From NCBI GenBank assembly GCA_035248585.1, contig DATFHJ010000107.1, positions 2,523 through 66,522 of the forward strand: a stretch of DNA of 64,000 bases, read 5' to 3'. Under the pieces are notes generated by a model. It did not search any database, was not told the origin of the DNA, and worked only from the letters and a program-made list of their open reading frames with translations. This document shows positions 1 through 64,000 of the stretch, piece after piece; position 1 is the stretch's first letter; each line of letters begins with the position of its first letter. Both the position numbers and the translations under genes were made by a program. This stretch comes from Thermoanaerobaculia bacterium. GTDB lineage: Bacteria > Acidobacteriota > Thermoanaerobaculia > Gp7-AA8.

Positions 1-1
1 C

Positions 2-445
2 GGCGGCGTCCTCACCGATCCGAACGCGCGCGCGGAGGGCGTTGAGCTGGAGTGGAGCCAGCAGCTCGCGCCGTCGCTGAAGCTCGACGCGAACGTTTCG
101 TACGTCGACACGATCGATCCGAGGCAACCCGGCCCCGGATTTCCGGAGCGCTCGAATCCGATCGCGTCGCCGTGGTTCGGCAATCTCTCGCTCTTCTATC
201 GCCCGCTCGCGGGACTCGTTCTCGGCGCGCGCGTGAGCTACGGCGCCGATCCTGACCTGGTCGAAGGACGCGAGCTGGCGGATCTCACCGTGTCGCGCGA
301 GCTGCGGCGATTCAGTCTGCGCGCGGGCGTGAAAAACATCTTCGATTCCGACCTGCGCTACTACACCGTGTCGCCGGCCGGAGTGCCGAACGCGTCGCTG
401 TTTCCCGGCCGCACCGCGTTCGTGCAGGTTTCGTGGAGACGATGA
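2..445 (+). CDS. TonB-dependent outer-membrane receptor, C-terminal fragment (5' end lies outside the window)
   Basis: Frame 2 is open from the window edge. The translation ...GVELEWSQQLAPSLKLDANVSYVDT...LRAGVKNIFDSDLRYYT...GRTAFVQVSWRR* has the alternating beta-strand pattern and terminal strand typical of TonB-dependent receptor barrels. Confidence 0.6.
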   Translation, partial: GGVLTDPNARAEGVELEWSQQLAPSLKLDANVSYVDTIDPRQPGPGFPERSNPIASPWFGNLSLFYRPLAGLVLGARVSYGADPDLVEGRELADLTVSRELRRFSLRAGVKNIFDSDLRYYTVSPAGVPNASLFPGRTAFVQVSWRR

Positions 446-1770
446 GCGCCGGACGGATCCTCGTCGCCGACGACAACGGCGTGAACCGGATGCTGCTGAG
501 CGGCATCCTGGAGATGCACGGCTACGAAGTGCGCACGGCGACGAACGGACTGGAAGTGCTCGAGCTACTGGAGCGCGGCGATCTGCCCGAGCTGGTGCTG
601 CTCGATATTCAGATGCCGGGTCTCGACGGATTGGAAACGTGCCGGCGGTTGCGGGCGCGCCCGCGCACGCGCGCCATTCCCGTCATCTTCATCTCTGCGC
701 TCGACGACGTCGGCGAAAAGCTGCGCGGCTTCGAAGCGGGCGGCGTCGACTACGTGACGAAGCCGTTCGAGGCCGCGGAGGTGCTGGCGCGCGTCGGGAC
801 GCAGATCAAGGTGTTCCGCCTCAATCACGAGTTGGCGGAGCGCAACCGCGAGCTGGAGCGGCGCAATCAGCAACTGATGGCCGCGCAGCAAAAGACAGAG
901 CGGATGTTCACGGCGATGTCGACCGCGCTGACCGGCACGGTGCTCGACGACACGTACCGGCTCGAAGAGAAAATCGGCGAGGGCGGCTTCGGAGCCGTCT
1001 TCCGCGGCGTGCATCTGCAACTGCGCCGCAACGTGGCGGTGAAGGTGCTTCGTCCGGGCGGCGTGCACAACGACGAACTGCTCGCGCGCTTCCGCCGCGA
1101 AGCGATCGCCGCCTGCCGCGTCGCGCATCCGAACGCCATCGACGTCCTCCACTTCGGCGTCGCCCCGAACGGCGTCGCCTACCTGGTGATGGAGCTGCTC
1201 AGCGGCCGCACGCTCGGAGCGCTGCTGCGCGAGCAAGGTCCGCTGCCACCCGCGCGCGTTGCGGAGATCGTCCTTCCCGTCTGCGACGCGCTCATCGCCG
1301 CCCACGCCGCCGGCATCCTCCACCGCGACGTGAAGCCCGACAACGTCTTCCTCCACCGCGGCGCGAACGGCGAGGTCGTGAAAGTCGTCGACTTCGGCAT
1401 CGCCAAACTCCTCGACGAGTCCTCCAGCCCCGACGCCACCGTCGCCGGCACGTTTCTCGGCACCCTCAGCTACATGGCCCCCGAGCGCCTCCTCAGCAAC
1501 TCCTGCGACGAACGCTCCGACATCTACAGCGTCGGCGTGTTGTTGTACTTTGCGCTCTCCGGCGCGCTCCCTTTCGATCCCGCCGCGCCCACGCTTCCCG
1601 AGATGGTGAAGCTGCATCTCTCCTCGAAACCGCGCCCGCTGCTCGACGCGCGCGCCGACGTTCCGCCCGCGTTCGCGGAGCTGGTGATGCAGACGCTCGA
1701 TCCCGAGCCGCAGTTGCGGCCGGGGTTGGCGCTGATCGCGGAGCGATTGCGCGGGGTCGCGTCATCCTGA
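442..1770 (+). CDS. Response-regulator receiver domain fused to a Hanks-type Ser/Thr protein kinase
   Basis: REC motifs ILVADDNGVNRMLL, LLDIQMPGLDG and KPF come first, followed by kinase subdomains GEGGFGAVF, VAVKVL, HRDVKPDN, DFGIAK and SYMAPE. The ATG at 442 overlaps the upstream stop (ATGA). Confidence 0.9.
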   Translation: MSAGRILVADDNGVNRMLLSGILEMHGYEVRTATNGLEVLELLERGDLPELVLLDIQMPGLDGLETCRRLRARPRTRAIPVIFISALDDVGEKLRGFEAGGVDYVTKPFEAAEVLARVGTQIKVFRLNHELAERNRELERRNQQLMAAQQKTERMFTAMSTALTGTVLDDTYRLEEKIGEGGFGAVFRGVHLQLRRNVAVKVLRPGGVHNDELLARFRREAIAACRVAHPNAIDVLHFGVAPNGVAYLVMELLSGRTLGALLREQGPLPPARVAEIVLPVCDALIAAHAAGILHRDVKPDNVFLHRGANGEVVKVVDFGIAKLLDESSSPDATVAGTFLGTLSYMAPERLLSNSCDERSDIYSVGVLLYFALSGALPFDPAAPTLPEMVKLHLSSKPRPLLDARADVPPAFAELVMQTLDPEPQLRPGLALIAERLRGVASS

Positions 1771-1853
1771 GGTGCGTAGACGCCGAAGGATCTCTAGATG
1801 CGAACCGTGTGCGTCGTTCGAGATCCTTCGCCGTCTTCGCGGCTCAGGATGAC
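1761..1853. repeat. Imperfect palindromic element (two ~34-nt arms, GTCATCCTGAG...CGAAGGATCTC) between convergent genes
   Basis: The left arm (1761-1794) and right arm (1820-1853) are reverse complements with a few mismatches. Each arm supplies the last codons and the TGA of the gene that ends in it. Confidence 0.75.
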
Positions 1854-2020
1854 GGGCTGACAACCTTCTCGCGTCGAATGATCTCTTCGATTCGTTGTGC
1901 GCTTAGATGCGTCTTGATCGCTTCGCGCACAATCGCGGCGACCGTGATTCCACGATGTGCAGCTTCGTGACGCAGCTTGGCATCGACATCATCCGGCAGT
2001 TTGATCGTGATCCGCTTCAT
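1844..2020 (-). CDS. Small ribbon-helix-helix (CopG/Arc/MetJ-like) DNA-binding protein, 58 aa (below the ORF-track cutoff)
   Basis: ATG at 2020-2018 and TGA at 1846-1844. MKRITIKLPDDVDAKLRHEAAHRGITVAAIVREAIKTHL... shows the beta-strand/helix/helix pattern of RHH proteins. Confidence 0.6.
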   Translation of the reverse strand: MKRITIKLPDDVDAKLRHEAAHRGITVAAIVREAIKTHLSAQRIEEIIRREKVVSPSS

Positions 2021-2068
2021 CGAATATCAGCATACGCGGGTCCATCGTCAATCGTCGCCCTCCCCGGA

Positions 2069-2172
2069 CCCGGGCCCGAACCCGTGCCCGCTTCCGCGCC
2101 CGGGGTGGGGGCTTGGCGAAGCTCCGAGTCCACCGCCCCGGGCGCGGAAGCGGGTGCGGGCTCGGGCCCGGG
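2069..2172. repeat. 37-nt inverted repeat (34/37 complementary) with a 30-nt spacer in a divergent intergenic region
   Basis: Arms are at 2069-2105 and 2136-2172. The three mismatches are all transitions, and the arms show CCCGNN hexamer periodicity. Confidence 0.8.
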
Positions 2173-2218
2173 AACATCGGGAAAAACCGCGCAACCGGGT
2201 TAAGCTTTCCCCAATCCC

Positions 2219-5200
2219 ATGCCCGTCCGCCGCCCTCTCTTCGCACTGTGCGTGGTCCTCGCCGCGCTTGCGATGCGCGCGGAGGAGTGGACACCGACGC
2301 GGGCGTTTCGGACGTTTCCGAAATCGAGCTGGCGGGGGTTGCCGCAGTCGTCGGCCGTGGCGCTGGCGCAGAGCACGGACGGGACGCTTTGGATCGGGAC
2401 ACTCGATGGCGTGGCGACGTTCGATGGAAAGACGATCACGCCGGTCGCCGATGTGAAGGGCGCTCCGTTGAGGGGATTGATCACGTCGATGGTCGCGCGC
2501 GCGCAGGGCGGCGTGTGGGTGGCGTCGCAGGCGGGCGTGCATCGGTACGACGGGCAGACGTGGAGTCTGCTCACAACGGAGCGCGGCGTGGCGTCGATCG
2601 CGGAGGCGCGCGACGGCACGTTATGGATGAGCGACGGCGACGGCGCGCTTTGGACGCTCGCATCGAATGACACATGGACGCGCCGCAACGAGATGACGGC
2701 GAAGGTCGTCGCGCTCAACGCGGCAAAGGACGGCGCGATCTGGGCGGCGACGGAAACCGGCGCGGCGCGCATCTTCAATCGAACGACGCAATTCGTCGAA
2801 GGCGCGCCTCTGCCGTCGCGGCCCGGCGCGATCCTCGCGGCGAGCGACGGGCGGGTGTGGGTGGCGACGCAGTCGTGCACCGTGCATTGGTCGAAGGGCG
2901 GCGCGGACGGCTGGCACCAGGCCGAGTTCGCGCCGTGGCCGCGCGGCTCGTTCCGCACGCTGGCCGAGGATCGGCGCGGAAGGATCTGGGCCGGATCGAC
3001 CGGCGCGCGCGTCGCGTTCGGCACCGCGTCCGGTCCGTGGACGGTGTGGAGTCCGGTGAACGGTCCGTTCGATCCCGGCGTGATGGCGATCCTCGGTGAT
3101 CGCGAAGGCAACGTCTGGTTCGGATTGAACGGCGTCGGTCCGGCACAGTGGGTCGGCGAAGGCTGGTCGCATCGCGTGGCCGCCGATCCGTGGAATCCCG
3201 CGCGCTCGCCGTTCGCGACGTTCTCCGCGTTCGGGCTCGCGCCCGCGTCCAACGGCGATCTGCTCGCCGGTCTCTTCATCAACGGCGCGCTGCGGCTGAA
3301 CCGCGACGGCACGCAGCGTTTGTTCGACCTGCAGGACGGGCTCACCGAGGACGTGCGCGCGCTCGCGGAGATCGAGCCGGGCGTCTACGCCGCCGCGGCG
3401 CGCTTCGGCATCTTCGAGTCGCGCGGCGGCAAGCCGTTCACGCAGGTGCTGAAGATCGGCAGCGGCTTCATGATGGGGTTGTTCCGCAGCCCCGCCGGCG
3501 TGTGGTACGGCGCGAGCGCGACCGAGGGCGTGTTCGTGCGCGAGAACGGCGCGTGGCGGCGCGAGGAGGCGATCAGCGGCAACCTCGAGAACCAGCACGT
3601 GCGGGCGATGATGTGGCGGCGGAACGGCGAGTTGTGGGTGGCCACGCTGCGCGGCATCAGCATCTTCCGCGACGGCGCGTTCGTCGATCGCGCCACATCG
3701 CGCAACGAGCCGGCGATCCCCGAGTCGGTCAACGCGCTGCTCGAAGTCTCGGACGACGAAGTGTGGGCCGGCGGTCCGGGCGGCATCGCCATTCGTCGCG
3801 GCGAGAAGTGGACGCGCGTGACGGACGGCCTTCCCGGACAGACGATCTACTCGCTCGCGCGCGCACGCGACGGCGCGATCTGGGCGGGCGGGTCGGAGGG
3901 CGTCGGCCGCTTCGCGAACGGACGCTGGACCACGTGGGACTCGCGCTCCGGCCTGCTGCAGGAAGAGACCAATCTCAATGGACTGCTCGTCGACGACGGC
4001 GGCATCGTCTACGTCGGCACGATGTCGGGTCTCGCGCGATTCGATCCGTCCGTCCAATCGCTGTCGCAGCCGAAGCTCGTGCTGCAGTGGCGCGACACGC
4101 CGGCGGTCAATGATCGCGCGCTGCATCTGCGCTGGTCGGCACCGTGGCTCAGCCCCACGCCCGTCGAGTATCGCGTGCGCGTGCCGCGGCTGCGCGAGGA
4201 GTGGTCGAAGCCTTCGCCCGACGATCGCCTCGACATCGAGAACCTCGGCAAGGGCCGCTGGCGCGTGGAAGTCGAGGCGCGCGTCGAAGGGACGAACGAA
4301 TGGACGCCGGCGCTCGTCGCCGACCTCGACGTCGCGCCGTACTGGTACGAGACCTGGCCCGCGCGGCTGGCGATGCTCGCGCTGCTCGCGCTGGTCGTCT
4401 ACGCCATCGTGCTGCTGCGATCGCGCGCGCTGCGCCGCCACGCGGCGATGCTCGAGGCCACGGTGCGCGAGCGCACCGCGGAACTGGCGGAGTCGGAGCA
4501 GCGGGCGCACGCGGCGAGCCGCGCGAAGAGCGCGTTCCTCGCGAATATGAGCCACGAGCTGCGGACGCCGCTGAACGGCGTGCTCGGGTTCGCGCAGCTC
4601 CTCGGCCGCCGAAAAAATCGCGACGCCGAGGACCGGCATGGATTGGATGTGATCATCCGCAGCGGCGAGCATCTCCTCGGATTGATCAACGACGTGCTGT
4701 CGCTTTCGAAAATCGAAGCGGGCAGCATGACGCTCGAGGAGACGCGCTTCGATCCGCGCGGACCGGTGCGCGACGTCGAGAAATTGCTCCGCTTCCGCGC
4801 CGAGGAAAAGCACATCCGCTTCACCGTCGACGTGGACGAGTCGCAGCTGCCGCCGATCGTCCTCGGCGACGAAGTGCGCCTGCGGCAGATTCTTTTGAAT
4901 CTCGCCGGCAACGCGGTGAAGTTCACGGAGACGGGCGGCGTGACGCTGCGCGCGCGATGGAGCCACGGCCGCGCGAGCTTCGACGTCGAAGACACGGGAC
5001 CCGGAATCGCGGCGGCGGAGCTGAGCAAGCTCTTCGAGCCGTTCGTGCAGAGCGAGACGGGGCGGCGATCGAAGGAAGGAACGGGACTCGGACTCGCGCT
5101 CTCGCGCAACATTGCGCGGCTGATGGGCGGCGACATCACGGCCGAGAGCACGCCGGGCCGGGGTTCGAAGTTTCATGTCGACATCAGCCTGCCGGCGGCG

Positions 5201-6043
5201 GAAGCGGAAGCCGTCGCGGTCGACACGCGCCGCGTCGCCGCGGTCACGACGCCGAAACGCATTCTCGTCGTCGACGACACGGCCGTGAATCGCGCGGTGC
5301 TCACGCAACTGCTCGCGCTCGTCGGATTCGAAGTGCGCGAGGCGGCGAACGGGGAAGAAGCGATCGAGCTGTGGCGCACGTGGAAGCCGCACCTCATCTG
5401 GATGGACTGGCGGATGAGCGGCATGGACGGCCTCGAAGCGACGCGCCGCATCCGCGCGGAAGAGAAAGGCGCGCGCACGCCGATCATCGCCCTTTCCGCG
5501 AGCGCGCTCGATCACGAGCGCGGCGAGATTCTCGCCGCCGGCTGCGACGAGTTCGTGGCGAAGCCGTTCCGGGAAGCGACGATCTTCGCCACGCTGCGAA
5601 AGTATCTTGGGGTGGAGTACGTGTACGAGGACAATGGAGCGGCGGGCTTTAGCCCGCCGGATACCGACGGCGGGCTAAAGCCCGCCGCTCCAGCCAACGT
5701 TCTCCTCGTCGATGACGACTGGATCTGCCGCGAAGTGGCCACGGAGATCCTGCGCGGGAGCGGCGTCGGCGTGACCGCCGCGTCGAGCGGCGGCGAGGCG
5801 CTGGAGCTGCTCGACCGCACGCGGTTCGACCTCGTGCTCATGGATCTGCAGATGCCGAAGATGAGCGGGGTGGAGGCGGCGCGGCGGATCAAGTCGAATC
5901 CCGCAAATGCCCGCGTGCCGATCATCGCCATGAGCGCCGACACGCTCGACGGGCTCGCGGAGACGGGCATGGACGACTACCTGCTCAAGCCGGTGGAGCC
6001 GGACGCGCTGCTGGCGAAAGTGCGGCGCTGGCTCGGCGCATAG
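2219..6043 (+). CDS. Hybrid sensor histidine kinase: periplasmic beta-propeller/Y_Y_Y-type sensor, TM, HisKA, HATPase_c and two receiver domains
   Basis: An N-terminal signal/TM is followed by repeated LWIGT/IWAGG/VWFG propeller blades and a TM (LAMLALLALVVYAIVLL). H-box is FLANMSHELRTPLN, G-boxes are DTGPGI and GTGLGLAL, and the two REC domains carry ILVVDD...WMDWRMSGMDG and LLVDDD...LMDLQMPKMSG. Confidence 0.9.
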   Translation: MPVRRPLFALCVVLAALAMRAEEWTPTRAFRTFPKSSWRGLPQSSAVALAQSTDGTLWIGTLDGVATFDGKTITPVADVKGAPLRGLITSMVARAQGGVWVASQAGVHRYDGQTWSLLTTERGVASIAEARDGTLWMSDGDGALWTLASNDTWTRRNEMTAKVVALNAAKDGAIWAATETGAARIFNRTTQFVEGAPLPSRPGAILAASDGRVWVATQSCTVHWSKGGADGWHQAEFAPWPRGSFRTLAEDRRGRIWAGSTGARVAFGTASGPWTVWSPVNGPFDPGVMAILGDREGNVWFGLNGVGPAQWVGEGWSHRVAADPWNPARSPFATFSAFGLAPASNGDLLAGLFINGALRLNRDGTQRLFDLQDGLTEDVRALAEIEPGVYAAAARFGIFESRGGKPFTQVLKIGSGFMMGLFRSPAGVWYGASATEGVFVRENGAWRREEAISGNLENQHVRAMMWRRNGELWVATLRGISIFRDGAFVDRATSRNEPAIPESVNALLEVSDDEVWAGGPGGIAIRRGEKWTRVTDGLPGQTIYSLARARDGAIWAGGSEGVGRFANGRWTTWDSRSGLLQEETNLNGLLVDDGGIVYVGTMSGLARFDPSVQSLSQPKLVLQWRDTPAVNDRALHLRWSAPWLSPTPVEYRVRVPRLREEWSKPSPDDRLDIENLGKGRWRVEVEARVEGTNEWTPALVADLDVAPYWYETWPARLAMLALLALVVYAIVLLRSRALRRHAAMLEATVRERTAELAESEQRAHAASRAKSAFLANMSHELRTPLNGVLGFAQLLGRRKNRDAEDRHGLDVIIRSGEHLLGLINDVLSLSKIEAGSMTLEETRFDPRGPVRDVEKLLRFRAEEKHIRFTVDVDESQLPPIVLGDEVRLRQILLNLAGNAVKFTETGGVTLRARWSHGRASFDVEDTGPGIAAAELSKLFEPFVQSETGRRSKEGTGLGLALSRNIARLMGGDITAESTPGRGSKFHVDISLPAAEAEAVAVDTRRVAAVTTPKRILVVDDTAVNRAVLTQLLALVGFEVREAANGEEAIELWRTWKPHLIWMDWRMSGMDGLEATRRIRAEEKGARTPIIALSASALDHERGEILAAGCDEFVAKPFREATIFATLRKYLGVEYVYEDNGAAGFSPPDTDGGLKPAAPANVLLVDDDWICREVATEILRGSGVGVTAASSGGEALELLDRTRFDLVLMDLQMPKMSGVEAARRIKSNPANARVPIIAMSADTLDGLAETGMDDYLLKPVEPDALLAKVRRWLGA
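5636..5692. repeat. Double-hairpin palindromic element, family A (GGAGC-GGCGGGCTTTAGCCCGCC-N10-GGCGGGCTAAAGCCCGCC-GCTCC), in frame inside the hybrid kinase CDS
   Basis: The same element recurs in intergenic DNA at 31926-31981 and 56681-56733. Here it encodes the 19-aa linker GAAGFSPPDTDGGLKPAAP between the two REC domains. Confidence 0.85.
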
Positions 6044-6115
6044 TGGAGGACAGGCACTCCTGCCTGTCCTGAGCGACGCGAAAAAAGTGGACAGGCAGGA
6101 GTGCCTGTCCTCCAC
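6043..6115. repeat. Double-hairpin palindromic element, family B, full copy (GTGGA-GGACAGGCActccTGCCTGTCC-spacer-GGACAGGCAggagTGCCTGTCC-TCCAC)
   Basis: It lies immediately 3' of the kinase stop codon (6041-6043). A second full copy is at 45571-45640, with half copies at 7899-7925 and 42859-42885. Confidence 0.85.
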
Positions 6116-6131
6116 TTGACAGCGAAATGCT

Positions 6132-7571
6132 TTGCCCCATAAAGTGCTTGCCGTGTTGCTGCGACGCGTCAAGCTCATCCTGCCGGCGCTCACCGAGGCC
6201 ACCAGCCCGTACTGGCGGCCCATCAAGTACTCGCTCTTTCCGCCGCTCGGGCTGGCCACGCTGGCGGCGTATCTCGATCCCGATCTCGAGATCTCGCTGC
6301 AGGACGAGCACGTGGAGCGGCTCGAGCTCGACGACGCGCCGGACCTCGTCATCATTCAGGTCTACATCACCAACGCCTATCGCGCGTACGAGATCGCCGA
6401 TCACTATCGCGCGCGCGGCGCGTACGTCGCCCTCGGCGGGCTGCACGTCACGTCGCTGCCCGACGAGGCCGCGCCGCACGCCGACACGATTTTTCTCGGG
6501 CCGGGCGAGCACACGTTCCCGCAGTTCCTGCGCGATCTGGCGAATGGCACGCCGCAGCGCCGCTACTTCTCGCCCGTGCGCACGCTCGAGGCGCTGCCGC
6601 CGATCCGGCGCGATCTCATCCAGCGGCACCGCTATCTCGTCCCGAACTCGATCGTCGTCTCGCGCGGCTGTCCGCATCACTGCACGTTCTGCTACAAGGA
6701 CGGCTTCTTCGCCGGCGGGCGCTCGTTCTATACGCAGCTCGTCGACGACGCGCTCGCGGAGATCGCGCGGCTGCCGGGCCGGCATCTCTACTTTCTCGAC
6801 GATCACCTCCTCGGCAATCCGCACTTTGCGCGCGCGCTCTTCCGCGGGATGCGGGGCATGAACCGCGTCTTCCAGGGCGCGGCGACCGTCGACTCGATCC
6901 TGCGCGACGACCTCGTCGAAGAAGCCGCGGCGGCGGGTCTCCGCAGCCTCTTCGTCGGCTTCGAGACGCTGTCCGATGACGGCCTGAAAGGCGCGCACAA
7001 GCGCCAGAACCTCGGCCGCGATTACCGGGCCGTCGTCCGCCGTCTCGACAGCCTCGGCATCATGATCAACGGCAGCTTCGTCTTCGGCCTGGACGGCGAC
7101 GACCGCGACGTCTTCGCGCGCACCGTCGACTGGGCCGTGCAGTCCGGCATCACCACCGCGACGTTTCACATCCTCACGCCGTATCCCGGCACCGCGCTGT
7201 TCACGGAGATGGAAGCGCAGAACCGCATCGCCACGCGCAACTGGGATCTCTACGACACGCGCAACGTCGTCTATCGCCCGACCGGACTCACGCCCGAGGA
7301 GCTGAAGCGCGGCTACGACTGGTCGTACGAGGCCTTCTATCGCTGGAGCGCGATCTTCCAGGGCGCGTCCGCGCACGAAACCGTCAAGCACCGGCTGAAG
7401 CACTTCTTCTACAGCGCCGGCTGGAAGAAGTTCGAGCGGGCGTGGGACTTTGTGATCCGCGTGAAGCAGCTCTCGCAGATGCGGCCGATGCTGGAGGCGA
7501 TTCTGTCGCCGGTCGCTGATCAACCGCAACCGAACATGCCCTTAAATGAGAGCCGATCACTTGCTAAATGA
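6132..7571 (+). CDS. B12-binding-domain radical SAM protein (class B rSAM); exact start uncertain (TTG 6132, or GTG 6144/6153)
   Basis: The N-terminal Rossmann-like region (PPLGLATLAAYL...VIIQVY...VALGGLHVTS) resembles a cobalamin-binding domain. It is followed by the CX3CX2C cluster SRGCPHHCTFCY. Confidence 0.85.
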   Translation: MPHKVLAVLLRRVKLILPALTEATSPYWRPIKYSLFPPLGLATLAAYLDPDLEISLQDEHVERLELDDAPDLVIIQVYITNAYRAYEIADHYRARGAYVALGGLHVTSLPDEAAPHADTIFLGPGEHTFPQFLRDLANGTPQRRYFSPVRTLEALPPIRRDLIQRHRYLVPNSIVVSRGCPHHCTFCYKDGFFAGGRSFYTQLVDDALAEIARLPGRHLYFLDDHLLGNPHFARALFRGMRGMNRVFQGAATVDSILRDDLVEEAAAAGLRSLFVGFETLSDDGLKGAHKRQNLGRDYRAVVRRLDSLGIMINGSFVFGLDGDDRDVFARTVDWAVQSGITTATFHILTPYPGTALFTEMEAQNRIATRNWDLYDTRNVVYRPTGLTPEELKRGYDWSYEAFYRWSAIFQGASAHETVKHRLKHFFYSAGWKKFERAWDFVIRVKQLSQMRPMLEAILSPVADQPQPNMPLNESRSLAK

Positions 7572-7893
7572 GGGCCGATCATTTGCTGAATGGAGCGGCC
7601 CGGGAACGCAAATGAACCGGCGATCCGACGCAAATGCGCGCGCGCGGTCGCTGAAATGGCGTACCTCGAGATAAAACAGAAAGACGTACGCATCACATCC
7701 GGAACCGGTGCCATTCGCAAATGAAATGGTCTCCGAATGCAAATGACAGGGCTCCGATTGAAAATGGACGCGGTCCGTTTAGCAAGTGAAGCGGGATCAT
7801 TTGCACGACGTGCACGGTCCATTTACGAATCGCGCGGTTTTCATTTGCGAATTGCGCGGCGCTCATTTGCGAATTGCGCGGTGTTCGTATGCA
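7544..7893. repeat. Tandem array of ~16 degenerate 22-bp units (consensus AAATGa-N8-tCATTTGC)
   Basis: AAATG occurs at 7544, 7566, 7588 (GAATG), 7610, 7632, 7654, 7719, 7741 and 7762. CATTTG-like occurs at 7558, 7580, 7798, 7820, 7842, 7864 and 7886. Units 7841-7862 and 7863-7884 are 20/22 identical. Confidence 0.8.
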
Positions 7894-7898
7894 TGAAG

Positions 7899-7925
7899 GG
7901 ACAGGCAGGAGTGCCTGTCCTCCAC
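7899..7925. repeat. Family B palindromic element, half copy (single hairpin plus TCCAC tail)
   Basis: GGACAGGCAGGAGTGCCTGTCCTCCAC is identical to the right half of the 6043-6115 element. Confidence 0.8.
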
Positions 7926-7930
7926 TGCTG

Positions 7931-9313
7931 TTATGGATTCGCGGGCGAGAATTGCGTCGGCGGATCAACGCCTGTGCTGAACTGATACAGCTCGAGGAAG
8001 AACATGCCGATGCCGGCGGTGCCGTTCCACCAGCCGATGTTCACGGCCTGCTCGGCGGCGAACTGCGGCGGCACCGGCTCGACCATGTCTTTCCAGCGCA
8101 GCATTCCCGCCGCGGGACGCTCGGCGGTGGCGATGAGCGACCGGCCCGCGGCGCGGGCAAGGTCGAGATATTGACGGTCGCGCGTCGTGCGGTAGAGACG
8201 CAGCAGGCCGTGACCGACCGACGCGCCGCCGACCATGAATCCATTCTCGACGAGCGTCGAGCGCTCGATGTGCGGCCAGTTCCGGCCGTCCGCATGCGGC
8301 AGCCCGGCAGCGTTCAGATGCGCCGCGCCGGCGACGGCCATGGCCAGGAAGCGCGCGTCGCCGCCGAGCTCGTACGCGCGCGCGAGCGAGCCGATCGCGC
8401 ACGCGCTGCCGTGGCAGTAGACGAGCGGCGAGTTGCCGGTGCGGTCGGAGTAGTAGGTCCAGCGATAGCCGCTGTCGGTCTGCACGGCGGTGGTCAAGAG
8501 TCCCGACGCGGTGGCGGCGAGTTGATCGCGATACTCGCTCTTGCCGGTGACGGTAAACAGACGATCGAGGACGAAGATGATCCCGGACGCGCCGCCGCAC
8601 CAGCCGTTGTAGGACGTCGTATCGGTGGTCAGGCGTTTCCAGCCGACGGCGTTCGCGCCGAGGTTCACGTTGTATTTGGCAATCCACCGCCACGCGGATT
8701 CGGCGGCATCGAGATACTTGCGGTCGCCGGTGAGCTCGTAGACGTCGAGCAGCAGCACGGCCACGCCGCCCGCGCCGTGGGCGACGCCGGTGTAGACGGT
8801 CGTCGAGCTCGGAAAGACCCAGTACGTCCCGTCGCCTTCGTGCTTGGCGCGCTGCAGCAGCGCGTCGGCCATCAGCTTCGCGCGCTCGAGCTGTTGCGGC
8901 TCGTGCGTCTCGCGCGCGAGCGCGACGAGAAACTCGCCGCAGCCGACGGTGCCGGCCTGCCAGTCGAATCCGAAATTCGCGCATGTCGACGCGACGTAGG
9001 TCGCCGCGCGCTGGGCGATGCCGAGGTACCGCGGCTCGTGGGTCACTTGATAGAGGCGGAGGAAGAAGAAGCCGGCGCCGGAGGTGCCGGGAAGGCCCGG
9101 CGTGACGGCCGTTGGTTGCGCGGCGTCGCTGCCCCAGGCGAGGCCTTCGCCGCGGACCTGGGCGATGGACTCGAGCCAGGCGCCGGTTTCAATGGCGGTG
9201 GTTAGCCAGTGGAGGTCGTTGTTTACTGGGACTCGGACGGAGCGGCGGCGGTCGGCGGACGACGAGAGGACGAAGAGGACGAGTAGGACCGCCAGGACAG
9301 ATAGGCGCTTCAT
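7931..9313 (-). CDS. Secreted LanC-like (lanthionine synthetase C family, alpha/alpha-barrel) protein
   Basis: Signal peptide MKRLSVLAVLLVLFVLSSSA. LanC-type motifs GVAHGAGG, NGWCGGASG and YCHGSAC appear in the canonical order. Confidence 0.7.
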   Translation of the reverse strand: MKRLSVLAVLLVLFVLSSSADRRRSVRVPVNNDLHWLTTAIETGAWLESIAQVRGEGLAWGSDAAQPTAVTPGLPGTSGAGFFFLRLYQVTHEPRYLGIAQRAATYVASTCANFGFDWQAGTVGCGEFLVALARETHEPQQLERAKLMADALLQRAKHEGDGTYWVFPSSTTVYTGVAHGAGGVAVLLLDVYELTGDRKYLDAAESAWRWIAKYNVNLGANAVGWKRLTTDTTSYNGWCGGASGIIFVLDRLFTVTGKSEYRDQLAATASGLLTTAVQTDSGYRWTYYSDRTGNSPLVYCHGSACAIGSLARAYELGGDARFLAMAVAGAAHLNAAGLPHADGRNWPHIERSTLVENGFMVGGASVGHGLLRLYRTTRDRQYLDLARAAGRSLIATAERPAAGMLRWKDMVEPVPPQFAAEQAVNIGWWNGTAGIGMFFLELYQFSTGVDPPTQFSPANP

Positions 9314-9320
9314 TCGAGCC

Positions 9321-10652
9321 TCACTTTCGCACGGCGCGGCGTCTGGGCGGGATTTCGAAATCGAAGCGGAGGCGGACGGCGGACATCTCGCCCGAGCTGG
9401 GGCTGAACGTCGCGAGCCAGACGCCGTCGTGGCCGGAGACGCCGTAGTAGTCGCCGATCCAGTCGGCGTCGATCGAGAACGGCGTCGAGAAACGGCGCGG
9501 GGCGTCGAACGTCACGCCGCCGTCGCGCGAGCGGGTCGCGTACAGGCTGGCCAAGGTGTTCGTGGGATCGTCGCGGCGGTCGAGCCAGGCCACGACGAGC
9601 TCGCCCGTCGCCTCGTCGACGGCGCCGCTCGGAAAAATCGCGTCGCCCGTCGTCGGCGTCGAGATCATCTTCGGCGTGGACCACGTGCGGCCGCCGTCGG
9701 TCGAGCGCGTGACCGCGGCGCCGCCGACCGTTTGTCCGCTGACGCTCTGCGTCGACGTGCCCATGACCATGTACAGCGTTCCGCGAGCCGGTCCGTTCGA
9801 GCGGTCGCAGAGCAGCGTCGGGAAGGCCTTGAACGTCGCCTTCTTCGTGTTCGGAATCGCGCCGCCGATCCACGGCAGCACCGGGATCGGCAGCGGATCG
9901 CCGAACGTCACGCCGCCGTCGGTCGACGTGCGCAGGATAATGTTGCCGTTGTTCGCGGCGCGGTAATAGGCGAGATAGACCTCGCCGTTCGGGCCGATCG
10001 CGACTTGCGACTGGCCACTCGGCGACGGCGTCGTCAGCGCGACCGGCTCCGACCAGCTCGCGCCGCGGTCGGTCGAGCGCGAGAACATCATCCGGCTTTG
10101 CAGCGGCGTCGAGGCGAAGCCGATGCGCTGCCAGAGCAGGTAGAGGTTGCCGTCGAAGGGGCCGCCGGTGTTGTCGACGGCGAGCCATTCCTTGTCGTCG
10201 AACTCGCGCGTCGGGCCGGACTTCAGTTCCAATTCGGCGACGACGATCGGATCGGACCACGTGAGCCCGCCGTCCGTCGAGCGCGACGCGGCAACGGCCG
10301 TGGAGCCGGGGTTGCCGAGGCTCGTCATCAGCATGGCCATGTGAAAGAGGCCGGTGCGATCGGCGACGATCACGGGATCGCCCTGGCCGTCGTCGTATTC
10401 GCGGCCATTCGTTCCCTTCGTCGGCATCTTCGCGCCCGCGCTCCAGGAGAGGCCGCCGTCGTGCGTCGTGTAGAAATCGACGCCCTGGTGCGCCACCGAC
10501 ATCACGCCCACGACCGCACGCTGCGCGCTCTGCGGAGAGACGGCGACGGTGGTCTCGAAGCTCGAACCGCCACGCGCGAGGATGCGCACGTCGCTCGCTT
10601 CCACGGCGGCGAGGAGCAGTCCGAGCAAGGGGAACAGCGCGCGTGCAAGCAT
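9321..10652 (-). CDS. Secreted BNR/Asp-box repeat beta-propeller protein (sialidase-like fold)
   Basis: A signal peptide is followed by repeated SxDxGxTW-type boxes: THDGGLSWS, STDGGLTWS, STDRGASWS, STDGGVTFG, STDGGRTWS, SRDGGVTF. Confidence 0.75.
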   Translation of the reverse strand: MLARALFPLLGLLLAAVEASDVRILARGGSSFETTVAVSPQSAQRAVVGVMSVAHQGVDFYTTHDGGLSWSAGAKMPTKGTNGREYDDGQGDPVIVADRTGLFHMAMLMTSLGNPGSTAVAASRSTDGGLTWSDPIVVAELELKSGPTREFDDKEWLAVDNTGGPFDGNLYLLWQRIGFASTPLQSRMMFSRSTDRGASWSEPVALTTPSPSGQSQVAIGPNGEVYLAYYRAANNGNIILRTSTDGGVTFGDPLPIPVLPWIGGAIPNTKKATFKAFPTLLCDRSNGPARGTLYMVMGTSTQSVSGQTVGGAAVTRSTDGGRTWSTPKMISTPTTGDAIFPSGAVDEATGELVVAWLDRRDDPTNTLASLYATRSRDGGVTFDAPRRFSTPFSIDADWIGDYYGVSGHDGVWLATFSPSSGEMSAVRLRFDFEIPPRRRAVRK

Positions 10653-10699
10653 GAGCGTGATGCTACGCAGGACGCGCGCGCGGCATTGTCACAATGCCG

Positions 10700-12334
10700 C
10701 TACGACGCGACCTTCATCCGCTCCTCCGCGTTCACCGTGACGACGCAATTCCTGCCCGACGCTTTCGCGCGATAGAGCGCGGCGTCGGCGGCGCGCATGT
10801 CGTCGGCGAAGGACGAGCGATGCGAGATGAGGGCGATGCCGGCGGAGAACGTGGCGTGCTGGATCGAGGCGAACTCTTCGCGCAGGCGATCGACGAGGCG
10901 CACGGCTTCGCTCTCCGAAACGTCGTCGACGAGCATCGCGAACTCTTCGCCGCCGTAGCGGCTGACGACATCGGAGACGCGGACGTTGTTGCGGAGGAAC
11001 GAGCCGAGGCGGGAGAGCACCTGGTCGCCGTACGCGTGGCCGTGCTGATCGTTGATCGACTTGAAGCGGTCGACGTCGATCATCACCAGCGCGGCGCTGT
11101 CGCCGCCGCCGCTGCCGCGCAGCCACGCCTGCACGCGGCGCGTGAACGCCGCGCGGTTGTAAAGACCCGTCAGGTTGTCGCGGTCGAGGAAATGGCGGAT
11201 CTGCCGCGAGCGCTGCAGCCGCGCTTCCACCGCGGCCAGCAGCAGGTTCGCCGACACCGGCTTCTCGATGTGCTCGTCCCCGCCGGAGCGCATCGACTCG
11301 ATCCGCGTGTGCGCTTCGCGCTCGGCCGTCAGAAAGAGGATCGGCGTCGTCTGATGCTCGTCGAGCTGGCGGGCGAACCGCGCGAGCTCGTAGCCGCTCA
11401 CGCCGGGAATCAGAATGTCCATCACGATGAGATGGGGATTGAAGTGGATCAGCTCCGACTCGAAATGTTTCGGATCGGCGCACGAGCGCACTTCGTAGCC
11501 GGCGCCTTCGAGGATGGCGTGCAGGTACGCCGACTGCGCGGGATCGTCTTCGACGGAGAGGATGCGGGCCACGCTGTCGTCGCGCGACTCGACGAGCGAG
11601 CGCAGGCGGCGGATGAGCGCCTCGCAGTCGAGCGGCTTGCGGAAGTAGGCGTCGGCGCCGGAGCGGATGCCTTCCACCTTGTCGCGAAAACTCTCGCGCG
11701 TGCTGATGATGAACACCGGCGCGTTCTCGCGCTCCGGAATGGAGCGGAGCGCCGACACGACGTCGTAGCCGCTGCCGTCCGGCAATCCGACGTCGACGAT
11801 GAGCGCGTGCGGCGGCATCGACATGGCGTTCATCGCATCCTCCCGCGTGTACACCGACCGCACATTGAATCCCTCGGCCACGAGCCGCGGGCCGAGCAGC
11901 GAGTGCACATCCGCGTCGTCCTCGACGAGCAGCACGTCGTAGACGCGCCGCACCGGCCGCGTCTCTTCTTCCTCTTCTTCCTGCACCGGCATGACGATGA
12001 CGTTGCGCCACGCGCGCCGGATCTCGTTCACTTCGTTCTCGATGAACGTGATCATCGTGCGCCAGCGGCGGATCGTCTGCGCGGCCGGCGCTTCGCCCGC
12101 CTTCATCAGCTTGCGGCATTCACTCTCCGCGCGCGCGCCGGCGGAGTTGAGGAGCTCGAATCCCTCGAAGCCGCCGATGCCGGCGAAGCCGTGGAAGCGG
12201 CGCATCAACTCCTCGAGCGCGCACGTGTCGGCGGCGTCGCGCTCCAGCGCCTGCAGGATTTGCGCACTCTCCGCGAGGCGCTCTTGACTCTCGCGCGCGA
12301 AGGTTTCGATGAGACGGGCCATGGAAAAGGTCAT
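10700..12334 (-). CDS. Hpt-REC-REC-GGDEF signalling protein (diguanylate cyclase)
   Basis: Hpt-like N-terminus (RRFHGFAGIGG), two receiver domains (LLVEDD...IVDVGLPDGSG; LSVEDD...IVMDILIPGVSG) and a GGDEF domain (RYGGEEFAML). The start was moved to the ATG at 12334 (MTFSMARL), downstream of the track start. Confidence 0.85.
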   Translation of the reverse strand: MTFSMARLIETFARESQERLAESAQILQALERDAADTCALEELMRRFHGFAGIGGFEGFELLNSAGARAESECRKLMKAGEAPAAQTIRRWRTMITFIENEVNEIRRAWRNVIVMPVQEEEEEETRPVRRVYDVLLVEDDADVHSLLGPRLVAEGFNVRSVYTREDAMNAMSMPPHALIVDVGLPDGSGYDVVSALRSIPERENAPVFIISTRESFRDKVEGIRSGADAYFRKPLDCEALIRRLRSLVESRDDSVARILSVEDDPAQSAYLHAILEGAGYEVRSCADPKHFESELIHFNPHLIVMDILIPGVSGYELARFARQLDEHQTTPILFLTAEREAHTRIESMRSGGDEHIEKPVSANLLLAAVEARLQRSRQIRHFLDRDNLTGLYNRAAFTRRVQAWLRGSGGGDSAALVMIDVDRFKSINDQHGHAYGDQVLSRLGSFLRNNVRVSDVVSRYGGEEFAMLVDDVSESEAVRLVDRLREEFASIQHATFSAGIALISHRSSFADDMRAADAALYRAKASGRNCVVTVNAEERMKVAS

Positions 12335-12382
12335 GGGCGCGGCTTTGTGCGGGTTTGGAGCCAGCGGGAAGAGACTGAAAAC

Positions 12383-12459
12383 ATAGGACTTATAGGACGA
12401 GGGGCGGGATGGAAAAGAGACAGCTGTCCGGAAATAGGACGGATGGGACGGGATAGGAA
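12383..12459. promoter_or_regulatory. Five direct ATAGGAC-like heptamers in two clusters flanking a GGACAGCTGTCC palindrome, in a divergent intergenic region
   Basis: ATAGGAC at 12383, 12392 and 12434, ATGGGAC at 12443 and ATAGGAA at 12453. Spacing within each cluster is 9-10 bp. Confidence 0.3.
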
Positions 12460-12526
12460 TGTCTGGGGGGCGGGGCGAGTTCTTGCACGGGCGAACAAGC
12501 TGCGGTAGCCTCACGCGCGCGTTTGT

Positions 12527-12603
<77 letters not shown>

Positions 12604-12610
12604 TTCACGC

Positions 12611-13384
12611 GTGCTCGCGCAAATCCTCCTCCTCGCCGCGCTCGAAATCCCGTTCCGCTATACGCCCGGTCAGATCGAAGTGCAGGTCTCCCTTAACGGG
12701 CGCCCGCCGATCTGGTGCGTCGTCGACTCGGGCTCCGATTTCTCGATCCTCGACCAGGAGACCGCGGCGGCGTTGAAGGTCGACGGCAAGCGAGTGACGT
12801 GGACGATCGGCCCGCTCACGATGCGCAATCAATCGATGCGTCTCTGGGCGCTCGACAACTTCCGCCGGCAGAAGCGCGAGATCCGCGGCCTCATCGGCCA
12901 CGAGCTGTTCGACCGCTACGTCGTCACGATCGATTTTCAGAAACGCGTGCTGATCCTGCACGAGCCAGCCGAGTTCCGCGCACCGCCGAAGGCTCTCCGA
13001 TTGCCGATTACGTTTGATGGCCATCTGCCGGTCGTCAGCGCGAAGTTGAAGTTCGGAGAGAAAACGCTCACGCCGCGGTTGATGGTGGATACCGGCGCGT
13101 CGACTGCCGTAGTGCTGCGCCATCCTTACGCGACTGAGAACCACCTCGTTGGCGAGTCGAAGATGTCCGACACACTCGCGTTAGGCGTGACGCCGTTCGT
13201 CAAGCTCGCCGCGACGGAGCTGATTTTCGGAGGGCGCACGTTCCCGAACCCGAAAGTGGAAGCGTACGGATCGCCGCGCGGCGCGGGCGGCGCACGCACA
13301 ACCGACGGCGTTCTCGGCAACAGCGCGCTGCAGAATTTTCGGGTGACGTTCGATTACTCGCGCAAGCGGATTCTGTTGGAGTAA
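12611..13384 (+). CDS. Retropepsin-like (clan AA) aspartic protease with two catalytic-type motifs
   Basis: VVDSGSD and MVDTGAS motifs lie in two homologous halves, after a short hydrophobic N-terminus. The GTG start sits only 8 nt after the tRNA, so the start is uncertain. Confidence 0.65.
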   Translation: MLAQILLLAALEIPFRYTPGQIEVQVSLNGRPPIWCVVDSGSDFSILDQETAAALKVDGKRVTWTIGPLTMRNQSMRLWALDNFRRQKREIRGLIGHELFDRYVVTIDFQKRVLILHEPAEFRAPPKALRLPITFDGHLPVVSAKLKFGEKTLTPRLMVDTGASTAVVLRHPYATENHLVGESKMSDTLALGVTPFVKLAATELIFGGRTFPNPKVEAYGSPRGAGGARTTDGVLGNSALQNFRVTFDYSRKRILLE

Positions 13385-14112
13385 ACCGCGAGCGCCGCGG
13401 CGAAGACGAGGTTGAACGCCAATCCCAACACTCCCACCTCGGGCGCGAAGATCGAGGTGTCGGCGATGCCGAGCGCGCCGGTCTTCGTGCCGAATCCGTA
13501 GAGCGAATAGACGATCGCGTTCCAGACGCTGTGGCAGAGACTCGAGACGAGGATCGAGCCGGAGATCGAGCGCAGCAGTCCCCAGATCGCGCCCATCACG
13601 AAGGCGTTGACGAGGTAGAGCGGAATCTGCGCGGGATGCGGATTGAAGCCGGTGTCGAAGACGACCGCGGAGATGTGCCACGCCACGAACGCGGCGCTGC
13701 TCCATACAAGCGTGCCGCGCTCCGACAACCCGCCCCGCTTCAGCGCCGCCCACAGCCATCCGCGAAAGAATCCCTCCTCGGTCAACATCACCGCGATCAC
13801 ACCGGCAAGCCCGTTGATCGCGATCGGTTTCCATCGAATCGCGCCCGCGTGCACGGCGCCGAAGGCGATGGCGAGAATCGTGATCGCGCCGATGACCACC
13901 ACCGGATGCAGCAGCGCCAGTACGTAATGATGCGGACGTCCGAGGGTGAGGCTGGCTTCGCGAGGCCTGATGCGCTGCGCGATGCAGAGCGCAAACGCGA
14001 GCGGAAAGAGCGGCAGGGCGCTGAACAGCAGCAGGCCGTTCGCGTCCATCGCGGTGGTGACGGCGATCGCGATCGCCACGCCGGCGATCGCCCACTTCAG
14101 ACTCGTACTCAC
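13354..14112 (-). CDS. CPBP-family (CAAX/Abi-like) intramembrane metalloprotease
   Basis: Polytopic membrane protein carrying the family motifs EEGFFRGWLW, FVAWH and HSVWN. Confidence 0.8.
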   Translation of the reverse strand: MSTSLKWAIAGVAIAIAVTTAMDANGLLLFSALPLFPLAFALCIAQRIRPREASLTLGRPHHYVLALLHPVVVIGAITILAIAFGAVHAGAIRWKPIAINGLAGVIAVMLTEEGFFRGWLWAALKRGGLSERGTLVWSSAAFVAWHISAVVFDTGFNPHPAQIPLYLVNAFVMGAIWGLLRSISGSILVSSLCHSVWNAIVYSLYGFGTKTGALGIADTSIFAPEVGVLGLAFNLVFAAALAVYSNRIRLRE

Positions 14113-14259
14113 TGACGGCTACTACGCCGGTCGAAGGCGTCTGGTTAACGTGACGCTGCTCACGGCCGGACCAGGTCCCCAGCCTTACGTTCCTCACCGC
14201 AGGCCCAAACTGTTGTGCCGTTCACACTCTTCTTTTCTTTGAAGGAGGTTCCTCCTCGT

Positions 14260-16098
14260 ATGCGTCGTTTGCTCTCTCTGCTGGTTCTCCTGTCTCTTCT
14301 GTCGCTTCCCGCGTACGCGAACACGATCACCGTCAACGGCTTCACCGATGCGCTCAGCAATGGCGACGGCCTCTGCACCATCCGTGAAGCGGTTCTCAAC
14401 GCGAACTTCAACAACGGCGCCTGGACGGATTGCGGACCCGGATCGGGCCATGACGTCATCAATCTTCCCGCCGGCACGATCACCTTCTCGATCGCCGGCA
14501 CGCAGGAAGACGCCGGCCTCCTCGCCGATCTCGACGTGTGGGACAGCGTGACCGTCAATGGCAACGCCGCCGGCACGACGATCGACGTCAACGGGAAGGA
14601 GCGCGCGTTCGACTTGAACCCGGCCACGTTCCCGTCTCCCGGAACCGGTGGCCCGATCGCGGTGCTTCTCAACGACCTCTACATCACGAACGGCTTCGTC
14701 TTCGGAGGCGACGGCGGCGGAATGCAGGTCAATGCGAACGCCACCGTCACCGCGACCAACGTCACCATCTCGAACTGCGAGACGAACAACGACGGCGGCG
14801 GTGTCATGAACAACGGCACGCTGACGATGATCAACTGCACGGTCACCGGCAACGTGTGCCCCTGGCTCGGCGGCGGCATCGCCAACAACGGTTCTCTCTC
14901 GTTGAAGAGCTGCACGATCACGAAGAACTCGCAGTACGGCGCCGGCCCGCCGCACGCGCAAGGGATCCGCGCCTCGGGGCCGACGACCATCATCCAGAAC
15001 ACGATCATCGCCGGCAACGGCACCGGGGCTCCCGATTTCGAGCCGGAGTACGAAGGCACGCTCACGTCGCTCGGCCACAACGTCATCGGGCCGAACGGCG
15101 TCCCGCCGCACGTCCCGGCGACGGGCGATCAGGTGGACGTCACCTCCGCGCAGTTGAATGTCGCGCCGCTCGCGAACAACGGCGGGACGGTGCCGACCCA
15201 CGCGCTCAACCCCGGGAGCGCCGCCCACGATCAAGGCAACAGCGACGGCCTGGCCGTCGATGAGCGTGGATCGCTCCGCCCCTGCGACGACCCCGGCATC
15301 GCCAACGCCCCCGGCGGCGACGGCGCCGACGTGGGAGCCTTCGAGGTTCTCGGCACGTGCTCCACGCCGAACGATCCTCCAGTGGCAGTCGCCGACTCGT
15401 ACGACATGGATCAGGATACGACGCTGAACGCCGGCGCACCGGGTGTTCTCGGCAACGACACCGACCCCAACGGCGATTCGCTCACAGCGACGCTCGTCAG
15501 CGACGTTTCGAACGGAACGCTGGTCCTGAACGCTGACGGTTCCTTCACCTACGAGCCCGATCCGGGGTTCGTCGGCGACGACACGTTCACGTACCACGCA
15601 TCCGACGGCACCGACGACTCGAACACCGCGACCGTGACGATCCACGTCGCCGATACGCAGGGACCGGACATCACCCTCTCACTCGCGAACGACCTGCTCT
15701 GGCCGCCGAATCACAACCTGATCGACGTCGGACTCTCGTATGCGACGAGTGACAACGGCGGCGGCACGGTGACGTCGAGCGTTGCCGTCTACAGCGACGA
15801 GGACGATCTGACGCCGGAGACCGGCGATTTCTCACCCGACGCGAAGAACGCGTTGCGTCTGCGCGCTGAACGGAGTGCAACCGGCAACGGCCGCGTCTAC
15901 CTCATCGTCGTCACCGCGGCGGATGCGTCGTCGAACACGAGTCATGCCTGCGCGACCGTGGTCGTGCCGAAGAGCATGTCGGCCGCAGACGTGAGCGCCG
16001 TGAACGCGCAAGCCGCTGCAGCCGCTTCGCAGTGCGGCACGATTCCCGCCGGCTACTTCGTCGTTGGCGATGGTCCGGTCGTGGGGCCGAAGCAATAG
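14260..16098 (+). CDS. Secreted right-handed beta-helix protein with a CSLREA-type N-terminal motif and a cadherin/Ig-like domain
   Basis: GAAGGAGG lies upstream of the ATG at 14260, followed by signal peptide MRRLLSLLVLLSLLSLPAYA. Also present: GDGLCTIREAVLNAN, PbH1-like GGG(V/I)xNNGTLT repeats, and GNDTDPNGDSLTA...DDTFTYHASDG. Confidence 0.75.
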   Translation: MRRLLSLLVLLSLLSLPAYANTITVNGFTDALSNGDGLCTIREAVLNANFNNGAWTDCGPGSGHDVINLPAGTITFSIAGTQEDAGLLADLDVWDSVTVNGNAAGTTIDVNGKERAFDLNPATFPSPGTGGPIAVLLNDLYITNGFVFGGDGGGMQVNANATVTATNVTISNCETNNDGGGVMNNGTLTMINCTVTGNVCPWLGGGIANNGSLSLKSCTITKNSQYGAGPPHAQGIRASGPTTIIQNTIIAGNGTGAPDFEPEYEGTLTSLGHNVIGPNGVPPHVPATGDQVDVTSAQLNVAPLANNGGTVPTHALNPGSAAHDQGNSDGLAVDERGSLRPCDDPGIANAPGGDGADVGAFEVLGTCSTPNDPPVAVADSYDMDQDTTLNAGAPGVLGNDTDPNGDSLTATLVSDVSNGTLVLNADGSFTYEPDPGFVGDDTFTYHASDGTDDSNTATVTIHVADTQGPDITLSLANDLLWPPNHNLIDVGLSYATSDNGGGTVTSSVAVYSDEDDLTPETGDFSPDAKNALRLRAERSATGNGRVYLIVVTAADASSNTSHACATVVVPKSMSAADVSAVNAQAAAAASQCGTIPAGYFVVGDGPVVGPKQ

Positions 16099-16135
16099 CG
16101 TCCAATACCGCATCGGGCGGCCTTTCGGCCGCCCG

Positions 16136-16714
16136 TCACACCAACCGCGGCCCCGCGCACCACGCCGACAGGACGACCCGCTCGCCGCGCGTGACGCGGG
16201 AGACGGCGTGCATGGCGAAGCTGGGGAAGAAGAGGCAGTCGCCGCGATCGATCTTGAGGGTGCGGCGGTCGGCGATGGTGAGCTCGCCGCCGGCCCAGGC
16301 GCGCGCGGGAACGAGCGGGAGGATCGCCGTGATCTTGCTTTGGTCGGTGCTGGTGTAGTCGTAGTCGGTGTGCGGGCGGGTGTAGCCGCCGACGCCGTAC
16401 TTTTGAAGGCGCATCGGCTCGACGATCCCCGAAAGCGCGAAGCCCCAGACGTTGTACCGCGCGAACGCGCGCGCGATTTTCTGAAACGCCCACGCCGAGT
16501 CCTCGGGGCGCAGAAAGCAGTACTGCACGTCGCGTTTGATGCGCAGGCCGCCGCTCTTGTAGAAGCGCCCGTGTTCCTCCGCGAACGCGATCAGCTCGCG
16601 GCACTGATCGGCGGAGAAGAGCGAGCGGCAGACCGTGAACCAGCCCGGCTTCTGAATCGACTGCGGAACCGGGTAGACGATCTCATCGACTTCGAAGGGC
16701 ATGCGCGCTCCCAT
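16136..16714 (-). CDS. 2OG-Fe(II) oxygenase (prolyl-4-hydroxylase-like), last gene of the operon
   Basis: HTDYD...FAMHAVSRVTRGERV fits the HxD...H...R facial triad pattern. The ATG at 16714 overlaps the upstream stop (TGATG); an alternative ATG is at 16702. Confidence 0.7.
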   Translation of the reverse strand: MGARMPFEVDEIVYPVPQSIQKPGWFTVCRSLFSADQCRELIAFAEEHGRFYKSGGLRIKRDVQYCFLRPEDSAWAFQKIARAFARYNVWGFALSGIVEPMRLQKYGVGGYTRPHTDYDYTSTDQSKITAILPLVPARAWAGGELTIADRRTLKIDRGDCLFFPSFAMHAVSRVTRGERVVLSAWCAGPRLV

Positions 16715-17160
16715 CACACCTTGTTGTCGTTCAACCACTGGTCGAGGAAGTTGTAAAAGCGGGGATCGTAGGCGGCGCTGTGGTCGCGCAGCCAGGCCCG
16801 ATGCGTGCCGCCGAAGAGGCGCATCGAGCCGCAAAACCACGTCTTCATCTCCTGCTCCGATCCCAGGAACCAGAGATCATCGAGATAGCCGATGCACAGC
16901 CGGGCGATCAGGTCGTATTTCGGCGCCTCGTCGCCCGTGAATTTGTTCTTGTAGTCCGCGGTGTTCGCCGGATCCATGTACCTGGCGTTGTTGGCGAGCA
17001 TCTGCATCAGCGTGGACCACTCTTTCGTGCAGAACGTCCAGCGCCACTGGCGGATGCTGTTCCGCAACGTGTTGATGCCGACGATCAACGCGCAGAGGGT
17101 CAGGAACGGCGGAACGAAGGTGGCGACGAACCAGATCCAATCGCGCGCGGGTGCAGGCAT
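16714..17160 (-). CDS. Hypothetical single-pass membrane protein (148 aa)
   Basis: The ATG at 17160 lies 2 nt after the upstream stop. It has an N-terminal TM (WIWFVATFVPPFLTLCALIVGI), GC3-rich codons and no recognisable motif. Confidence 0.5.
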   Translation of the reverse strand: MPAPARDWIWFVATFVPPFLTLCALIVGINTLRNSIRQWRWTFCTKEWSTLMQMLANNARYMDPANTADYKNKFTGDEAPKYDLIARLCIGYLDDLWFLGSEQEMKTWFCGSMRLFGGTHRAWLRDHSAAYDPRFYNFLDQWLNDNKV

Positions 17161-17162
17161 GA

Positions 17163-18281
17163 TCAGTTCCTTTCGGCGATGACGGCGCGTTGCTGGACGA
17201 GCCACGACAGCATCGCCGCGGCGCGCGGGCGGGGCATGGCGTGCGACCAGCGGTCGAGGATCGCATGCGCGGGTGTGCGGGCGGCGATCGTGGCGACGAG
17301 CGGCGCGAGCGGCGTGCCGCCGAGGTAGACGACGTCGTCGCCGGCGGCGGTGCGGATGGCCGGCTCGAGCTCGACGAAGTCGCCGCGGATCGCGGGGGCG
17401 ATCACTTGCGCGTGCTCGTTCGTGGAGATAAGCAGGTCATCTGCAATCGCGGCGGGCGTTTCTTCGAACACTTCGTTCGTCCAGCGCGCGTGCTGCGCGG
17501 AGACGCGTTGCACGTGGGAGGTGTAGAAGCGGATCGCGGCGCCGGTGTTTTCGGGGCGGCGGAGGATCGTGTGCACGGCGGTCGAGGCGGCGATGGCGCT
17601 GCCGATCGCCGCTTGCACGCCGGAGGATGTGATCGGATCGATGGCGAAGGCGGCTTCGCCGATCGAGGCGGAGTGCTCGTCGATCGGTGCGTCGCAGACG
17701 TACGGCGTGGCGTCGAAGGCGTGCGGCGGCGACGTTGGGACGCTGTTCGTAAATTGGGATAACGCGCCGGTGTAGACGGCGGTGTAGGTCCCGTCGGGGA
17801 GCGTGGCGCCCCAGAACCAGTCGTCGCCGCGCCGGAGGAAGAGCGGCAACTGGCGTTGCCGCACTCCAAAGCGCGCGTGCCAGGCGATGAGGCGCGGGGC
17901 GGTGAAGCGGCGCGGGCGGCGGGAGAGGTTGGCGCGGCCGGTGGCGTCGATGAAGAACTGATGGACTGCGGCGGCAGAGCCGCCGCTTTGGAAAGCGGCG
18001 GCTCTGCCGCCGCAGTCCAAAAAGAGAACTTCGACGCCGGCATCGCGCGCGGCATCGAGCAGCATCGAATCGAATTGAGCGCGGTCGACGACGAGCGATT
18101 GCGGAGCCTCGAGGCCGAGGTTCGCGAGATGCACGCGCACCCCGGGCGAGAGCGACTCGCCGACGTGCGGGCGCGGGAACGTGCGGCGCTCGACGAGGCG
18201 CACCGAATGTCCCAGCTTCGCGAGGCGGATCGCGGCGGCGCTGCCGGCGGGACCGCCGCCGGCGATGAGGACGTCGATCAC
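17163..18281 (-). CDS. FAD-dependent oxidoreductase/monooxygenase, in the operon position of LodB/GoxB/QhpG
   Basis: The GTG at 18281 overlaps the upstream stop (GTGA). Dinucleotide-binding motif VLIAGGGPAGSAAAIRLAKLGHSVRLVER and GESLSPG are present. The rest of track ORF 17163-19280 is out-of-frame overlap with the rSAM gene. Confidence 0.8.
   Translation of the reverse strand: MIDVLIAGGGPAGSAAAIRLAKLGHSVRLVERRTFPRPHVGESLSPGVRVHLANLGLEAPQSLVVDRAQFDSMLLDAARDAGVEVLFLDCGGRAAAFQSGGSAAAVHQFFIDATGRANLSRRPRRFTAPRLIAWHARFGVRQRQLPLFLRRGDDWFWGATLPDGTYTAVYTGALSQFTNSVPTSPPHAFDATPYVCDAPIDEHSASIGEAAFAIDPITSSGVQAAIGSAIAASTAVHTILRRPENTGAAIRFYTSHVQRVSAQHARWTNEVFEETPAAIADDLLISTNEHAQVIAPAIRGDFVELEPAIRTAAGDDVVYLGGTPLAPLVATIAARTPAHAILDRWSHAMPRPRAAAMLSWLVQQRAVIAERN
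17963..18018. repeat. Double-hairpin palindromic element, family C (GGACT-GCGGCGGCagaGCCGCCGC-TTTGGAAA-GCGGCGGCtctGCCGCCGC-AGTCC), in frame inside the flavoprotein CDS
   Basis: The arms are perfect 27-nt reverse complements. Within the gene it encodes ...DCGGRAAAFQSGGSAAAV... Confidence 0.85.
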
Positions 18282-19495
18282 GCGAGCGCTCCGAGCTCGG
18301 CGTAGGTCTCGAGGCAGTAGTGCAGCCAGCCGCGGATGAAGTCGCACGCGGGGCGTCCGCGGTGGATGACTTCGTGATGGCATCCGCCGCCGCAGAGGTA
18401 GCGCGCCCAGCATGAGCGGCACGGCTCCTGCCGCATGACGTGGCGCTCGTCGAGCCAGCGCGACTGCCGCGCGCGATCCGGGCCCTGCGCGAGATCGCCC
18501 ATCGCCCCGGCCTCGTCGCCGACGAAACGATGGCAGGCGGAGAGCTCGCCGTCCGCGGAAACGCCGAGGTAGCTCGCGCCGGCGCCGCAGGGATAAGGAC
18601 GATGCGTGCCGCGGTCGAGCTCGCGCAACGCGTTGACGAGATTCGCGAACGCATAGCGCTCGCCGCGCCGCGCGCGGCGGCGGAGCTCGTCGCCGCACTC
18701 GATCATCGCGGCGAGCATTCGCTCGAGATCGCGCGCGTGCATTTCGTTGTCGTGCGACGGCGCGGTGAGCATCGGCGAAAAGCCGACGCTGTGAAATCCG
18801 CGCGCGAGCAGCTCGTCGAGCGTTTCCTTCAGCGCGAGATTGCGCGGCGTGACGGTCACGCGCGCGGAGACCTGCATCCGCCGCTGCATCCGCAGCAGCG
18901 GCTCGACGCGCGTCATCAACTCGTCGAAGCTCCCCCGTCCGCTCTTGAACGGCCGCTGCGCGTCGTGCGCGGCGCCGATGCCGTCGATGCTGATCGTGAC
19001 GGCGAAGGCGTGTTTCTCGAAGAACTCCGCATCGTCTTCGCGGAGCAGCGTGCCGTTCGTCGTGATCGAGAACGTTGCGCCTCGCGCCGCGGCGTACTCC
19101 GTTGCGCGCCGCACGACGTCGCGATTGATGAGCGGCTCGCCGCCGAGGAAGGCGATGTTCACTTTCTCGCCGGCAGGCAGCAGATCGATGGCGTCGATCG
19201 CTGTTTGCAACGGCATGTTCTTCGCGGCGCCGCCGAAATCGCCCTGCTGCGCGTAGCAGTACGTGCAGCCGAGGTTGCACTTCTGGGCGACGGCGAGCGA
19301 GATCGCGCGCAGCGGCGGATCGACGAGCGGCGCGTCGTCGACGAACGGCGGCGCATCGAGGCCGAGGGCGGCGAGCGTCGCCGCGTCGGGTGCGGCGACG
19401 AGCGCGGCGAACGAGGCGTCATCGAGCTCGTAGATGCGATTGCCGTTGGGGATGAGAATGTGCCGCTCGCCGAACAGATGGACGTCGGCGCTCAT
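18278..19495 (-). CDS. Radical SAM / SPASM-domain maturase (anSME/QhpD-like)
   Basis: The ATG at 19495 overlaps the upstream stop (ATGA). The rSAM cluster is CNLGCTYC. C-terminal auxiliary-cluster cysteines are CGAGASYLGVSADGELSACHRF and CRSCWARYLCGGGCHH. Confidence 0.85.
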   Translation of the reverse strand: MSADVHLFGERHILIPNGNRIYELDDASFAALVAAPDAATLAALGLDAPPFVDDAPLVDPPLRAISLAVAQKCNLGCTYCYAQQGDFGGAAKNMPLQTAIDAIDLLPAGEKVNIAFLGGEPLINRDVVRRATEYAAARGATFSITTNGTLLREDDAEFFEKHAFAVTISIDGIGAAHDAQRPFKSGRGSFDELMTRVEPLLRMQRRMQVSARVTVTPRNLALKETLDELLARGFHSVGFSPMLTAPSHDNEMHARDLERMLAAMIECGDELRRRARRGERYAFANLVNALRELDRGTHRPYPCGAGASYLGVSADGELSACHRFVGDEAGAMGDLAQGPDRARQSRWLDERHVMRQEPCRSCWARYLCGGGCHHEVIHRGRPACDFIRGWLHYCLETYAELGALA

Positions 19496-20355
19496 TCGCT
19501 GTCGCGCCCCCGGATCTCGAACTGCAGCACGGTTTCCCAGCGCCGGAACATGTCTTCGTACGAGTACCAGCCGGCGCCTGCTTCTTCGATCACGTACTGG
19601 CCGGGATTCTCGCCGCGCACCTGCATCCAGTTCTCGCCCGCGCTCGTGCCGGTCGCGCTGACGTCGACATTGACGAAGTCGGGGCGGCTGGCGGCCCAGT
19701 AGTAGCACGCGCACTCGCGATAGTCGTTCTGCCACGGCGAGCAGAGGCTCTGCGTGAGCTGGCCCGGCGAGATCAGGTCGCGGGCGATGACGGCCGTGCC
19801 GGGCTCGAAGAACGCGCGCACTTCGAGCTGGTACGGAACGATCTCGACGTCGGGCCGCACGGCACGCACCGCGCGCTTCTTCGTGAACTCGCACGTCACG
19901 AACTGCCCCGCTTCGCGCACGACCAGCGCCAGCGCGTTGGCCCATTCGAGCGCCGTTGGCCCGAGCTTCTCTACCTCGCCTTTCGCGCGGCGCGGGCCTT
20001 CGACGATGGTGATGATCTGCTGCTCGCCGCGCTGCAGGCGAATGCGCACGAGTCGATGGAAGAGCAGGTCTTTGTACTCGGGATCGGCGGCGACGACGAG
20101 GTTGTCCGACTCGTGCAACTCGATGCCTTTGAAGATGTTCTTCCAGACGTTGCGGAAGTCGAACTCGAGTCCGGGGAAGCAGTTCGAGATCGCGGTCGTC
20201 GGCAGCGTTCCGGGCGGATTTCCGGCGGCGCGATAGGAGAGCTGCTCCAGCAGCGCGTCCGCGGGAATCGCCTTCGGCGCGAAGTTTCCCTCCATCGCCT
20301 GCACGGCCAGCGGCTTCCCCGCGCGCGCCGTTTGATTGATCGGCTTCGCGCTCAT
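19492..20355 (-). CDS. LodA/GoxA-like oxidase, C-terminal half carrying the putative CTQ Cys/Trp motif
   Basis: CSPWQNDYRECACYYWAASRPDF resembles the CPWQADF...YWWP region of LodA-family quinoproteins. The ATG at 20355 overlaps the upstream stop (ATGA). Confidence 0.6.
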   Translation of the reverse strand: MSAKPINQTARAGKPLAVQAMEGNFAPKAIPADALLEQLSYRAAGNPPGTLPTTAISNCFPGLEFDFRNVWKNIFKGIELHESDNLVVAADPEYKDLLFHRLVRIRLQRGEQQIITIVEGPRRAKGEVEKLGPTALEWANALALVVREAGQFVTCEFTKKRAVRAVRPDVEIVPYQLEVRAFFEPGTAVIARDLISPGQLTQSLCSPWQNDYRECACYYWAASRPDFVNVDVSATGTSAGENWMQVRGENPGQYVIEEAGAGWYSYEDMFRRWETVLQFEIRGRDSE

Positions 20356-21719
20356 TCCTTTTCCTCCTCGGGGGGCGCCGGCGTGCTGAACACGACCTGC
20401 TCACTCGCCTGCCGGTTGCCCGAGCCGCGGATGGCGTTGTACTGCCGGCGCGTGAGCGCGAGGTGCAGTCCATCGCTGCCGCGCATCATCGCCGGCATCT
20501 TGCGGCGGCCTTTGTCGCTGAGGTCCCCGACTTCGTCCCACTCGCGCAGCACTTCGCTGAACCACGGCGCGCTGCCGCTTTGCAGCGCGGCGAAGACGCT
20601 TTGATGCAGCGCGCGCAGCGCGATCGTGTCGACGAGGGCGCGGGCCATGATCGGCTCGATCGCGCGTCCGAGGTAGCTGTCGTGCAGCACCATGCAGTTC
20701 GAAGGCTGGGGCGGATCGTCGGCCGTGACCGGATTCCCGTTCAGTACGACCGTGTTCTGCAGCCTCACGGTTTCGAACGCGCGCCGCAGGATTTCCTCGG
20801 TCCACTCCGGCGACACGTCTTCGTCCGCGACGTGCGGACCGAGGAGCACCTGTTCGAGCTCGTCGGCCACGGTGCGCACCGGAAAACTGTCGGGCGCGTA
20901 GTCGGGAGGTCCGGCGCCGATGCGCGCGAACGCAGACAAGTTCAACTTCGCGATGCGCACTTCGACGAGACCGTCGCATTCGTCGTCGAGATAGCCGCGG
21001 CTCGTGCTCCGCTCGTCGTCGAGGCGCGCGTAGATGTAGCCGGGATTCGTGATCGTCTCCGTGGGATTCATGTTGTCGTCGCTCCAGCCGTCCCACGCGC
21101 CGCGGCGGCTGTCGTAGATCACATCGGCGACGTCTTTGTCGCGCGTGAGGCGGCCGGTGGCGCCGTAGACCACGCCCTTGCCGGGCGTGAAGCGCGCGCG
21201 GATTTCCGGGAACTCGCCGGTCGGCTGGAGGAACTGCACGTCGCCGAACGGCAGCGTTTTCTTCGGCAGGAAATGCTCGCAGCGGCCGAGCAGCTTGTGC
21301 GGCGCGTGACCGGTGAACCAGCCGGTGTCGGCGTCGATGCGGTCGAGCGGATCGCGCGTGCGGCGAAACGCTTTCTGATTGCCGACCTGCACGCGCCACT
21401 CGACATCGCCGGCACTCACGTGCGCCATCGTCAGCGGCACGAGCGTGCCGTCGACGTCGGCCCAGACTTCGAGGAACGGCGCGACCGGCTTCACGCGCTT
21501 GCGTTTGTCCTGGAAGCGCACGGGATCGGGCGGCGTGTAGACGCGCGTGATGACGCCGCGCTTGCGGTCGACGTCGAACGTCGGCGCGCCGTGAAGCTCG
21601 CGAAAGCCGAGCGGATCGACTTCCGAGACGCGGACGTCGTAGTTTTCGAGCGGATCGGGCGACGAGCCGAGGCGGGCGATGGCGAGCGGCGGGAGGATGC
21701 GCAGCGCGCGGATCGTCAT
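20352..21719 (-). CDS. LodA/GoxA-like oxidase, N-terminal half
   Basis: The N-terminus MTIRALRILPPLAIARLGSSPDP resembles the HP(A/S)IG(I/V)ARLGNS opening of LodA-family proteins. The ATG at 21719 overlaps the upstream stop (ATGA). Confidence 0.6.
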   Translation of the reverse strand: MTIRALRILPPLAIARLGSSPDPLENYDVRVSEVDPLGFRELHGAPTFDVDRKRGVITRVYTPPDPVRFQDKRKRVKPVAPFLEVWADVDGTLVPLTMAHVSAGDVEWRVQVGNQKAFRRTRDPLDRIDADTGWFTGHAPHKLLGRCEHFLPKKTLPFGDVQFLQPTGEFPEIRARFTPGKGVVYGATGRLTRDKDVADVIYDSRRGAWDGWSDDNMNPTETITNPGYIYARLDDERSTSRGYLDDECDGLVEVRIAKLNLSAFARIGAGPPDYAPDSFPVRTVADELEQVLLGPHVADEDVSPEWTEEILRRAFETVRLQNTVVLNGNPVTADDPPQPSNCMVLHDSYLGRAIEPIMARALVDTIALRALHQSVFAALQSGSAPWFSEVLREWDEVGDLSDKGRRKMPAMMRGSDGLHLALTRRQYNAIRGSGNRQASEQVVFSTPAPPEEEKE

Positions 21720-23143
21720 TGGATCGCCTCCAGCCTTTCCTGCGCGTTGAGCAACCGCTCGACGATCTGCATCGCCAGCTCATCGTGATCCTTCAGCGCG
21801 CGGAGATAGGTGCGATGCGTTTCGCCGGCGACGTCGAGCTGGCCGATCAGTTTCGCCGCGCCGTTGATGAGATCGCGGTGCACGCGCCATTTGTCGGAGT
21901 CCCAGTCCGGCAGCGCGAGGGTGTACGGCGCCTGGAACGGCGGGCCGGCGCGCGCGTCGCCGCCGTCTTTGTCGAGCGGCAGCGAGACGAGGATCGAGGC
22001 GATCGAGCGGAGGTTGTACATCTCGCCGAACGTCCAGGCGATGAGATTGCCGCGCGCGGTCGGGCGATCGACGGGATCGCCTTCTTCGACGTGGAAGGCG
22101 TGCTTGAGCGTGAACAGGAGCTTGCGGTAGCGAAGGTTGAAGAGATTCGCCCACAACTGCGAGCGCGCGTTCGTGATGCGCGCGCAGCCGAGCGGTCCAT
22201 ACGTCGGAATCTCGTCCTCCGGCGCCGGCTCGGCCGTGGGATTCGTCGGGATGTTGCGCGACGGCGGATTCTCCTCGGGGAATGCCTCGTAGATGCGCAG
22301 GAAGCGGCTGAAGTGGGAGAGCTCGTCGTTGGCGCCGACCGGCGCTTCGCCCTGTTGGGCGATGTTGATGAGCGCTTTGACGGTCGAGGCACGGTCGATG
22401 GCCGGCAGCACGCGCACGTCCGGCGTTTTGGGCGGGAACTCGCGCCCGATGTTGCCGCGCTCGCCGGCGCCGTAGCCGCGCGCCCATTCATCCCACGAGG
22501 CCTGGTACGGCGCGGTGTCGGTGCGGAAGTCGGCGGCGGTGAGCACCTCTTCGTCTTCGAAGACGGCGATGAGCTCGCGATACAACACGCCGACCGGCAG
22601 GATCTCGCGGCCATCGTCCGCGCGCCGCGCGCGCTCTTTGATCTCCGCCGCCGCCGGGGTTTCCAGCCAGTCCTCCGGCGCCTCGGCGATCACATATTTC
22701 GCGAGCGATGCTTTCGTCGCCGGCTCGAGGACGAAGTGGAACGGATAGAACTCGCTGCGGAACGGATAGTCCTCGCGCTCGAGGTGCAGTGGACCGCCGA
22801 TGAGACGGAGGATGTTCTGCACGGTGATGAGATGTCCCATCTCCTCTTTGGCGATGCCGAGGATGACTTCGCGCCATTGCCGCGCTTTCTCGTGCTGGTC
22901 GCCGGCGACGGTGGTGCCGCCGAGGGAGTACGCGGCATAGAGGTACTGCACCATCAACGCATGCTCGACCTCGGAGGCGACATGCAGGAGGAAGACGGCG
23001 TAGTCGTGCCACGAAAGCTCGGGCGGCGGCTCGCGCCGCTCCGGCGCCGCGGCGGCGAGGCCCGCTTCTTCGAGCACCGCAGCCTCGCGCCGCGGGCGCG
23101 CCGCCGCCGTCGATACGAGGTACCTCCGCAGACTCGGTCGCAT
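21716..23143 (-). CDS. Ferritin-like four-helix-bundle protein (Pfam Ferritin-like / VioB-RebD-type domain), first gene of the operon
   Basis: HVASEVEHALMVQYLYAAYSL and IAKEEMGHLITVQNIL are the paired E..H helices typical of this family. Confidence 0.65.
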   Translation of the reverse strand: MRPSLRRYLVSTAAARPRREAAVLEEAGLAAAAPERREPPPELSWHDYAVFLLHVASEVEHALMVQYLYAAYSLGGTTVAGDQHEKARQWREVILGIAKEEMGHLITVQNILRLIGGPLHLEREDYPFRSEFYPFHFVLEPATKASLAKYVIAEAPEDWLETPAAAEIKERARRADDGREILPVGVLYRELIAVFEDEEVLTAADFRTDTAPYQASWDEWARGYGAGERGNIGREFPPKTPDVRVLPAIDRASTVKALINIAQQGEAPVGANDELSHFSRFLRIYEAFPEENPPSRNIPTNPTAEPAPEDEIPTYGPLGCARITNARSQLWANLFNLRYRKLLFTLKHAFHVEEGDPVDRPTARGNLIAWTFGEMYNLRSIASILVSLPLDKDGGDARAGPPFQAPYTLALPDWDSDKWRVHRDLINGAAKLIGQLDVAGETHRTYLRALKDHDELAMQIVERLLNAQERLEAIQ

Positions 23144-23188
23144 GCTATGGAGGAGTGTCTTGCGGGAGGGATTCCCCTACCCGCCGTG

Positions 23189-23217
23189 GAAAAGCGGTGG
23201 CTATGCCACCGCAGTCC
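23189..23217. repeat. Family C palindromic element, half copy with compensatory stem change
   Basis: GAAAAGCGGTGGCTATGCCACCGCAGTCC compares with the right half of 17963-18018. The C-to-T change and its partner G-to-A change keep the hairpin intact. Confidence 0.6.
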
Positions 23218-23223
23218 AAAGCG

Positions 23224-24228
23224 TCACTTGAAGTTCGTGAACGGCTCGAACGTCAATGCGAACGATCCGAAGCGCTGATTTTCGATCGCGCCCAAGGGTA
23301 CGTCGAATTCGGCCGAGCGCTCGATCACGGTGTACGTAAGGCGCCAGCGTTTGTAGCGTGCGGAGAAACCGGCGCGGAGGTCGTGAACGAGCTCCTTCGG
23401 ATCGGGCGCGCCGTCGAGCGTGGCGTTGTAGGGGACGTAGCGCGCGTACGCGCCGCCGAAGACGTAGACCTCATAGCGGTGCACCGGATTCGGGCTCGCG
23501 GCGTTGTTGATGACGCCGATGGGGAAGCCGGTGACGTGATAGCCGAGGCGCAGCGTGGCGCCGGCATTCGCGTTCGTTTGCGGGGATCCGAGCATGGCTC
23601 CGAATTCGGGAACGAGGTCGACGGTGTCGGGAACGAAGACGAAACGCCGCAATTGAAGGTAGCGCAGCGACAGCACGGGCTCGTTGTCCAACTGGTTGTG
23701 CCAGCCGCTCGGATCTTTGTCGCTGAAGCCGAGGGTGTTGTGCACGAACTTCTGCACGCGCTGCGCGCCGGCGCCGGGGCCCAGAATGCCGGCGTCGACT
23801 TCGAAGACGTGCATTTGGCGAAAGTCCGGATCGGTGATGCTCTCGGCGACGCCGGCATACAGCACACCCGCCCACGGACGATCGAACGGCTGCGGCGCGG
23901 CGATGGTGATGTTCTCGGGTGTGTAGAAGTTCTGGCCGAAGACCGCGCTGACGGAGGCGATGGGCGTCACGCCGTCGATGCCGCCGAGGTGGTTCCACGT
24001 CCAGTCGCGCACGGGCGTGACGAAACGCCAGTTCACGATGGTGTTGTCGGTGAACTGTGCGCTGATGCGGACGCCGTTCGTGTAGAAGCGATCGGACTTG
24101 CGGCCGATGCCGAAGTTGTCGTTTTCCCAGTAGACCGTCCACGAGTTGAATTTCCACGCGGCGGAGGCGGGAACGGCGGCGAGGAGGAGAAGCAATCCGA
24201 GCGTCTTGCGCATGACGAACATCCTCAT
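23224..24228 (-). CDS. LpxR-family (DUF2219) outer-membrane lipid A deacylase-like protein
   Basis: Signal peptide MRKTLGLLLLLAAVPASAA, then WENDNFGIGRKSDRFYTNGVRIS, and a beta-barrel-like C-terminus ending in F-x-F. The ATG at 24228 overlaps the upstream stop; an alternative ATG is at 24213. Confidence 0.7.
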   Translation of the reverse strand: MRMFVMRKTLGLLLLLAAVPASAAWKFNSWTVYWENDNFGIGRKSDRFYTNGVRISAQFTDNTIVNWRFVTPVRDWTWNHLGGIDGVTPIASVSAVFGQNFYTPENITIAAPQPFDRPWAGVLYAGVAESITDPDFRQMHVFEVDAGILGPGAGAQRVQKFVHNTLGFSDKDPSGWHNQLDNEPVLSLRYLQLRRFVFVPDTVDLVPEFGAMLGSPQTNANAGATLRLGYHVTGFPIGVINNAASPNPVHRYEVYVFGGAYARYVPYNATLDGAPDPKELVHDLRAGFSARYKRWRLTYTVIERSAEFDVPLGAIENQRFGSFALTFEPFTNFK

Positions 24229-25913
24229 GATTGAAAGTCGACCCTGGAGAAGCCCGTGAGCGACGTGTTCTTGCAGCTGGCGGTGCGGCCCATGCCGAAC
24301 TGCGCGAACGCGGCGCGGATCTCGCGCTCGATGTCTGCCGCGCGCGGCAGGGCGAGGCGGGTGTTGGAATCGAGAAGGGCGTTGCGCGCGTCGATGAACG
24401 TCGGATTCACCTTCAGGCGCTTCATCGAGTCGACGACGAGACGCCACGCGGTCTCCTGTCCCGCCGCCTTGTTGACGTCGTCATCGGCGAACATCGCACG
24501 CAGCGATTCGTGCATGCGGATCAGCGCGGCCGCGAAGATGCTCCCGGCGCCATGCTGATCGTTGAACGGCGGCGTGCCGAGCCGCGTCACGCTGGAGGAG
24601 AAGTTGTCGTACGGATGCGGGCGCGCGCCGCCCGGCTTCTTCGACGCGAACTCGGCGAACGTGAAGCGGCGCGCGAGGCTCGCTGTGCCGCGGTAGAAGT
24701 TGAGGATCGTGACGGCGAAGTAATCGCTCCAGGCCTCGCCGAGGGCGAGACTCTGCGGCTTGCTGAGCGCGTCTTTCTGCAGGCGGCCGGACACGAGCCG
24801 CTGGGAAACGCCGTGGGCGAACTCGTGAATGACCACGCCGGCATCGAGCGCGGTCGGATTGCCGATCTGATTGTCCTGCTTCCAGAGCCCGAGCGTGAGC
24901 TCGGCGGGCGCGCCGTCGTTCTGCGCGCGCATGTTCGCGCCGCTCGCCGTCGACACGCTGACCACGAGCCGGTCGCCCGCTGTTCCTTCGCCGTCGAAGT
25001 TCTTCTCCTGGAAATTGCCATCGCGCTCGCTGAATCCGATCAACGAGAAAAAGTCGTGCATCGAATTGCAGACGAAGAAGGCATTGACGGCCTGCTCCTC
25101 CGCGGAGCCGGCGTTCGGCGTGAAGCGGCGCAGCGGCCCTTCCATCACCGACGTCACTTCGCACTTCTTCGTCCCCAGTTTCATCAGGACGTTGTTGCCG
25201 TCCGGCTGATCCTTCGTGACCCAGTCGCGAAAGTCCGCCGCCGGACGAAGGCCCGGCGGATAGTGAGCGAGCGGCCGCGGGAACACGAAGTCGCGCGCGG
25301 GCGGCTCGCCTTTGCCGAACGCGAACACGCTCGCGATGCACGCGCTCGCGGAGACCGCGGCGCAATCGAGGATCGCGGCGGTTTTCCCGTGCGCCGCGAC
25401 GGCAATCGTGAAGTCGACGACGTCCTTCACGTGCATCGACACCAGCCACGCCAGCACCGGCCGCGGCTCGCAGAGCACCACGAGGTGCGCCATCACCGGC
25501 TCGTCGAACGGACCGGGCGTGAGCACGGTCGGCCGGTTCGCCATCGGAAATGACGAGACGACACGGGGCCGGAATCCCCGATCCCAGAACAGCGTCGCGT
25601 GCGGCGTATGGCACCCGCCATTGCCGCCGGCGCGCACGTGCCGGAAGGCCGCGCGCACCGCCTTCTCGACGCCGATATCCGGGATGACCTCGAGAGTGCC
25701 AACATCGACGAGCGGGTCGCCGATCGACGCCGGCCGCCCGTTGGCCTTGACCTCGACGACGACCGAGCGCGGAAAGAGCGCAATGCCGCGATGGTGCTGC
25801 TGCCCGTGAACGCTGCAGCCTCCGCCGAGCAGATGCTGGACGTGCGGGTCAAACAGCACGTCCGCATCTGCGAGGTGGTTCTCCGCTTTTCGAAGAGCCT
25901 GCTGCGCGTCCAT
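24225..25913 (-). CDS. M36 (fungalysin-like) zinc metallopeptidase; no obvious signal peptide
   Basis: HExxH appears in VVIHEFAHGVSQRL and the third-ligand motif in LGEAWSDYF. Confidence 0.8.
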   Translation of the reverse strand: MDAQQALRKAENHLADADVLFDPHVQHLLGGGCSVHGQQHHRGIALFPRSVVVEVKANGRPASIGDPLVDVGTLEVIPDIGVEKAVRAAFRHVRAGGNGGCHTPHATLFWDRGFRPRVVSSFPMANRPTVLTPGPFDEPVMAHLVVLCEPRPVLAWLVSMHVKDVVDFTIAVAAHGKTAAILDCAAVSASACIASVFAFGKGEPPARDFVFPRPLAHYPPGLRPAADFRDWVTKDQPDGNNVLMKLGTKKCEVTSVMEGPLRRFTPNAGSAEEQAVNAFFVCNSMHDFFSLIGFSERDGNFQEKNFDGEGTAGDRLVVSVSTASGANMRAQNDGAPAELTLGLWKQDNQIGNPTALDAGVVIHEFAHGVSQRLVSGRLQKDALSKPQSLALGEAWSDYFAVTILNFYRGTASLARRFTFAEFASKKPGGARPHPYDNFSSSVTRLGTPPFNDQHGAGSIFAAALIRMHESLRAMFADDDVNKAAGQETAWRLVVDSMKRLKVNPTFIDARNALLDSNTRLALPRAADIEREIRAAFAQFGMGRTASCKNTSLTGFSRVDFQS

Positions 25914-25945
25914 GGTTGGTTAGACGGCCGCGGCAGTCGAAATCC

Positions 25946-26362
25946 CTACCCGGCCTTCTGCAGTCCCCAGTCGCGCTCGCGGATGTATTCGACGTCGAGG
26001 CTCGTCACCCCGTCCTTGTTTGCCGCGGTGTAGACGGCGACGACGTCGAGGCTGTCGTTGCTTTCGATGACGAGGAATCCCTCGAAGCCGTGGATGGGCA
26101 CGGGAGGGAATCGCTGGAGGTGGCTGCAGTCGACGTGCGTCGCCTGATCGGGCTTGAGCCCGTCGAAGACGAAGTCGGAGACGTCTCCCGAGAGCGCGTT
26201 CGCGAGCTTCATCCGGAAGCGGACGGTGTCGTCGTTCGGGTTGTGAATGTTGACGGCGGTCTGGTAGGAGCCGGGGGGGAAGGATGTCGTCGTCTGCGAG
26301 GTGCCGGGGCTGTTCGAGGTGCAGATGAATTTGACGGCGTACTGGAAGCGAAATTCAGGCAT
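25946..26362 (-). CDS. Hypothetical beta-rich 138-aa protein, first gene of the M36/LpxR operon
   Basis: GC3-rich ORF with the blocks YAVKFICT, VNIHNPNDD and LDVVAVYTAA. There is no signal peptide and no catalytic motif. Confidence 0.6.
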   Translation of the reverse strand: MPEFRFQYAVKFICTSNSPGTSQTTTSFPPGSYQTAVNIHNPNDDTVRFRMKLANALSGDVSDFVFDGLKPDQATHVDCSHLQRFPPVPIHGFEGFLVIESNDSLDVVAVYTAANKDGVTSLDVEYIRERDWGLQKAG

Positions 26363-26410
26363 CGCTTTATCTCCTTACCGCCGTCAACTTATGTCCGGGA
26401 TATAGTTCCG

Positions 26411-27331
26411 TCAATGCACGGCATCGGCCGGCAGTTGATAGATGTCGCCGAGGCCGTTGCCCGGGCCGCGCAGGATGCCGAAGAACTGCTCGGTCGATTT
26501 GCGGGCGTCGAGCGGTTTGCCGACGAAGACGCCGCGGGTGCTGGTGAAGTAGAACGTCTTGCCGTCGGGCGAGAACTTCGGGGCGATCTCGAGGGCGCGG
26601 GAGTTGATCGGCTCGCCGAGGTTGCGCGCCGGCTGCCATTCGCCGTTTGAGAAATTGCTGATGTACAGGTCGCCGGCACCCTTGCCTTCCGGACGGCCGC
26701 TGGCCATGAAGATGAGCGTCGTCTGGTCGGCGTTGATCAGCGGCTCGAACTCGTCGGACTTCGAGTTCACGTTCGGGCCGAGGTTCTCGGCGGCGGCGTA
26801 GGTGTCGCCGGTGCGGCGGCAGCGGTACAGATCCGTGCGTCCGAGGCCGCCTTCGCGGTCGGAACCGAAATACATCGTGCCGTCGGCCGCGATCGTGGGG
26901 AACCATTCGTTGCCGGGGCTGTTCACCGGCGCGTCGAGATGTTTCGGCGCGCTCCATCCCGCGCCTTCTTTCTCCACCATCCAGATGTCGAGATCCTCTT
27001 TCGGCTTCCCGTCGACGGGACGGTCGGAGATGAAGTAAAGGCGGTTGCCGTCGGGCGTAATGAACGGATCGGCGTCGCGATACTGCCCCGACCACGGAAC
27101 CACCTCCGGAGAGGACCATTTGCCGTTCTGCAGACGCGAGACGACCATCGTCCAGTGCGAGAAGTTCGGAGCGTCTTTGAGGTAGTAGAGCGTCTTCCCG
27201 TCCGGAGTGAAGGCCGGATGCGACTCGAAGTCGCCGGTGGAGATCGCGCCGGGCGCGAAAACAGTTGGTTGGGCAGGCGGCTCGGCAGCCGCGGCGGTGA
27301 GCGCGAGGAGGAGGATGGCGATGAGGCGCAT
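26411..27331 (-). CDS. Periplasmic TolB-like PD40/WD40 beta-propeller repeat protein
   Basis: The ATG at 27331 gives MRLIAILLLALTAAAA. Repeated PD40 blocks follow: PAFTPDGKTLYY, PFITPDGNRLYFISDR, PTIAADGTMYFGSDR, PKFSPDGKTFYFTS. Confidence 0.8.
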   Translation of the reverse strand: MRLIAILLLALTAAAAEPPAQPTVFAPGAISTGDFESHPAFTPDGKTLYYLKDAPNFSHWTMVVSRLQNGKWSSPEVVPWSGQYRDADPFITPDGNRLYFISDRPVDGKPKEDLDIWMVEKEGAGWSAPKHLDAPVNSPGNEWFPTIAADGTMYFGSDREGGLGRTDLYRCRRTGDTYAAAENLGPNVNSKSDEFEPLINADQTTLIFMASGRPEGKGAGDLYISNFSNGEWQPARNLGEPINSRALEIAPKFSPDGKTFYFTSTRGVFVGKPLDARKSTEQFFGILRGPGNGLGDIYQLPADAVH

Positions 27332-27353
27332 GAGGTTCTCCAGTTCCTCCAAG

Positions 27354-27502
27354 TTTATCCCGCGCGCAGACGCGGGATCTCCGGTTCCACCGGCGGAAAC
27401 ATCACGAGACGCGAGAACGTAACACCGCGATTGCGCGAGCTTCGTCGTTGGGGACGATGGTCGCGGGATCACCGGAGATCCCGCGTCTTCGCGCGGGATA
27501 AA
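27354..27502. mobile_element. MITE-like element: 31-bp terminal inverted repeats (30/31) flanking ~87 bp, non-coding
   Basis: TTTATCCCGCGCGCAGACGCGGGATCTCCGG (27354-27384) pairs with CCGGAGATCCCGCGTCTTCGCGCGGGATAAA (27472-27502). An internal third copy of CGCGGGATCaCCGG is present. Confidence 0.55.
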
Positions 27503-27510
27503 CTGAAGAA

Positions 27511-28860
27511 TCACTCCGGTCGCGTAATGCCCAGCGCCGACATCTTCTCGTGCAGATACGTGCGCTGCAGGTCGAGCAGTTGCGCGGCGCGGCTGATGTT
27601 CCAGTGGGTGCGGCGCAGGACGGACTCGATGTACTCCTTCTCGCACTGCGTTTTGAAATCGCGGAAGGGCATGACCGGTGCGCCTTCGGAAACGCGGACG
27701 ATGCCGCTCTCGGTCGCGCCGCGATGCAGGACGGCGGTCGGGAGCTGTTCGATGGTGATCGGGTCGGTGCCGAAGACGGAGAGGCGCTCGGCGAGGTTGC
27801 GCAGCTCGCGGACGTTGCCGGGCCAGTCGTAGGCGCTCAGCGTTTCGTAGACGTCGGGCTGTACGGAGAGCGGCGTGCGCTGCGAGCGCGCGCAGAACTG
27901 CTGGAGGAACGTCGAGAACAGCAGCGGGACGTCGTTGCGCCGCTCGCGCAGCGGCGGGACGTCGATGGGGATGCTGGCCAGGCGGAAGAAGAGATCTTCG
28001 CGAAACTGCCCGTTGTGCAGGTCGCGGTGCGTGGCGGCGAGGACGCGCACGTTCACGCTGCGATCCGTCGTCTCGCCGATGCGCCGCACGCGCCCGTCTT
28101 CGAGCACGCGCAGGAGGCGCGCCTGCAGCGCCGGCTCCATGTCGCCGATCTCGTCGAGAAAGAGCGTGCCGCCGTCGGCTTCTTCGAAGAGGCCGCGCTT
28201 GGCGATCTTCGCGTCGGTGAACGCGCCGCGCGCGTGGCCGAACAGCTCGGCCTCGATGAGATGCGCGGGGATCGCGGCGCAGTTGAGGCGGACGAACGTG
28301 CGCGACGCGCGCTTGCTGAGGCGATGCAGCGCATTCGCCACGAGCTCTTTTCCGCTGCCGCTCTCGCCGCGAATCAACACGCGCGCGTCGGTCGGCGCGA
28401 CTTTGTCGATCGCCGCGCGCAACGTTTGAATCGCCTCCGACCGTCCGACGATCTCCTGCCCCTGCTCGCGCAGCGCGCGCACCTGCATGCGCAGCGAGGC
28501 GTGATCGAGGCAGTTGCGCACGGATTTCAAAAGGCGCTCGCGGCTGAACGGCTTGTCGATGAAATCGTGCACGCCGAGGCGGAGCGCCTCGACGGTTTCC
28601 GCCATCGTGGCTTCGCCCGACATCACGATCGCCGGAGGCATCGCGTCGCCGGCGACACGCAAAAGATCGATCCCGCTCATGCCCGGCAGCCGCACGTCGA
28701 GCAGGGCCATGTCCGGCTGCACGCTCATCGAGTCTTTCAAATACGCGAGTCCATCCTCGGCGCGCCGGAAGCGCACGACGCCGTAGCCCTCCTCGCGCAG
28801 CCGCAGCGTCACGTTCGCGGCGATCTTCTCGTCGTCTTCCACCACCAGGATCAGTTGCAC
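27511..28860 (-). CDS. Sigma-54-dependent response regulator (NtrC/Fis family: REC, AAA+, HTH)
   Basis: REC (LVVEDD...LLDVRLPGMSG), Walker A GESGSGKE, GAFTDA (GAFTGA-type) loop, R-finger region and C-terminal Fis-type HTH (NISRAAQLLDLQRTYL). The GTG at 28860 overlaps the end of the kinase gene. Confidence 0.9.
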   Translation of the reverse strand: MQLILVVEDDEKIAANVTLRLREEGYGVVRFRRAEDGLAYLKDSMSVQPDMALLDVRLPGMSGIDLLRVAGDAMPPAIVMSGEATMAETVEALRLGVHDFIDKPFSRERLLKSVRNCLDHASLRMQVRALREQGQEIVGRSEAIQTLRAAIDKVAPTDARVLIRGESGSGKELVANALHRLSKRASRTFVRLNCAAIPAHLIEAELFGHARGAFTDAKIAKRGLFEEADGGTLFLDEIGDMEPALQARLLRVLEDGRVRRIGETTDRSVNVRVLAATHRDLHNGQFREDLFFRLASIPIDVPPLRERRNDVPLLFSTFLQQFCARSQRTPLSVQPDVYETLSAYDWPGNVRELRNLAERLSVFGTDPITIEQLPTAVLHRGATESGIVRVSEGAPVMPFRDFKTQCEKEYIESVLRRTHWNISRAAQLLDLQRTYLHEKMSALGITRPE

Positions 28861-29915
28861 TCGGTCTCTCCGAACAGCAGGCGAAATGTGGTTCCGGAAG
28901 CCGACGTCGCGACGAGCAGCAGGTCGCCGCCGTGATCGAGCATGATCTTGCGCGAGATCGAAAGGCCGAGGCCCATCCCCTCGCCCGTGGGGCGCGTCGT
29001 GTCGCCCGTCGGGCGCGTCGTAACATAGGGATCGAAGATGCGCGCGCGCAGCGACTCCGGAATGCCGCTGCCGCTGTCGATGACGTCGAGCGCGCGGCGC
29101 GTGACCGCGAACGTGACGGTGCCGCTGCCGTCGATCGCGTACGCGCTGTTGGTGCAGAGATTGACGAGCACCTGGCGCAGCAGATCGCGATCGGCGCAGA
29201 CGACGGCATCGCCGCCGCGCGCGTGCAGCGTCACGTGCGGCCACGCGTTCGCGAACGTCGCGCAGAACTCTTCGATCAATTTGCCGAGGGACAGCTCACG
29301 CAGAACGGGAGTACCGATCGCGGCGAAGGACGACTGCTGGCGCGTCATGCGCGCGAGCGTTTCCAGTTCGTCGGATGCACTCTCCAGCGCCGCGGCGACT
29401 TCCTCCGGCGCGGCCGCGCGGCGCACGGCATCGCCGGCGCGCTCGAGCTCGAGCCGCGCCGCGGTGAGCGGTCCTTTCGTTTCGTGCGCGTGTCGCCGCG
29501 CGGTCTCCTGCAGGACCGACACGCGCTCGAGATACTCCTGCCGCTCGACGAGTTGCGCGCGGCGATAGCGCGTCCAGACGGTGGCCGCGGCGATCGCGGC
29601 GAGGAGCGCGAAGACGGCGACGAGCGTGAGCTCGAAGCGCTGCAGCATCTGCTCGCGATTCATGCGGATGACGTCGAGGCGGTGCAGCAGCCGGCTCGTC
29701 GATTCGAATTGCCGGCGATAGACGTCGCGATGCGCGGCGTCGAGCGCGCGCAGCCGCTTCTGGTCTTCCATGGAACGCTGCAGCGCCTGCCGCACTTCGG
29801 GGCGCAGCGCGACGTCGAGCCAGAGGCCGGACACTTCGTGGACGACGAGCCAGAACAGCAGCGTGGCGCCGGCCACGGCGAGGGTGAGCACCCCGATGGC
29901 GCGCAGTCCGCTCAC
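28851..29915 (-). CDS. Sensor histidine kinase (two TM segments, HisKA, HATPase_c)
   Basis: The GTG at 29915 overlaps the upstream stop (GTGA). H-box is RHAHETKGPL, N-box LVNLCTNSAYA, and G-boxes are DSGSGIP and GMGLGLSI. Confidence 0.8.
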   Translation of the reverse strand: MSGLRAIGVLTLAVAGATLLFWLVVHEVSGLWLDVALRPEVRQALQRSMEDQKRLRALDAAHRDVYRRQFESTSRLLHRLDVIRMNREQMLQRFELTLVAVFALLAAIAAATVWTRYRRAQLVERQEYLERVSVLQETARRHAHETKGPLTAARLELERAGDAVRRAAAPEEVAAALESASDELETLARMTRQQSSFAAIGTPVLRELSLGKLIEEFCATFANAWPHVTLHARGGDAVVCADRDLLRQVLVNLCTNSAYAIDGSGTVTFAVTRRALDVIDSGSGIPESLRARIFDPYVTTRPTGDTTRPTGEGMGLGLSISRKIMLDHGGDLLLVATSASGTTFRLLFGETECN

Positions 29916-30496
29916 CGGAAGACGATCTCCGTCTGCCACCGCCACGAGCGGATCGGCTTCGCGCTCAACGTCGTCCCAATGAGGGCCGCCATGAGCGGCG
30001 ATCCTCCCTCGGTCGCGGCGACGCCGCCCGACTTCGAGATCCAGTCGCGCGCGTCTTCGCCTTCGGCCGCCGAGAAGGGCAGCGCGCTCAGCGTGACGTT
30101 GAGTGCGACTCGCTGCGTCGCCGCGGTGAAGAGGCGCACAGGAGCGGACCACCATTTCTCCAGCGCGTCGCGCGATGCGATCCGCTGGCGGTCTTCTTTC
30201 CCGTCGAACTCGATCCGCCGCACGAGCCACACTTCATCCCAGAGGTCGAAGCGGATCTCGATGCGCGCGCCGCCGCGGCGGTCGGCATCGCGCTGCTTCG
30301 CGGCGAGCACGAACGTCGTCGTCAGTCCGCTGCCGATCTGGCGCTGTACTTCGCGGTCGGACAGCAGCGCCGCCGGCAGCACGGCCGCGACGACGCGGCC
30401 CGGCATTGCGACGAACGTCGGAGCCTTCTCCGCTGCCATCGCGAATGCGGGCAGCAGGATGGCGATGGCGATTGCACGGATCAGTAGTGACCCCAC
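29912..30496 (-). CDS. Hypothetical periplasmic protein (signal peptide, ~190 aa)
   Basis: The GTG at 30496 gives (M)GSLLIRAIAIAILLPAFAMA. It is co-directional with and overlaps both neighbours. No motif recognised. Confidence 0.5.
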   Translation of the reverse strand: MGSLLIRAIAIAILLPAFAMAAEKAPTFVAMPGRVVAAVLPAALLSDREVQRQIGSGLTTTFVLAAKQRDADRRGGARIEIRFDLWDEVWLVRRIEFDGKEDRQRIASRDALEKWWSAPVRLFTAATQRVALNVTLSALPFSAAEGEDARDWISKSGGVAATEGGSPLMAALIGTTLSAKPIRSWRWQTEIVFR

Positions 30497-31770
30497 GAGT
30501 AACCCAAACCGAGGCGCAGCGTTCCGAAGGAACTGCGCCGCACCCAGCTCGCCGCGAGCTGGAACGTGTCTTCGTTGTCGGGCGTGCTGCCGAAGGCGAT
30601 GCCGCCGCGCTCGACGTCGCGCTGGCTCCAGACGAGGCGCCCGTCGACTTCGACGCGCGAGTCGCCGTTCTTCGAAGGATTGCGCCAGAGGCTGCGCGAG
30701 TAGCCGCCGCGAATGGCCTGGTACGAGGGCTTCCATTCGACGATCGGAATCGCGAGAAACCCTCCCGTCGTGTGGTCTTCGACGTGCGCCCATCCGCCGA
30801 TCACGCCCGCGGAAACGGAGTTGACGTCGGAGAGCTCCCAGTACCGCGAGGCGGAGAAGTCGACTCCGTAACCCTTGCGATGTTGCGCGTACGCCACCGC
30901 CGGCGGAATGCTCTCGTTGGTGAACACCCCGCCGAATGTGTACCCCGAGCGGTCACTCATGGCCAGCAGCGGCGCGACGCGAATGATCGTTCCGCGCGTC
31001 GGCACGAACGGCTGGTTGGTGGTGTTGTACGTCCAGGCCAGCGTGATCAGCCGCTGCGAGTCCATCTTCCGGAACGTGTTGCCGTCGTAGGCGCGCACGT
31101 TCTCGTCCCGCGCGGCGATGTCTTCGTAGTCGAGCGTCAGCGTTTGATTCGCGGTCAGCGGCATCCCGACGACGAGCCCCGGCGAGAGCTGGCCGGCCAT
31201 GTCGGTCGGCAGTTGCAGATTCACGGTGGCGAAGGCGCGCGTACCGAAGAGGTCGTACTGCGTGTAGCCGACGGAGACGGTGGTGTAGTCGGTGGTGAAG
31301 GTCTGGCGGTCCCGGCGCGCGGACATCCCGACATGCACGATGCCGCGTCCGCCGACGAACCAGCGGAAGCCGAGGGCCGCGTCTTTCGACTCCGTCTCGA
31401 AGTCGACGTCGTTGTCGACCGTGCGCCGGCTGTCGTCCCACATCGTCGGACGGATGTTGAGGAGGTAGAAGAGCGGCTTCGTCTCGATCACGTTGATGAC
31501 CAGCACGTGCCGCCCGCGGTCCGATCCTTTCTCCAGCGCGAAGTCGGCGGAGAGGAGGAACGGCAAGCGCCGAAGCCGCGCCGAGGCCGCGGAGAGATCG
31601 GCCTCCGAATACTCGCCGCCTTCGCGCAGCAGCGTCTCGCGCGCGATGAGCTGCGAGGAGACGCGATGCGCGTTGCGGACTTCGATGCGCTCGATGAAGA
31701 AGCGCGCCTCCTGGGCGAAGGCAGAAGGCAGAAAGCAGAAAGCAAAAAGAAGAAAGGGGACGCGACGCAT
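30481..31770 (-). CDS. Omp85/BamA-family-like outer-membrane protein (POTRA-like N-terminus plus beta-barrel)
   Basis: GGAGG lies upstream of the ATG at 31770, with signal peptide MRRVPFLLFAFCFLPSAFA. A POTRA-like segment (IERIEVRNAHRVSSQLIARETLLREGGEYSEADL) is followed by a barrel ending ...LGLGYSWGHY. Confidence 0.65.
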   Translation of the reverse strand: MRRVPFLLFAFCFLPSAFAQEARFFIERIEVRNAHRVSSQLIARETLLREGGEYSEADLSAASARLRRLPFLLSADFALEKGSDRGRHVLVINVIETKPLFYLLNIRPTMWDDSRRTVDNDVDFETESKDAALGFRWFVGGRGIVHVGMSARRDRQTFTTDYTTVSVGYTQYDLFGTRAFATVNLQLPTDMAGQLSPGLVVGMPLTANQTLTLDYEDIAARDENVRAYDGNTFRKMDSQRLITLAWTYNTTNQPFVPTRGTIIRVAPLLAMSDRSGYTFGGVFTNESIPPAVAYAQHRKGYGVDFSASRYWELSDVNSVSAGVIGGWAHVEDHTTGGFLAIPIVEWKPSYQAIRGGYSRSLWRNPSKNGDSRVEVDGRLVWSQRDVERGGIAFGSTPDNEDTFQLAASWVRRSSFGTLRLGLGYSWGHY

Positions 31771-31794
31771 AAGACCTCCGGGGGCGTGCTTAGG

Positions 31795-31809
31795 GCGAGC
31801 CGGGTGCCA
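31795..31809 (-). promoter_or_regulatory. Candidate sigma-54 promoter (TGGCAC-N5-TCGC) upstream of the Omp85-like/kinase/NtrC operon
   Basis: The minus strand reads TGGCAC CCGGC TCGC, against the consensus TGGCAC-N5-TTGC. GG/GC spacing is correct, and it lies ~25-40 nt upstream of the ATG at 31770. Confidence 0.35.
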
Positions 31810-31925
31810 GGTCGGAGGTTTTGCTAATTCCTTTGATTTGCTGGAGTTGATCGCGTTGCGCACAGCGGAATCCGGGCGGCAGTGTACGGCAAAGCGTACA
31901 GCATGTGTTGGTTTTACCTGACGGT

Positions 31926-31981
31926 GGAGCGGCGGGCTTTAGCCCGCCGAGGGGAAACGGCGGGCTGAAGCCCGCCGCTCC
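31926..31981. repeat. Family A double-hairpin palindromic element, intergenic copy
   Basis: GGAGCGGCGGGCTTTAGCCCGCC-GAGGGGAAAC-GGCGGGCTGAAGCCCGCCGCTCC. It differs from the other copies only in the loops and spacer. Confidence 0.85.
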
Positions 31982-31986
31982 ACAGT

Positions 31987-32982
31987 TCACCGAATCAACA
32001 CAATGCCCGCCGTCCAGCGAACTTCGCCGAGATCGATGCCGCGCCAGTAGAGCTTCTGGAAGGAGGTCTCGAAGGCGAGGCGCGGCTGGAGGCGGAGGCG
32101 AATTGCGGCGCCGGCGGTCAACGCGAGCTCGACGCCCGCGCGAAGCTCTTCGCCGTTGCGGGTGAGGAGGCGATGCTCGTCGCGCCAGTCGGCGACTTCG
32201 AGGCCGCTGGACCAACGCAGGGAAAGCGCGTCGGTCCAGACGTGTGTACGCGTGAACGCGACTCCGTATCCATTAATCGTCTTGCTGCGGAAGTTGCCGT
32301 CGTAGCCGCGGAAGATCGACGGGACGGACGACTCGTGCGCGGTCGAGGTCCACGACAGTTCGAAGTGGCCGCGCGTGGCGGTCATGCGATTGAGCGCGGT
32401 GCTGCGCAGCTTGCGGTCGCTGCCCGCGCCGGCTCCCGGCATGGTCGTGCCGGTGGCGGCGGCGAATTCCCACCGCGGCGTGGCGTCGCTGCTGATGAGC
32501 ATGATCGAGATGTCGCGCATGCGTCCGAAGTCGCGCCGCGCGATGCGCACCGGTCCGGCCGTGGCGGCGAGCTCGAGGTAGCGGATGAGTCCCGACTGCC
32601 GCGCGTTCGTCGTCGCGTAGCCGCCCGCGCCGTAGCGCGCGCCGATGCGGACGCCGGCAATCTGCACGTCCGCGCCGCCGAACGCCGTCGCGCTGACGAT
32701 CGAGAAATCGCGCTGGCTCAGGTTGTACTCCGTGTGCCCGATGCTGACGTCGCTCCCGCCGACGAGGTGCAACGCGCCCGCGCTCCAGAGATCGCGCTCG
32801 ATGCCGGCGCGGAACCCGATCGAGTCGTCGAGGTTCGCGCGCGCGAAATCGTCCGCGTCGCATTCCTCGGTGATGCAGATCGCCGCCTGATCGTGTCCGT
32901 GATGGCCGACGGTGTTCCAGCGGGCGCTGGTGCCGCCGGCGTAGGTACGCAACAACACTGCTGCGATGAGAACAACCTTCAC
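31987..32982 (-). CDS. Hypothetical outer-membrane beta-barrel protein
   Basis: AAGGAGG lies upstream of the GTG at 32982, which overlaps the upstream stop (GTGA). It has a signal-like N-terminus and an alternating beta pattern ending ...VRWTAGIVLIR. Confidence 0.5.
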   Translation of the reverse strand: MKVVLIAAVLLRTYAGGTSARWNTVGHHGHDQAAICITEECDADDFARANLDDSIGFRAGIERDLWSAGALHLVGGSDVSIGHTEYNLSQRDFSIVSATAFGGADVQIAGVRIGARYGAGGYATTNARQSGLIRYLELAATAGPVRIARRDFGRMRDISIMLISSDATPRWEFAAATGTTMPGAGAGSDRKLRSTALNRMTATRGHFELSWTSTAHESSVPSIFRGYDGNFRSKTINGYGVAFTRTHVWTDALSLRWSSGLEVADWRDEHRLLTRNGEELRAGVELALTAGAAIRLRLQPRLAFETSFQKLYWRGIDLGEVRWTAGIVLIR

Positions 32983-34388
32983 ACACCCTCCTTGATCGCT
33001 GCGCGCCACCAGAGGACGGTCACGTTCTGCTCGGGCGCGGTCAGCGTGTGTTTTCCTGCGGTGAGAAATCGCGGGCCGCGGTACGGGACGCCGTCGATGA
33101 CGACGCGCGACGGGTCGCGCGCGAGGACGGCGTAGGTCTGCGGGACGGCGATGGTGAAAGCGCCGCCGTTCGCAACGGCGCCACAGACGCGGAGCTCTCC
33201 GCGGTCGATGAAGTGCTGGTTGAGAAATGCGCGCGTGCGCGGCGGGATGAGTTCGCCGTCGCGAACCGCGACGCAGCAACGCCGCGCGACGATGTCTTCC
33301 GGACGGTCGACCAGCGTGTGCTGGACGTTTTCGTAAATTCCACGCACCGGGCGGCGGCGGAAGACCGCGTCGCCTTTCATGTCGAGGACGTACTCGTTCG
33401 GCGCGGTCAGGGCGACGGCGGAGTCGAGGAAGCGAGAGCGGGTGTCATCGGCGGGGCGCCAGAGGCGAGCGTAGGCGATGCTCGCGATTAGCGCGGCGGC
33501 GAAGAGGGTCTTAGGACGTCGTAGGACGTCGTAGGACGTCATACGACTGACGAGGATTGGCGCGAGGGCGACGAGCGGCAGAAATTCGCGCGGGGTGATC
33601 TTCGGCCAGAAGCAGAGGAGCAGCAGCGGGTAGAAGAGCGCGACCTGCGCGAGGTGACATTGCTTCGAGCGCGCGACGACCGGGGCGATGGCGACGAAGG
33701 CGAGCGCGCCTCCGACCCGGCGCGCGGGATGGACGGGGATGGACGTGCCGAAGAAGAGGGTCTGGTGGAGCATTTCCCCGAGCGCGTGTTGCGTGACGAA
33801 GAAGAGGGCGACGGCGACGAGAGGGATGGCGCCGCCGAGGACGGCGGCGGGCCAGCCGGCGGGACGCCGGCGTTCCGCGAGGGCGTGGGCGGCAAGCAGC
33901 GGGAGCGCTTTGACGGAGGCGAGGATGCAGAGCGCGGCCATGAGGCCGCTGAGGAACATGCGGCCGCGCACGAAGCAGAGCGCGGCGGCGAGCCAGAAGA
34001 AGAGCCAGAGCGTGTCGTTGCGGAACTCGACGCTCTTCGGAAGCCACGGCGGCATCACGCTGAACGCGATCGCGGCGACGGCGGCGCCGCGCTCGCCGAT
34101 CAGCGGCTGGGCGAGCTTGTAGAGCAGCCACGAACAGCCGACGGCGAACGGCAGGATCGCGAGACGCGCAATCAGCAGGACCGTCGAGTTTTCCGGCGCG
34201 ACGGCGAGCAGCGGCGCGAAGAGCAGATGCAGCAGCGGAAAGTGCGGATCGAAGACGTCGCGGTATTGCACGAGGCCGCGCGTCCAGGCCCAGGCGATGT
34301 GCAGATGCTGCGGCTCGTCCGAATCGATCCGCCAGAGAAAGACGAAGACGATCCGAGCGGCGAGAGCGGCGATGGCGAGGATGCGCAC
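32979..34388 (-). CDS. Polytopic membrane protein, GT-C (ArnT/PMT_2-like) glycosyltransferase-like, with a C-terminal soluble domain
   Basis: There are ~9 hydrophobic segments and an early DEPQH acidic motif in the first loop, as in GT-C enzymes. The assignment is tentative. Confidence 0.5.
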   Translation of the reverse strand: MRILAIAALAARIVFVFLWRIDSDEPQHLHIAWAWTRGLVQYRDVFDPHFPLLHLLFAPLLAVAPENSTVLLIARLAILPFAVGCSWLLYKLAQPLIGERGAAVAAIAFSVMPPWLPKSVEFRNDTLWLFFWLAAALCFVRGRMFLSGLMAALCILASVKALPLLAAHALAERRRPAGWPAAVLGGAIPLVAVALFFVTQHALGEMLHQTLFFGTSIPVHPARRVGGALAFVAIAPVVARSKQCHLAQVALFYPLLLLCFWPKITPREFLPLVALAPILVSRMTSYDVLRRPKTLFAAALIASIAYARLWRPADDTRSRFLDSAVALTAPNEYVLDMKGDAVFRRRPVRGIYENVQHTLVDRPEDIVARRCCVAVRDGELIPPRTRAFLNQHFIDRGELRVCGAVANGGAFTIAVPQTYAVLARDPSRVVIDGVPYRGPRFLTAGKHTLTAPEQNVTVLWWRAAIKEGV

Positions 34389-34500
34389 GGGCCGCTGCTA
34401 AGGGCAACCGGTGGGCCGCACTTTTCGCACTCGCGCTAGAGAGGAAGCGCCGTTGGCGCGTCAGGCTTCTCCGACACTGCATGTCCGGCAGACCTGACAA

Positions 34501-35568
34501 ATGTGCGATCCTTCGCGTGGAGTGCGCGCTTCGGCAATCCTGATTTTTCTGTTTGCGTCTGCTGCAAATGCGGCCGACGCCTGGCAGTGGAGCGGCTTCG
34601 CTCTTTTGCGCGCATCGAACGGCGTCGAACGCGGTCCGCTGGCCGAGAAACAACTCTCCGCGCAGGTGCACGCGGGCCTCGACTGGACGCCCTCGCCGCG
34701 GTTCGGCGGGCACGTCGGTCTCCTCGCGCGCAGCGACGACGCGAATGCGCGCCGCGGTCACTTCGGCATCACCGAGGCGTATCTCGACGCGAACTTCCGT
34801 CCGGGCAATGACCGGCTGCGCCTCCGCGCCGGAGCCTTTTTTCTTCCGCAATCGCGCGAGAACGTCGACGCGTTGTGGGAGACGGCGTACACGATCACGC
34901 CGTCGGCGCTGAACAGCTGGATGGGTGAAGAGTTTCGGCCGATCGGCATCGACGCCGCGTACACGCGCGGCAGCATCACCGCGGCCGCGACGCTCTATCG
35001 CGGCAACGACACGTTCGGCGCGATCCCGGTGGCGCGCGGCTGGTCGCTTCGCGATCACTGGATCACCCTCGGCGAGCACATCCCGGTCGACGCCGAATAC
35101 TTCACCTCCGTCTCCGCGGAAAACGATCATCGCCTCGGCTGGTCGGCGCGCGGCGCATGGACCGGCGCGAACGCGCTCGTGCAGTTGACGCACATCGACA
35201 ACCGCGCCGACGGTCTCGAATACGGCGACTTGTTCAACTGGGGCACGCGCTTCGACATCGTCAGCGCCGAGTACACGAAAGGCGATTGGACGTTCGCCGC
35301 GGAGAGCGGATGGGGGCCGTCCTTCCTCATCGTCGGAGGGACGAAGTTCACGACCGACCTGCGCGCGAGCTACGTGCTCGTGTCGCGGCGCTGGGACCGC
35401 GGACGGGTCACGATTCGCGGCGATGCCTTTCACGCCGCGACCCACGATCGCGCGCTGACGCTCGCCTGGTTCTGGACGCCGCCCGGCCGGCTGCGCCCCG
35501 GCATCGAGCTCAGCACGACGGGCGACGATCAGCGCGTGATCGTCGAGTTACGTTACAGCTTCCCTTGA
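34501..35568 (+). CDS. Hypothetical outer-membrane porin-like beta-barrel protein
   Basis: Signal peptide ...ILIFLFASAANA, alternating beta-strands and the terminal strand VIVELRYSFP. Confidence 0.55.
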   Translation: MCDPSRGVRASAILIFLFASAANAADAWQWSGFALLRASNGVERGPLAEKQLSAQVHAGLDWTPSPRFGGHVGLLARSDDANARRGHFGITEAYLDANFRPGNDRLRLRAGAFFLPQSRENVDALWETAYTITPSALNSWMGEEFRPIGIDAAYTRGSITAAATLYRGNDTFGAIPVARGWSLRDHWITLGEHIPVDAEYFTSVSAENDHRLGWSARGAWTGANALVQLTHIDNRADGLEYGDLFNWGTRFDIVSAEYTKGDWTFAAESGWGPSFLIVGGTKFTTDLRASYVLVSRRWDRGRVTIRGDAFHAATHDRALTLAWFWTPPGRLRPGIELSTTGDDQRVIVELRYSFP

Positions 35569-35615
35569 AGTGCCGGGGAATCTGCACGCGCCCGAGCGCG
35601 CTTGACTCTTGCAAC

Positions 35616-36200
35616 ATGTCCCGCGCTCTCTCTTTCGTGCTCCTTCTCTCTCTTGCCGCGACCAGCGGCGCCGCGACCGTCAAGGTGACGGTGCGCGATG
35701 CGCGCGGCGGCGCCGTCACCGATGCCGTCGTGTATGCCGTGCCCGAGGGGCGCACGCTGCCGCCGGCGAAAAAGACGGCGGTGATGGATCAAGTGAACCG
35801 CACCTTCGTGCCGCACGTGCTGCCGGTCCAGGTCGGCACCGCGGTGCGCTTCCCGAACAGCGACGACATCCGCCATCAGGTCTACTCGTTCTCCTCGGCG
35901 AAGCAGTTCCAGATTCCGCTCTACAAAGGCACGCCCGCGAATCCGGTGGTGTTCGACCGCGAGGGCGTGGTCACGCTCGGCTGCAGCATTCACGACCGGA
36001 TGAGCGCCTACATCGTGATCGTCGACACGCCGCATTTCGCGACGACGAAGAAGAACGGACGCGCTGAGCTGTCGTCCGTCGGCGCGGGCAAATACTCGCT
36101 GCGAGTGTGGTATCCCGGCATGGCGGCGGAGCCTGCGCCGACGCCGCTGACGCTCGGCGGCTCGGAGTCGAAGGACCTGGTGGTAGTCGTAAAGAAATAG
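35616..36200 (+). CDS. Periplasmic cupredoxin-fold protein of the family usually annotated 'methylamine utilization protein'
   Basis: The ATG at 35616 is followed by signal peptide MSRALSFVLLLSLAATSGA. Family blocks VRFPNSDDIRHQVYSF, FQIPLYKG, LGCSIHDRMSAYIVIVDTPHF and WYPG are present. Confidence 0.65.
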   Translation: MSRALSFVLLLSLAATSGAATVKVTVRDARGGAVTDAVVYAVPEGRTLPPAKKTAVMDQVNRTFVPHVLPVQVGTAVRFPNSDDIRHQVYSFSSAKQFQIPLYKGTPANPVVFDREGVVTLGCSIHDRMSAYIVIVDTPHFATTKKNGRAELSSVGAGKYSLRVWYPGMAAEPAPTPLTLGGSESKDLVVVVKK

Positions 36201-36203
36201 CGA

Positions 36204-38537
36204 ATGCGCAGCTTCCAGGCGAAGCTCGTTTATCTCACCGTCGCGGTGCTCGTGCTGCTGCAGGCGGCGACGCTGATCGCCGTGCACGTCGCGGGCGAGC
36301 GGACCATGCGCCGCAGCGTCGCGCACGAGTTGCTCGTCGGCAGCAACGTGCTCGATCGCACGCTCAATGTCCGCGGACGCCAGCTGCTGCTCGCCGTCCG
36401 CGCGCTGGCGGGAGACTTTGCGTTCCGCGACGCCGTCGCCTCCGCGGACCGGCCCACCATTACCTCGGCGCTGCGCAATCATGGCGATCGCATTCAGGCG
36501 AACGCCGTCTTTCTCATTTCCCTGAAAGGCGCCGTCGTCGCCGACACGCTCGACGCGCGCTACGTTGCGCGCCCGTTCCCGCTGCCCTCGCTCATCCGCG
36601 AGGCGGAGCGACACGGCGAGTCGGCGGCGATCGTGTTGCTCGACGGACGTCCCTATCAGCTCGTGACCGTGCCGGTGCTCGCGCCGACGCCGATCGCGTG
36701 GGTGTGCATGGGCTTTCCGATCGACGAGGCGACGCTGAACGAAGTGCGGCGACTCACGTCGCTCGACGTCTCGCTGTGGAATGCATCCGCCGAGAATCCG
36801 CTGATGGTCTCGACGCTGCGGCAGGAGGAGCGGAGCGAGCTGGTGGCGCAGATGCGCGAGAAGAGAGCCGCGACGACGATCGAGATCGGACGCGACTCGT
36901 ACCAGGTGCTGCTGCATCCGCTCATCACGGCCGATCGCTCGCAGATCCAAATGCTGCTGCAGCGCTCGATCGAGGAAGCGCGCCGCCCGTATCGCCAGCT
37001 CGAGCTGCAGATCTTCGCGCTGTCGACGCTCGCGCTCATCGCCGCGGTGATCGCCGCCTACTTCTTCGCCCGCGGCGTCAGCAGTCCGCTGCAGCGGCTC
37101 GCGCACGAGGCGCAGAAGATCGAGCGCGGCGACTACACACCCACGCTCGCGATCCGGCAGAAGGACGAGATCGGGCAGCTGGCGAACGCGTTCGGCAGCA
37201 TGCGCACGGCGATCGCCGAACGCGAGGATCAGATCCGCCTGCAGGCGACGCACGACAGCCTGACCGGCCTGCCGAACCGCACGCTGTTCTTCGACCGGCT
37301 CACGCACGCGATCGAGCAGGCGAAGCGAAGCAAGGGGTTGGTCGGGATGATCATGATGGATCTCGACCGCTTCAAGGAGATCAACGACACGCTCGGCCAT
37401 CATTTCGGCGACGACCTCCTGATCGAGATCGGCCGGCGCCTGCGCCAGACGCTGCGCGGAAGTGACACGGTGGCGCGCCTCGGCGGCGACGAGTTCGCCG
37501 TCACGTTCCTCGCCACCGATCCGTCGCAGGCGCACGATCTCGCGCAGCGCATCGAGGCCACGCTCGAGACTCCGTTTCACCTCGGCGGCGTGTCGATCGA
37601 GGTGAACGGCAGCATGGGCATCGCGCTCTATCCGATGCACGCCGAGGACGCGTCGACGCTGATGAAACGCGCCGACATCGCCATGTACGACGCGAAGAAG
37701 AATCATACGGCGTACGCGATCTACGAGCCGGGTCGCGACGAGCATTCGCTGCGCCGCCTGGCAATCCTCTCCGAGCTGCGCCACGCGATCGCGCGCGATG
37801 AATTAGATGTCCATTACCAGCCGAAGATCGACGTCCGCACCGGCCGCGCCGTGCACGCCGAGGCGCTGGTGCGGTGGAGACATCCCGTGCACGGACGGCT
37901 CGCGCCCGACGAGTTCATTCCGCTCGCGGAGCAGTCGGGCAACATCGGCATGATCACGCACTGGGTGCTGCGGAAAGCGATCACGCATTGCGGCGAATGG
38001 AATGCGGCTGGCATCGAGCTCACCGTCGCGGTGAATCTCTCCGCGCTCGATCTCTTCGACGCGGAGCTGCCGACGTACATCAGCGGGTTGTTGTCCGAGG
38101 TTGGACTGCCGCCGTCGAAGCTCGTGCTGGAGATCACGGAGAGCGCGGTGATGAAAGACCCGGCGTACGCGCTGCGCATCCTGCGCGATCTCAAGAACCG
38201 CGGCGTGACGCTGGCCATCGACGACTACGGCACCGGCTACTCGTCGCTCGCACATCTCAAGCGGCTGCCGGTGGACGAGCTGAAGATCGACAAGTCGTTC
38301 GTGCTGAACCTGCGCACGGCGGCGAGCGACGACATCGTGATCGTGCGCTCGACGATCGAGCTCGGACACAATATGGGGCTGCGCGTGATCGCCGAAGGCG
38401 TGGAAAGCGCGGAGGCGTGGCAGATTCTGAAGAACCTCGGATGCGACATGGCCCAGGGCTACTTCATCAGCAAGCCGCTGCCGGCGAATGAGTTTCGCGC
38501 GTGGATCGACTCGCACGCGCACGCCGCAATCGCATGA
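36204..38537 (+). CDS. Membrane sensor GGDEF-EAL protein (periplasmic sensor domain, HAMP, diguanylate cyclase, phosphodiesterase)
   Basis: Two TM segments flank a ~270-aa periplasmic domain. A HAMP domain is followed by GGDEF (RLGGDEFAV), then the EAL-domain blocks EALVRW, QLEITES-like (VLEITES) and DDYGTGYSSL. Confidence 0.9.
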   Translation: MRSFQAKLVYLTVAVLVLLQAATLIAVHVAGERTMRRSVAHELLVGSNVLDRTLNVRGRQLLLAVRALAGDFAFRDAVASADRPTITSALRNHGDRIQANAVFLISLKGAVVADTLDARYVARPFPLPSLIREAERHGESAAIVLLDGRPYQLVTVPVLAPTPIAWVCMGFPIDEATLNEVRRLTSLDVSLWNASAENPLMVSTLRQEERSELVAQMREKRAATTIEIGRDSYQVLLHPLITADRSQIQMLLQRSIEEARRPYRQLELQIFALSTLALIAAVIAAYFFARGVSSPLQRLAHEAQKIERGDYTPTLAIRQKDEIGQLANAFGSMRTAIAEREDQIRLQATHDSLTGLPNRTLFFDRLTHAIEQAKRSKGLVGMIMMDLDRFKEINDTLGHHFGDDLLIEIGRRLRQTLRGSDTVARLGGDEFAVTFLATDPSQAHDLAQRIEATLETPFHLGGVSIEVNGSMGIALYPMHAEDASTLMKRADIAMYDAKKNHTAYAIYEPGRDEHSLRRLAILSELRHAIARDELDVHYQPKIDVRTGRAVHAEALVRWRHPVHGRLAPDEFIPLAEQSGNIGMITHWVLRKAITHCGEWNAAGIELTVAVNLSALDLFDAELPTYISGLLSEVGLPPSKLVLEITESAVMKDPAYALRILRDLKNRGVTLAIDDYGTGYSSLAHLKRLPVDELKIDKSFVLNLRTAASDDIVIVRSTIELGHNMGLRVIAEGVESAEAWQILKNLGCDMAQGYFISKPLPANEFRAWIDSHAHAAIA

Positions 38538-39274
38538 TCGACTATCGCGATGTCACCGTGCTCCGCGGCGGAAACGCGATCCTCGATCACATCACGCTCA
38601 CCATCGGCAAAGGCGAGCGCGTCGCGTTCCTCGGACGCAGCGGCGCCGGCAAGACGACGGCGCTGAAGGTGATCAACGGACTGATCGCGCCGTCGTCCGG
38701 GGACATTCTTGTTGACGGGAAACCACCCGGGCTGCCGGCGCTGCGCCGCCGCATCGGCTACGTGATGCAGCAGCCCGCGCTCTTTCCGCATCGCACGATC
38801 TTCGACAACGTCGCTACCGTCCCTCGCCTCCTCGGCTGGCCGGAAGAGCGGACGCGCGCGGAAGCGGAGCGGCTGCTCTCGCAACTCGAGCTTCCGAATT
38901 TCGGCTCGCGTTTTCCGCGCATGCTTTCGGGCGGACAGCAGCAGCGCGTCGCCATCGCCCGCGCGTTGATTGCCGCGCCGGAGATCGTGCTGTGCGACGA
39001 GCCGTTCTCCGCGCTCGATCCGCTGATCCGCGCCGAGCTGCAGACGCTGTTCGACGGAGTGGTGCGCGCCTCCGGCGCGCCCCCGCCCAAAGGCGCGCCG
39101 GAGGCGCGCACTACTCCGATGACGCTCGTCTTCGTCACGCATGATGTCCGCGAAGCGTTGCGCATGACGAAACGCATCATCCTGTTTGACGCCGGACGTG
39201 TTGTTGTCGACACGACGGCCGAGGAGTTCATGACGCACGAGCATCCGCTCGTGAGACGATTCGCCGAAGCATGA
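38534..39274 (+). CDS. ABC transporter ATP-binding protein (osmoprotectant/choline-glycine betaine type)
   Basis: Walker A GRSGAGKTT, signature LSGGQQQR, Walker B IVLCDEP and H-loop VFVTHD. The ATG at 38534 overlaps the upstream stop (ATGA). Confidence 0.9.
   Translation: MIDYRDVTVLRGGNAILDHITLTIGKGERVAFLGRSGAGKTTALKVINGLIAPSSGDILVDGKPPGLPALRRRIGYVMQQPALFPHRTIFDNVATVPRLLGWPEERTRAEAERLLSQLELPNFGSRFPRMLSGGQQQRVAIARALIAAPEIVLCDEPFSALDPLIRAELQTLFDGVVRASGAPPPKGAPEARTTPMTLVFVTHDVREALRMTKRIILFDAGRVVVDTTAEEFMTHEHPLVRRFAEA
39056..39117. repeat. Double-hairpin palindromic element, family D (GGAGTGGT-GCGCGCCtccGGCGCGC-spacer-GGCGCGCCggaGGCGCGC-ACTACTCC), in frame inside the ABC ATPase CDS
   Basis: The 26-nt arms are reverse complements with one mismatch. 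The element encodes ...VVRASGAPPPKGAPEARTT... just before the H-loop strand. Confidence 0.85.
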
Positions 39275-39885
39275 GCGACATCCTGCGGCTCACCGGCGAG
39301 CATCTGCTGATCGTCGCGATCGCGGTGGCGATCGCCATCGCCGCGGGCGTGCCGCTCGGGACATTCGCGCACCGCCGCCGGCGCATGGGTGGGATCGCGG
39401 TGCGCATCACCGACATCGTGCAGACCATTCCCTCGCCGGCGATGTTCGGGTTCCTCATCCCGCTGCCGTTCATCGGCGGCATCGGCGCGCGGCCGGCGAT
39501 CGTGGCGCTCGTGCTCTATTCGCTGCTGCCGATCGTGCGCAGCACGCTGGTCGGGCTGGAGCGCGTCGATCCGCACGTACGCGAGGCGGCAACGGCGATG
39601 GGAATGACGGACCGGCAACTGCTGTGGCAAGTGGAGCTGCCGCTGGCGACGCCGGCGATCGTCGCCGGCATCCGCATCGCCGCCGTCACGGCGATCGGCG
39701 TGGCCACGATTGCCGCCGCCATCGGCGGCGGCGGATTGGGCACGCTCATCTTCCGGGGCGTGTCGATGGTGGATACGCGGCTGATTCTGCAGGGCGCGGT
39801 GCCGGCGGCGCTGCTCGCGATCGCGGCGGACGTCGTGCTGACGCAGGTGGAGCGGTACTTTGCGCAGCGGAGAGGGGAAGCATGA
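39271..39885 (+). CDS. ABC transporter permease (osmoprotectant type)
   Basis: There are ~5 TM segments and a BPD-type EAA-like loop (VDPHVREAATAMGMTDRQLLWQVELP). Its start overlaps the ATPase stop. Confidence 0.85.
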   Translation: MSDILRLTGEHLLIVAIAVAIAIAAGVPLGTFAHRRRRMGGIAVRITDIVQTIPSPAMFGFLIPLPFIGGIGARPAIVALVLYSLLPIVRSTLVGLERVDPHVREAATAMGMTDRQLLWQVELPLATPAIVAGIRIAAVTAIGVATIAAAIGGGGLGTLIFRGVSMVDTRLILQGAVPAALLAIAADVVLTQVERYFAQRRGEA

Positions 39886-40691
39886 AACGTTGGATCGTGG
39901 CGCTGCTGCTGCTCGTGTCATGCACGGAGAAGAAACCCATCGTCGTGGGCTCGAAGAATTTCACCGAGTCGGTGCTCCTCGGCGAATTGCTCGCGCAGAA
40001 ACTCGAAGCCGCGGGCTGCAAGGTCGACCGGCGCCTCAACATGGGCGGCACGTTCGTGTGCGACTCCGCGATCCGCTCCGGCGCGATCGACGCGTACGTC
40101 GAATACTCCGGCACCGCGCTCACGGCGATTCTCAAACAGCCGAAGGCGAACGTCGTGGACGAATACGCAAAACGCGGGCTGCGCTGGTCGCCGCCGCTCG
40201 GCTTCAACAACACCTTCGCGATGATCGTCCGCAAGGATGCCGGCCTGCGCACGATCTCCGAGCTCGCCAGGGTCGCGGCCACGTATCAACCCGGCTTCGG
40301 CTACGAATTCACCGAGCGTCCCGACGGCTGGTCGGGCCTGCAGCGCGCGTACGGCCTGCAGTTCGCGCACGCGCCGCGCACGATGGACCTCGGCCTCACG
40401 TACAAGGCGCTCGCCTCCAGCCAGGTCGATCTCATCGCCGGCAATTCGACGGACGGCCTCATCGACTCCCTCGGCCTCATGGTGCTCGACGACGACAAGC
40501 ACTTCTTCCCTCGCTACGACGCCGTGGTCGTTCACCGCGCCGATCTCGACGAACGCTGCCGCGGCGCGGCGGCCGCGCTCGAATCGCTGCGCGACACGAT
40601 CGACGACACGGCGATGCGCCGACTCAATTACGAGGTGGACGGCAAGAAGCGGCCAGTCGCGGACGTCGTGAAAGAGCTAAGAGCGCGTTGA
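39882..40691 (+). CDS. Osmoprotectant (glycine betaine/choline family) substrate-binding lipoprotein
   Basis: The ATG at 39882 overlaps the upstream stop. A lipobox-like LLLLVSC is followed by the family blocks VGSKNFTESVLLGEL, YVEYSGTAL and NTFAMIVR. Confidence 0.85.
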   Translation: MKRWIVALLLLVSCTEKKPIVVGSKNFTESVLLGELLAQKLEAAGCKVDRRLNMGGTFVCDSAIRSGAIDAYVEYSGTALTAILKQPKANVVDEYAKRGLRWSPPLGFNNTFAMIVRKDAGLRTISELARVAATYQPGFGYEFTERPDGWSGLQRAYGLQFAHAPRTMDLGLTYKALASSQVDLIAGNSTDGLIDSLGLMVLDDDKHFFPRYDAVVVHRADLDERCRGAAAALESLRDTIDDTAMRRLNYEVDGKKRPVADVVKELRAR

Positions 40692-42530
40692 GCGCCGCCG
40701 CGGTCCGTACAGCGGCGTGACCGGCGCCGAAGGCACGGACCACGCGCTGTCGCCGGCGCTCGTCGTCGTCTTCACGACGCAGCGCGTCGGCACGCCGGAG
40801 GTCAGTCCGGTGACCGTGATCGGCGAGCTGGTACCGGTGTTCGCAATCCCGCCGGTGCAGACGGCGGTGTAGCTCACGAGCGTTCCGGTGCCGGACGGCT
40901 GCGGGATGAAGGGCACGCTCACGGTCGTGATCCCCGCGACCGGATTCCCGATGGACGGCGCGCGCGGCAGCGTGTCGGGGGTGGGAAGCGGCTCGCCGAT
41001 GAGTCCGATCGTGGGCGTGGGCCACAAGGGATCGTCCGTCGTGAATTCGAGATGCGCGCGCGCGATGTCCAAACGCCCCGGCGTTTTCTGCGATCGCACG
41101 GTGACGCGGCACTCGACTCCCTTTGGCAGCGCTTGTCCATTGCAGCCGTCGGTCTCGATCCGGAAGGTGGAGGGCGTGCGGCCTTTCAATTGGGCCGCGC
41201 CGAACGTCACCGTTCGATCGCCGGCATTCACGACGCGCACCTCGCGCACTTCCTCCGGACCGATGCGAACACCGACCGCCGGCTCGAACCGCAGATCCGA
41301 TCGTTCCACTTCCACGCTGCTGCCGGCGCGGCGCGTGATGCGGAAGCCGCGGTACGGATCGAAGAACGTCCCGCCGGGCGGCAACTGCATTCCGTCCGGC
41401 TGCAACGGCGCGGTCGTGCCGGGCGTGAGGAACTGGAAGGTCGACGATTGCCAGGCGCTGAGAACGCGGAAGCGGGCCCAGATCAACATGCGATCGGAGG
41501 GAAAATCGGTGCGCGGCGCGTGCGTGTCGAGATCGACCGGCGGCTTCGTTCGGTACTCGATCCAGTAGTCGACGGGCAATCCGTATTCGTCGGCGCCGTA
41601 CGGGATGCGAATCGCCTTCGCGCCTTCCGTGGCCGGCTCGTAGGCGTCGAGCGCGAACGTGGCGCTGGTCGGCGCTTCCTTCAGCTGCGCGGGCCGCAGC
41701 CAGCCGGCCTGCCACTTCTGCGCGGAGTTCGGATGCCCGCGCAGGTTGCCCATCATGTCGTAGCCGGCGTAGCCGTACACGACGCCATCGCGGTCACTGC
41801 CGGAGATCGCGCACGGCTCCTCGTTGTAAAAGGGATCGGTCAGGGTCGCGGGAATCCCGTACCGCCACGTCTTGCACCGCACCTCCGACGAGTGCTTGAA
41901 CCCGTACGTGTGCCCGATCTCGTGGCTCGCGTTCCCGGAGTACGCTTCGAACGCGGTTCCCGTCAGCACCGCGACCGGCAGCTCCAGGCCCGAGTTTCCG
42001 ATCGGCACTCCGGGCGGCAGGTACGCGTAGATTCCGGGGAAGTAGCCGTTGAGCGGCACGACGTTCAGCACGACGGCATCGATCCCCTGCAGATCGTAGT
42101 GGCTGGCCACATACGACAGCGCATCGCGGACCAGCCGGTCTCCGGTCTGATCGTTCGTCTCGTAGAACATGCGGTCCTGCGGCAGGTCGACCCAGTCGCG
42201 AATGTCGTACGTCTGCGGCGCCGCGCCGTACGAAATCTCCGCGTAAAACTGCGTGATCGAAAACGGATGCGCGCCCATGAGCCGCGCTCGCGTGTCCTCC
42301 GCGTCATGCAGCGGGGCTTCTCCGGGAAACTTGAAATGCGCGACGAGGATCCGCTTCGCGCCGTAGCCCGGATTCGGCGACGGCGGCGCGAACGGCGGGA
42401 GATACGACGCGTCGCAGAAATCATCGACGCCGTCGCGATCGACGTCGCTGCCGATGGCCTCGGGACACTGCGCGTGGACGGCCGACAGCGGCAGCGTCGC
42501 GAGGAGGAACACGTAAATAACTGTTCGCAT
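40677..42530 (-). CDS. Secreted metzincin-type zinc metalloprotease with C-terminal Ig/FN3-like domains
   Basis: Signal peptide MRTVIYVFLLATLPLSAVHA (ATG 42530; track start is the GTG at 42551). The extended zinc motif is HEIGHTYGFKH (HExxHxxGxxH). The C-terminal half is beta-rich. Confidence 0.75.
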   Translation of the reverse strand: MRTVIYVFLLATLPLSAVHAQCPEAIGSDVDRDGVDDFCDASYLPPFAPPSPNPGYGAKRILVAHFKFPGEAPLHDAEDTRARLMGAHPFSITQFYAEISYGAAPQTYDIRDWVDLPQDRMFYETNDQTGDRLVRDALSYVASHYDLQGIDAVVLNVVPLNGYFPGIYAYLPPGVPIGNSGLELPVAVLTGTAFEAYSGNASHEIGHTYGFKHSSEVRCKTWRYGIPATLTDPFYNEEPCAISGSDRDGVVYGYAGYDMMGNLRGHPNSAQKWQAGWLRPAQLKEAPTSATFALDAYEPATEGAKAIRIPYGADEYGLPVDYWIEYRTKPPVDLDTHAPRTDFPSDRMLIWARFRVLSAWQSSTFQFLTPGTTAPLQPDGMQLPPGGTFFDPYRGFRITRRAGSSVEVERSDLRFEPAVGVRIGPEEVREVRVVNAGDRTVTFGAAQLKGRTPSTFRIETDGCNGQALPKGVECRVTVRSQKTPGRLDIARAHLEFTTDDPLWPTPTIGLIGEPLPTPDTLPRAPSIGNPVAGITTVSVPFIPQPSGTGTLVSYTAVCTGGIANTGTSSPITVTGLTSGVPTRCVVKTTTSAGDSAWSVPSAPVTPLYGPRRRSTRS

Positions 42531-42583
42531 GATACGAATAACATTATCCACGATCAGCGGCCGGAGCCGGTACTATTTTGTTG

Positions 42584-43210
42584 ATGGTCTCTTTCATCGC
42601 CGCCGCGCTCCTGCTGCTCGCCATGCCGGGTCCCGCCGTCCTCTACATCGTCACGCGCAGCGCGACGCAGGGACGCACCGCCGGAATCGCGTCCGTCCTC
42701 GGCGTCGCCAGCGGCGGACTCGTTCACGTGCTCGCGTCCGTGGCCGGTCTCTCGCTCCTCGTCGCCCGCTCCGCGACGGCGATGCAGTACCTCCGCTACG
42801 GCGGCGCGCTTTATCTCTTCTACCTCGGCGTGCAGAAGCTGCGCGAAGCGCACGCGCCGGACAGACAAGAGTGTCTGTCCTCCACCGCGAGCTCGTTCTG
42901 GCGCATCTATCGCGACGGCTTCGTCGTCAACATCCTCAATCCGAAGACCGCGCTCTTCTTCCTCGCCTTCCTCCCGCAGTTCATCGACCCCGCGGCCCCC
43001 GCGGCGCGGCAGGTGCTGGTGTTAGGCATGCTGTTCGTGACGATGGCCGTCATCACCGATTCCTGCTGGGCCTTCGCGGCGAGCTCGATCACGAATCGCG
43101 TCAAGAGCCGCTTCGCGCTCGGACGCCGCACGGCCGCGTACTCGGCGGCCGCGGTGTACATGGGGCTGGCAGCGACGGCGGTGGTGACAGGTCAGAAGCG
43201 CCCGCTCTGA
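42584..43210 (+). CDS. LysE/RhtB-family amino-acid exporter
   Basis: Six hydrophobic segments with the family blocks PGPAVLYIV and GFVVNILNPKTALFFLAFLPQF. ATG at 42584 (track start is the TTG at 42578). Confidence 0.8.
   Translation: MVSFIAAALLLLAMPGPAVLYIVTRSATQGRTAGIASVLGVASGGLVHVLASVAGLSLLVARSATAMQYLRYGGALYLFYLGVQKLREAHAPDRQECLSSTASSFWRIYRDGFVVNILNPKTALFFLAFLPQFIDPAAPAARQVLVLGMLFVTMAVITDSCWAFAASSITNRVKSRFALGRRTAAYSAAAVYMGLAATAVVTGQKRPL
42859..42885. repeat. Family B palindromic element, half copy with compensatory stem change, in frame inside the LysE-family CDS
   Basis: GGACAGACAAGAGTGTCTGTCCTCCAC compares with the canonical GGACAGGCAGGAGTGCCTGTCCTCCAC. It encodes DRQECLSST in the central loop. 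Confidence 0.7.
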
Positions 43211-43980
43211 AAATCGAAGAATGCCTGGCGCAACTGCTCGGGCGTGTTCATCACGAACGGACCGCGCGCCGCGACCGGCTCGCGCAGCGGCGGGCCGGCC
43301 CAGAGGATCGCGTGCAGCGGCGTTTCGGCCGCGACGGTGATGGTTGAAGGCGCATCGTCGCCATCGCGGCGCTCGAACCAGACGACCTGGCCGGCCTGCG
43401 CGGGATCGGCCCGGCCTTCGATGATGTAAAGAAACGCGTTGTGATCGGACGGGAGCTCGTGCGATGCGGAGGCGCCCACCTGAAGGCGCAGCTCGATCAT
43501 CGTGATCGGGAGATGCTGCACGGACGGCTGGAAGTAGCGCAGCAAGGCGCCGTCTTTCTCCTCAGACGGCATTTGCCCGCCGCGCAAGTCTTCGTAACGC
43601 GGCTCGGTCATCTTCAGCCGCGCCGGCAGATTGATCCAAAGCTGCAGCGTGTGCGCGCCGTCCGGTCCCGCCTCTTCGCTGTGCACGACGCCGCGGCCGG
43701 CGGTCATCCACTGCGCGTCGCCGGGACGCAGCACGCCGCGTCCGCCGTGATTGTCGGCGTGCTCGACTTCGCCTTCAAGCACGAACGTGACGGTCTCGAA
43801 GCCGCGATGCGGGTGGTCGCCGAACGTGCCGCGCGGGAACCAATCCTCCATCAGAAGCAGGAACGGGTCGTACTCCTCCCAATGGCCCGGCTCGAGCAGG
43901 AGACGCACGCGATGGCGCGCGTTCATGCCGGGCGCGAGCGTCGTGTCCGCCACTCGGCGGACTCCGCGATTCCAGCTCAT
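43192..43980 (-). CDS. Pirin-family bicupin protein
   Basis: HPHRGFETVTFVLEG, GDAQWMTAGRGVVHSE and LQLWINLP blocks. The start was set at ATG 43980 (MSWNRGV). Confidence 0.9.
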   Translation of the reverse strand: MSWNRGVRRVADTTLAPGMNARHRVRLLLEPGHWEEYDPFLLLMEDWFPRGTFGDHPHRGFETVTFVLEGEVEHADNHGGRGVLRPGDAQWMTAGRGVVHSEEAGPDGAHTLQLWINLPARLKMTEPRYEDLRGGQMPSEEKDGALLRYFQPSVQHLPITMIELRLQVGASASHELPSDHNAFLYIIEGRADPAQAGQVVWFERRDGDDAPSTITVAAETPLHAILWAGPPLREPVAARGPFVMNTPEQLRQAFFDFQSGRF

Positions 43981-44020
43981 CGTGGTCGAGAGGTTGCAAT
44001 GCAGGGGCCCTGGAGGAACT

Positions 44021-44353
44021 ATGGCTACGCAGAGAACATCCACTACACGCAAGCGCGCCGCGAGCAGCAGCGGGCGTACGTTGCGGAACGTTGTGACGAC
44101 GGCGGCGGCGACGGAGACGCTGGTCGATCTCGTCGATCGGCTGGGCCTCGTCGACCTCGCGCTCGGACATGTGAAAGCACGCATCGAAGAAACCGACATC
44201 GACGAGCTCTTCGACGACGTCGCCAACTATCTGAAGCGCAATCCGGAAGTGCTGGTCGTTTCGCTCGGCGCGTTGACCGTGGCGACGGGGCTGCTCGTGT
44301 TCATGAACGCCCGGCGCGAGTGGGACGGCGCGGAGAGGCGCAAGGCTAGCTGA
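44021..44353 (+). CDS. Hypothetical small protein (110 aa) with a C-terminal TM segment
   Basis: GGAGG lies 6 nt upstream of the ATG at 44021. Codons are GC3-rich, with hydrophobic LVVSLGALTVATGLLVF near the C-terminus. No motif recognised. Confidence 0.45.
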   Translation: MATQRTSTTRKRAASSSGRTLRNVVTTAAATETLVDLVDRLGLVDLALGHVKARIEETDIDELFDDVANYLKRNPEVLVVSLGALTVATGLLVFMNARREWDGAERRKAS

Positions 44354-45518
44354 CGAAGTGCGGCGTCTCGGCGCCGGCGGTCATCGGCTCGAAGACGTCG
44401 AGCCGGATGCGCCGCTCGCGTACCGGCAGGCGCGGGCCTTCGGGCACGAGCGCCGGCGAGACGTCGATGCCAACGGTCTTCCACGCCGCGAGCACGGCTT
44501 CCTGCGGCGCGCTGCCGGCGCCGAAGAGCGCGCCCGCGGCGCGCCAGGTCGCGTCGGCGCAATGACGGAACTGTGCGCGCGGACCGAGGTCCCGCGTAAG
44601 CGCGTGGTACCAGATGCGGCCCGCGGTCTCCCACGCCCGTCCGCCGAGGAGCGTGGCCGTGAGGTAGAAGGCGTGATTGGGGATGCCGCAGTTGACGTGC
44701 ACTCCGCGGTCGTCGCCGGCGGTGCGGACGTAGCCGCGCATGTGATCGGGCTGCGGATCGGTGCCGAGGACGGGATCGTCGTACGCGGTGCCGGGCGCTT
44801 TCAGCGAGCGAATGCCGTCGCCGTTCACGCGATTCGTGAAGAGCCCGGCGCCGACGATCCAATCCGCGCGCGCGGCGCTCTGGCGCGACCAGTACTGCTT
44901 CGCGAGCACGCCGAAGACGTCGGAGAAATGTTCGGCGAGCGCGCCGGCCTGCCCGCTGTACGCGAAGCCGGCGGTGTATTGGGAGACGCCGTGCGTGAGC
45001 TCGTGCGCGATGATGTCGAGCGCGCTGGTGAACGAACGGAAGTACTTGCCGTCGCCGTCGCCGTAGATCATCTGCCGCCCGTTCCAATGCGCGTTGTTGA
45101 ACCCGTCGCCGAAGTGGACGGAGGAATCGATGCGCAGCGCGTGATCGTCGACGGAGCGGCGGCCGTAGACGCGGCGGAAGAAATCGTACGTGCGGCCGGC
45201 GCCGTCGTAGGCCTCGTTCACGGCCGTATCGCGCGTCCGCGGCGCGCCTTCGCCGCGGGCAATGACGCCCGGTAAATCGCGGTCGTGTCGGGCGTCGTAG
45301 ACCGTGCGCCGTTTGCGGAGCGGCGGAAGAATCACGGGACCGGCGATCATCACCAGCGCGGCGCGCTCGGTGCGCGGCTGCAGCGACCATTCGAGCGCAG
45401 CGATCGCGCGGCGGCGATCGTCGTCATCGCCGCGCTCGGCCAGAGTCTGCAGCATGTGCGGGGGCACGATGCTGCACAACGCACCGCGGTGGGGTTTCAT
45501 GCTCGGGATGCGAGGCAT
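44346..45518 (-). CDS. M4 (thermolysin-family) metalloprotease of the protealysin-like subgroup
   Basis: IIAHELTHGV (HExxH), AGALAEHFSD and GVHVNCGIPNHAFY are present. The short N-terminal propeptide carries CSIVPPHML, typical of protealysin-like enzymes. Confidence 0.85.
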   Translation of the reverse strand: MPRIPSMKPHRGALCSIVPPHMLQTLAERGDDDDRRRAIAALEWSLQPRTERAALVMIAGPVILPPLRKRRTVYDARHDRDLPGVIARGEGAPRTRDTAVNEAYDGAGRTYDFFRRVYGRRSVDDHALRIDSSVHFGDGFNNAHWNGRQMIYGDGDGKYFRSFTSALDIIAHELTHGVSQYTAGFAYSGQAGALAEHFSDVFGVLAKQYWSRQSAARADWIVGAGLFTNRVNGDGIRSLKAPGTAYDDPVLGTDPQPDHMRGYVRTAGDDRGVHVNCGIPNHAFYLTATLLGGRAWETAGRIWYHALTRDLGPRAQFRHCADATWRAAGALFGAGSAPQEAVLAAWKTVGIDVSPALVPEGPRLPVRERRIRLDVFEPMTAGAETPHFVS

Positions 45519-45570
45519 CGTATCGCGAGTGCAGGCGAGTGCGCATCGGGCAATGATGGTGCCCTAACGG

Positions 45571-45640
45571 GTGGAGGACAGGCACTCTTGCCTGTCCCGA
45601 ACGAAGGACAGATGGACAGGCAGGAGTGCCTGTCCTCCAC
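45571..45640. repeat. Family B double-hairpin palindromic element, second full copy
   Basis: GTGGAGGACAGGCACTCTTGCCTGTCC...GGACAGGCAGGAGTGCCTGTCCTCCAC, located between the M4 protease start and the stop of the downstream-most paralogue. Confidence 0.85.
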
Positions 45641-45641
45641 T

Positions 45642-47849
45642 TCAAGGCTCGATCGTCACATCCACCGCCGCGGTCTTGTAGTGCGTGTCGCAGTGATTGG
45701 AGTAATGCAGCTCGAGGCGCACTTTGCCGGGCTGGCTGATGGTGTCGGTGAACGTGGCGGTGCATTGGCCGTTCGTGCAGCCGTTCAACGTGACGTTGCC
45801 GGTGCGGTCGGCGATCACGCTCCAGCCTTCGACATTGCCGAGGGTGAAGCGCACCTTCACGGACGTATTCGTTTTCATCGTCGGCGAGTCGGCGCGGTAG
45901 TCGGTGACGCTCGACGGCGCCATGCAGAGCACCGTCTCGTACGAATTCGACGACGAGCAGGCGCCGTCGGCGTACATCGTTGTGGCCTGCACCTTCACAT
46001 CTCCCGCCTGCGGCACGCTGTACGTGATCGCGGATGTGCCTTGCCCGCTGAGCACCTGTCCGGCGGGAAGCACTTCCCACACGAGCTGCGCGCCGGGAGG
46101 GACGTAGCTGAGCGCGGCCTGCCCGATCGCGTTCGCGCAGACGACGCGCTGGGTCTTCGACGTATCGATCCGCGCCGGCGGACGATAGCTGCTGACGGTG
46201 GTGCGCACCGGCACGAGCGCCTCACATTGGCCGGTGGCCGCACGCGCGATCTCGTACGTCTTCGTATCGCCCACCTGCAGCGACGTGTCGTAGCGTCCGT
46301 GGATCGGAATGTCGCTCGACGTCACGACGCCGTCCGACCACCACACCTTGTACGGCGGCTGATGCATGTTCGAGTCGAACACCACCGTCACCGTCGGACC
46401 GACTTCCGGCCGCGGCGCAGAGTACTGACAGTAGCGGTCGACCATGCGCGCGACCGGCGCCGGCTGCAGGATCTGCACGGTCTCGCTCACGGCGTCGTTC
46501 GTCGGGCAGCGCGAGTCGCGCAGCACTTCGAGCTGATAGGAGCCGACGGCGGGATTGTCGATCGTGAGCTGCGACTCGCCGGTCGTGAACCACTCGCCGC
46601 CGCGCCACTTGCCGGTGAACGGCGCCTGTCCGGTGAACTTCGCCACGACCTTCGCGTTCGTGCACTTGCCGCCGGCGGTCTCGAGCTTCACGCCGGGAAG
46701 ATAGCGCTCGTACGGCACCGCGCCCGTGACCGTGCCGGGGCACGCGTCGTCGCTGAAGTCGTACAGCGTGTACGTCCCGGCCTTCGTCACCTCGCGCGTC
46801 AGCGTGTCGGCGGACGAGGTGAACGGCGTGCCGCTGTCGCTCCAGCGCGCGCGGAACGGCGCGCGTCCGGTGAACGTGACCTTGAGCGTGGCGCGATCGC
46901 AAGTCTGCTCGACGAGCTCCACTTTCGCGCTCGGCGTCACCGGACAGGCCTCGGAGCGCGGTCTCACGCCGACACTCGCCGTCGACTCGGCGAAGCACGC
47001 CGGCTCGCGCTCGACGCGCACCGTCAGCTTGACCGTGCCTTCCTGATCGGCGCGCAATCGAACGCGATCGCCTTCGGCGAAGAGAATCGTCGCGCCGGTG
47101 GCGCTCCAGTGCGCGGTCTCGCCCGAGCCGAGGATCGTTGAGGCGTCGAACGTCATCCCGGCGAACGTCGACGTGGGCGCGTTGATGCGCGGGCGCGCGA
47201 CGAGGCAGCCGCGCACTTCGACGCTCACGCTCGCGCGCGCGTCGGGACACGCGGTCGCGCCGACCGTGCTCCGTCCCGCGGAGCGGCGCTTGCCGCCGGT
47301 GGCAGGCTGCGTGGCCGCGGCGGCGGTCGCGTAGCTCGCGAACAAATCGATCGTCTTCACGCCGCTGCTCTGCGGCGTGAACGTGTAGCTGCGCTCCGAC
47401 GCGGAGAGCACGACCGGCTCCGGCAATCCATCGCCGCTCAATACCTGCGACGCCGGCGGAGTCGTGCCGCCGTAGCTCCACGTCAGCGTGACCGGCGCGT
47501 TTTGATCGACCGAGGCCGGCGCGCTTATCGAGGCGATGACGAGCGGATCGCGCACGCTGATGATGCCGGTGACGACGCTCGTGCAGTCGTGCGTGGTGAT
47601 CGTACAGGTCAGCGATGCCTGCGCCGCATTCGTGAGCGCGATCTCGACGCGCGGCGTGCCCGCGCCGGCGGTGATCGTGCCGCCCGCGACGGTCCAGCTG
47701 TAAATCGCGTCCGCGAGCTCCGGCACGGCGGCCGTGGCCTTGCCGTTCCTGCACGCGAAGAGCGGCGCCGACATCGTCTTCGGGCAGTCGTTCGCCGCGG
47801 CCAGCGGATGCGCGAGAAGCAACGCGCACAAAAGGAGCGAAGTCTTCAA
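45642..47849 (-). CDS. Secreted Cys-patterned Ig-like repeat protein, paralogue 1 of 3 (735 aa)
   Basis: The TTG at 47849 overlaps the upstream stop (TTGA) and gives (M)KTSLLLCALLLAHPLAAA. It is colinear with paralogue 2. Repeated modules include FTG(R/Q)APF..(R/K)W..G..FT and LSGQGTSAITY. Confidence 0.75.
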   Translation of the reverse strand: MKTSLLLCALLLAHPLAAANDCPKTMSAPLFACRNGKATAAVPELADAIYSWTVAGGTITAGAGTPRVEIALTNAAQASLTCTITTHDCTSVVTGIISVRDPLVIASISAPASVDQNAPVTLTWSYGGTTPPASQVLSGDGLPEPVVLSASERSYTFTPQSSGVKTIDLFASYATAAAATQPATGGKRRSAGRSTVGATACPDARASVSVEVRGCLVARPRINAPTSTFAGMTFDASTILGSGETAHWSATGATILFAEGDRVRLRADQEGTVKLTVRVEREPACFAESTASVGVRPRSEACPVTPSAKVELVEQTCDRATLKVTFTGRAPFRARWSDSGTPFTSSADTLTREVTKAGTYTLYDFSDDACPGTVTGAVPYERYLPGVKLETAGGKCTNAKVVAKFTGQAPFTGKWRGGEWFTTGESQLTIDNPAVGSYQLEVLRDSRCPTNDAVSETVQILQPAPVARMVDRYCQYSAPRPEVGPTVTVVFDSNMHQPPYKVWWSDGVVTSSDIPIHGRYDTSLQVGDTKTYEIARAATGQCEALVPVRTTVSSYRPPARIDTSKTQRVVCANAIGQAALSYVPPGAQLVWEVLPAGQVLSGQGTSAITYSVPQAGDVKVQATTMYADGACSSSNSYETVLCMAPSSVTDYRADSPTMKTNTSVKVRFTLGNVEGWSVIADRTGNVTLNGCTNGQCTATFTDTISQPGKVRLELHYSNHCDTHYKTAAVDVTIEP

Positions 47850-50077
47850 GGCGTCACCGTGAATGAGACTGACGCGGGCGGCGGATTTCCGTTGCAGTGT
47901 CCGCCGTAGAAGATCTGCACCGTGACATTGCCCGGGCCGTGCGTGTCTTTGAACGGGAACGAGCAGACGCCCTGGAGGTTGCAGCCGCCGTGGATCATGT
48001 CGATGTCGCTGTCGCGCGCGGGGTCGGTCGTTTCCAGCGAAAAGAACTCGACGTCGCCGGCGAGCGTGAACTTGATCGTGGTCTGCCCGCCGGCCGGGAT
48101 CGACGCCGGCTCGGCGACGACGTTCGTCACTTGCGGCGGAACCGCGACGTAAACGCCGATGCTGTCGGTTCGCGCTTCGGAACAATAGCCGTCGGGGAAC
48201 GTGGCCTGCACCGCGACGCGCGCGGTCCAGCCGGGCTGCGTCGCTTTCACCGTGATCTCGCGCGTGCCCTGCCCGCTGAGGATCTCCGCGTTCGTCGCCG
48301 ACCACGTCAGGATCGTGTCGGGATGCAGCGGCGCGTTCGCCTGCAACGCCACCTTCATCGTTCCGTTCACGCAGGTCGTGACATCGGTGCTGTCGATCCG
48401 CGGCGCGGGCCGATACGTGAGGTTCACGACTTTGTCTTTCACGACCGCTTCGCAGCTCGCGTCCCACGCGCGCGCGATCTCGATCGTGTCATCCCACTTC
48501 GTGCTGAGGAAATCGCGCAGGACGAACGGCCAGCCGCGCTGCGTCTGCGTCGACACCACGCCGTCCGACCATTGCACCGACCACGGTTCCCGATCGCTGG
48601 TGAAATTCACTCTCGCGTAGCCGGGCGTCGAGGAGATGCAGACCGGGCCCGGATCCATCCAGGTCTCCGGATGCGCGCGGAGGTAGATCGTGTTCGACGT
48701 CACGCCTTCGCCGCCGTCCGGACAGTACGCGTCCGTCAGATGCTCGACGAAGATCGACGACCAGCCGATCGGCACGTCCATGGTGAGCGTGGAGTCGTTC
48801 GTGTCGAACCATTCACCCGGCAGCCAGCGTCCGCGGAACGGCGGCTTGCCGGTGAAATGCGCCGTCACGGTCGCGCCTTCGCAGGCGTCGTTCGTGGTGA
48901 GGACGACGGTCGGGTTGAAGGCGTCGACGTGCGCGGTGCTCGTCACTTCGCCGGGGCATTGCGCGTCGCTGAAGCCGAGGATCGTGAAGTCGCCGGTGCT
49001 CGTGATCTCGCGCGTGAGCGTCGTGTCGAAGGTGGTGAACGTCTTGCCGTCGGACCACGTGCCGCGGAACGGCGGCGCGCCGCTGAAACTCGCCTGTACC
49101 GTCGCGCTCTTGCATCCGCGTCCGACGAGCGACACGTTCGCCTTCGGCGGATTCGTCGTACAGGCCTGCCGCGGTCGCACGCGCAAGGTCGAATGCGATT
49201 CGACCGAGCAGCTGTTCGCGCGCGCGACGGTGACGCCGAGTTGCAGCTCGGTGACGAGATCGTCGGGGACGACTTCGACCTCCGCGCTCTCCGCGCCGTT
49301 GACAATGGTTCCGCCGGTGACCGACCACGAGGCGCTCTCGCCCGCGTCGAGCGTGACGTGCGCGGAGAAGGCGACGCCGCTCTCCACGTCACTCGCGGCG
49401 TGAATCGTCGGCCCGACTGCATTGCAGCGCACGTTGAGCTGTTTCGTCGCGTGCACTTCCGCGCAGTTCGCGGCCGTGACGAGCGTGGAGCCGGCCGCGC
49501 GGCGGCGGCCGCCTTTCGGCTGCGGGACCGTCGCGATGACGGGCGCATGCGAGGCGATCAGCTCGACCGTGCGCGTGCCGCCCGCGTTCGGCGTGAACGT
49601 GTATTTGCGTTGATCCGCCGGAACGCTGACCGGCGCCGGGAAGAGATCTCCGGTGAGCACCTGCGACGCCGGCTGGCTGCCGGCCGCGTAGGTCCATTCG
49701 ATCGTGACGCTCGATCCCGCCTCAACGGATGCCGGCGCTTTCAGCTCAACGATCGACAGCGGCTTGCGCACGTTGATGATGCCGCTCGCGGTGCGGCTGC
49801 ACGAGCCGCTGCTGACGATGACGCTGAGCCGCGCGACCGAGGACGATGCGTCGCCGAGAGTAACGGTGACGCGCGAAGTGCCCTGGCCGCCGGTGATCGT
49901 CGCCGACTCCGCCGTCCACGCATACGTCGCGCCTTCGACGGGATTCACGGACGCGGTGGCGGTGCCGCGCTCGCACGCGTAGAGCGGGACCGACATCGGC
50001 AGCGGCTCGCAGGCGGCATTGGCGACGAGCGGAACCGACGCATAAAGAAAGGACACGACTGCCAGAAAGATGCGCAT
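47846..50077 (-). CDS. Secreted Cys-patterned Ig-like repeat protein, paralogue 2 of 3 (743 aa)
   Basis: Signal peptide MRIFLAVVSFLYASVPLVANA. Modules include SFSGAPPFRGTWSDGKTFTT, HFTGKPPFRGRWLPGEWFDT and ILSGQGTREITV. Confidence 0.8.
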   Translation of the reverse strand: MRIFLAVVSFLYASVPLVANAACEPLPMSVPLYACERGTATASVNPVEGATYAWTAESATITGGQGTSRVTVTLGDASSSVARLSVIVSSGSCSRTASGIINVRKPLSIVELKAPASVEAGSSVTIEWTYAAGSQPASQVLTGDLFPAPVSVPADQRKYTFTPNAGGTRTVELIASHAPVIATVPQPKGGRRRAAGSTLVTAANCAEVHATKQLNVRCNAVGPTIHAASDVESGVAFSAHVTLDAGESASWSVTGGTIVNGAESAEVEVVPDDLVTELQLGVTVARANSCSVESHSTLRVRPRQACTTNPPKANVSLVGRGCKSATVQASFSGAPPFRGTWSDGKTFTTFDTTLTREITSTGDFTILGFSDAQCPGEVTSTAHVDAFNPTVVLTTNDACEGATVTAHFTGKPPFRGRWLPGEWFDTNDSTLTMDVPIGWSSIFVEHLTDAYCPDGGEGVTSNTIYLRAHPETWMDPGPVCISSTPGYARVNFTSDREPWSVQWSDGVVSTQTQRGWPFVLRDFLSTKWDDTIEIARAWDASCEAVVKDKVVNLTYRPAPRIDSTDVTTCVNGTMKVALQANAPLHPDTILTWSATNAEILSGQGTREITVKATQPGWTARVAVQATFPDGYCSEARTDSIGVYVAVPPQVTNVVAEPASIPAGGQTTIKFTLAGDVEFFSLETTDPARDSDIDMIHGGCNLQGVCSFPFKDTHGPGNVTVQIFYGGHCNGNPPPASVSFTVTP

Positions 50078-50139
50078 AGGGGAAGGGACCTTGCGGCCAT
50101 CGTGTCATGCGATGGCCGCAAAGTCCAGCCTAACAACGG

Positions 50140-53100
50140 CTAAGGATTCGCCGGAGCGATCGTGATCGTGGCGGTCGATTCGACGGACTGTCCGCACAAG
50201 GTCGTGCCGTACGCGCGGATCGTCGACGTGCCGGGACCGTTCTCCGAAACGTACCGGAGCATGAACGTCTGACCATTCGAGTCGACCGGGTACAGCGGAT
50301 CGCCGTTCGACGTCTCCCAGCTCAGCGACTCGTAGGACGAGGCGTCGAACGTGATCGTGACGTCCGTGCCGTCGCCGGCCGTGATCGTATCGGAGGCGAG
50401 CGCGATCGCCGGATTCGCCGCGGGTCCGGGCACGAAGATGCCGGACGATCCCGTGACGTTGCTCTCGCAGCCGTCGGCGGTGCGATAGAACGCGCTCAGG
50501 GCGATCCCGCCCGGCTCCGTGGCTTCCACCACCAGCGCGCTCGTCCCCTGTCCGCTGACGATGCGGCCGCTCGTGCCCTGCAGGCTCCAGAGGATTTCCG
50601 CGCCCGCGGGCGCCCCCTCGGCGGTCACGGTCGTCGTCGCGCCGGGACAGAGGAGGTACGTCGTGTTGATGGAGAGCAACGGCAGGACCGGCGTTTCGAC
50701 ATAGATTTCGTTGCTGAAGCTCGTCAGGCCCGTGGCGTCGGTGAGCCGCAGCCGGAGGTAGCGGGTGTTGCGCACGAAATGCGTGACGGTCGTGTCGCTG
50801 GTGGTGAACGTCTCGCCGGTGTCGCTCCAGGCGCCGGTGAACGGGGCCACGCCGCGGAGCGTGGCTGTGACGGTGGCGCCGCACATCGCGCCGGGTGTCG
50901 AGGTGAGCGTCGCGGTCGGCGGCACGGGGAAGACCGTCATCACGGCCGTCGCCTCGAACGGCGCTCCGCACGTGGTCGTGCCGTAGATGCGCACCGTCGA
51001 GTCGCCCGGGCCGTGCGAGCTCGTGTAGCGTACGAGGTAGAAGGTCGGCGTGATCTGGCTGACGATCTCCATCGCGTCGCCGAGGGAATTCTCGAACGCC
51101 CACGTTTCGGTGTTGGGATCGAGGCTCACATAGATCTCGGTCGACGAGCCGGAGTAGACCCCGTACAGCTGGAAGTTCGGCTGCTGCACCGAGTCGATGA
51201 CGTCGAAGAACCAGAAGCCGTCGGGGCTGCAGCTCTCGGGAGTGGTGAAGTACGCGGTGACGTTCGCATCGACGCCGTCGAGCTGCACCTGGACGCTGTC
51301 CGTGCCCTGGCCGGAGAGGATCGTGGCGTTCCAGGTCATCCACGTGATCGCCGCACCCGGAATCGGATTCGCGATCGTGGCCGTGACGACGCTGTTCGGG
51401 CAGGCCGGACTCTGGCTGGAGATCTGCGGCCGGGGCAGCGGCGCGTAGTCGTACGTGGCGGAGCCGTTGATCGAGCCGGCGCCGTTGGCGTCGCTGAACT
51501 CGGTCAGCGTGTACGTGCCGGGCGCGGTGGGATAGAGGAACGCATACGAGTCCCATCCGAAGAAACTCTCGCCCGTGCTCCAGCGCCCGCTGAACGGCGG
51601 CGTGCCGGTGAATTCGGCGAAGACCGCGTTGTCGCGGCAGCTCGAGCCGATGAGGCGCACGTTCGCCCGCGCGATCACCGGGATGCTGGCGTCGATCGTG
51701 AGCGTCGCCGTCACGGTCGCCGGCTGACTGCAGGCGTTCGAGGATTCCGCGGTGATCGTGGCGACGCCGGGGCCGCTGCTGGAGCGGTACTCGTAACGCG
51801 TGACCGTGCCGTCGTCGTCGAGGAACTGCAATGTGTCGAAGGGCAGCGAGGAGTAGACGCCGCTCGAGCGGCCGTAAGGATTGAGTCGCGTGACGCTGAC
51901 GACGGCAGTTCCGCCGGGACCGATCGTCGCCGGCTCGACGGAGACGCTGATCTCCGGCGTACCGAGAGTCGTAATGTACGGGATCGAGCCGGGCTGCGAG
52001 GTGCAGCCGTCGGTGATGTTGCGCAGCACGGCGGTGAGCGGCGACGGACCGGGGGCGGCTCCGCTGAACTGCACGGCCGGCGTGCCCTGTCCCGAAAGGA
52101 TCGTGCCGTTCTGGATGCTCCAGACCACTTCATAGCCCGCCGGCACCGGCGTGAGCACCTGCGCGCCGCGCACGAGGCCGGGGCAGGTGTCGTATCCGTA
52201 ATATCCGCCTTCAGCGATCGGATCGACGTCGATGAACGGAACCGGCGGCGCGGCGCTCACGGTCGCGCTGCCGCTCGACGTGCCGACGCAGTTCGCATCG
52301 CGGAAGAACGTGATGCGGTACGTGCCGGCGCGCGTCACGCTGCGCTCGATGTGCGGATCGTTCGTGACGAACGTGACGCCGTCGCTCCAGCGTCCCTGGA
52401 ACGGCGCGGTGCCGGTGAAATCGGCGGCGACGATGCCGGTGCCGCACGACCCGCTCACTTTGCTCACGACCGCCGCCGCGTTGCACGGCGTGATCGTGTA
52501 CGAGCGGCTGAACGTCTTCGAGCAGGCGCCATTCGTCAGCGCGACGTTGATCGTGAACGAGCCGCTCGCCGGCGCGAGGACCACGATGAACGCCGGCGTG
52601 GTCTGCAGCACGATCGCGCCGCTGGCGGTGAACGTCGCCGTCTCGTTCGGATTGGGATTCATGAGAGTGAGGCGGAACGTGGTGTTCGGCACCGGCTGCG
52701 CGGGACTGCTCTGCAGCACCGGCTCGGCGATGGAGCACGGTTGCACGATCGCCACCGCCGCGCCGGTCGAGACCTCGCACGAGCTCCCGCGCGAGACGAA
52801 AACCTCGATGCCTACGCTGCCCGAGGCGCCGGCCACGATCTGGATCGCCGCGCCGCTGGTCGCGGACGGAGCACCGTTCGTGACCACCCAGCGAGCGGTG
52901 TGACCGGGCTCCAGCTCGATCGAGGCGTTGATCGTTTCCCCCGGCGCAACCGTGGTCTTGTCGACGGTCAGAAACGGAGTGACGACATTGCACTGCTTCA
53001 CGTGGTACTTCCGCGTGAGGCTGAACGTGCCGCACTCCGTCACCACGGTGAGCGTCACATGCTTCTCCCCCGGCAGTTTCGGCACGTAGGAGTAGCTGAG

Positions 53101-53322
53101 CTGATTCGGCGGGAGCGTCACCGGCTCGGCGAAATCATGGCCGGCGATCGTCTGCGACAGCGGAACGATGCCGCCGAGAGACCAGGTCATGGCGACCGCC
53201 TCTCCCGTCTGCGCATCGGAAGCCGAGAACGATTGGATGGGATCGGAGCACTTCGGCGCGGCGAATGCGGGAAGACACAACAAACAGAGGAGCAACGCAA
53301 CAACCGTGGGGCGGACTCTCAT
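50140..53322 (-). CDS. Secreted Cys-patterned Ig-like repeat protein, paralogue 3 of 3 (1060 aa)
   Basis: Signal peptide MRVRPTVVALLLCLLCLPAFA. Modules include DFTGTAPFQGRWSDGVTFVT, EFTGTPPFSGRWSTGESFF and LRGVAPFTGAWSDTGETFTT, plus three ILSGQGT/IVSGQGT blocks. Confidence 0.8.
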   Translation of the reverse strand: MRVRPTVVALLLCLLCLPAFAAPKCSDPIQSFSASDAQTGEAVAMTWSLGGIVPLSQTIAGHDFAEPVTLPPNQLSYSYVPKLPGEKHVTLTVVTECGTFSLTRKYHVKQCNVVTPFLTVDKTTVAPGETINASIELEPGHTARWVVTNGAPSATSGAAIQIVAGASGSVGIEVFVSRGSSCEVSTGAAVAIVQPCSIAEPVLQSSPAQPVPNTTFRLTLMNPNPNETATFTASGAIVLQTTPAFIVVLAPASGSFTINVALTNGACSKTFSRSYTITPCNAAAVVSKVSGSCGTGIVAADFTGTAPFQGRWSDGVTFVTNDPHIERSVTRAGTYRITFFRDANCVGTSSGSATVSAAPPVPFIDVDPIAEGGYYGYDTCPGLVRGAQVLTPVPAGYEVVWSIQNGTILSGQGTPAVQFSGAAPGPSPLTAVLRNITDGCTSQPGSIPYITTLGTPEISVSVEPATIGPGGTAVVSVTRLNPYGRSSGVYSSLPFDTLQFLDDDGTVTRYEYRSSSGPGVATITAESSNACSQPATVTATLTIDASIPVIARANVRLIGSSCRDNAVFAEFTGTPPFSGRWSTGESFFGWDSYAFLYPTAPGTYTLTEFSDANGAGSINGSATYDYAPLPRPQISSQSPACPNSVVTATIANPIPGAAITWMTWNATILSGQGTDSVQVQLDGVDANVTAYFTTPESCSPDGFWFFDVIDSVQQPNFQLYGVYSGSSTEIYVSLDPNTETWAFENSLGDAMEIVSQITPTFYLVRYTSSHGPGDSTVRIYGTTTCGAPFEATAVMTVFPVPPTATLTSTPGAMCGATVTATLRGVAPFTGAWSDTGETFTTSDTTVTHFVRNTRYLRLRLTDATGLTSFSNEIYVETPVLPLLSINTTYLLCPGATTTVTAEGAPAGAEILWSLQGTSGRIVSGQGTSALVVEATEPGGIALSAFYRTADGCESNVTGSSGIFVPGPAANPAIALASDTITAGDGTDVTITFDASSYESLSWETSNGDPLYPVDSNGQTFMLRYVSENGPGTSTIRAYGTTLCGQSVESTATITIAPANP

Positions 53323-53492
53323 GCTTCACCTCAATGTTATTTGGCGATATGGGTTATACGCATATTACAGATAATTATTTGAATGTACAGCTGGCAGTAA
53401 TGGAAGATTTATGAAGTTCCACCATCCGGTTGCGCCGCGTGCAAAGCGGGAGTAGCGTTCGAGCCATCTTTGAAACGTCTGCGGAGGTCACC

Positions 53493-56400
53493 ATGAAACG
53501 GCAATGGCTGTTCTGGGCTGTGATCCTTCTCCTCTCGCTCCCCGTACTCGCGCAGTCGATCCCCACGTCCACGATCAGCGGCAAAGTCACGGCGGACGGC
53601 AACCCCCTGCCCGGCGTCACCGTCAGCGCGAGCTCCCCGAATCTGCAGGGGATACGCACCGCGGTAACGAGCGAGGCCGGCGACTATCTGATCCCGCTGC
53701 TCCCGCCGGGGAGCTACACGATCCAGTACGAGCTCGCCGGCATGCAGACGATGACGAAGAAACCGGTGCTCGCCGCCGGCCTCACGGAGCGTATCGACGT
53801 CGACTTGCGTCCCGCGGCGGTGGCGGAAGCCATCACCGTCACGGCGGACTCGCCGATGACCGCGGCCGTCGAGTCGACGCAGGTGAGCACGAACTTCAAC
53901 CAGGAGCTGATCGAGCAGCTGCCGGTGGCGCGCACGCTGGCGGGGATCACGCTCCTCGCACCGGGCGTGAACAGCAACGGGCCGGGCAACAACATCATCA
54001 TCTCCGGCGCGATGTCGTTCGACAGCCTCTATCTCGTCAACGGCGTGATCGTGAACGAGAACCTCCGCGGGCAGCCGCACAACCTCTTCATCGAAGACGC
54101 GATCCAGGAGACGACGGTGCTGACCGGCGGCATCTCCGCGGAGTTCGGCCACTTCACCGGCGGCGTGGTCAACACGTTGACGAAATCGGGCGGCAACCAG
54201 TTCAGCGGCAGCCTCCGCTCCACGCTGAACAACGAGGAGTGGGTGGCGAAGACGCCGCTCACGACCGACCAGGCCGACAAGATCAACTCCGTCTACGAAG
54301 GAACCCTCGGCGGGCCGGTCTTCCGCGACCGGCTCTGGTTCTTCGGCGCGGGCCGTCTCGCCGAGACCTCCGACATCCGCCAGACGGTTCTCGGCCTCTC
54401 CCGGCAGGGCGACCAGGACGCGAACGGCGTGCAGATCCCGATCGGCGCGCAGCTCGCGCCCGTCACCTATCCGCACGGCACCGACGAAACGCGGCTCGAA
54501 GGAAAGATCACCGGCTCGCTGACCGCGAAGCACACCGTCATCGGCTCGTTCCTCGACGTCGACGCGAGCGAGACGAATCAGACCGGCCAGGTGATCATGG
54601 ACCTCGACAGTCTCGTGGAAGAGCGCGAGACGCCGAACTCGCTCTTCGCGCTGAACTACAACGGCGTCTTCACCGACCGCTTCTTCGTCGAGGCGCAGTA
54701 TTCGAAGAAGGACTTCAAATTCGTCGGCAGCGGCTCGCCGTTCTACGACAACATCAAGGGCACGCTCATCACCGACCGCGCCCGCGCGACGCGCTACTGG
54801 TCGCCGACGTTCCGGGCCACGCCGGAAGGCGAAGAGCGCGACATCCGCGTCTACACCGCGAAGGGCACGTACTTTCTCTCCACGCCGCGCTTCGGCAGTC
54901 ACGAGGTGGCGGCCGGCTACGAGGACTTCAACGAAGTGCGCGCGGTGAACAACTATCAGAACGGCAGCGACTACCGCATCAGCGTGGCCAGCACGATCGT
55001 CCGCAACGGCGTGATCTATCCGCGCATGCCGGGCGGCACGGGCGGCCTGACGCGCATCAGCTGGCTCCCGATCTTCGTGCTCAGCGAGGGCTCCGACTAC
55101 ACCACGCGCTCCGTCTATCTGAACGACCGCTGGACGCTGAACAATCACTGGTCGTTCAACGCCGGCGTGCGCTACGACAAGAACGACACGATCAGCGGCG
55201 CCGGCACGTTCCAGATCGCCGATGACTCGTCGATCAACCCGCGTCTCGCCGCGCACTACGACCTCTTCGCGAACGGGAAGATCATCTTCAACGCCAGCTA
55301 CGGCACGTATGTCGGACGCCTCTCCGAGGGCGCGGCCAACGACGCCGATCCCGCGGGCCGCAACGCGTCGCTGCAGTGGAACTACATGGGGCCGAACATC
55401 AACAACGACGTGAATGCGCCGACCAGCTCCCTGATCGGAACGGAGGAGGCGATCCGCCGGGTGATGGACTGGTTCTTCCAGAACGGCGGCACCGGCCGCC
55501 GCCCGTTCCGTACCACGCCGAGCGTTCCGGGCGTGGAGAGCATTCTCGACGTCGACGGGCTGAAGTCGCCGATGGTGAAGGAGTACACGATCGGCGTCGG
55601 CAGCGCGATGGGCTCGCGCGGCTACGCCCGCGCCGACGTGATCTACCGCAACTGGGACAACTTCTATACGTCGTTCCGCGACCTGGCCACGGGCCAGGTC
55701 ACCGACACGCGGTTCGGCACCGGCGCGACGTACGACCTCTCGATCATCCGCAGCGACAGCGAGATCTACGACCGCGAGTACACGGCGGTGCAGACGCAGT
55801 TCAACTACCGGCTGCTCGAGCGTCTGCGCGTCGGCGGCACGTACACGTGGTCGCGCCTCGTCGGCAACGTCACCGGCGAAGACACGGGCAGCGGCCCGCT
55901 CGTCGGCATCGCCGGCGAATATCCGGAGTATCGCCGCGAGAGCTGGAACTATCCGACCGGATATCTGACCGGCGATCAGCGCCATCGCCTGCGGCTGTGG
56001 GCCGGCTACGACGTGCCGACCTCGTTCGGCGCATTCAACATCTCGCTGCTCCAGCACTTCGACTCCGGCACGCGCACGTCGATCGACGCCGACATCGACT
56101 CGCGTCCATACGTGACGAATCCCGGATACCTCACGCCGCCCGGCACGGTGACGTACTTTTTCGGCGGACGCGGGGCGATCAAGGCGGGCAACATCACCCG
56201 CACGGATCTGGCGATCAACTACAAGCTCGGCCTCGTGCGCGGCATCGAGCTGTTCATCCAGCCCGAGGTGATCAATCTCTTCAACGAGCAGGGCGTGCAG
56301 ACGTTCAACGAAGAAGTGCTGACCGCGGTCGACTGCGCGCCGCAGACCACCGGCAACCTCGCCGCGCCGTGTCCGGCGAAAGGCCTGCAGCCGTTCAACC

Positions 56401-56525
56401 CGTTCACCGAGAAGCCGGTGGAAGGCGTGAACTACATCAAGGGTCCGAACTTCGGGAAGGCTGACAGCGAAGCGGACTATCAAACGCCGAGGACGTTCCG
56501 CGTCTCGGTGGGACTGCGGTTCTGA
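53493..56525 (+). CDS. TonB-dependent receptor with an N-terminal carboxypeptidase-regulatory-like (CarboxypepD_reg) domain
   Basis: GGAGG lies upstream of the ATG at 53493, with signal peptide MKRQWLFWAVILLLSLPVLAQS. This is followed by ISGKVTADGNPLPGVTVSASSP...GDYLIPLLPPGSYTI, a plug region, and a barrel ending TPRTFRVSVGLRF. Confidence 0.9.
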   Translation: MKRQWLFWAVILLLSLPVLAQSIPTSTISGKVTADGNPLPGVTVSASSPNLQGIRTAVTSEAGDYLIPLLPPGSYTIQYELAGMQTMTKKPVLAAGLTERIDVDLRPAAVAEAITVTADSPMTAAVESTQVSTNFNQELIEQLPVARTLAGITLLAPGVNSNGPGNNIIISGAMSFDSLYLVNGVIVNENLRGQPHNLFIEDAIQETTVLTGGISAEFGHFTGGVVNTLTKSGGNQFSGSLRSTLNNEEWVAKTPLTTDQADKINSVYEGTLGGPVFRDRLWFFGAGRLAETSDIRQTVLGLSRQGDQDANGVQIPIGAQLAPVTYPHGTDETRLEGKITGSLTAKHTVIGSFLDVDASETNQTGQVIMDLDSLVEERETPNSLFALNYNGVFTDRFFVEAQYSKKDFKFVGSGSPFYDNIKGTLITDRARATRYWSPTFRATPEGEERDIRVYTAKGTYFLSTPRFGSHEVAAGYEDFNEVRAVNNYQNGSDYRISVASTIVRNGVIYPRMPGGTGGLTRISWLPIFVLSEGSDYTTRSVYLNDRWTLNNHWSFNAGVRYDKNDTISGAGTFQIADDSSINPRLAAHYDLFANGKIIFNASYGTYVGRLSEGAANDADPAGRNASLQWNYMGPNINNDVNAPTSSLIGTEEAIRRVMDWFFQNGGTGRRPFRTTPSVPGVESILDVDGLKSPMVKEYTIGVGSAMGSRGYARADVIYRNWDNFYTSFRDLATGQVTDTRFGTGATYDLSIIRSDSEIYDREYTAVQTQFNYRLLERLRVGGTYTWSRLVGNVTGEDTGSGPLVGIAGEYPEYRRESWNYPTGYLTGDQRHRLRLWAGYDVPTSFGAFNISLLQHFDSGTRTSIDADIDSRPYVTNPGYLTPPGTVTYFFGGRGAIKAGNITRTDLAINYKLGLVRGIELFIQPEVINLFNEQGVQTFNEEVLTAVDCAPQTTGNLAAPCPAKGLQPFNPFTEKPVEGVNYIKGPNFGKADSEADYQTPRTFRVSVGLRF

Positions 56526-56551
56526 GGCGAGGTGTTATACTCCGCGGGCTT

Positions 56552-56617
56552 ATGAACCGAACGACGGGCACCGGACAGACGCGAACGACGAGCACCACGC
56601 TCGCGCCCTGTCGATGA
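56552..56617 (+). promoter_or_regulatory. Candidate thrS leader peptide ORF, MNRTTGTGQTRTTSTTLAPCR (8 Thr codons in 21)
   Basis: ATG at 56552 and TGA at 56615-56617. Its 3' end contains GCCCTGTC (56605-56612), identical to the 3' arm of the downstream terminator and complementary to its 5' arm. Confidence 0.45.
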
Positions 56618-56649
56618 TCGTCTACTGAGACAGTCAGAAAGATCAACGA

Positions 56650-56678
56650 GACAGGGCTTCGGCCCTGTCTTTTGTTTT
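56650..56678 (+). terminator. Intrinsic terminator/attenuator hairpin upstream of thrS
   Basis: GACAGGGC-TTCG-GCCCTGTC is followed by TTTTGTTTT. Confidence 0.7.
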
Positions 56679-56680
56679 AT

Positions 56681-56733
56681 GGAGCGGCGGGCTTCAGCCC
56701 GCCGGATGCCGGCGGGCTAAAGCCCGCCGCTCC
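56681..56733. repeat. Family A double-hairpin palindromic element, intergenic copy directly upstream of thrS
   Basis: GGAGCGGCGGGCTTCAGCCCGCC-GGATGCC-GGCGGGCTAAAGCCCGCCGCTCC. Confidence 0.85.
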
Positions 56734-56756
56734 ACACAAGCGATGCGAGGTTTCTC

Positions 56757-58670
56757 ATGAACGTGCAACTGCCCGATGGCTCCGTAAAAGAAATCGCCGA
56801 GAACGCGACCGTCGCCGACGTCGCGGCGTCGATCGGCAAGCGGCTGGCGAAAGATGCGATTGCCGGCAAAGTGAACGGCAAGGTGGTCGACGTCTACGCG
56901 CCCGTTCCCGACGGCGCGAAGATCGAGATCGTCACTGCGAAGACCGAGGCCGGGCTCGACACCATCCGCCACTCCACCGCCCACCTCATGGCCATGGCGG
57001 TCCAGGAGCTGTTTCCCGGAACCCAGGTCACCATCGGCCCGGTGATCGAGAACGGCTTCTTCTACGACTTCGGCACCGATCGTCCGTTCACCGACGAAGA
57101 CCTGCGCCGCATCGAGGAGAAGATGGCTGAGATCGTGAAGCGCGACCTTCCAGTCCGGCGCGAGGAGTGGAGCCGCGACGAAGCGATCAAGCTCTTCGAC
57201 CAGCTCGGCGAAAAGTACAAGGTGGAGATCATCCAGGCCATCCCCGGCGATGAAAAGCTGTCCGTCTATCGCCAGGGCGAGTGGTTCGATCTCTGCCGCG
57301 GGCCGCACGTCCCCTCCACCGGCCGCCTCGGCGCGTTCAAGCTCCTCTCCGTCGCCGGCGCGTACTGGCGCGGCGACGAGCGCAATGCCATGCTGCAGCG
57401 CATCTACGGCACCGCCTGGGCCGACAAGGAGCAGCTCGACGCGCATCTCCAGCAGCTCGAGCAGGCCAGGGCCCGCGATCACCGCAAGCTCGGCAAGGAG
57501 CTGGGGCTGTTCATGTTCAGCCACTTCGCGCCGTCGATGCCGATCTTCCTGCCGCGCGGCACCGTGATCTACAACGAGCTGATCGACTTCGTGCGCGAGA
57601 AATACCGGCGCGATGGATACACCGAGGTCATCGCGCCGATCATCTTCGACACCGAGCTGTTCAAGATCTCGGGCCACTACGACAACTACCGCGACAACAT
57701 GTTCTTCTCGGAGATCGAGGAGCGCGAGTACGGCGTGAAGCCGATGAACTGCCCCGGCCACACCCAGGTCTTCGCGCTGGAGCGGCGCTCGTATCGCGAT
57801 CTGCCGATCCGCCTCGCGGAGTTCACCCGTCTGCACCGCTACGAGCGCTCGGGCGTGACTCACGGACTCGTGCGCGTGCGCTCGTTCGCGCAGGATGACG
57901 CGCATCTCTTCGTGACTCCGGAGCAGATCGAGGAGGAGATCGACCGCGAGCTGCGGCTGATCAGCGAGATCTACGACACCTTCGGATTCAGCGACGTGCG
58001 CATCGCACTGTCGACCCGTCCGGAAAAGCGCATCGGCAACGACGAGCTGTGGGACAACGCCGAGTCGGCGCTGGAGAACGCGCTGAAGAAGAACAATCTC
58101 GAGTACCACATCAATCCGGGCGAGGGCGCGTTCTACGGGCCGAAGCTCGAGTTCCAGGTGCACGATGCGATCGGCCGACCGTGGCAGCTCGGCACCGTGC
58201 AACTCGACTACACCCTCCCCGAGCGCTTCCAGCTCGAGTACATCGGCGCGGACAATCACCCGCACCGGCCGGTGATGATCCACCGCGCGATCCTCGGCTC
58301 GCTCGAGCGGTTCATCGGCATCATCATCGAGCACTTCGCCGGCGCGTTCCCGTTCTGGCTCGCGCCCGTGCAGATGCGCGTCCTCCCGCTGTCCGAGAAG
58401 TTCACCGACTACGCCGCACAGGTCGCGGAGAAGCTGAAAGCCGCGAACCTGCGCGTCGAAGTCGACCAGAGCAACGAGAAGCTCGGCGCGAAGATCCGTG
58501 ACGCGCAGCTGCAGAAGGTGCCGTTCATGCTCGTGGTGGGCGAGAAAGAAGCCGCCGCCGGAACCGTGACTCTCCGCAAACGCAGCGGCGGCGACCAGCC
58601 GACTCTGAGCGTCGAGGATGTGATCGCGATGGCGCAGGAGCTGGCGCGCACGCGCGCGCTAACGCTTTAG
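56757..58670 (+). CDS. thrS: Threonine--tRNA ligase
   Basis: TGS domain (MNVQLPDGSVKE...), editing-domain HSTAHLMA, class II motifs (FRGE-type RLHRYERSGVTHGLVRVRSF; GEGAFYGPK) and a C-terminal anticodon-binding domain. Confidence 0.95.
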   Translation: MNVQLPDGSVKEIAENATVADVAASIGKRLAKDAIAGKVNGKVVDVYAPVPDGAKIEIVTAKTEAGLDTIRHSTAHLMAMAVQELFPGTQVTIGPVIENGFFYDFGTDRPFTDEDLRRIEEKMAEIVKRDLPVRREEWSRDEAIKLFDQLGEKYKVEIIQAIPGDEKLSVYRQGEWFDLCRGPHVPSTGRLGAFKLLSVAGAYWRGDERNAMLQRIYGTAWADKEQLDAHLQQLEQARARDHRKLGKELGLFMFSHFAPSMPIFLPRGTVIYNELIDFVREKYRRDGYTEVIAPIIFDTELFKISGHYDNYRDNMFFSEIEEREYGVKPMNCPGHTQVFALERRSYRDLPIRLAEFTRLHRYERSGVTHGLVRVRSFAQDDAHLFVTPEQIEEEIDRELRLISEIYDTFGFSDVRIALSTRPEKRIGNDELWDNAESALENALKKNNLEYHINPGEGAFYGPKLEFQVHDAIGRPWQLGTVQLDYTLPERFQLEYIGADNHPHRPVMIHRAILGSLERFIGIIIEHFAGAFPFWLAPVQMRVLPLSEKFTDYAAQVAEKLKAANLRVEVDQSNEKLGAKIRDAQLQKVPFMLVVGEKEAAAGTVTLRKRSGGDQPTLSVEDVIAMAQELARTRALTL

Positions 58671-60005
58671 CACCACCCGCTCGCCGGCTGCGTTCTCGAG
58701 GACGTAGCCGGCGTCCGTTTTTCGCGCCGTGATCACGCTGTCGGTCGCGGGATCGTAGCTCGCGTAGGTTCCGTTGCCCGTGGGACGGAACCGGCGCATG
58801 GCCGACGGCGGGACGCCTTTCGCAACGGCCAGCACCTTCGTGCCGTCGGTGATGACGCGCTGGATCGTGTCGCCGGTGCGGACGAAGGTCTGGAGGTTGC
58901 GCGCGCTGCTCGGATGGCGCGTCGTGCCGAGGATCTCGAACGGCTCGCTCATCTGCTGCTTGACCAGCGTTTCGGCGTTCGCCGCGGCCGCGCGCTGTTC
59001 GGGCGTGAGCGACCAGAGAAGCGAGAGCGCTTGCTGGGAGTCGCCGATGGGCAGCACGTCCTTGCCGCGAACGACCGGCGGCGGCAGGACGTACGGCTGG
59101 CGCGCGAGGATGCGCTCGACGTTCTTCTCGATCGGCAGGTGCCAGCCGGTATTGCGATTGATGAGATAGATCAACACCGCGTCGTGCTCGCGGTAGTACG
59201 CGAGCATGCTGATGAAGCTCGCGCGTACGAGGCCGCCGCGATAGATCTTGTTCGGTGGAGTATTCCAGCCGTATCGCTGAAGCTCGGGATGCTTGGTCAG
59301 CCACCGCCACCAGCGCTCGAGGTCCGCGGCCGTGGTGAGAATCCCGGCCGCGCCGAACGTGTACTTGCCGCCCCACATCGGCGCGTTCGGGCCGTTGCGC
59401 ACGAGCGGCTCCGCGGGCTCGAGCTCCTCGTCGGAGTTGCCGGTGAATGCGGCGGCGATCGCTTCGCCCGGCAGCGCGGGCTCGGTCCAGAAGCGGCTCT
59501 CGCGCATGCCCGCGGGCTCGAGGAGATGCGCGCGCGCGTACCCGGCGAACGGCTGTCCGCTCGCGCGCTCGACGATGCCGAGGAGCAGACCGTAGCCGAA
59601 ATTCGAGTACGAATAGCGCTCGCCCGGCGCGGCGACGAGCTTCGCCTTTGCCGCGGCATCAAACAAGTCATCGGTGGAATTCGGCGGATCGAGCGGCAGA
59701 CCGGAGGTGTGCGTGAGCAGTTGATGGATCGTGATCGGGCCGGCCACGGTGTCGGACGTACGAAGGCGTCCCTGTGCTTCGAGCTGCAGGATCGCCGCGG
59801 CGACGAACGTTTTCATGATCGAGCCGGCGTCGTAGCGCTGGTGGACCGTCGCGCGGCCGAAGGCGTCGTGCGTCAGGACCCGGCCGTGCTTCGACACGAG
59901 CGCGACTCCGTCGAAGCCGTACATCGCGTAGCGGGAGAGGAGAGTGTGGGTTTCGGAAGAAGCGCAGCCGGTGAGCAGAAACAGCGTGAGAACGAGGGAA
60001 CGCAA
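58659..60005 (-). CDS. Serine hydrolase of the beta-lactamase/PBP (class C-like) family, lipoprotein
   Basis: The TTG at 60005 is preceded by GGAGG. It has a lipobox LFLLTGC, an SxxK motif (GSIMKTF) and a YSN motif (YSYSNFGY). Confidence 0.8.
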   Translation of the reverse strand: MRSLVLTLFLLTGCASSETHTLLSRYAMYGFDGVALVSKHGRVLTHDAFGRATVHQRYDAGSIMKTFVAAAILQLEAQGRLRTSDTVAGPITIHQLLTHTSGLPLDPPNSTDDLFDAAAKAKLVAAPGERYSYSNFGYGLLLGIVERASGQPFAGYARAHLLEPAGMRESRFWTEPALPGEAIAAAFTGNSDEELEPAEPLVRNGPNAPMWGGKYTFGAAGILTTAADLERWWRWLTKHPELQRYGWNTPPNKIYRGGLVRASFISMLAYYREHDAVLIYLINRNTGWHLPIEKNVERILARQPYVLPPPVVRGKDVLPIGDSQQALSLLWSLTPEQRAAAANAETLVKQQMSEPFEILGTTRHPSSARNLQTFVRTGDTIQRVITDGTKVLAVAKGVPPSAMRRFRPTGNGTYASYDPATDSVITARKTDAGYVLENAAGERVVLKR

Positions 60006-60051
60006 TGGAAAGGGCCTCCACGGCGTTCAGACGCCGCGGACACGCATTCGT

Positions 60052-60081
60052 TTGACAATGCGAGGCGGTTGTCCGTACATT
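60052..60081 (+). promoter_or_regulatory. Candidate sigma-70-type promoter for infC (TTGACA-N18-TACATT)
   Basis: A perfect -35 hexamer lies at 60052-60057 and a -10-like TACATT at 60076-60081, ~30 nt upstream of the proposed infC start. Confidence 0.45.
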
Positions 60082-60110
60082 GATCGACCCAACAACAGGA
60101 GGACTAACGT

Positions 60111-60665
<555 letters not shown>

Positions 60666-60713
60666 GGATCAGGAGCAGGTCTCAGGTATCAGGCGGCGAG
60701 AGCTTACGACTCA

Positions 60714-60755
60714 TAAGACCTAAGACCTAAGACCTAATACCTAAGACCTAGAGCC
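60714..60755. repeat. Six tandem copies of the heptamer TAAGACC (two degenerate) in the infC-rpmI spacer
   Basis: The units are TAAGACC x3, TAATACC, TAAGACC, TAGAGCC. The array is complementary (14/16) to GGTCTCAGGTATCAGG at 60678-60693. Confidence 0.8.
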
Positions 60756-60813
60756 GACCCGGGAATCCCTACCGGCACAACTTGGTTACGCACCAGGCTT
60801 TAAGAGGACAGCT

Positions 60814-61011
60814 ATGCCTAAGATGAAGACACATCGCGGAGCCGCGAAACGGTTCAAAAAGACCGGTTCGGGCAAACTGCAGCGCAATCACGCCTTCCAT
60901 TCGCACATCCTGACGAAGAAGTCGCCGGGGCGGAAGTCCAAGCTCGCCGGCGAAGTCGAAGTCTCGCCCGCGAATGCGAAGACCGTGAAGCGCATGCTGC
61001 CGTACAAGTAA
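60814..61011 (+). CDS. rpmI: 50S ribosomal protein L35
   Basis: [24 protein letters not shown]... is the canonical L35 sequence. Confidence 0.95.
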
Positions 61012-61091
61012 GTACGGCCCAAACGGAGCGCGTACCGGGTAACACCTACTCCTGACCCGGCCGCTCGAAACGAAAGGAAACGAGGAGAACC

Positions 61092-61451
61092 ATGGCAAGA
61101 GTCAAACGAGGTCCCAAGAGAAAGAACCGCCGCGCCAAAATCCTGAAGCTCGCCAAGGGCTTCTACGGGATGAAGTCGCGCGGACACCGGATTGCGAAGC
61201 AGGCCGTCGACAAGGCGCTGAACTCGGCGTTTACCGGCCGCAAGGATCGCAAGGGTGAGTTCCGCAAGCTCTGGATCGCCCGCATCAACGCCGCCGCGCG
61301 CCAGAACGGGATGTCCTACTCCAAGTTCATCAGCGGACTGAAAGCTGCCGGCAACACGATGGACCGCAAGGTCCTCGCCGACATCGCGGTGAAAGACAGC
61401 GCCGCCTTCGCGGCGCTGGCCGAGACCGCGAAAGCGGCGCACGCAAAATAG
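61092..61451 (+). CDS. rplT: 50S ribosomal protein L20
   Basis: [26 protein letters not shown]...[13 protein letters not shown] is the canonical L20 sequence. Confidence 0.95.
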
Positions 61452-61457
61452 GGCGCG

Positions 61458-63296
61458 TCAGCGCCCTATTTTCGAAACCTCTCCCGTTTTCGCGTTCCAC
61501 GTCACGAGATCGCCCTCCGCATTCACGGCGACGAGCTTCTCGTCGGCGCGATAGCGCGTAAGACGCTCGTCCGTGTAATTCGGGATCGGTCCGCGAATGT
61601 CGTTCAGCGTCCGCTCGATCGTCCCGCGCGCGGGATCGATCACGAACGCCCTGCGGCCGCGGCCCGTGCGATCGTCGGAGACCTGGTCCGAGCCGACGGC
61701 AATCAGCTTGTTGCCGTCCGTCTCGCCGGAGATCATCAGGTACTTCACCGGGATCGCGATCTCGCGCCGCGGCGTTCCGTCCGGCGCGAAGAGATGCAGC
61801 TTCTGTTGCGCGAAGAGCGCGATCGTGCCGTCGGACAGAATCGCCGAGTGAAACGAGCTGATTCCGCTCACCGGCAGCTTCGCCAGCACCGCGCCGGTGC
61901 GGGCATCGGCGACGAGGCCGTTGCGCGGCAGCACCATGCGCGAGCCGTCCGCGTTCATGCGAACGCCTTTGATGAGACCCTCCGGCGCGAGCTCGCCCGT
62001 CTTCGCGATCGACTTCGTCCGCGCGTCGAGCTCGAAGATCTCCAGCTTCTGATGACCGTGCGGCCAGCGATAGAAACGGACGACGTCGTTGTTCACGAAG
62101 AACAGCGCCATCGCATTCGCCGGCGGCGCGTCGCTCCGCACCGATGCCAGAAGCCGCTGCGTCGCGACCTCGTGCAGCGAGATGGTCGAGTCGTTCACCA
62201 CCGCGAGACGGGAGCCGTCCGGCGAGAGCGCGAAGGCGCTTCCCGTGCGCACGCCAGTCGCCAGCGGCTCCGCGCCCGGCTGGTCGAGGCGCTTCGTGTA
62301 GATCTCCGCGCCCGCGAATCCGAATCCGCGCCACACCGGCTCGAGCCACGCCACGGCCTTGCCGTCGTCCGAGAACCCCGCGCCCCACCAGCCGAGGGAC
62401 GGCACGCGCTCGTGGCGCCCGCTGTTCACGTCGATGAGGAACGTCGTGTAGATGTCGCCGCGCGCGTTGCCGGAGAGGAACAGCGTGTTGCCGCCCGGAG
62501 CCTGCTGCATCAAACCGTACACGCGCAGATCGCTCGGATCGACGTTCATGATCCACGCGGTGTACGCCGCGAGAATCGCCACCACGACCGCGACGCTGAT
62601 CCAGATCGCGCGCGAGAGCGCCGCGTGGCTGCGGCGAAGGTCGGTGCGTCCCTTCGCCAGCTGCCACACCGGCGCGGCGAGCAGGATCGCGAAGAACGAC
62701 GCGGCGACGATCTGGAACAGGGCTTTCGTGTGCTCCGCGCTCGCGAACAGCATCGGGCGGAGGATGTAGTACAGCGCGAGACCCGTGACCAGGACGAGGA
62801 CGAAGTCGAGCCCGATCAGTCCCGAGCGCGAGCGCACCATCGTGCTGAGCGCGTGCACGCCGAGGAACATCGCCACCATGCCGATGGCGACGAGGAGCAG
62901 CATGCGCGGGCCGCCCAGCGTGCGTTGCCATTGATTGCCGGTGGCGAGGAACGCCGGCGTCGCGACGATGGCGAAGCACGACGCGCTCGTGACGGCGGCG
63001 GCGAGCACCTTGCCGAACCAGATCGCGGCCGGCGAGATGGGCTTGGAGAAGTAGAAGGACATGCGCCGGGCGACCAATTCGCCGGAGACGGTCGACGTGC
63101 CCATCGCGATCGCCACGCCGAGGGCGAGAGCGACGGCGATGAACCCGCCGACGGCGGCGATGACCATCGGACGGTCGTCGCTCGCGCCGGGCACGAGCGC
63201 GGCCAGGAACGGCAGCACGGCCATCGCCGCTGCCATCAGAAAAATTCTCGAACGTTCGCGAAGCTCGCGGCTCGCGATCACCAGTGTGCGGCTCAT
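61458..63296 (-). CDS. ABC-2-type transporter permease fused to a C-terminal WD40/PD40-like beta-propeller domain
   Basis: The N-terminal ~270 aa carry ~6 TM segments in ABC-2 permease style. The C-terminal ~340 aa carry repeated SPDGSRLAV / NADGSRMV / LSDGTIAL blade motifs. It lies immediately downstream of an ABC ATPase gene. Confidence 0.65.
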   Translation of the reverse strand: MSRTLVIASRELRERSRIFLMAAAMAVLPFLAALVPGASDDRPMVIAAVGGFIAVALALGVAIAMGTSTVSGELVARRMSFYFSKPISPAAIWFGKVLAAAVTSASCFAIVATPAFLATGNQWQRTLGGPRMLLLVAIGMVAMFLGVHALSTMVRSRSGLIGLDFVLVLVTGLALYYILRPMLFASAEHTKALFQIVAASFFAILLAAPVWQLAKGRTDLRRSHAALSRAIWISVAVVVAILAAYTAWIMNVDPSDLRVYGLMQQAPGGNTLFLSGNARGDIYTTFLIDVNSGRHERVPSLGWWGAGFSDDGKAVAWLEPVWRGFGFAGAEIYTKRLDQPGAEPLATGVRTGSAFALSPDGSRLAVVNDSTISLHEVATQRLLASVRSDAPPANAMALFFVNNDVVRFYRWPHGHQKLEIFELDARTKSIAKTGELAPEGLIKGVRMNADGSRMVLPRNGLVADARTGAVLAKLPVSGISSFHSAILSDGTIALFAQQKLHLFAPDGTPRREIAIPVKYLMISGETDGNKLIAVGSDQVSDDRTGRGRRAFVIDPARGTIERTLNDIRGPIPNYTDERLTRYRADEKLVAVNAEGDLVTWNAKTGEVSKIGR

Positions 63297-63298
63297 GT

Positions 63299-64000
63299 TC
63301 AGGCTCCCTGCTCGCCAGCAATGGCGATGAAGATCTCTTCGAGTGACATCGGCGCGACGTCGACGGCGCTCAGATGCGCCGCGTCACGGAATCGCTCGAA
63401 GGCGAGGTCGTCATAGTTGCTGATCACCGCCTCGGTGCCGCTGCCCCACTGGCGCACGGCGGCCGTGATGAGGCTTCCGGTCTGCAGCGCCACCGGCTGG
63501 CTGGCAAAGCGGATGCGCCGGAAGCGCGACTTGAGTGTCTCGACTTCTTCGTCGAGCACGATCCTGCCGTCGAGCAGAATGCCGACGCGGTCGGCCACCG
63601 CTTCGACCGGCGCGAGGTCGTGCGTGGTGATGAAGACGGTAACGCCGTAGTCGGCCATGTGCGCGATCACTTCTTCGAAGAGCGACTTGCGGGCGACGAC
63701 GTCGAGGCCGAGGGTGGGATCGTCGAGGATCACGACCTCGGGCGAGATCGCCAGTGCCAGCGCGAGCGTCACCTGCTTCTTCTGTCCCTTCGACAGCTCG
63801 CTCATCCGCGCGTTCTGCGCGATGCCGAAGCGCTTCACGCGCTCGTCGAACGACGCCTGCTGCCAGCGCGAGTAGAGGCGCGACGAAAACCACGCCAGCT
63901 CGCGGACGCGCATCTCCGGCGGAACGTCCGGCTCTTCGCTGACGATGCCGATGCGCTCCATCAGCGCCTCGCGTCCGCCCCAGACGTCTTTTCCGAGAAT
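63299..64000 (-). CDS. ABC transporter ATP-binding protein (N-terminus outside the window)
   Basis: Signature LSKGQKKQ, Walker B VVILDDPTLGLD and H-loop VFITTHD. The frame remains open to the window edge. Confidence 0.85.
   Translation of the reverse strand: MLGKDVWGGREALMERIGIVSEEPDVPPEMRVRELAWFSSRLYSRWQQASFDERVKRFGIAQNARMSELSKGQKKQVTLALALAISPEVVILDDPTLGLDVVARKSLFEEVIAHMADYGVTVFITTHDLAPVEAVADRVGILLDGRIVLDEEVETLKSRFRRIRFASQPVALQTGSLITAAVRQWGSGTEAVISNYDDLAFERFRDAAHLSAVDVAPMSLEEIFIAIAGEQGA

What the first reader, a model, noticed from the sequence alone, without database searches (positions are those of the whole stretch)
45642..53322. Three tandem paralogous secreted proteins built from an unassigned Cys-framed repeat module, divergent from a TonB-dependent receptor
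Three co-directional genes (1060, 743 and 735 aa) each begin with a signal peptide. Paralogues 1 and 2 are colinear along their whole length, for example CPKTMSAPLFACRNGKATAAV against CEPLPMSVPLYACERGTATASV, and PATGGKRRSAG against PKGGRRRAAG. All three reuse two modules. The first is C-x-A-x-V-x-A-x-F-(T/S)-G-x-(A/P)-P-F-x-G-x-W-S-D-G-x-x-F-T...G-x-Y-x-(L/I)-x-x-F-(S/R)-D-A-x-C-P-G, seen at least 7 times. The second is (I/V)-(L/V/T)-(S/G)-G-Q-G-T-x-x-(I/V)-x-(V/Y). The logic of the first module (a G-x-x-P-aromatic-x-x-x-W block, then an aromatic-rich strand ending D-A-x-C) recalls SprB-type or other Ig-like adhesin repeats, but I cannot assign it to a named family. There is no catalytic motif and no recognisable anchor or sorting signal. 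Genes 1 and 2 overlap (TTGA). A 12-bp-stem hairpin (50091-50121) lies between genes 2 and 3. The cluster is transcribed divergently from the CarboxypepD_reg-type TonB-dependent receptor across the most AT-rich ~170 bp of the window (53323-53492). One possibility is a surface ligand-capture module partnered with the receptor, but this is speculative.
Basis: partly seen in the sequence, partly recalled or inferred. Interest (0 to 1): 0.7.

Follow-up and report, generated by a model that had tools for sequence, protein, structure and literature searches.

The report
Three secreted Ig-repeat stalk proteins
Three neighbouring genes of an uncultured Acidobacteriota (Thermoanaerobaculia) bacterium encode exported rod-like proteins built only from known immunoglobulin-like "stalk" domains, and the TonB-dependent receptor next to them is a recent insertion, not a partner, so the finding is largely ordinary.

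Summary
Three co-directional minus-strand genes (A 50140-53322, B 47846-50077, C 45642-47849) encode Sec-signal-bearing, all-beta, Cys-containing paralogues that reuse two modules.

The modules are not unassigned. Module 1 is a divergent Pom152-type Ig-like repeat (Pfam PF24312). A profile of the nine window copies finds 3,355 protein clusters, mostly giant Bacteroidota "gliding motility-associated-like" proteins, and also hits yeast Pom152. Module 2 is PKD_6 (PF19408), a family built as a fibrillar-adhesin stalk domain. AlphaFold gives B as eight Ig-like beads plus one disordered linker. The best PDB matches are the Ig repeats of the GhpA grappling hook.

The proposed receptor partnership fails. 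In 10 of 10 thrS-anchored relatives the receptor gene is absent. The AT-rich region is gene A's own conserved upstream region.

What is conserved is a frame: thrS, then a variable set of A- or B-family genes, then a leaderless protealysin-like M4 protease (8 of 10 relatives).

My best reading is that these are exported, stalk-only, adhesin-like proteins of unknown ligand.

Features that remain unexplained:
- A conserved R-R-R-(A/S)-x-G hinge in the B family.
- Fast, phylogenetically incongruent divergence of gene A.

Seen in passing: a Thr-rich leader-peptide attenuator upstream of thrS.

The parts
50140..53322 (-). Gene A, 1060 aa. Architecture: signal peptide, Ig (D2-type), PKD-like (D3-type), one unassigned beta domain, then three copies of the triad [Pom152-type Ig, PKD_6, D8-type Ig].
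   Evidence: ORF and translation. Domain map by profiles built from the B family. 100% identical to NCBI 'MAG TPA: hypothetical protein VKB93_06765 [Thermoanaerobaculia bacterium]'.
47846..50077 (-). Gene B, 743 aa. Architecture: signal peptide, PKD_6, Ig, disordered hinge, PKD-like, Pom152-type Ig x3 (third copy degenerate), PKD_6, C-terminal Ig.
   Evidence: AlphaFold2 model with mean pLDDT 84, all-beta, eight domains, residues 184-204 disordered.
45642..47849 (-). Gene C, 735 aa, with the same architecture as B. Its TTG start overlaps the B stop (TTGA), which suggests translational coupling.
   Evidence: 37.6% identity to B over the full length. PF24312 at 37.4 bits and PF19408 at 29.2 bits.
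48917..49153 (-). Module 1 (Pom152-type Ig-like repeat), B copy 1. This copy was used as the representative for the single-domain model. The other copies are at B 48686-48922 and 48413-48661 (degenerate); C 46704-46940, 46467-46703 and 46176-46424 (degenerate); A 52249-52485, 51442-51678 and 50680-50916.
   Evidence: Coordinates and alignment A1. Single-domain model with pLDDT 95.9 and an Ig-like sandwich fold. The profile finds 3,355 clusters.
49766..50014 (-). Module 2 (PKD_6 domain carrying the xGQGT signature), B copy 1. The other copies are at B 48137-48400; C 47550-47789 and 45915-46172; A 51973-52215, 51208-51435 and 50413-50685.
   Evidence: Six of 10 PKD-like pieces match PF19408 individually, with a best E-value of 2.5e-8.
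49490..49513 (-). Conserved multibasic hinge motif GGRRRAAG of B (residues 189-196), inside the disordered linker 184-204. The equivalent motif in C is GGKRRSAG at 47274-47297.
   Evidence: pLDDT is below 50 for residues 184-204. R193 is invariant in alignment A2. Of 38 B-family proteins, 33 carry a run of two or more basic residues and the other 5 carry an RxR(A/S/P) variant. The motif is absent from the 6 A-family proteins, where the two flanking domains abut directly.
50086..50126 (-). 17-bp stem-loop between the A stop and the B start. It has no U-tract and its base ends 8 nt before the B ATG, where a Shine-Dalgarno sequence would normally sit.
   Evidence: z = -5.1. Conserved in the closest relative L004 and absent from L001, where B still carries an N-terminal domain.
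53323..53413 (-). The upstream region of gene A itself (35% GC), with a GAGG Shine-Dalgarno sequence 5-6 nt before the ATG and a weak TGTACA-N16-TAATAT promoter-like pair.
   Evidence: Conserved nearly base for base in L004, which has no receptor gene. GC content. The promoter reading is my inference: the consensus scan did not flag it, because it matches only 8 of 12 positions.
53414..56525 (+). TonB-dependent receptor gene (ATG at 53494) plus about 80 bp of its own upstream sequence. This is a lineage-specific insertion between the thrS leader and the A promoter. It is listed for context and is not part of the system.
   Evidence: Pfam domains. Absent from L001-L006 and L033-L036. No tblastn hit at E <= 1e-3 in any of the 31 related loci then held, L001-L031.
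44346..45518 (-). Protealysin-like M4 metalloprotease gene with no signal peptide. It is co-directional, lies 123 bp downstream of C, and is the conserved distal boundary of the cassette.
   Evidence: Peptidase_M4, Peptidase_M4_C and PLN_propep hits. Present in the locus, downstream of the Ig gene(s), in 8 of 10 thrS-anchored relatives; it is the next gene in six of them, while other genes intervene in L035 and L036.

Best explanation
Genes A, B and C encode Sec-exported, rod-like 'beads-on-a-string' proteins. They are made entirely of Ig-like stalk domains: PKD_6, Pom152-type Ig, and three further Ig-like domain types that Pfam does not cover. Conserved Cys pairs are likely to stabilise the domains.

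They form a Thermoanaerobaculia/Acidobacteriota-specific pair of families. The B/C type has 8 domains and the A type about 12. Both are built from the same domain vocabulary by tandem duplication and domain shuffling. The genes sit as a variable cassette between thrS and a protealysin-like M4 protease gene.

The most likely role is extracytoplasmic binding or spacing, that is, stalk-only fibrillar-adhesin-like proteins with an unknown ligand.

Shown here:
- Export signals.
- Domain identities and fold.
- Paralogy.
- Family distribution.
- Synteny.
- Absence of any receptor linkage.

Inferred:
- The final location (cell surface or medium rather than periplasm).
- Disulfide bonding.
- A binding role.
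- That the conserved disordered RRR(A/S)xG hinge of B and C is a processing site or a polyanion-binding site.
- That A, B, C and possibly the M4 gene form one transcription unit, modulated by the stem-loop between A and B.

The TonB-dependent receptor next door is an incidental recent insertion.
For: **Export and lack of enzymatic or anchor features.**
- NCBIfam gives no hit.

**Domain identity.**
- Pfam finds PKD_6 and Ig-like_POM152.
- The module-1 profile hits Pom152 chain 8t9l_B at E = 4.8e-6, with shared FTGxPPF and GxY..DxxCxG motifs.
- The same profile finds 3,355 clusters (882 at E <= 1e-10). Many are 2-7.7 kaa proteins with up to 44 copies.
- Those proteins carry PF24312 at up to E = 5e-106, together with Ig_7/CHU_C-associated and SprB repeats.
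- Some are named 'gliding motility-associated-like protein' in Bacteroidota.
- PF19408 was built as a fibrillar-adhesin stalk family (10.1101/2020.12.07.414375).

**Structure.**
- B has pLDDT 84 and is all-beta, with 8 domains.
- The single module has pLDDT 95.9.
- The top Foldseek hits are the GhpA Ig repeats at E = 2e-22, followed by contactin, DSCAM and titin.
- Invariant Cys columns occur in every domain of the B family.

**Shared vocabulary.** A, B and C use the same domain types.

**Synteny.**
- The frame thrS | variable A/B genes | M4 is seen.
- The receptor is absent everywhere.

**Selection.** A shows dN/dS 0.60 against 0.11-0.23 for its neighbours. A is also closer to the more distant genome. 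Both are consistent with an exposed protein that undergoes recombination.
Against: - No adhesive ('tip') domain and no anchor was found: no lipobox, PEP-CTERM, T9SS C-terminal domain or LPxTG. Surface exposure is therefore unproven. By default, a protein with only a signal-peptidase-I signal in a diderm would be periplasmic.
- No ligand, expression or localisation data exist, because the organism is an uncultured MAG.
- A and B score below the Pfam gathering threshold for PF24312. Their membership rests on profile transitivity.
- The fold matches are generic Ig-like matches. The best single-domain E-value is only 0.02.
Confidence: 0.6

Rival explanations
1. The Ig-repeat proteins work together with the adjacent leaderless protealysin-like M4 metalloprotease. 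They could be its substrates or pro-forms, cut in the conserved multibasic hinge, or they could act as an extracellular carrier, tether or regulator of the protease.
For: - The M4 gene lies downstream of the Ig gene(s), on the same strand as the Ig gene looked up, in the window and in 8 of 10 thrS-anchored relatives. This holds although the number and type of Ig genes between thrS and M4 varies from 1 to 3, with either A or B last, and ThrRS identity falls to 65%.
- Where it is the next gene, the gap is short (about 57-150 bp).
- No terminator-like site lies between C and M4 in the window.
- The hinge is disordered and strongly conserved.
Against: - The protease has no signal peptide (read directly from the sequence), and protealysin is described as intracellular (PMC9505478). 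The Ig proteins are Sec-exported.
- L001 and L005 lack an adjacent M4 gene. In L035 and L036 other genes intervene.
- More distant B-like genes (27-28% identity; L007, L009, L020) have no M4 gene within the held flanking DNA, which reaches 10 kb only where the contig allows.
- All positive cases share thrS synteny, so inheritance of gene order alone could explain the pattern.
- A-family proteins lack the hinge yet also sit next to M4.
- Thermolysin-type enzymes prefer a hydrophobic P1' residue, not a multibasic site (established knowledge of family M4).
Confidence: 0.2
2. One reading: the three proteins are a surface ligand-capture module that feeds the divergently transcribed TonB-dependent receptor, analogous to SusC/SusD-type or receptor/lipoprotein pairs.
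For: In this window alone the genes are adjacent and divergent, across a shared AT-rich spacer.
Against: - The receptor is absent from all 10 thrS-anchored relatives, including L004 (ThrRS 96%, B 90% identical). There the thrS leader directly abuts A's upstream region.
- There is no receptor homologue at E <= 1e-3 in any of the 31 related loci held at that point, L001-L031, and none among the Pfam-annotated genes of L033-L036.
- The AT-rich region 53323-53413 is conserved without the receptor, so it belongs to A.
- Other lineages have different insertions at the same spot, such as OmpW and a Calx-beta protein.
- There is no lipobox.
Confidence: 0.04
3. The proteins are alpha-2-macroglobulin-like protease traps, in which the disordered basic hinge acts as a bait region.
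For: - Foldseek lists bacterial and animal A2M/complement macroglobulin domains at E around 1e-10 to 1e-13.
- A disordered conserved hinge is present.
- A protease gene is adjacent.
Against: - There is no CxEQ thioester motif.
- There is no helical thioester domain. The model is all-beta apart from two 5-6-residue helices.
- There is no lipobox.
- The macroglobulin-domain hits are generic Ig-like matches, far weaker than the GhpA and contactin hits.
- The Pfam A2M hit has E = 0.068, below threshold.
Confidence: 0.03

Closest known systems
Ig-like repeats of giant Bacteroidota surface fibres: GhpA grappling-hook protein (PDB 9fly, 9flp, 9fls and others) and SprB-type 'gliding motility-associated' proteins
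   Same: - They share the Ig-like repeat type. They give the best Foldseek matches for both the full-length model (E = 2e-22) and the single module (20-23% identity).
- The module-1 profile retrieves these giant proteins as its top hits, and they carry PF24312, Ig_7 and SprB domains.
- They are Sec-exported, contain Cys and are beads-on-a-string in architecture. GhpA has intramolecular disulfides between Ig domains (10.1101/2024.01.29.577165).
   Different: - The window proteins are 5 to 8 times shorter, with 8-12 domains against more than 50.
- They occur in Acidobacteriota, not Bacteroidota.
- They lack a T9SS C-terminal sorting domain, a hook or tip module, and neighbouring PorP/PorE-type anchor genes.
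- No evidence of heptamer formation was obtained.
Pom152 luminal Ig-like repeats of the yeast nuclear pore (Pfam PF24312; PDB 8t9l chain B)
   Same: Sequence-level homology of module 1. The profile gives E = 4.8e-6 and shows the same FTGxPPF...GxY..(D)xxC(x)G framework in several Pom152 repeats. Pfam itself files C under this family.
   Different: Pom152 is a eukaryotic membrane protein that forms a ring. The window proteins are soluble bacterial exoproteins that mix this repeat with PKD_6 and other Ig types. No functional parallel is implied.
Fibrillar adhesins / FA-like proteins as defined by Monzon et al. (stalk + adhesive + anchor domains); PKD_6 (PF19408) is one of their stalk families
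   Same: Tandem stalk-type Ig-like domains, including PKD_6 above the gathering score. The proteins are exported and repetitive.
   Different: No known adhesive domain and no anchor domain was detected. They meet only the stalk criterion.
TonB-dependent receptor with a surface-exposed binding partner (SusC/SusD-like and similar pairs)
   Same: Only the adjacency and divergent orientation in this one genome.
   Different: The adjacency is not conserved in any relative. There is no lipoprotein signal and no SusD-like fold.

Membership tests
Pfam PF24312 Ig-like_POM152 (module 1) | Whole-protein HMM score at or above the gathering score (27 bits) | tested here: inconclusive
   C scores 37.4 bits (met). 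A scores 19 bits and B 19.4 bits (not met). Scanned singly, 2 of 9 copies reach E <= 0.01, with a best value of 7.4e-8.
Pfam PF24312 Ig-like_POM152 (module 1) | Homology to Pom152 repeats and to accepted family members, shown by an independent profile | tested here: met
   The profile of the 9 window copies hits yeast Pom152 (8t9l_B) at E = 4.8e-6 with motif-level agreement. Its top database hits score up to 347.7 bits (E = 5e-106) on PF24312.
Pfam PF24312 Ig-like_POM152 (module 1) | Ig-like beta-sandwich fold | tested here: met
   The single-module AlphaFold2 model has pLDDT 95.9 and pTM 0.81, with 8 strands. Its Foldseek neighbours are GhpA repeats and I-set Ig domains.
Pfam PF19408 PKD_6 (module 2) | HMM score at or above the gathering score (25 bits) | tested here: met
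   B scores 51.5 bits and C 29.2 bits. A scores 15.2 bits at whole-protein level. Six of 10 PKD-like pieces match individually, the best at 34.6 bits.
Fibrillar adhesin (stalk + adhesive domain + surface anchor) | Tandem stalk domains | tested here: met
   There are 8 (B, C) to about 12 (A) consecutive Ig-like domains.
Fibrillar adhesin (stalk + adhesive domain + surface anchor) | A recognised adhesive (ligand-binding) domain | tested here: not met
   No such Pfam or NCBIfam hit at E <= 1. Every modelled domain is a plain Ig-like sandwich.
Fibrillar adhesin (stalk + adhesive domain + surface anchor) | A cell-surface anchor (LPxTG, lipobox, PEP-CTERM, T9SS C-terminal domain, autotransporter barrel) | tested here: not met
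   No motif and no hydrophobic tail was found. The C-termini end in a beta-strand plus Pro. No family hit was found.
SprB / T9SS-secreted gliding adhesins | C-terminal T9SS sorting domain and a Bacteroidota host with T9SS | tested here: not met
   No C-terminal-domain family was detected in Pfam or NCBIfam. The host is a Thermoanaerobaculia/Acidobacteriota MAG. The SprB repeat PF13573 matches only 1 of 9 copies, at E = 0.0016.
TonB-dependent receptor / surface binding-protein pair | Conserved adjacency of the binding-protein genes and the receptor gene across relatives | tested here: not met
   Zero of 10 thrS-anchored relatives have it. There is no receptor homologue in any of the 31 loci L001-L031 and none among the Pfam-annotated genes of L033-L036.
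Alpha-2-macroglobulin-type protease trap | Thioester (CxEQ) motif in a helical thioester domain | tested here: not met
   No CxEQ motif. The model is all-beta.
Operon partner of the protealysin-like M4 protease | Co-transcription and a functional interaction with the protease | not testable with these tools
   Only synteny is available: the M4 gene lies in the locus in 8 of 10 relatives, on the same strand as the Ig gene looked up, with short gaps where it is the next gene. There are no expression or interaction data.

The most novel reading that the evidence does not exclude
The thrS-to-M4 interval of Thermoanaerobaculia may be a dedicated, rapidly turning-over cassette site for stalk-only Ig-repeat exoproteins that work with the leaderless protealysin-like protease. 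The B-type proteins would be matured at, or tethered through, their universally conserved disordered RRR(A/S)xG hinge. The fast-evolving, recombining A-type protein would provide variable surface specificity. That would be a new secreted Ig-protein/protease system with no described counterpart.
Probability: 0.12. Interest if true: 0.55.

Novelty: new member of a known kind. Interest (0 to 1): 0.25.

Why it matters
**As it stands.** The result matters mainly as a clean-up.
- An apparently unassigned repeat turns out to be a divergent branch of two existing Pfam Ig-like families.
- An attractive receptor-partner story is shown to be an accident of a recent insertion.

**Useful by-products.**
- It defines two uncharacterised Acidobacteriota protein families: at least 38 B-type and about 50 A-type sequence clusters. 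Their architecture, conserved hinge motif and conserved genomic frame are now described.
- It shows how deep the Pom152-type Ig repeat reaches into bacteria: 3,355 clusters, with up to 44 copies per protein.

**If the protease link or hinge processing were real.** It would give a handle on how poorly studied soil Acidobacteriota build or remodel their cell surface.

Tried and rejected
- **NCBIfam.** No hit for A, B or C.
- **Single-module Foldseek against PDB.** Nothing below E = 0.001, so it gives the fold only.
- **Pfam on single module-1 copies.** Only 2 of 9 are detectable. Membership had to be shown through a profile.
- **Literature search for PF24312 / PF19408.** Only the fibrillar-adhesin survey mentions PF19408. 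A Pom152 / Ig-like / bacterial search gave nothing relevant.
- **Sigma-70 and terminator scan.** No flagged promoter upstream of A and no terminator between the genes. The stem-loop between A and B has no U-tract, so it is not a canonical terminator.
- **Is the hairpin a dispersed repeat?** No. It has no other copy in the window.
- **Alpha-2-macroglobulin reading.** Rejected, because there is no thioester motif or thioester domain.
- **T9SS/SprB membership.** Rejected, because there is no C-terminal sorting domain and the phylum is wrong.
- **Receptor partnership.** Rejected on synteny.
- **Emfourin-type inhibitor next to the protease.** The neighbouring small genes have no Pfam hit on record. 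I did not pursue this further.
- **Rfam on the window and on the thrS leader.** Only a tRNA reached the gathering score, and the sub-threshold hits were meaningless.

Full report
**Observation**

They are A at 50140-53322 (1060 aa), B at 47846-50077 (743 aa) and C at 45642-47849 (735 aa, TTG start). The gene calls on the public contig are identical.

- The B stop and the C start share TTGA. The same overlap is present in L001; in L004 the tblastn matches of B and C abut at 12217.
- Each product begins with a classical n-h-c signal ending in AxA: AFA|AP, ANA|AC and AAA|ND (read from the sequence). None has a lipobox.
- B and C align end to end at 37.6% identity. A shares 24-30% identity with them in pieces.
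- An HMM built from six seed copies of module 1 finds 7 strong copies (E 7e-12 to 7e-32) and 2 degenerate ones.
- The xGQGT signature of module 2 occurs six times.
- The stem-loop between A and B is real. It has 12 perfect pairs, extendable to 17 (50086-50126). The surrounding 86 nt fold at -40.5 kcal/mol with z = -5.1.
- The spacer towards the receptor is the most AT-rich 170 bp of the window.
- The neighbour is a CarboxypepD_reg / Plug / barrel TonB-dependent receptor.

**What the modules are**

Pfam already covers both modules.

- Module 2 is PKD_6 (PF19408). B scores 51.5 bits and C 29.2 bits against a cut-off of 25. Six of ten PKD-like pieces match on their own.
- PF19408 was one of six families built as "stalk domains" in the fibrillar-adhesin survey (10.1101/2020.12.07.414375).
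- Module 1 is a divergent Pom152-type Ig-like repeat (PF24312). C scores 37.4 bits against a cut-off of 27. A and B reach only about 19 bits.

Three independent results close that gap for module 1.

1. A profile of the nine window copies hits yeast Pom152 (8t9l_B) at E = 4.8e-6. Several Pom152 repeats share the same FTGxPPF ... GxY..DxxCxG framework.
2. The same profile, run against 1.84 billion cluster representatives, finds 3,355 proteins (882 at E <= 1e-10 and 130 at E <= 1e-30). Many are 2-7.7 kaa proteins with up to 44 copies.
3. Seven of those hits were scanned against Pfam and all matched PF24312, at E = 9e-15 to 5e-106. Most of them also carry Ig_7 (CHU_C-associated), and single ones carry a SprB repeat or an S8 subtilase domain. 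Where a source names them, they are Bacteroidota "gliding motility-associated-like" proteins.

**Structure**

- AlphaFold2 on B, with its 8 homologues, gives mean pLDDT 84. The model is all-beta apart from two short helices. It has eight Ig-like domains, and the only disordered stretches are the signal peptide and residues 184-204.
- pTM is low (0.38), as expected for beads on a string.
- The isolated module is an Ig-like sandwich at pLDDT 95.9.
- The best Foldseek matches for the full model are the Ig repeats of the Aureispira grappling-hook protein GhpA (E = 2e-22). Generic multi-Ig proteins (contactin, DSCAM, titin) follow.
- The single module again finds GhpA repeats first (20-23% identity, E about 0.02-0.1).
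- GhpA is a Sec/T9SS-exported, disulfide-stabilised fibre of 52 Ig-like repeats.

Profiles of the eight B domains map all three proteins.

| Protein | Domain order |
|---|---|
| B and C | PKD_6, Ig, hinge, PKD-like, Pom152-Ig x3 (third degenerate), PKD_6, C-terminal Ig |
| A | Ig, PKD-like, one unassigned domain, then three copies of [Pom152-Ig, PKD_6, C-terminal-type Ig] |

- The three genes therefore share one domain vocabulary.
- Invariant Cys columns occur in every B-family domain. This is consistent with extracytoplasmic disulfides, which is an inference.
- There is no HExxH, CxEQ, LPxTG or PEP-CTERM motif and no hydrophobic tail. NCBIfam gives no hit.

**Organism and family size**

- A is 100% identical to a hypothetical protein of a Thermoanaerobaculia MAG.
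- The closest species-level genome is an uncultured Acidobacteriota MAG, with B 90% identical.
- The A family has about 50 clusters above 40% identity, all annotated as hypothetical.
- The B family has at least 38 clusters.
- Full-length relatives were seen only in Acidobacteriota. However, the genome scan used a single peptide pattern, so exclusivity is not proven.

**Genomic context: the receptor is a bystander**

I examined ten relatives anchored on thrS (L001-L006 and L033-L036).

- In every one, the conserved thrS leader (window 56532-56680) abuts the Ig-gene cassette with no receptor gene between them.
- This includes L004, where ThrRS is 96% and B is 90% identical.
- tblastn with the receptor finds nothing at E <= 1e-3 in any of the 31 loci held at that point, L001-L031. 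None of the Pfam-annotated genes of L033-L036 is a receptor.
- The AT-rich stretch 53323-53413 upstream of A is conserved almost base for base in the receptor-less L004. It is therefore A's own upstream region.
- The receptor, with about 80 bp of its own leader (53414-56525), has been inserted between it and the thrS promoter. In L004 a REP-like palindrome sits at that position.
- Other lineages carry other insertions in the same interval, such as an OmpW gene (L035) and a Calx-beta/beta-helix protein gene (L034).

What is conserved is the frame. It runs thrS, then one to three A- and/or B-family genes, then a protealysin-like M4 metalloprotease gene. The M4 gene lies in the locus in the window and in 8 of 10 relatives, on the same strand as the Ig gene looked up. 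Where it is the next gene, the gap is about 57-150 bp.

| Locus | Ig-family genes between thrS and M4 |
|---|---|
| L002, L006 | one B-type gene |
| L003 | two B-type genes |
| L033, L034 | only an A-type gene |
| L004 and the window | A, B, C |
| L036 | B, B, A, plus three unknown genes |

**Further features**

1. *A conserved hinge.*
   - The only disordered segment of B carries GGRRRAAG (49490-49513). C has GGKRRSAG.
   - Of 38 B-family proteins, 33 carry a run of two or more basic residues there, and the other five carry an RxR(A/S/P) variant.
   - In the six A-family proteins the two flanking domains abut without any linker.
   - I read the hinge as a processing or polyanion-binding site. 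This is inference only.
2. *A evolves differently from its neighbours.*
   - Against L004, A has 58% amino-acid identity, dN/dS 0.60 and dS 0.60.
   - ThrRS, B, C and M4 have 88-96% identity, dN/dS 0.11-0.23 and dS 0.23-0.30.
   - A is closer to the more distant L001 (70%).
   - This points to recombination or allele exchange, and/or relaxed or diversifying selection, as is common for exposed proteins.
3. *B has lost an N-terminal domain.*
   - Most B-family members have a roughly 70-aa N-terminal domain (GLRLxNP..AVDAxVxCG...) after the signal peptide.
   - The B genes of the window and of L004 lack it. They have the 17-bp stem-loop and a new signal peptide there instead.
   - The stem ends 8 nt before the B ATG, and no Shine-Dalgarno sequence is visible. 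It may therefore modulate B translation or mRNA stability. This is inference.

**Mechanism**

The best-supported reading (confidence about 0.6) is as follows. A, B and C are Sec-exported, probably disulfide-stabilised rods of Ig-like stalk domains. In other words, they are stalk-only, fibrillar-adhesin-like proteins. They act outside the cytoplasm as binding or spacing elements with an unknown ligand. They probably form one transcription unit, with B and C translationally coupled.

- Shown: export signals, domain identity, fold, paralogy and synteny.
- Not shown: final location, ligand, disulfides, hinge function and operon structure.

The main rival (confidence about 0.2) is a functional unit with the downstream M4 protease. 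Its support is synteny that persists despite turnover of the cassette. Several points count against it:

- The protease has no signal peptide, and protealysin is intracellular (PMC9505478).
- Two relatives lack an adjacent M4 gene.
- Distant B-like genes have none nearby.
- All positive cases share ancestry of gene order.

The receptor-partner idea (about 0.04) and an alpha-2-macroglobulin-like trap (about 0.03; no thioester motif or domain) are effectively excluded.

**Comparison with known systems and novelty**

- The proteins resemble the GhpA/SprB class in repeat type and in beads-on-a-string design. They are not members of it: there is no T9SS sorting domain, the phylum is different, and they are 5-8 times shorter.
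- They contain Pom152-type and PKD_6 domains by Pfam criteria. They fulfil only the "stalk" criterion of fibrillar adhesins.
- I file them as new members of a known kind, in two uncharacterised Acidobacteriota families.
- Interest is low to moderate (0.25). The most novel reading not excluded is a dedicated Ig-exoprotein/protealysin cassette with hinge processing (probability about 0.12).

**Side observation**

The spacer that the receptor insertion displaced is a conserved thrS leader. It contains these elements:

- A TATACT box at 56536-56541.
- A 21-22-codon leader ORF with 7-9 Thr codons in all seven loci examined. In the window it is 56552-56617 and reads MNRTTGTGQTRTTSTTLAPCR.
- A stop codon lying inside CCCTGTCG, which is a copy of the 3' arm of the terminator hairpin at 56648-56671. 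That hairpin is followed by a T-run.

The minimum-free-energy fold of the leader forms the predicted antiterminator, pairing CCCUGUC with GACAGGG. No Rfam family matches. This looks like a leader-peptide attenuator controlling a threonyl-tRNA synthetase gene, and it deserves its own follow-up.

Noticed in passing
window 56526-56756 (+); also L001-L006 upstream of thrS: There is a conserved thrS leader. It has a TATACT box (56536-56541) and a 21-22-codon Thr-rich leader ORF (56552-56617, MNRTTGTGQTRTTSTTLAPCR; 7-9 Thr codons in all 7 loci). The ORF's stop lies in CCCTGTCG, a copy of the 3' arm of the terminator hairpin at 56648-56671 (GACAGGGCttcgGCCCTGTC followed by a T-run). The MFE fold forms the antiterminator. 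L006 carries what look like compensatory changes in the terminator stem. This looks like a leader-peptide attenuator for a threonyl-tRNA synthetase gene, and no Rfam family matches it.
   Followed up: partly
window 5636-5691, 31926-31981, 56681-56733: A REP-like palindromic element (GGAGCGGCGGGCT ... AGCCCGCCGCTCC) occurs in three copies. One copy is inserted between the thrS terminator hairpin and the thrS ATG. In L004 a copy sits exactly where the window carries the TonB-dependent receptor insertion.
   Followed up: partly
window 53414-56525: The TonB-dependent receptor gene is an insertion specific to this genome, lying between the thrS promoter and gene A's promoter. No paralogue exists elsewhere in the window, and its origin was not traced.
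   Followed up: partly
window 50140-53322 compared with L004 6933-9818 and L001 6788-9961: Gene A is phylogenetically incongruent with its neighbours. It is 58% identical to the closest genome (L004) but 70% identical to the more distant L001. Its dS is twice that of the flanking genes, and dN is at or above dS in some 60-aa windows (for example residues 483-543 and 664-723). This suggests allele exchange and/or diversifying selection.
   Followed up: partly
window 50020-50139; L001 10001-10262: Most B-family proteins carry a conserved N-terminal domain of about 70 aa (GLRLxNP..AVDAxVxCG...PLxAFET..QR) after the signal peptide. It is missing from the window's B and C and from L004's B. In B it is replaced by the stem-loop and a new signal peptide. 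The domain has no Pfam match.
   Followed up: partly
window about 44012-44353 (+): A small conserved gene (about 110 aa, with a hydrophobic stretch near the C-terminus and no Pfam hit) converges on the 3' end of the M4 protease gene. A similar small opposite-strand gene follows M4 in L003, L033 and L035, and one lies in L001 where M4 has been lost.
   Followed up: no
L004 about 9860-9940: A MITE/REP-like inverted repeat (GTCATCCTGAGC...GCTCAGGATGAC) lies between the A stop and the conserved stem-loop in L004. It is absent from the window.
   Followed up: no
P0010 (2322 aa, metagenomic): The top hit of the module-1 profile fuses 15 Pom152-type Ig repeats to an N-terminal S8 subtilase with a fervidolysin-type prodomain and PKD domains. 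The repeat therefore also serves as a stalk for secreted proteases.
   Followed up: no

What the first reader, a model, noticed from the sequence alone, without database searches (positions are those of the whole stretch)
56526..56756. Threonine-codon-rich leader ORF with terminator and alternative hairpin upstream of thrS: candidate attenuation control of a tRNA synthetase
A 21-codon ORF lies between the receptor stop (56525) and thrS (56757). It encodes MNRTTGTGQTRTTSTTLAPCR, with 8 Thr codons (ACG x6, ACC x2). Its last codons contain GCCCTGTC (56605-56612). The same octamer forms the 3' arm of an intrinsic terminator (GACAGGGC-TTCG-GCCCTGTC-TTTTGTTTT, 56650-56678). The terminator's 5' arm can therefore pair either with the leader-ORF copy (antiterminator) or with the 3' arm (terminator). 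A ribosome reaching the stop codon at 56615 would mask the upstream copy. A ribosome stalled at the Thr codons would leave it free. This is the classic leader-peptide attenuation geometry and is logically appropriate, since low Thr-tRNA would raise ThrRS. Comparable control is known for pheST (pheM leader) in E. coli, but thrS is classically controlled by an operator (E. coli) or a T-box (Bacillus). Only 23 nt separate the following family A palindrome from the thrS ATG, so thrS transcripts probably start upstream of the terminator. A TATACT hexamer at 56536-56541 could be a -10 element that gives a near-leaderless leader ORF.
Basis: partly seen in the sequence, partly recalled or inferred. 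Interest (0 to 1): 0.7.

Follow-up and report, generated by a model that had tools for sequence, protein, structure and literature searches.

The report
Threonine-sensing leader attenuator before thrS
A short threonine-rich mini-gene, followed by two mutually exclusive RNA hairpins (a stop signal for transcription and its competitor), sits in front of the threonyl-tRNA synthetase gene and is conserved in about 20 related soil Acidobacteriota, so it is very likely a classical "leader-peptide" switch that makes more of the enzyme when charged threonine-tRNA runs low.

Summary

- **Conservation.** Upstream of thrS in 20 further Thermoanaerobaculia loci (ThrRS 64-83% identical) the same module recurs. 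It has a TATACT -10 element, an ATG 8-21 nt later, and a 19-24-codon ORF (11 in one degenerate case), M-x-R-T-T-T-T-x-Q-T-R-T-T-...-P-C-R-stop. GCCCUGUCG overlaps the last codons, and CGACAGGGCC...GGCCCUGU plus a U-run lies 10-25 nt before the thrS start.
- **Ownership.** The upstream neighbour differs between genomes and is usually divergent, so the terminator belongs to thrS.
- **Translation.** Every spacing inside the ORF is a multiple of 3 (21/21). Flanking spacers are not.
- **Structures.** It forms with probability about 1 before the terminator's 3' arm exists.

No Rfam family matches, and I found no description in the held literature. It is a new member of a known kind (leader-peptide attenuation, as at pheST). 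There is no experimental proof. One close relative lacks the ORF but keeps the terminator. A second Thr-leader family (MTPRTT...) precedes thrS in Burkholderiales.

The parts
56533..56541 (+). Extended -10-like promoter element TGtTATACT for the leader transcript. The inferred transcription start is about 56548-56550, which gives a (near-)leaderless leader ORF.
   Evidence: The T, A and final T of the hexamer are invariant across 21 aligned leaders. The gap from the hexamer to the ATG is 8-17 nt in 20 of 21. No -35 was found, and the two-hexamer scan reports nothing. The transcription start is not mapped.
56552..56617 (+). Leader ORF (thrL-like): 21 codons plus TGA, MNRTTGTGQTRTTSTTLAPCR*.
   Evidence: Homologous ORFs occur in 20 related loci. 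All inter-anchor distances inside the ORF are multiples of 3, whereas flanking spacers are not. It is the only such ORF in the window.
56561..56572 (+). First Thr-codon cluster (ACG ACG GGC ACC).
   Evidence: The aligned columns are Thr in 11-16 of 20 leaders. Variation is mainly at third positions (ACG/ACC/ACT/ACA), which is a coding signature.
56579..56590 (+). Near-invariant block ACG CGA ACG ACG (Thr-Arg-Thr-Thr). This is the proposed main stalling site.
   Evidence: ACG is present in 18-20 of 21 leaders at the three Thr codons and CGA in 18 of 21. The last Thr codon lies 11-23 nt (mode 17) upstream of the antiterminator 5' strand. No consistent pairing partner was found.
56589..56603 (+). 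Small hairpin P1 (CGAGC-ACCAC-GCTCG) between the Thr block and the antiterminator. It is a possible RNA polymerase pause hairpin.
   Evidence: It scores -9.2 kcal/mol with z = -2.7 here. It is strong in the window's subclade (L010-13, L081, L086: -9 to -14 kcal/mol) and weak or absent in 5 relatives. The pausing role is inferred.
56605..56619 (+). Antiterminator 5' strand: GCCCTGTC (last codons of the ORF), then ga, then TGATC (the stop codon TGA plus 2 nt).
   Evidence: The CCCTG core is invariant in 21 sequences. The stop codon begins exactly 10 nt after the start of this strand in 20 of 21.
56641..56657 (+). Antiterminator 3' strand: GATCA, then acga, then GACAGGGC. The last 8 nt are also the 5' arm of the terminator.
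   Evidence: The hairpin 56605-56657 scores -25.3 kcal/mol with z = -5.5. The inner part is more stable than shuffles in 21 of 21 leaders. The seg2:seg3 pairing probability is 1.00 before the terminator 3' arm is made.
56648..56671 (+). Intrinsic terminator stem-loop GAGACAGGGC-TTCG-GCCCTGTCTT.
   Evidence: 10 pairs, 6 G-C. It scores -18.6 kcal/mol. It is the RNAalifold consensus of the 21 leaders. 91% of cells are paired, and 3 pairs have changes on both sides.
56670..56678 (+). U-tract of the terminator (TTTTGTTTT).
   Evidence: A T-rich run follows the stem in all 21 leaders.
56681..56733 (.). REP-like double palindrome (2 x GGCGGGCTnnAGCCCGCC inside GGAGCGGC...GCCGCTCC). It is a lineage-specific insertion between the attenuator and the thrS ribosome-binding site and is not part of the conserved module.
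   Evidence: Three such pairs occur in the window, against 0.01 expected. Most relatives lack it, and unrelated palindromes occupy the same spot in L004/5, L009/12 and L084.
56747..56750 (+). Shine-Dalgarno sequence GAGG of thrS.
   Evidence: Read directly from the sequence. It lies 6 nt before the ATG.
56757..58670 (+). thrS (threonyl-tRNA synthetase, 637 aa), the regulated gene. It is monocistronic here.
   Evidence: Pfam finds TGS, tRNA_SAD, tRNA-synt_2b and HGTP_anticodon domains. Homologues align from residue 1. The next gene is convergent.

Best explanation
This is a ribosome-mediated (leader-peptide) transcription attenuator that sets thrS expression according to the supply of charged tRNA-Thr.

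**Start of the transcript.** Transcription starts a few bases after the TGtTATACT -10 element. The 5'-proximal ATG (56552) is translated at once, on a mRNA with little or no leader (inferred).

**The RNA switch.** The last codons and the stop codon of the 21-codon ORF form the 5' strand of a long antiterminator hairpin (56605-56657). Its 3' strand contains the 5' arm of an intrinsic terminator (56648-56671, followed by a U-run). The two structures therefore exclude each other.

**When Thr-tRNA is plentiful.** The ribosome runs to the UGA stop and covers GCCCUGUC/UGAUC while RNA polymerase makes the next ~55 nt. The terminator then forms and thrS is not transcribed.

**When Thr-tRNA is scarce.** The ribosome stalls on the Thr codons, above all the conserved ACG-CGA-ACG-ACG block. 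That block ends 17 nt before the antiterminator strand, just beyond a ribosome's leading edge. The strand stays free and pairs with GACAGGGC, the terminator cannot form, and polymerase reads into thrS.

**What is shown and what is inferred.** Shown: the anatomy, its conservation, the reading-frame constraint and the mutually exclusive folds. Inferred: the transcription start, translation of the ORF, the ribosome footprint geometry, a pausing role for hairpin P1, and the response to Thr-tRNA.
For: **Anatomy.** The window anatomy was verified.

**Conservation in relatives.** 20 related Thermoanaerobaculia loci carry the same module directly upstream of thrS.

**Linkage to thrS.** The upstream neighbour varies: TonB-dependent receptor, Tle1-like protein, methyltransferase, HEAT-repeat protein, M4 peptidase. 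It is mostly divergent, so the terminator cannot belong to it.

**No room for a second promoter.** Where no palindrome is inserted, the thrS ATG follows the U-run within about 10-25 nt.

**Evidence for translation.**
- ATG-to-RTT and RTT-to-CCCTG distances are multiples of 3 in 21 of 21, with 6-7 different lengths each.
- Non-coding spacers split 9/6/6 and 8/7/6 over the three residue classes.
- Third codon positions are the most variable in the first Thr cluster.
- Thr makes up 20-47% of the residues in 20 of 21 leaders, against 7.4% of codons in the window's genes.

**Antiterminator.**
- It scores -16 to -25.6 kcal/mol in all 21 leaders, with z from -2.9 to -8.
- Its variable inner part is more stable than shuffles in 21 of 21, with mean z -2.4.
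- That inner part uses different sequences in different lineages: UGAUC:GAUCA, UGAAU:AUUCA, AUG:CAU, GUUCG:CGAAC.
- Its core pairs with probability about 1 in 18 of 21 before the terminator 3' arm exists.

**Compensating changes.** In L086, UGC in strand 2, GCAGGGC in strand 3 and GCCCUGC in strand 4 change together. In L087 a G-C pair becomes A-U.

**Geometry.** The stop codon begins 10 nt after the start of strand 2 in 20 of 21. The last conserved Thr codon lies 11-23 nt before it.

**Precedent.** Known or predicted cases include pheST, Streptomyces trpS and leuS, and a weak thrL-thrS candidate in S. lividans.
Against: - No transcript ends, ribosome profiling or reporter data exist for this organism.
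- The leader ORF has no Shine-Dalgarno sequence, and its translation depends on an unmapped start site.
- The closest relative (L001) keeps the -10-like element and the terminator but lacks the ORF and the antiterminator strand. A constitutive terminator in front of an essential gene is hard to reconcile with this model, unless the terminator is leaky or the assembly is wrong.
- L084 has only one Thr codon.
- Compensatory covariation in the core helices is sparse because they are sequence-conserved. Shuffle controls are only marginal: 33/500 and 13/500 for pairs changed on both sides.
- A TGC Cys codon breaks one antiterminator pair without compensation in L004, L005, L010 and L011.
- No consistent 1:2 anti-antiterminator exists, so tight coupling of ribosome and polymerase is required. 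The candidate pause hairpin is weak or absent in 5 relatives.
- The nucleotide-level invariance of ACG-CGA-ACG-ACG is not explained by coding alone.
- In the window the co-directional receptor gene has no terminator of its own, so the hairpin may also serve that gene.
Confidence: 0.8

Rival explanations
1. The same terminator/antiterminator switch is operated by something other than a translating ribosome. A protein (for example ThrRS itself), a tRNA or a small ligand would bind the conserved RNA block, and the ORF would be incidental.
For: ACGCGAACGACG is almost invariant at the nucleotide level, including third positions. It uses CGA, which makes up only 9% of Arg codons. There is no Shine-Dalgarno sequence before the ORF. 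E. coli thrS and Bacillus thrS are both controlled by direct RNA binding (established knowledge).
Against: Reading-frame-preserving indels occur in 21 of 21 leaders, whereas flanking spacers have no such periodicity. The ATG and an in-frame stop are conserved in every leader, and the first Thr cluster varies synonymously. There is no T-box or any other Rfam match, even at E <= 10 or at gathering score in relatives. The invariant block has no conserved pairing partner or structure. No anticodon-like loop is conserved.
Confidence: 0.07
2. The element is a translation-coupled attenuator that reports general translation capacity (ribosome availability or speed, rare CGA codons) rather than Thr-tRNA specifically.
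For: Naked RNA defaults to the antiterminator, so any failure of a ribosome to reach the stop codon gives read-through. There are three rare CGA codons per leader. L084 retains the switch with only one Thr codon.
Against: Thr is the only residue consistently present in runs: 20-47% of the residues in 20 of 21 leaders. It sits at the right distance from the antiterminator strand. The regulated gene is the Thr-specific synthetase. Independent Thr-rich leaders occur at thrS in Burkholderiales.
Confidence: 0.08
3. This is an ordinary terminator of the upstream TonB-dependent receptor gene plus a chance ORF, and thrS has its own promoter downstream.
For: In the window the receptor gene (53430-56525, + strand) ends 123 nt before the hairpin and has no other terminator. 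The closest relative L001 has the terminator without the ORF.
Against: The module stays with thrS in relatives whose upstream gene is different and divergently transcribed. Only about 10-25 nt separate the U-run from the thrS ATG where no palindrome is inserted. The chance expectation for such an ORF is 0.01 per window. No promoter-like site lies between 56678 and 56757.
Confidence: 0.02

Closest known systems
E. coli pheST attenuator (pheM leader peptide)
   Same: A short leader ORF rich in the cognate amino acid's codons sits in front of an aminoacyl-tRNA synthetase gene. An intrinsic terminator with a competing antiterminator follows. Low charged tRNA gives read-through and more synthetase (established knowledge; cited as the precedent in PMC1262725).
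   Different: It senses Phe rather than Thr. The classical version has four segments with a 1:2 hairpin and a Shine-Dalgarno-led ORF. Here there is no consistent 1:2 structure, the ORF is probably leaderless, the antiterminator's 5' strand overlaps the stop codon, and the phylum is Acidobacteriota.
thr operon leader (thrL, Rfam RF00506) of Gammaproteobacteria
   Same: A run of Thr codons in a 21-residue leader peptide senses Thr-tRNA and controls a terminator.
   Different: thrL also carries Ile codons and controls the biosynthetic thrABC operon, not the synthetase. There is no covariance-model match to the window, even at E <= 10, and no sequence relationship.
Streptomyces leader peptides upstream of aaRS genes: trpS and leuS attenuators, and the 'thrL'-thrS candidate of S. 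lividans
   Same: Leaderless short ORFs lie directly upstream of synthetase genes, including thrS, and were proposed as attenuators (PMC1262725; PMC8079986).
   Different: The S. lividans thrL (MKRVRPFLETTPGFVPAR) has only two Thr codons and no clear Rho-independent terminator. The present element has 4-9 Thr codons in 20 of 21 leaders, a canonical terminator, a strong antiterminator, and conservation across 21 sequences.
Bacillus subtilis thrS T-box leader
   Same: Same gene, same signal (uncharged versus charged tRNA-Thr), and same output: antitermination at an intrinsic terminator in the 5' leader.
   Different: The T-box binds the tRNA directly and needs no translation. No T-box match was found here, and there is no specifier-loop or T-box sequence.
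E. coli thrS translational operator
   Same: Autogenous, homeostatic control of the same gene through its 5' leader.
   Different: In E. coli, ThrRS binds tRNA-like hairpins next to the ribosome-binding site and blocks translation. Here control is at transcription termination. In relatives only 10-25 nt separate the terminator from the ATG, which leaves no room for such an operator.

Membership tests
Ribosome-mediated (leader-peptide) transcription attenuators | A short ORF with start and in-frame stop in the 5' leader of the regulated gene. | tested here: met
   ORF 56552-56617. An equivalent ORF is present in 20 relatives.
Ribosome-mediated (leader-peptide) transcription attenuators | Tandem or clustered codons for the amino acid related to the regulated gene. 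| tested here: met
   8 Thr codons in 21. Thr makes up 20-47% of the residues in 20 of 21 leaders, against 7.4% of codons in the window's genes.
Ribosome-mediated (leader-peptide) transcription attenuators | An intrinsic terminator between the leader ORF and the structural gene. | tested here: met
   A 10-bp GC-rich stem with a UUCG loop and UUUUGUUUU. It is the consensus structure of the 21 leaders.
Ribosome-mediated (leader-peptide) transcription attenuators | An antiterminator that shares a strand with the terminator, so the two are mutually exclusive. | tested here: met
   The hairpin 56605-56657 uses 56650-56657, the terminator's 5' arm. It scores -25.3 against -18.6 kcal/mol. The equivalent hairpin is present in 21 of 21 leaders.
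Ribosome-mediated (leader-peptide) transcription attenuators | Geometry: a ribosome at the stop codon masks the antiterminator strand, and a ribosome stalled at the regulatory codons leaves it free. | tested here: met
   The stop codon starts 10 nt after the strand start in 20 of 21. The last conserved Thr codon lies 11-23 nt (mode 17) upstream. Ribosome footprint sizes are taken from established knowledge, so this step is an inference.
Ribosome-mediated (leader-peptide) transcription attenuators | The ORF is actually translated (evolutionary signature). | tested here: met
   Indels preserve the frame in 21 of 21 leaders, and flanking spacers do not. The first Thr cluster shows a third-position excess of variation. 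This is indirect evidence. There are no ribosome-profiling data.
Ribosome-mediated (leader-peptide) transcription attenuators | A 1:2 hairpin (anti-antiterminator or pause hairpin), as in the trp, his and phe leaders. | tested here: inconclusive
   No consistent 1:2 pairing was found. The small hairpin P1 is strong only in the window's subclade.
Ribosome-mediated (leader-peptide) transcription attenuators | A promoter upstream of the leader and none between the terminator and the gene. | tested here: inconclusive
   A conserved TAnnnT -10 element lies 8-17 nt before the ATG. There is no space for a promoter downstream in relatives. The two-hexamer promoter scan finds nothing anywhere in the region. 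The transcription start is not mapped.
Ribosome-mediated (leader-peptide) transcription attenuators | Read-through responds to charging of the cognate tRNA. | not testable with these tools
   This needs reporter fusions, Term-seq, or in vitro coupled transcription-translation.
Rfam Thr_leader (RF00506) | A match to the family covariance model. | tested here: not met
   No hit in 55500-58000 at E <= 10. No hit in relatives at gathering score.
T-box leaders (RF00230) | A match to the covariance model, with specifier loop and T-box sequence. | tested here: not met
   No hit at E <= 10 in the window or at gathering score in L002, L010, L012, L015.
E. coli-type thrS translational operator | tRNA-Thr anticodon-arm-like hairpins flanking the thrS ribosome-binding site, bound by ThrRS. 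| tested here: not met
   In relatives only 10-25 nt lie between the U-run and the ATG. In the window the intervening hairpin is a repeated REP-like element also found at 5641 and 31931. ThrRS binding itself is not testable here.

The most novel reading that the evidence does not exclude
Thr-codon leader attenuators at thrS may form a widespread, uncatalogued class rather than a single-clade curiosity.

Among 160 thrS loci I found the Thermoanaerobaculia family, a large Burkholderiales family (MTPRTT..., 25 loci) and at least two smaller ones. All are built around the same Arg-Thr-Thr core, mostly CGA-ACN-ACN. Some Polaromonas leaders even share the 12-mer CGCGAACGACGA with the window.

The near-invariance of ACG-CGA-ACG-ACG, with its rare CGA codon, would then reflect a codon-specific stalling device. 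One possibility is slow I:A decoding of CGA, which would sensitise the ribosome to the following Thr codons. Another is selective sensing of the tRNA-Thr(CGU) isoacceptor. Either would be more than a plain run of Thr codons.
Probability: 0.25. Interest if true: 0.6.

Novelty: new member of a known kind. Interest (0 to 1): 0.5.

Why it matters
**A third route to the same control.** thrS is the textbook example of two other control modes: the ThrRS-binding translational operator in E. coli and the T-box in Bacillus. This element shows a third, well-conserved solution for the same gene. Leader-peptide attenuation senses the enzyme's own product, Thr-tRNA, through the ribosome.

**A gap filled in a poorly known phylum.** It gives one of the first functionally interpretable cis-regulatory RNAs in Acidobacteriota. 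[quoted passage not shown]

**Testable in culture.** The parallel MTPRTT leaders in Burkholderiales suggest that this mode of thrS control is more common than catalogues such as Rfam indicate. They also offer cultivable hosts such as Acidovorax and Polaromonas in which it can be tested.

**Practical use.** The module is compact, about 130 nt. It could serve as a Thr-tRNA-responsive genetic part.

Tried and rejected
- **Rfam.** A scan of the region at E <= 10 gave only chance-level hits to the REP-like palindrome. There was no Thr_leader and no T-box. A gathering-score scan of 9 related or Burkholderiales loci found only tRNAs.
- **Promoter scan.** The two-hexamer sigma-70 scan found no promoter anywhere in 55500-58000. 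The promoter assignment therefore rests on the conserved -10 element alone.
- **RNAalifold.** On the MAFFT alignment it recovers only the terminator. The antiterminator had to be shown per sequence.
- **Core covariation.** Compensatory changes are few and the shuffle controls marginal, so covariation alone does not prove the helices.
- **1:2 hairpin.** A search for a classical 1:2 anti-antiterminator found no consistent structure.
- **Partner for the invariant block.** A search for a pairing partner of ACGCGAACGACG found none.
- **Source record.** An exact look-up of the window's ThrRS found nothing on record.
- **Literature.** Seven searches found no description of this element. Vitreschak et al. 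2004 (FEMS Microbiol Lett) is not held, so prior mention of thrS attenuators in Proteobacteria cannot be excluded.
- **Not run.** I did not run the very large protein-database searches. The two contig scans already gave 20 independent leaders.
- **Rejected reading.** I rejected the idea that the hairpin is merely the receptor gene's terminator.
Full report
**1. The observation**

- The ORF 56552-56617 encodes MNRTTGTGQTRTTSTTLAPCR*, with six ACG and two ACC codons.
- GCCCTGTC occurs at 56605-56612, inside the last codons, and again at 56662-56669.
- The terminator stem is 10 bp: GAGACAGGGC-UUCG-GCCCUGUCUU, 56648-56671. It is followed by UUUUGUUUU.
- TATACT lies at 56536-56541 and is preceded by TGt, which gives an extended -10.
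- The palindrome occupies 56681-56733, 23 nt before the thrS ATG at 56757.

These features are more than chance would give. It is the only ATG ORF of 10-40 codons with at least 6 Thr and at least 30% Thr on either strand of the window. The expectation is 0.01 per simulated 64-kb window. The whole leader folds with z = -7.7 relative to shuffles.

**2. Context**

- The gene at 56757-58670 is a complete ThrRS with TGS, SAD, class II core and anticodon-binding domains.
- The upstream gene is a co-directional TonB-dependent receptor.
- The downstream gene is a convergent beta-lactamase-family gene, so thrS is monocistronic.
- ThrRS similarity places the window in Thermoanaerobaculia (Acidobacteriota). 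The best relatives are 83% identical.

**3. Comparative test**

One genome scan and one metagenome scan with ThrRS as the query gave 160 loci.

*How often the module is present.* 23 loci have ThrRS at least 64% identical.
- 20 show the same architecture directly upstream of thrS.
- L001 has lost the ORF.
- L084 keeps the module, but its ORF is cut down to 11 codons with one Thr.
- L085 begins inside thrS and cannot be assessed.

*The shared architecture.*
- A TAnnnT -10 element, mostly TATACT.
- An ATG 8-17 nt later. L015, which has no clear -10, was anchored at 21 nt.
- An ORF of 19-24 codons with the pattern M-x-R-T-T-T-T-x-Q-T-R-T-T-(3-7 residues)-P-C-R-stop.
- GCCCUGUCG overlapping the last codons.
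- 25-42 nt of variable sequence.
- CGACAGGGCC-loop-GGCCCUGU plus a U-run.
- The thrS Shine-Dalgarno sequence and ATG.

*The module belongs to thrS.* The neighbouring upstream gene differs between loci: Tle1-like protein, methyltransferase, HEAT-repeat protein, M4 peptidase, TonB-dependent receptor. In most loci it is transcribed divergently. Where no palindromic element is inserted, the ATG of thrS lies only about 10-25 nt after the U-run. thrS transcription must therefore come through the terminator.

*Where it is absent.* More distant Thermoanaerobaculia (56-57% ThrRS identity, L018-L021) instead have two tRNA-Val genes and a plain terminator upstream.

**4. Is the ORF translated?**

- **Frame.** The distances ATG to R-T-T block and R-T-T block to CCCTG are multiples of three in 21 of 21 sequences, although each takes 6-7 different values. 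The adjacent non-coding spacers (-10 to ATG, and CCCTG to strand 3) spread evenly over the three residue classes: 9/6/6 and 8/7/6.
- **Codon positions.** In the first Thr cluster the third codon position is the most variable (ACG/ACC/ACT/ACA), while positions 1 and 2 keep Thr.
- **Thr content.** Thr makes up 20-47% of the residues in 20 of 21 leaders, against 7.4% of codons in the window's genes.
- **Codon choice.** ACG is the major Thr codon here (60%). CGA (9% of Arg codons) and TGT (14% of Cys codons) are rare codons that the RNA pairing appears to impose.

No Shine-Dalgarno sequence precedes the ORF. With the -10 element 8-17 nt upstream, the mRNA would be leaderless or nearly so. The same is reported for Streptomyces leader peptides (PMC8079986).

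**5. The RNA switch**

In the window, GCCCUGUC:GACAGGGC is extended by UGAUC (stop codon plus 2 nt, 56615-19) pairing with GAUCA (56641-45), plus inner pairs. The total is -25.3 kcal/mol, against -18.6 for the terminator.

*Conservation.*
- An equivalent hairpin of -16 to -25.6 kcal/mol is predicted in all 21 leaders, with z from -2.9 to -8.
- With the conserved core held fixed and only the variable interior shuffled, the native interior is more stable in 21 of 21. Mean z is -2.4, and 16 of 21 fall below -1.64.
- The interior helix uses different sequences in different lineages: UGAUC:GAUCA, UGAAU:AUUCA, AUG:CAU, GUUCG:CGAAC.

*Order of folding.* Before the 3' arm of the terminator is transcribed, the core of strand 2 pairs with strand 3 with probability at least 0.98 in 18 of 21 naked leaders. 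At equilibrium in the full leader the terminator wins in most. This is what a kinetic switch needs.

*Covariation in the cores.* The two core helices are 89% and 91% paired but are sequence-conserved, so compensatory changes are few.
- The clearest case is L086. UGU becomes UGC in strand 2, GACAGGGC becomes GCAGGGC in strand 3, and GCCCUGU becomes GCCCUGC in strand 4, all together.
- In L087 a G-C pair becomes A-U.
- Four leaders carry UGC without compensation.

**6. Geometry and mechanism**

- The stop codon begins exactly 10 nt after the start of strand 2 in 20 of 21 leaders.
- The last Thr codon of the conserved T-R-T-T block lies 11-23 nt (mode 17) before strand 2.
- The terminator stem ends 49-66 nt after the stop codon.

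With standard ribosome footprints (established knowledge), a ribosome at the stop codon covers strand 2 and the UGAUC extension. A ribosome stalled on T-R-T-T leaves them just free. The logic is therefore the classical one:
- Charged tRNA-Thr abundant: the ribosome reaches the stop codon, the terminator forms, and thrS is off.
- Charged tRNA-Thr scarce: the ribosome stalls upstream, the antiterminator forms, and polymerase reads into thrS.

There is one difference from the trp and phe leaders. I found no consistent 1:2 anti-antiterminator, so the untranslated RNA defaults to read-through.

A small hairpin, P1 (56589-56603), overlaps the last conserved Thr codon. It could pause RNA polymerase until the ribosome arrives. 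It is strong in the window's subclade (-9 to -14 kcal/mol, z from -2.6 to -5) but weak or absent in five relatives. Its role is only inferred.

**7. What does not fit**

- **L001.** This is the closest relative and is syntenic with L081 and L011. It has a -10-like TACACT, then 11 nt, then the terminator, with thrS 14 nt further on. The ORF and strand 2 are missing.
- **L084.** It keeps the frame, strand 2 and both hairpins, but its ORF is cut to MRPTSSSPPCR.
- **The invariant block.** ACG-CGA-ACG-ACG is nearly invariant at the nucleotide level yet has no conserved pairing partner. Coding for Thr alone does not explain this.
- **No experimental data.** None exist for this organism.

**8. Rivals**

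- A plain terminator of the receptor gene plus a chance ORF is excluded by the synteny data.
- A non-ribosomal RNA switch (ThrRS, tRNA or a ligand) is disfavoured by the frame constraint and by the absence of any T-box or other Rfam match.
- A general translation-capacity sensor cannot be fully excluded, but it does not explain the Thr runs.

**9. Comparison with what is known**

*Known kind.* Leader-peptide attenuation of synthetase genes is established for E. coli pheST. It has been predicted for Streptomyces trpS and leuS (PMC1262725). An RNA-seq reannotation of S. lividans lists a leaderless 'thrL' before thrS with two Thr codons and no clear terminator (PMC8079986).

*What is new.* I found no description of a Thr-rich leader with a canonical terminator at thrS, nor of any such element in Acidobacteriota, in seven literature searches. 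One key paper is not held. The element does not match Rfam Thr_leader or T-box. It works like the pheST attenuator. It is a new family within that known kind, not a new mechanism.

**10. Noticed on the way**

- Among the same 160 loci, 25 Burkholderiales loci carry an exact ATGACACCGCGAAC 130-190 nt upstream of thrS. These include Acidovorax, Polaromonas, Rhodoferax and Oxalobacteraceae. The ORFs encode MTPRTT(T/S/P)... and are followed by AAGCGCGG...CCGCGCUUUUU.
- In Acidovorax the four classical segments can be read directly: CGCGAAC : GUUCGCG : GCGCGGA : UCCGCGC.
- Two smaller groups (L154/L156, L098) have similar leaders.
- All share an Arg-Thr-Thr core, usually with the rare CGA codon, as does the Thermoanaerobaculia leader.

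**11. Verdict**

- **Observation:** confirmed.
- **Interpretation:** supported by comparative genomics. Confidence is about 0.8 that it is a Thr-tRNA-sensing leader-peptide attenuator of thrS.
- **Novelty:** new member of a known kind.
- **Interest:** 0.5. It is a clean, well-conserved and directly testable regulatory element in a poorly studied phylum. It adds a third control mode for a textbook gene, but it is mechanistically classical.

Noticed in passing
L054:2825, L063:2458, L064:2824, L070:2836, L077:2827, L107:1334 and 19 further loci (list): A second Thr-leader family lies upstream of thrS in Burkholerdiales-type loci (Burkholderiales: Acidovorax, Polaromonas, Rhodoferax, Oxalobacteraceae). 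An exact ATGACACCGCGAAC begins an ORF encoding MTPRTT(T/S/P)... of 11-22 codons, 130-190 nt before thrS. It is followed by the GC-rich hairpin AAGCGCGG..CCGCGC and a U-run. The Acidovorax type shows four classical segments: CGCGAAC, GUUCGCG, GCGCGGA, UCCGCGC. There is no Rfam match at gathering score.
   Followed up: partly
L154:1378-1500, L156:1378-1500, L098:about 1310-1400: Further small thrS leaders are each followed by a terminator: MSTTRT(I/T)LQST (L154/L156) and MRMSFRTTSTDTNLRM (L098). Together with the two large families, all share an Arg-Thr-Thr core, mostly CGA-ACN-ACN. Some Polaromonas leaders share the 12-mer CGCGAACGACGA with the window.
   Followed up: partly
L001:100-165: The closest relative (ThrRS 83% identical) shares its upstream gene with L081 and L011. 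It has a -10-like TACACT, then 11 nt, then the same terminator, with thrS 14 nt later. The whole leader ORF and the antiterminator 5' strand are missing. This is either a natural deletion leaving a constitutive terminator or an assembly artefact.
   Followed up: partly
L084:808-922: The leader ORF is shortened in frame to MRPTSSSPPCR, with a single Thr codon 14 nt before the antiterminator strand. The stop codon, antiterminator and terminator are all intact.
   Followed up: partly
window 56681-56733; L004:about 2905-2985; L005:about 1510-1590; L009:about 2912-2990; L012:about 2885-2990; L084:about 925-1015: Unrelated long palindromic (REP- or MITE-like) elements are inserted at the same spot in different genomes, between the attenuator's U-run and the thrS Shine-Dalgarno sequence. 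The window's element (2 x GGCGGGCTnnAGCCCGCC) also occurs at 5641-5686 and 31931-31976. This looks like an insertion hot spot just downstream of the terminator.
   Followed up: partly
L015:2606-2807; L018:2733-2897; L020:2739-2903; L075:2854-2930; L098:1221-1297; L054:2699-2772: tRNA genes lie directly upstream of thrS in distant lineages. They are tRNA-Val(GAC), or GAC plus CAC, in the five loci typed. The one in L054 is untyped. In L015 the Thr leader follows the tRNA with no recognisable -10 element, which suggests co-transcription.
   Followed up: no
L004:about 2700-2765, L007, L009, L012, L013, L084, L087 (intergenic region between the divergent HEAT-repeat gene and the leader): A conserved arrangement CAT-N5-6-TTAGAC-N17-19-GGTTAGC-(0-13 nt)-TATACT occurs here. 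The motif GGTTAG(A)C is repeated between the start of the divergent gene and the leader's -10 element. It could be a regulator site or a promoter element for a leaderless divergent gene.
   Followed up: no
window 58659-58670: The 3' end of thrS overlaps by 12 nt the 3' end of a convergent beta-lactamase-family ORF (58659-60005, minus strand). No terminator was examined between them.
   Followed up: no
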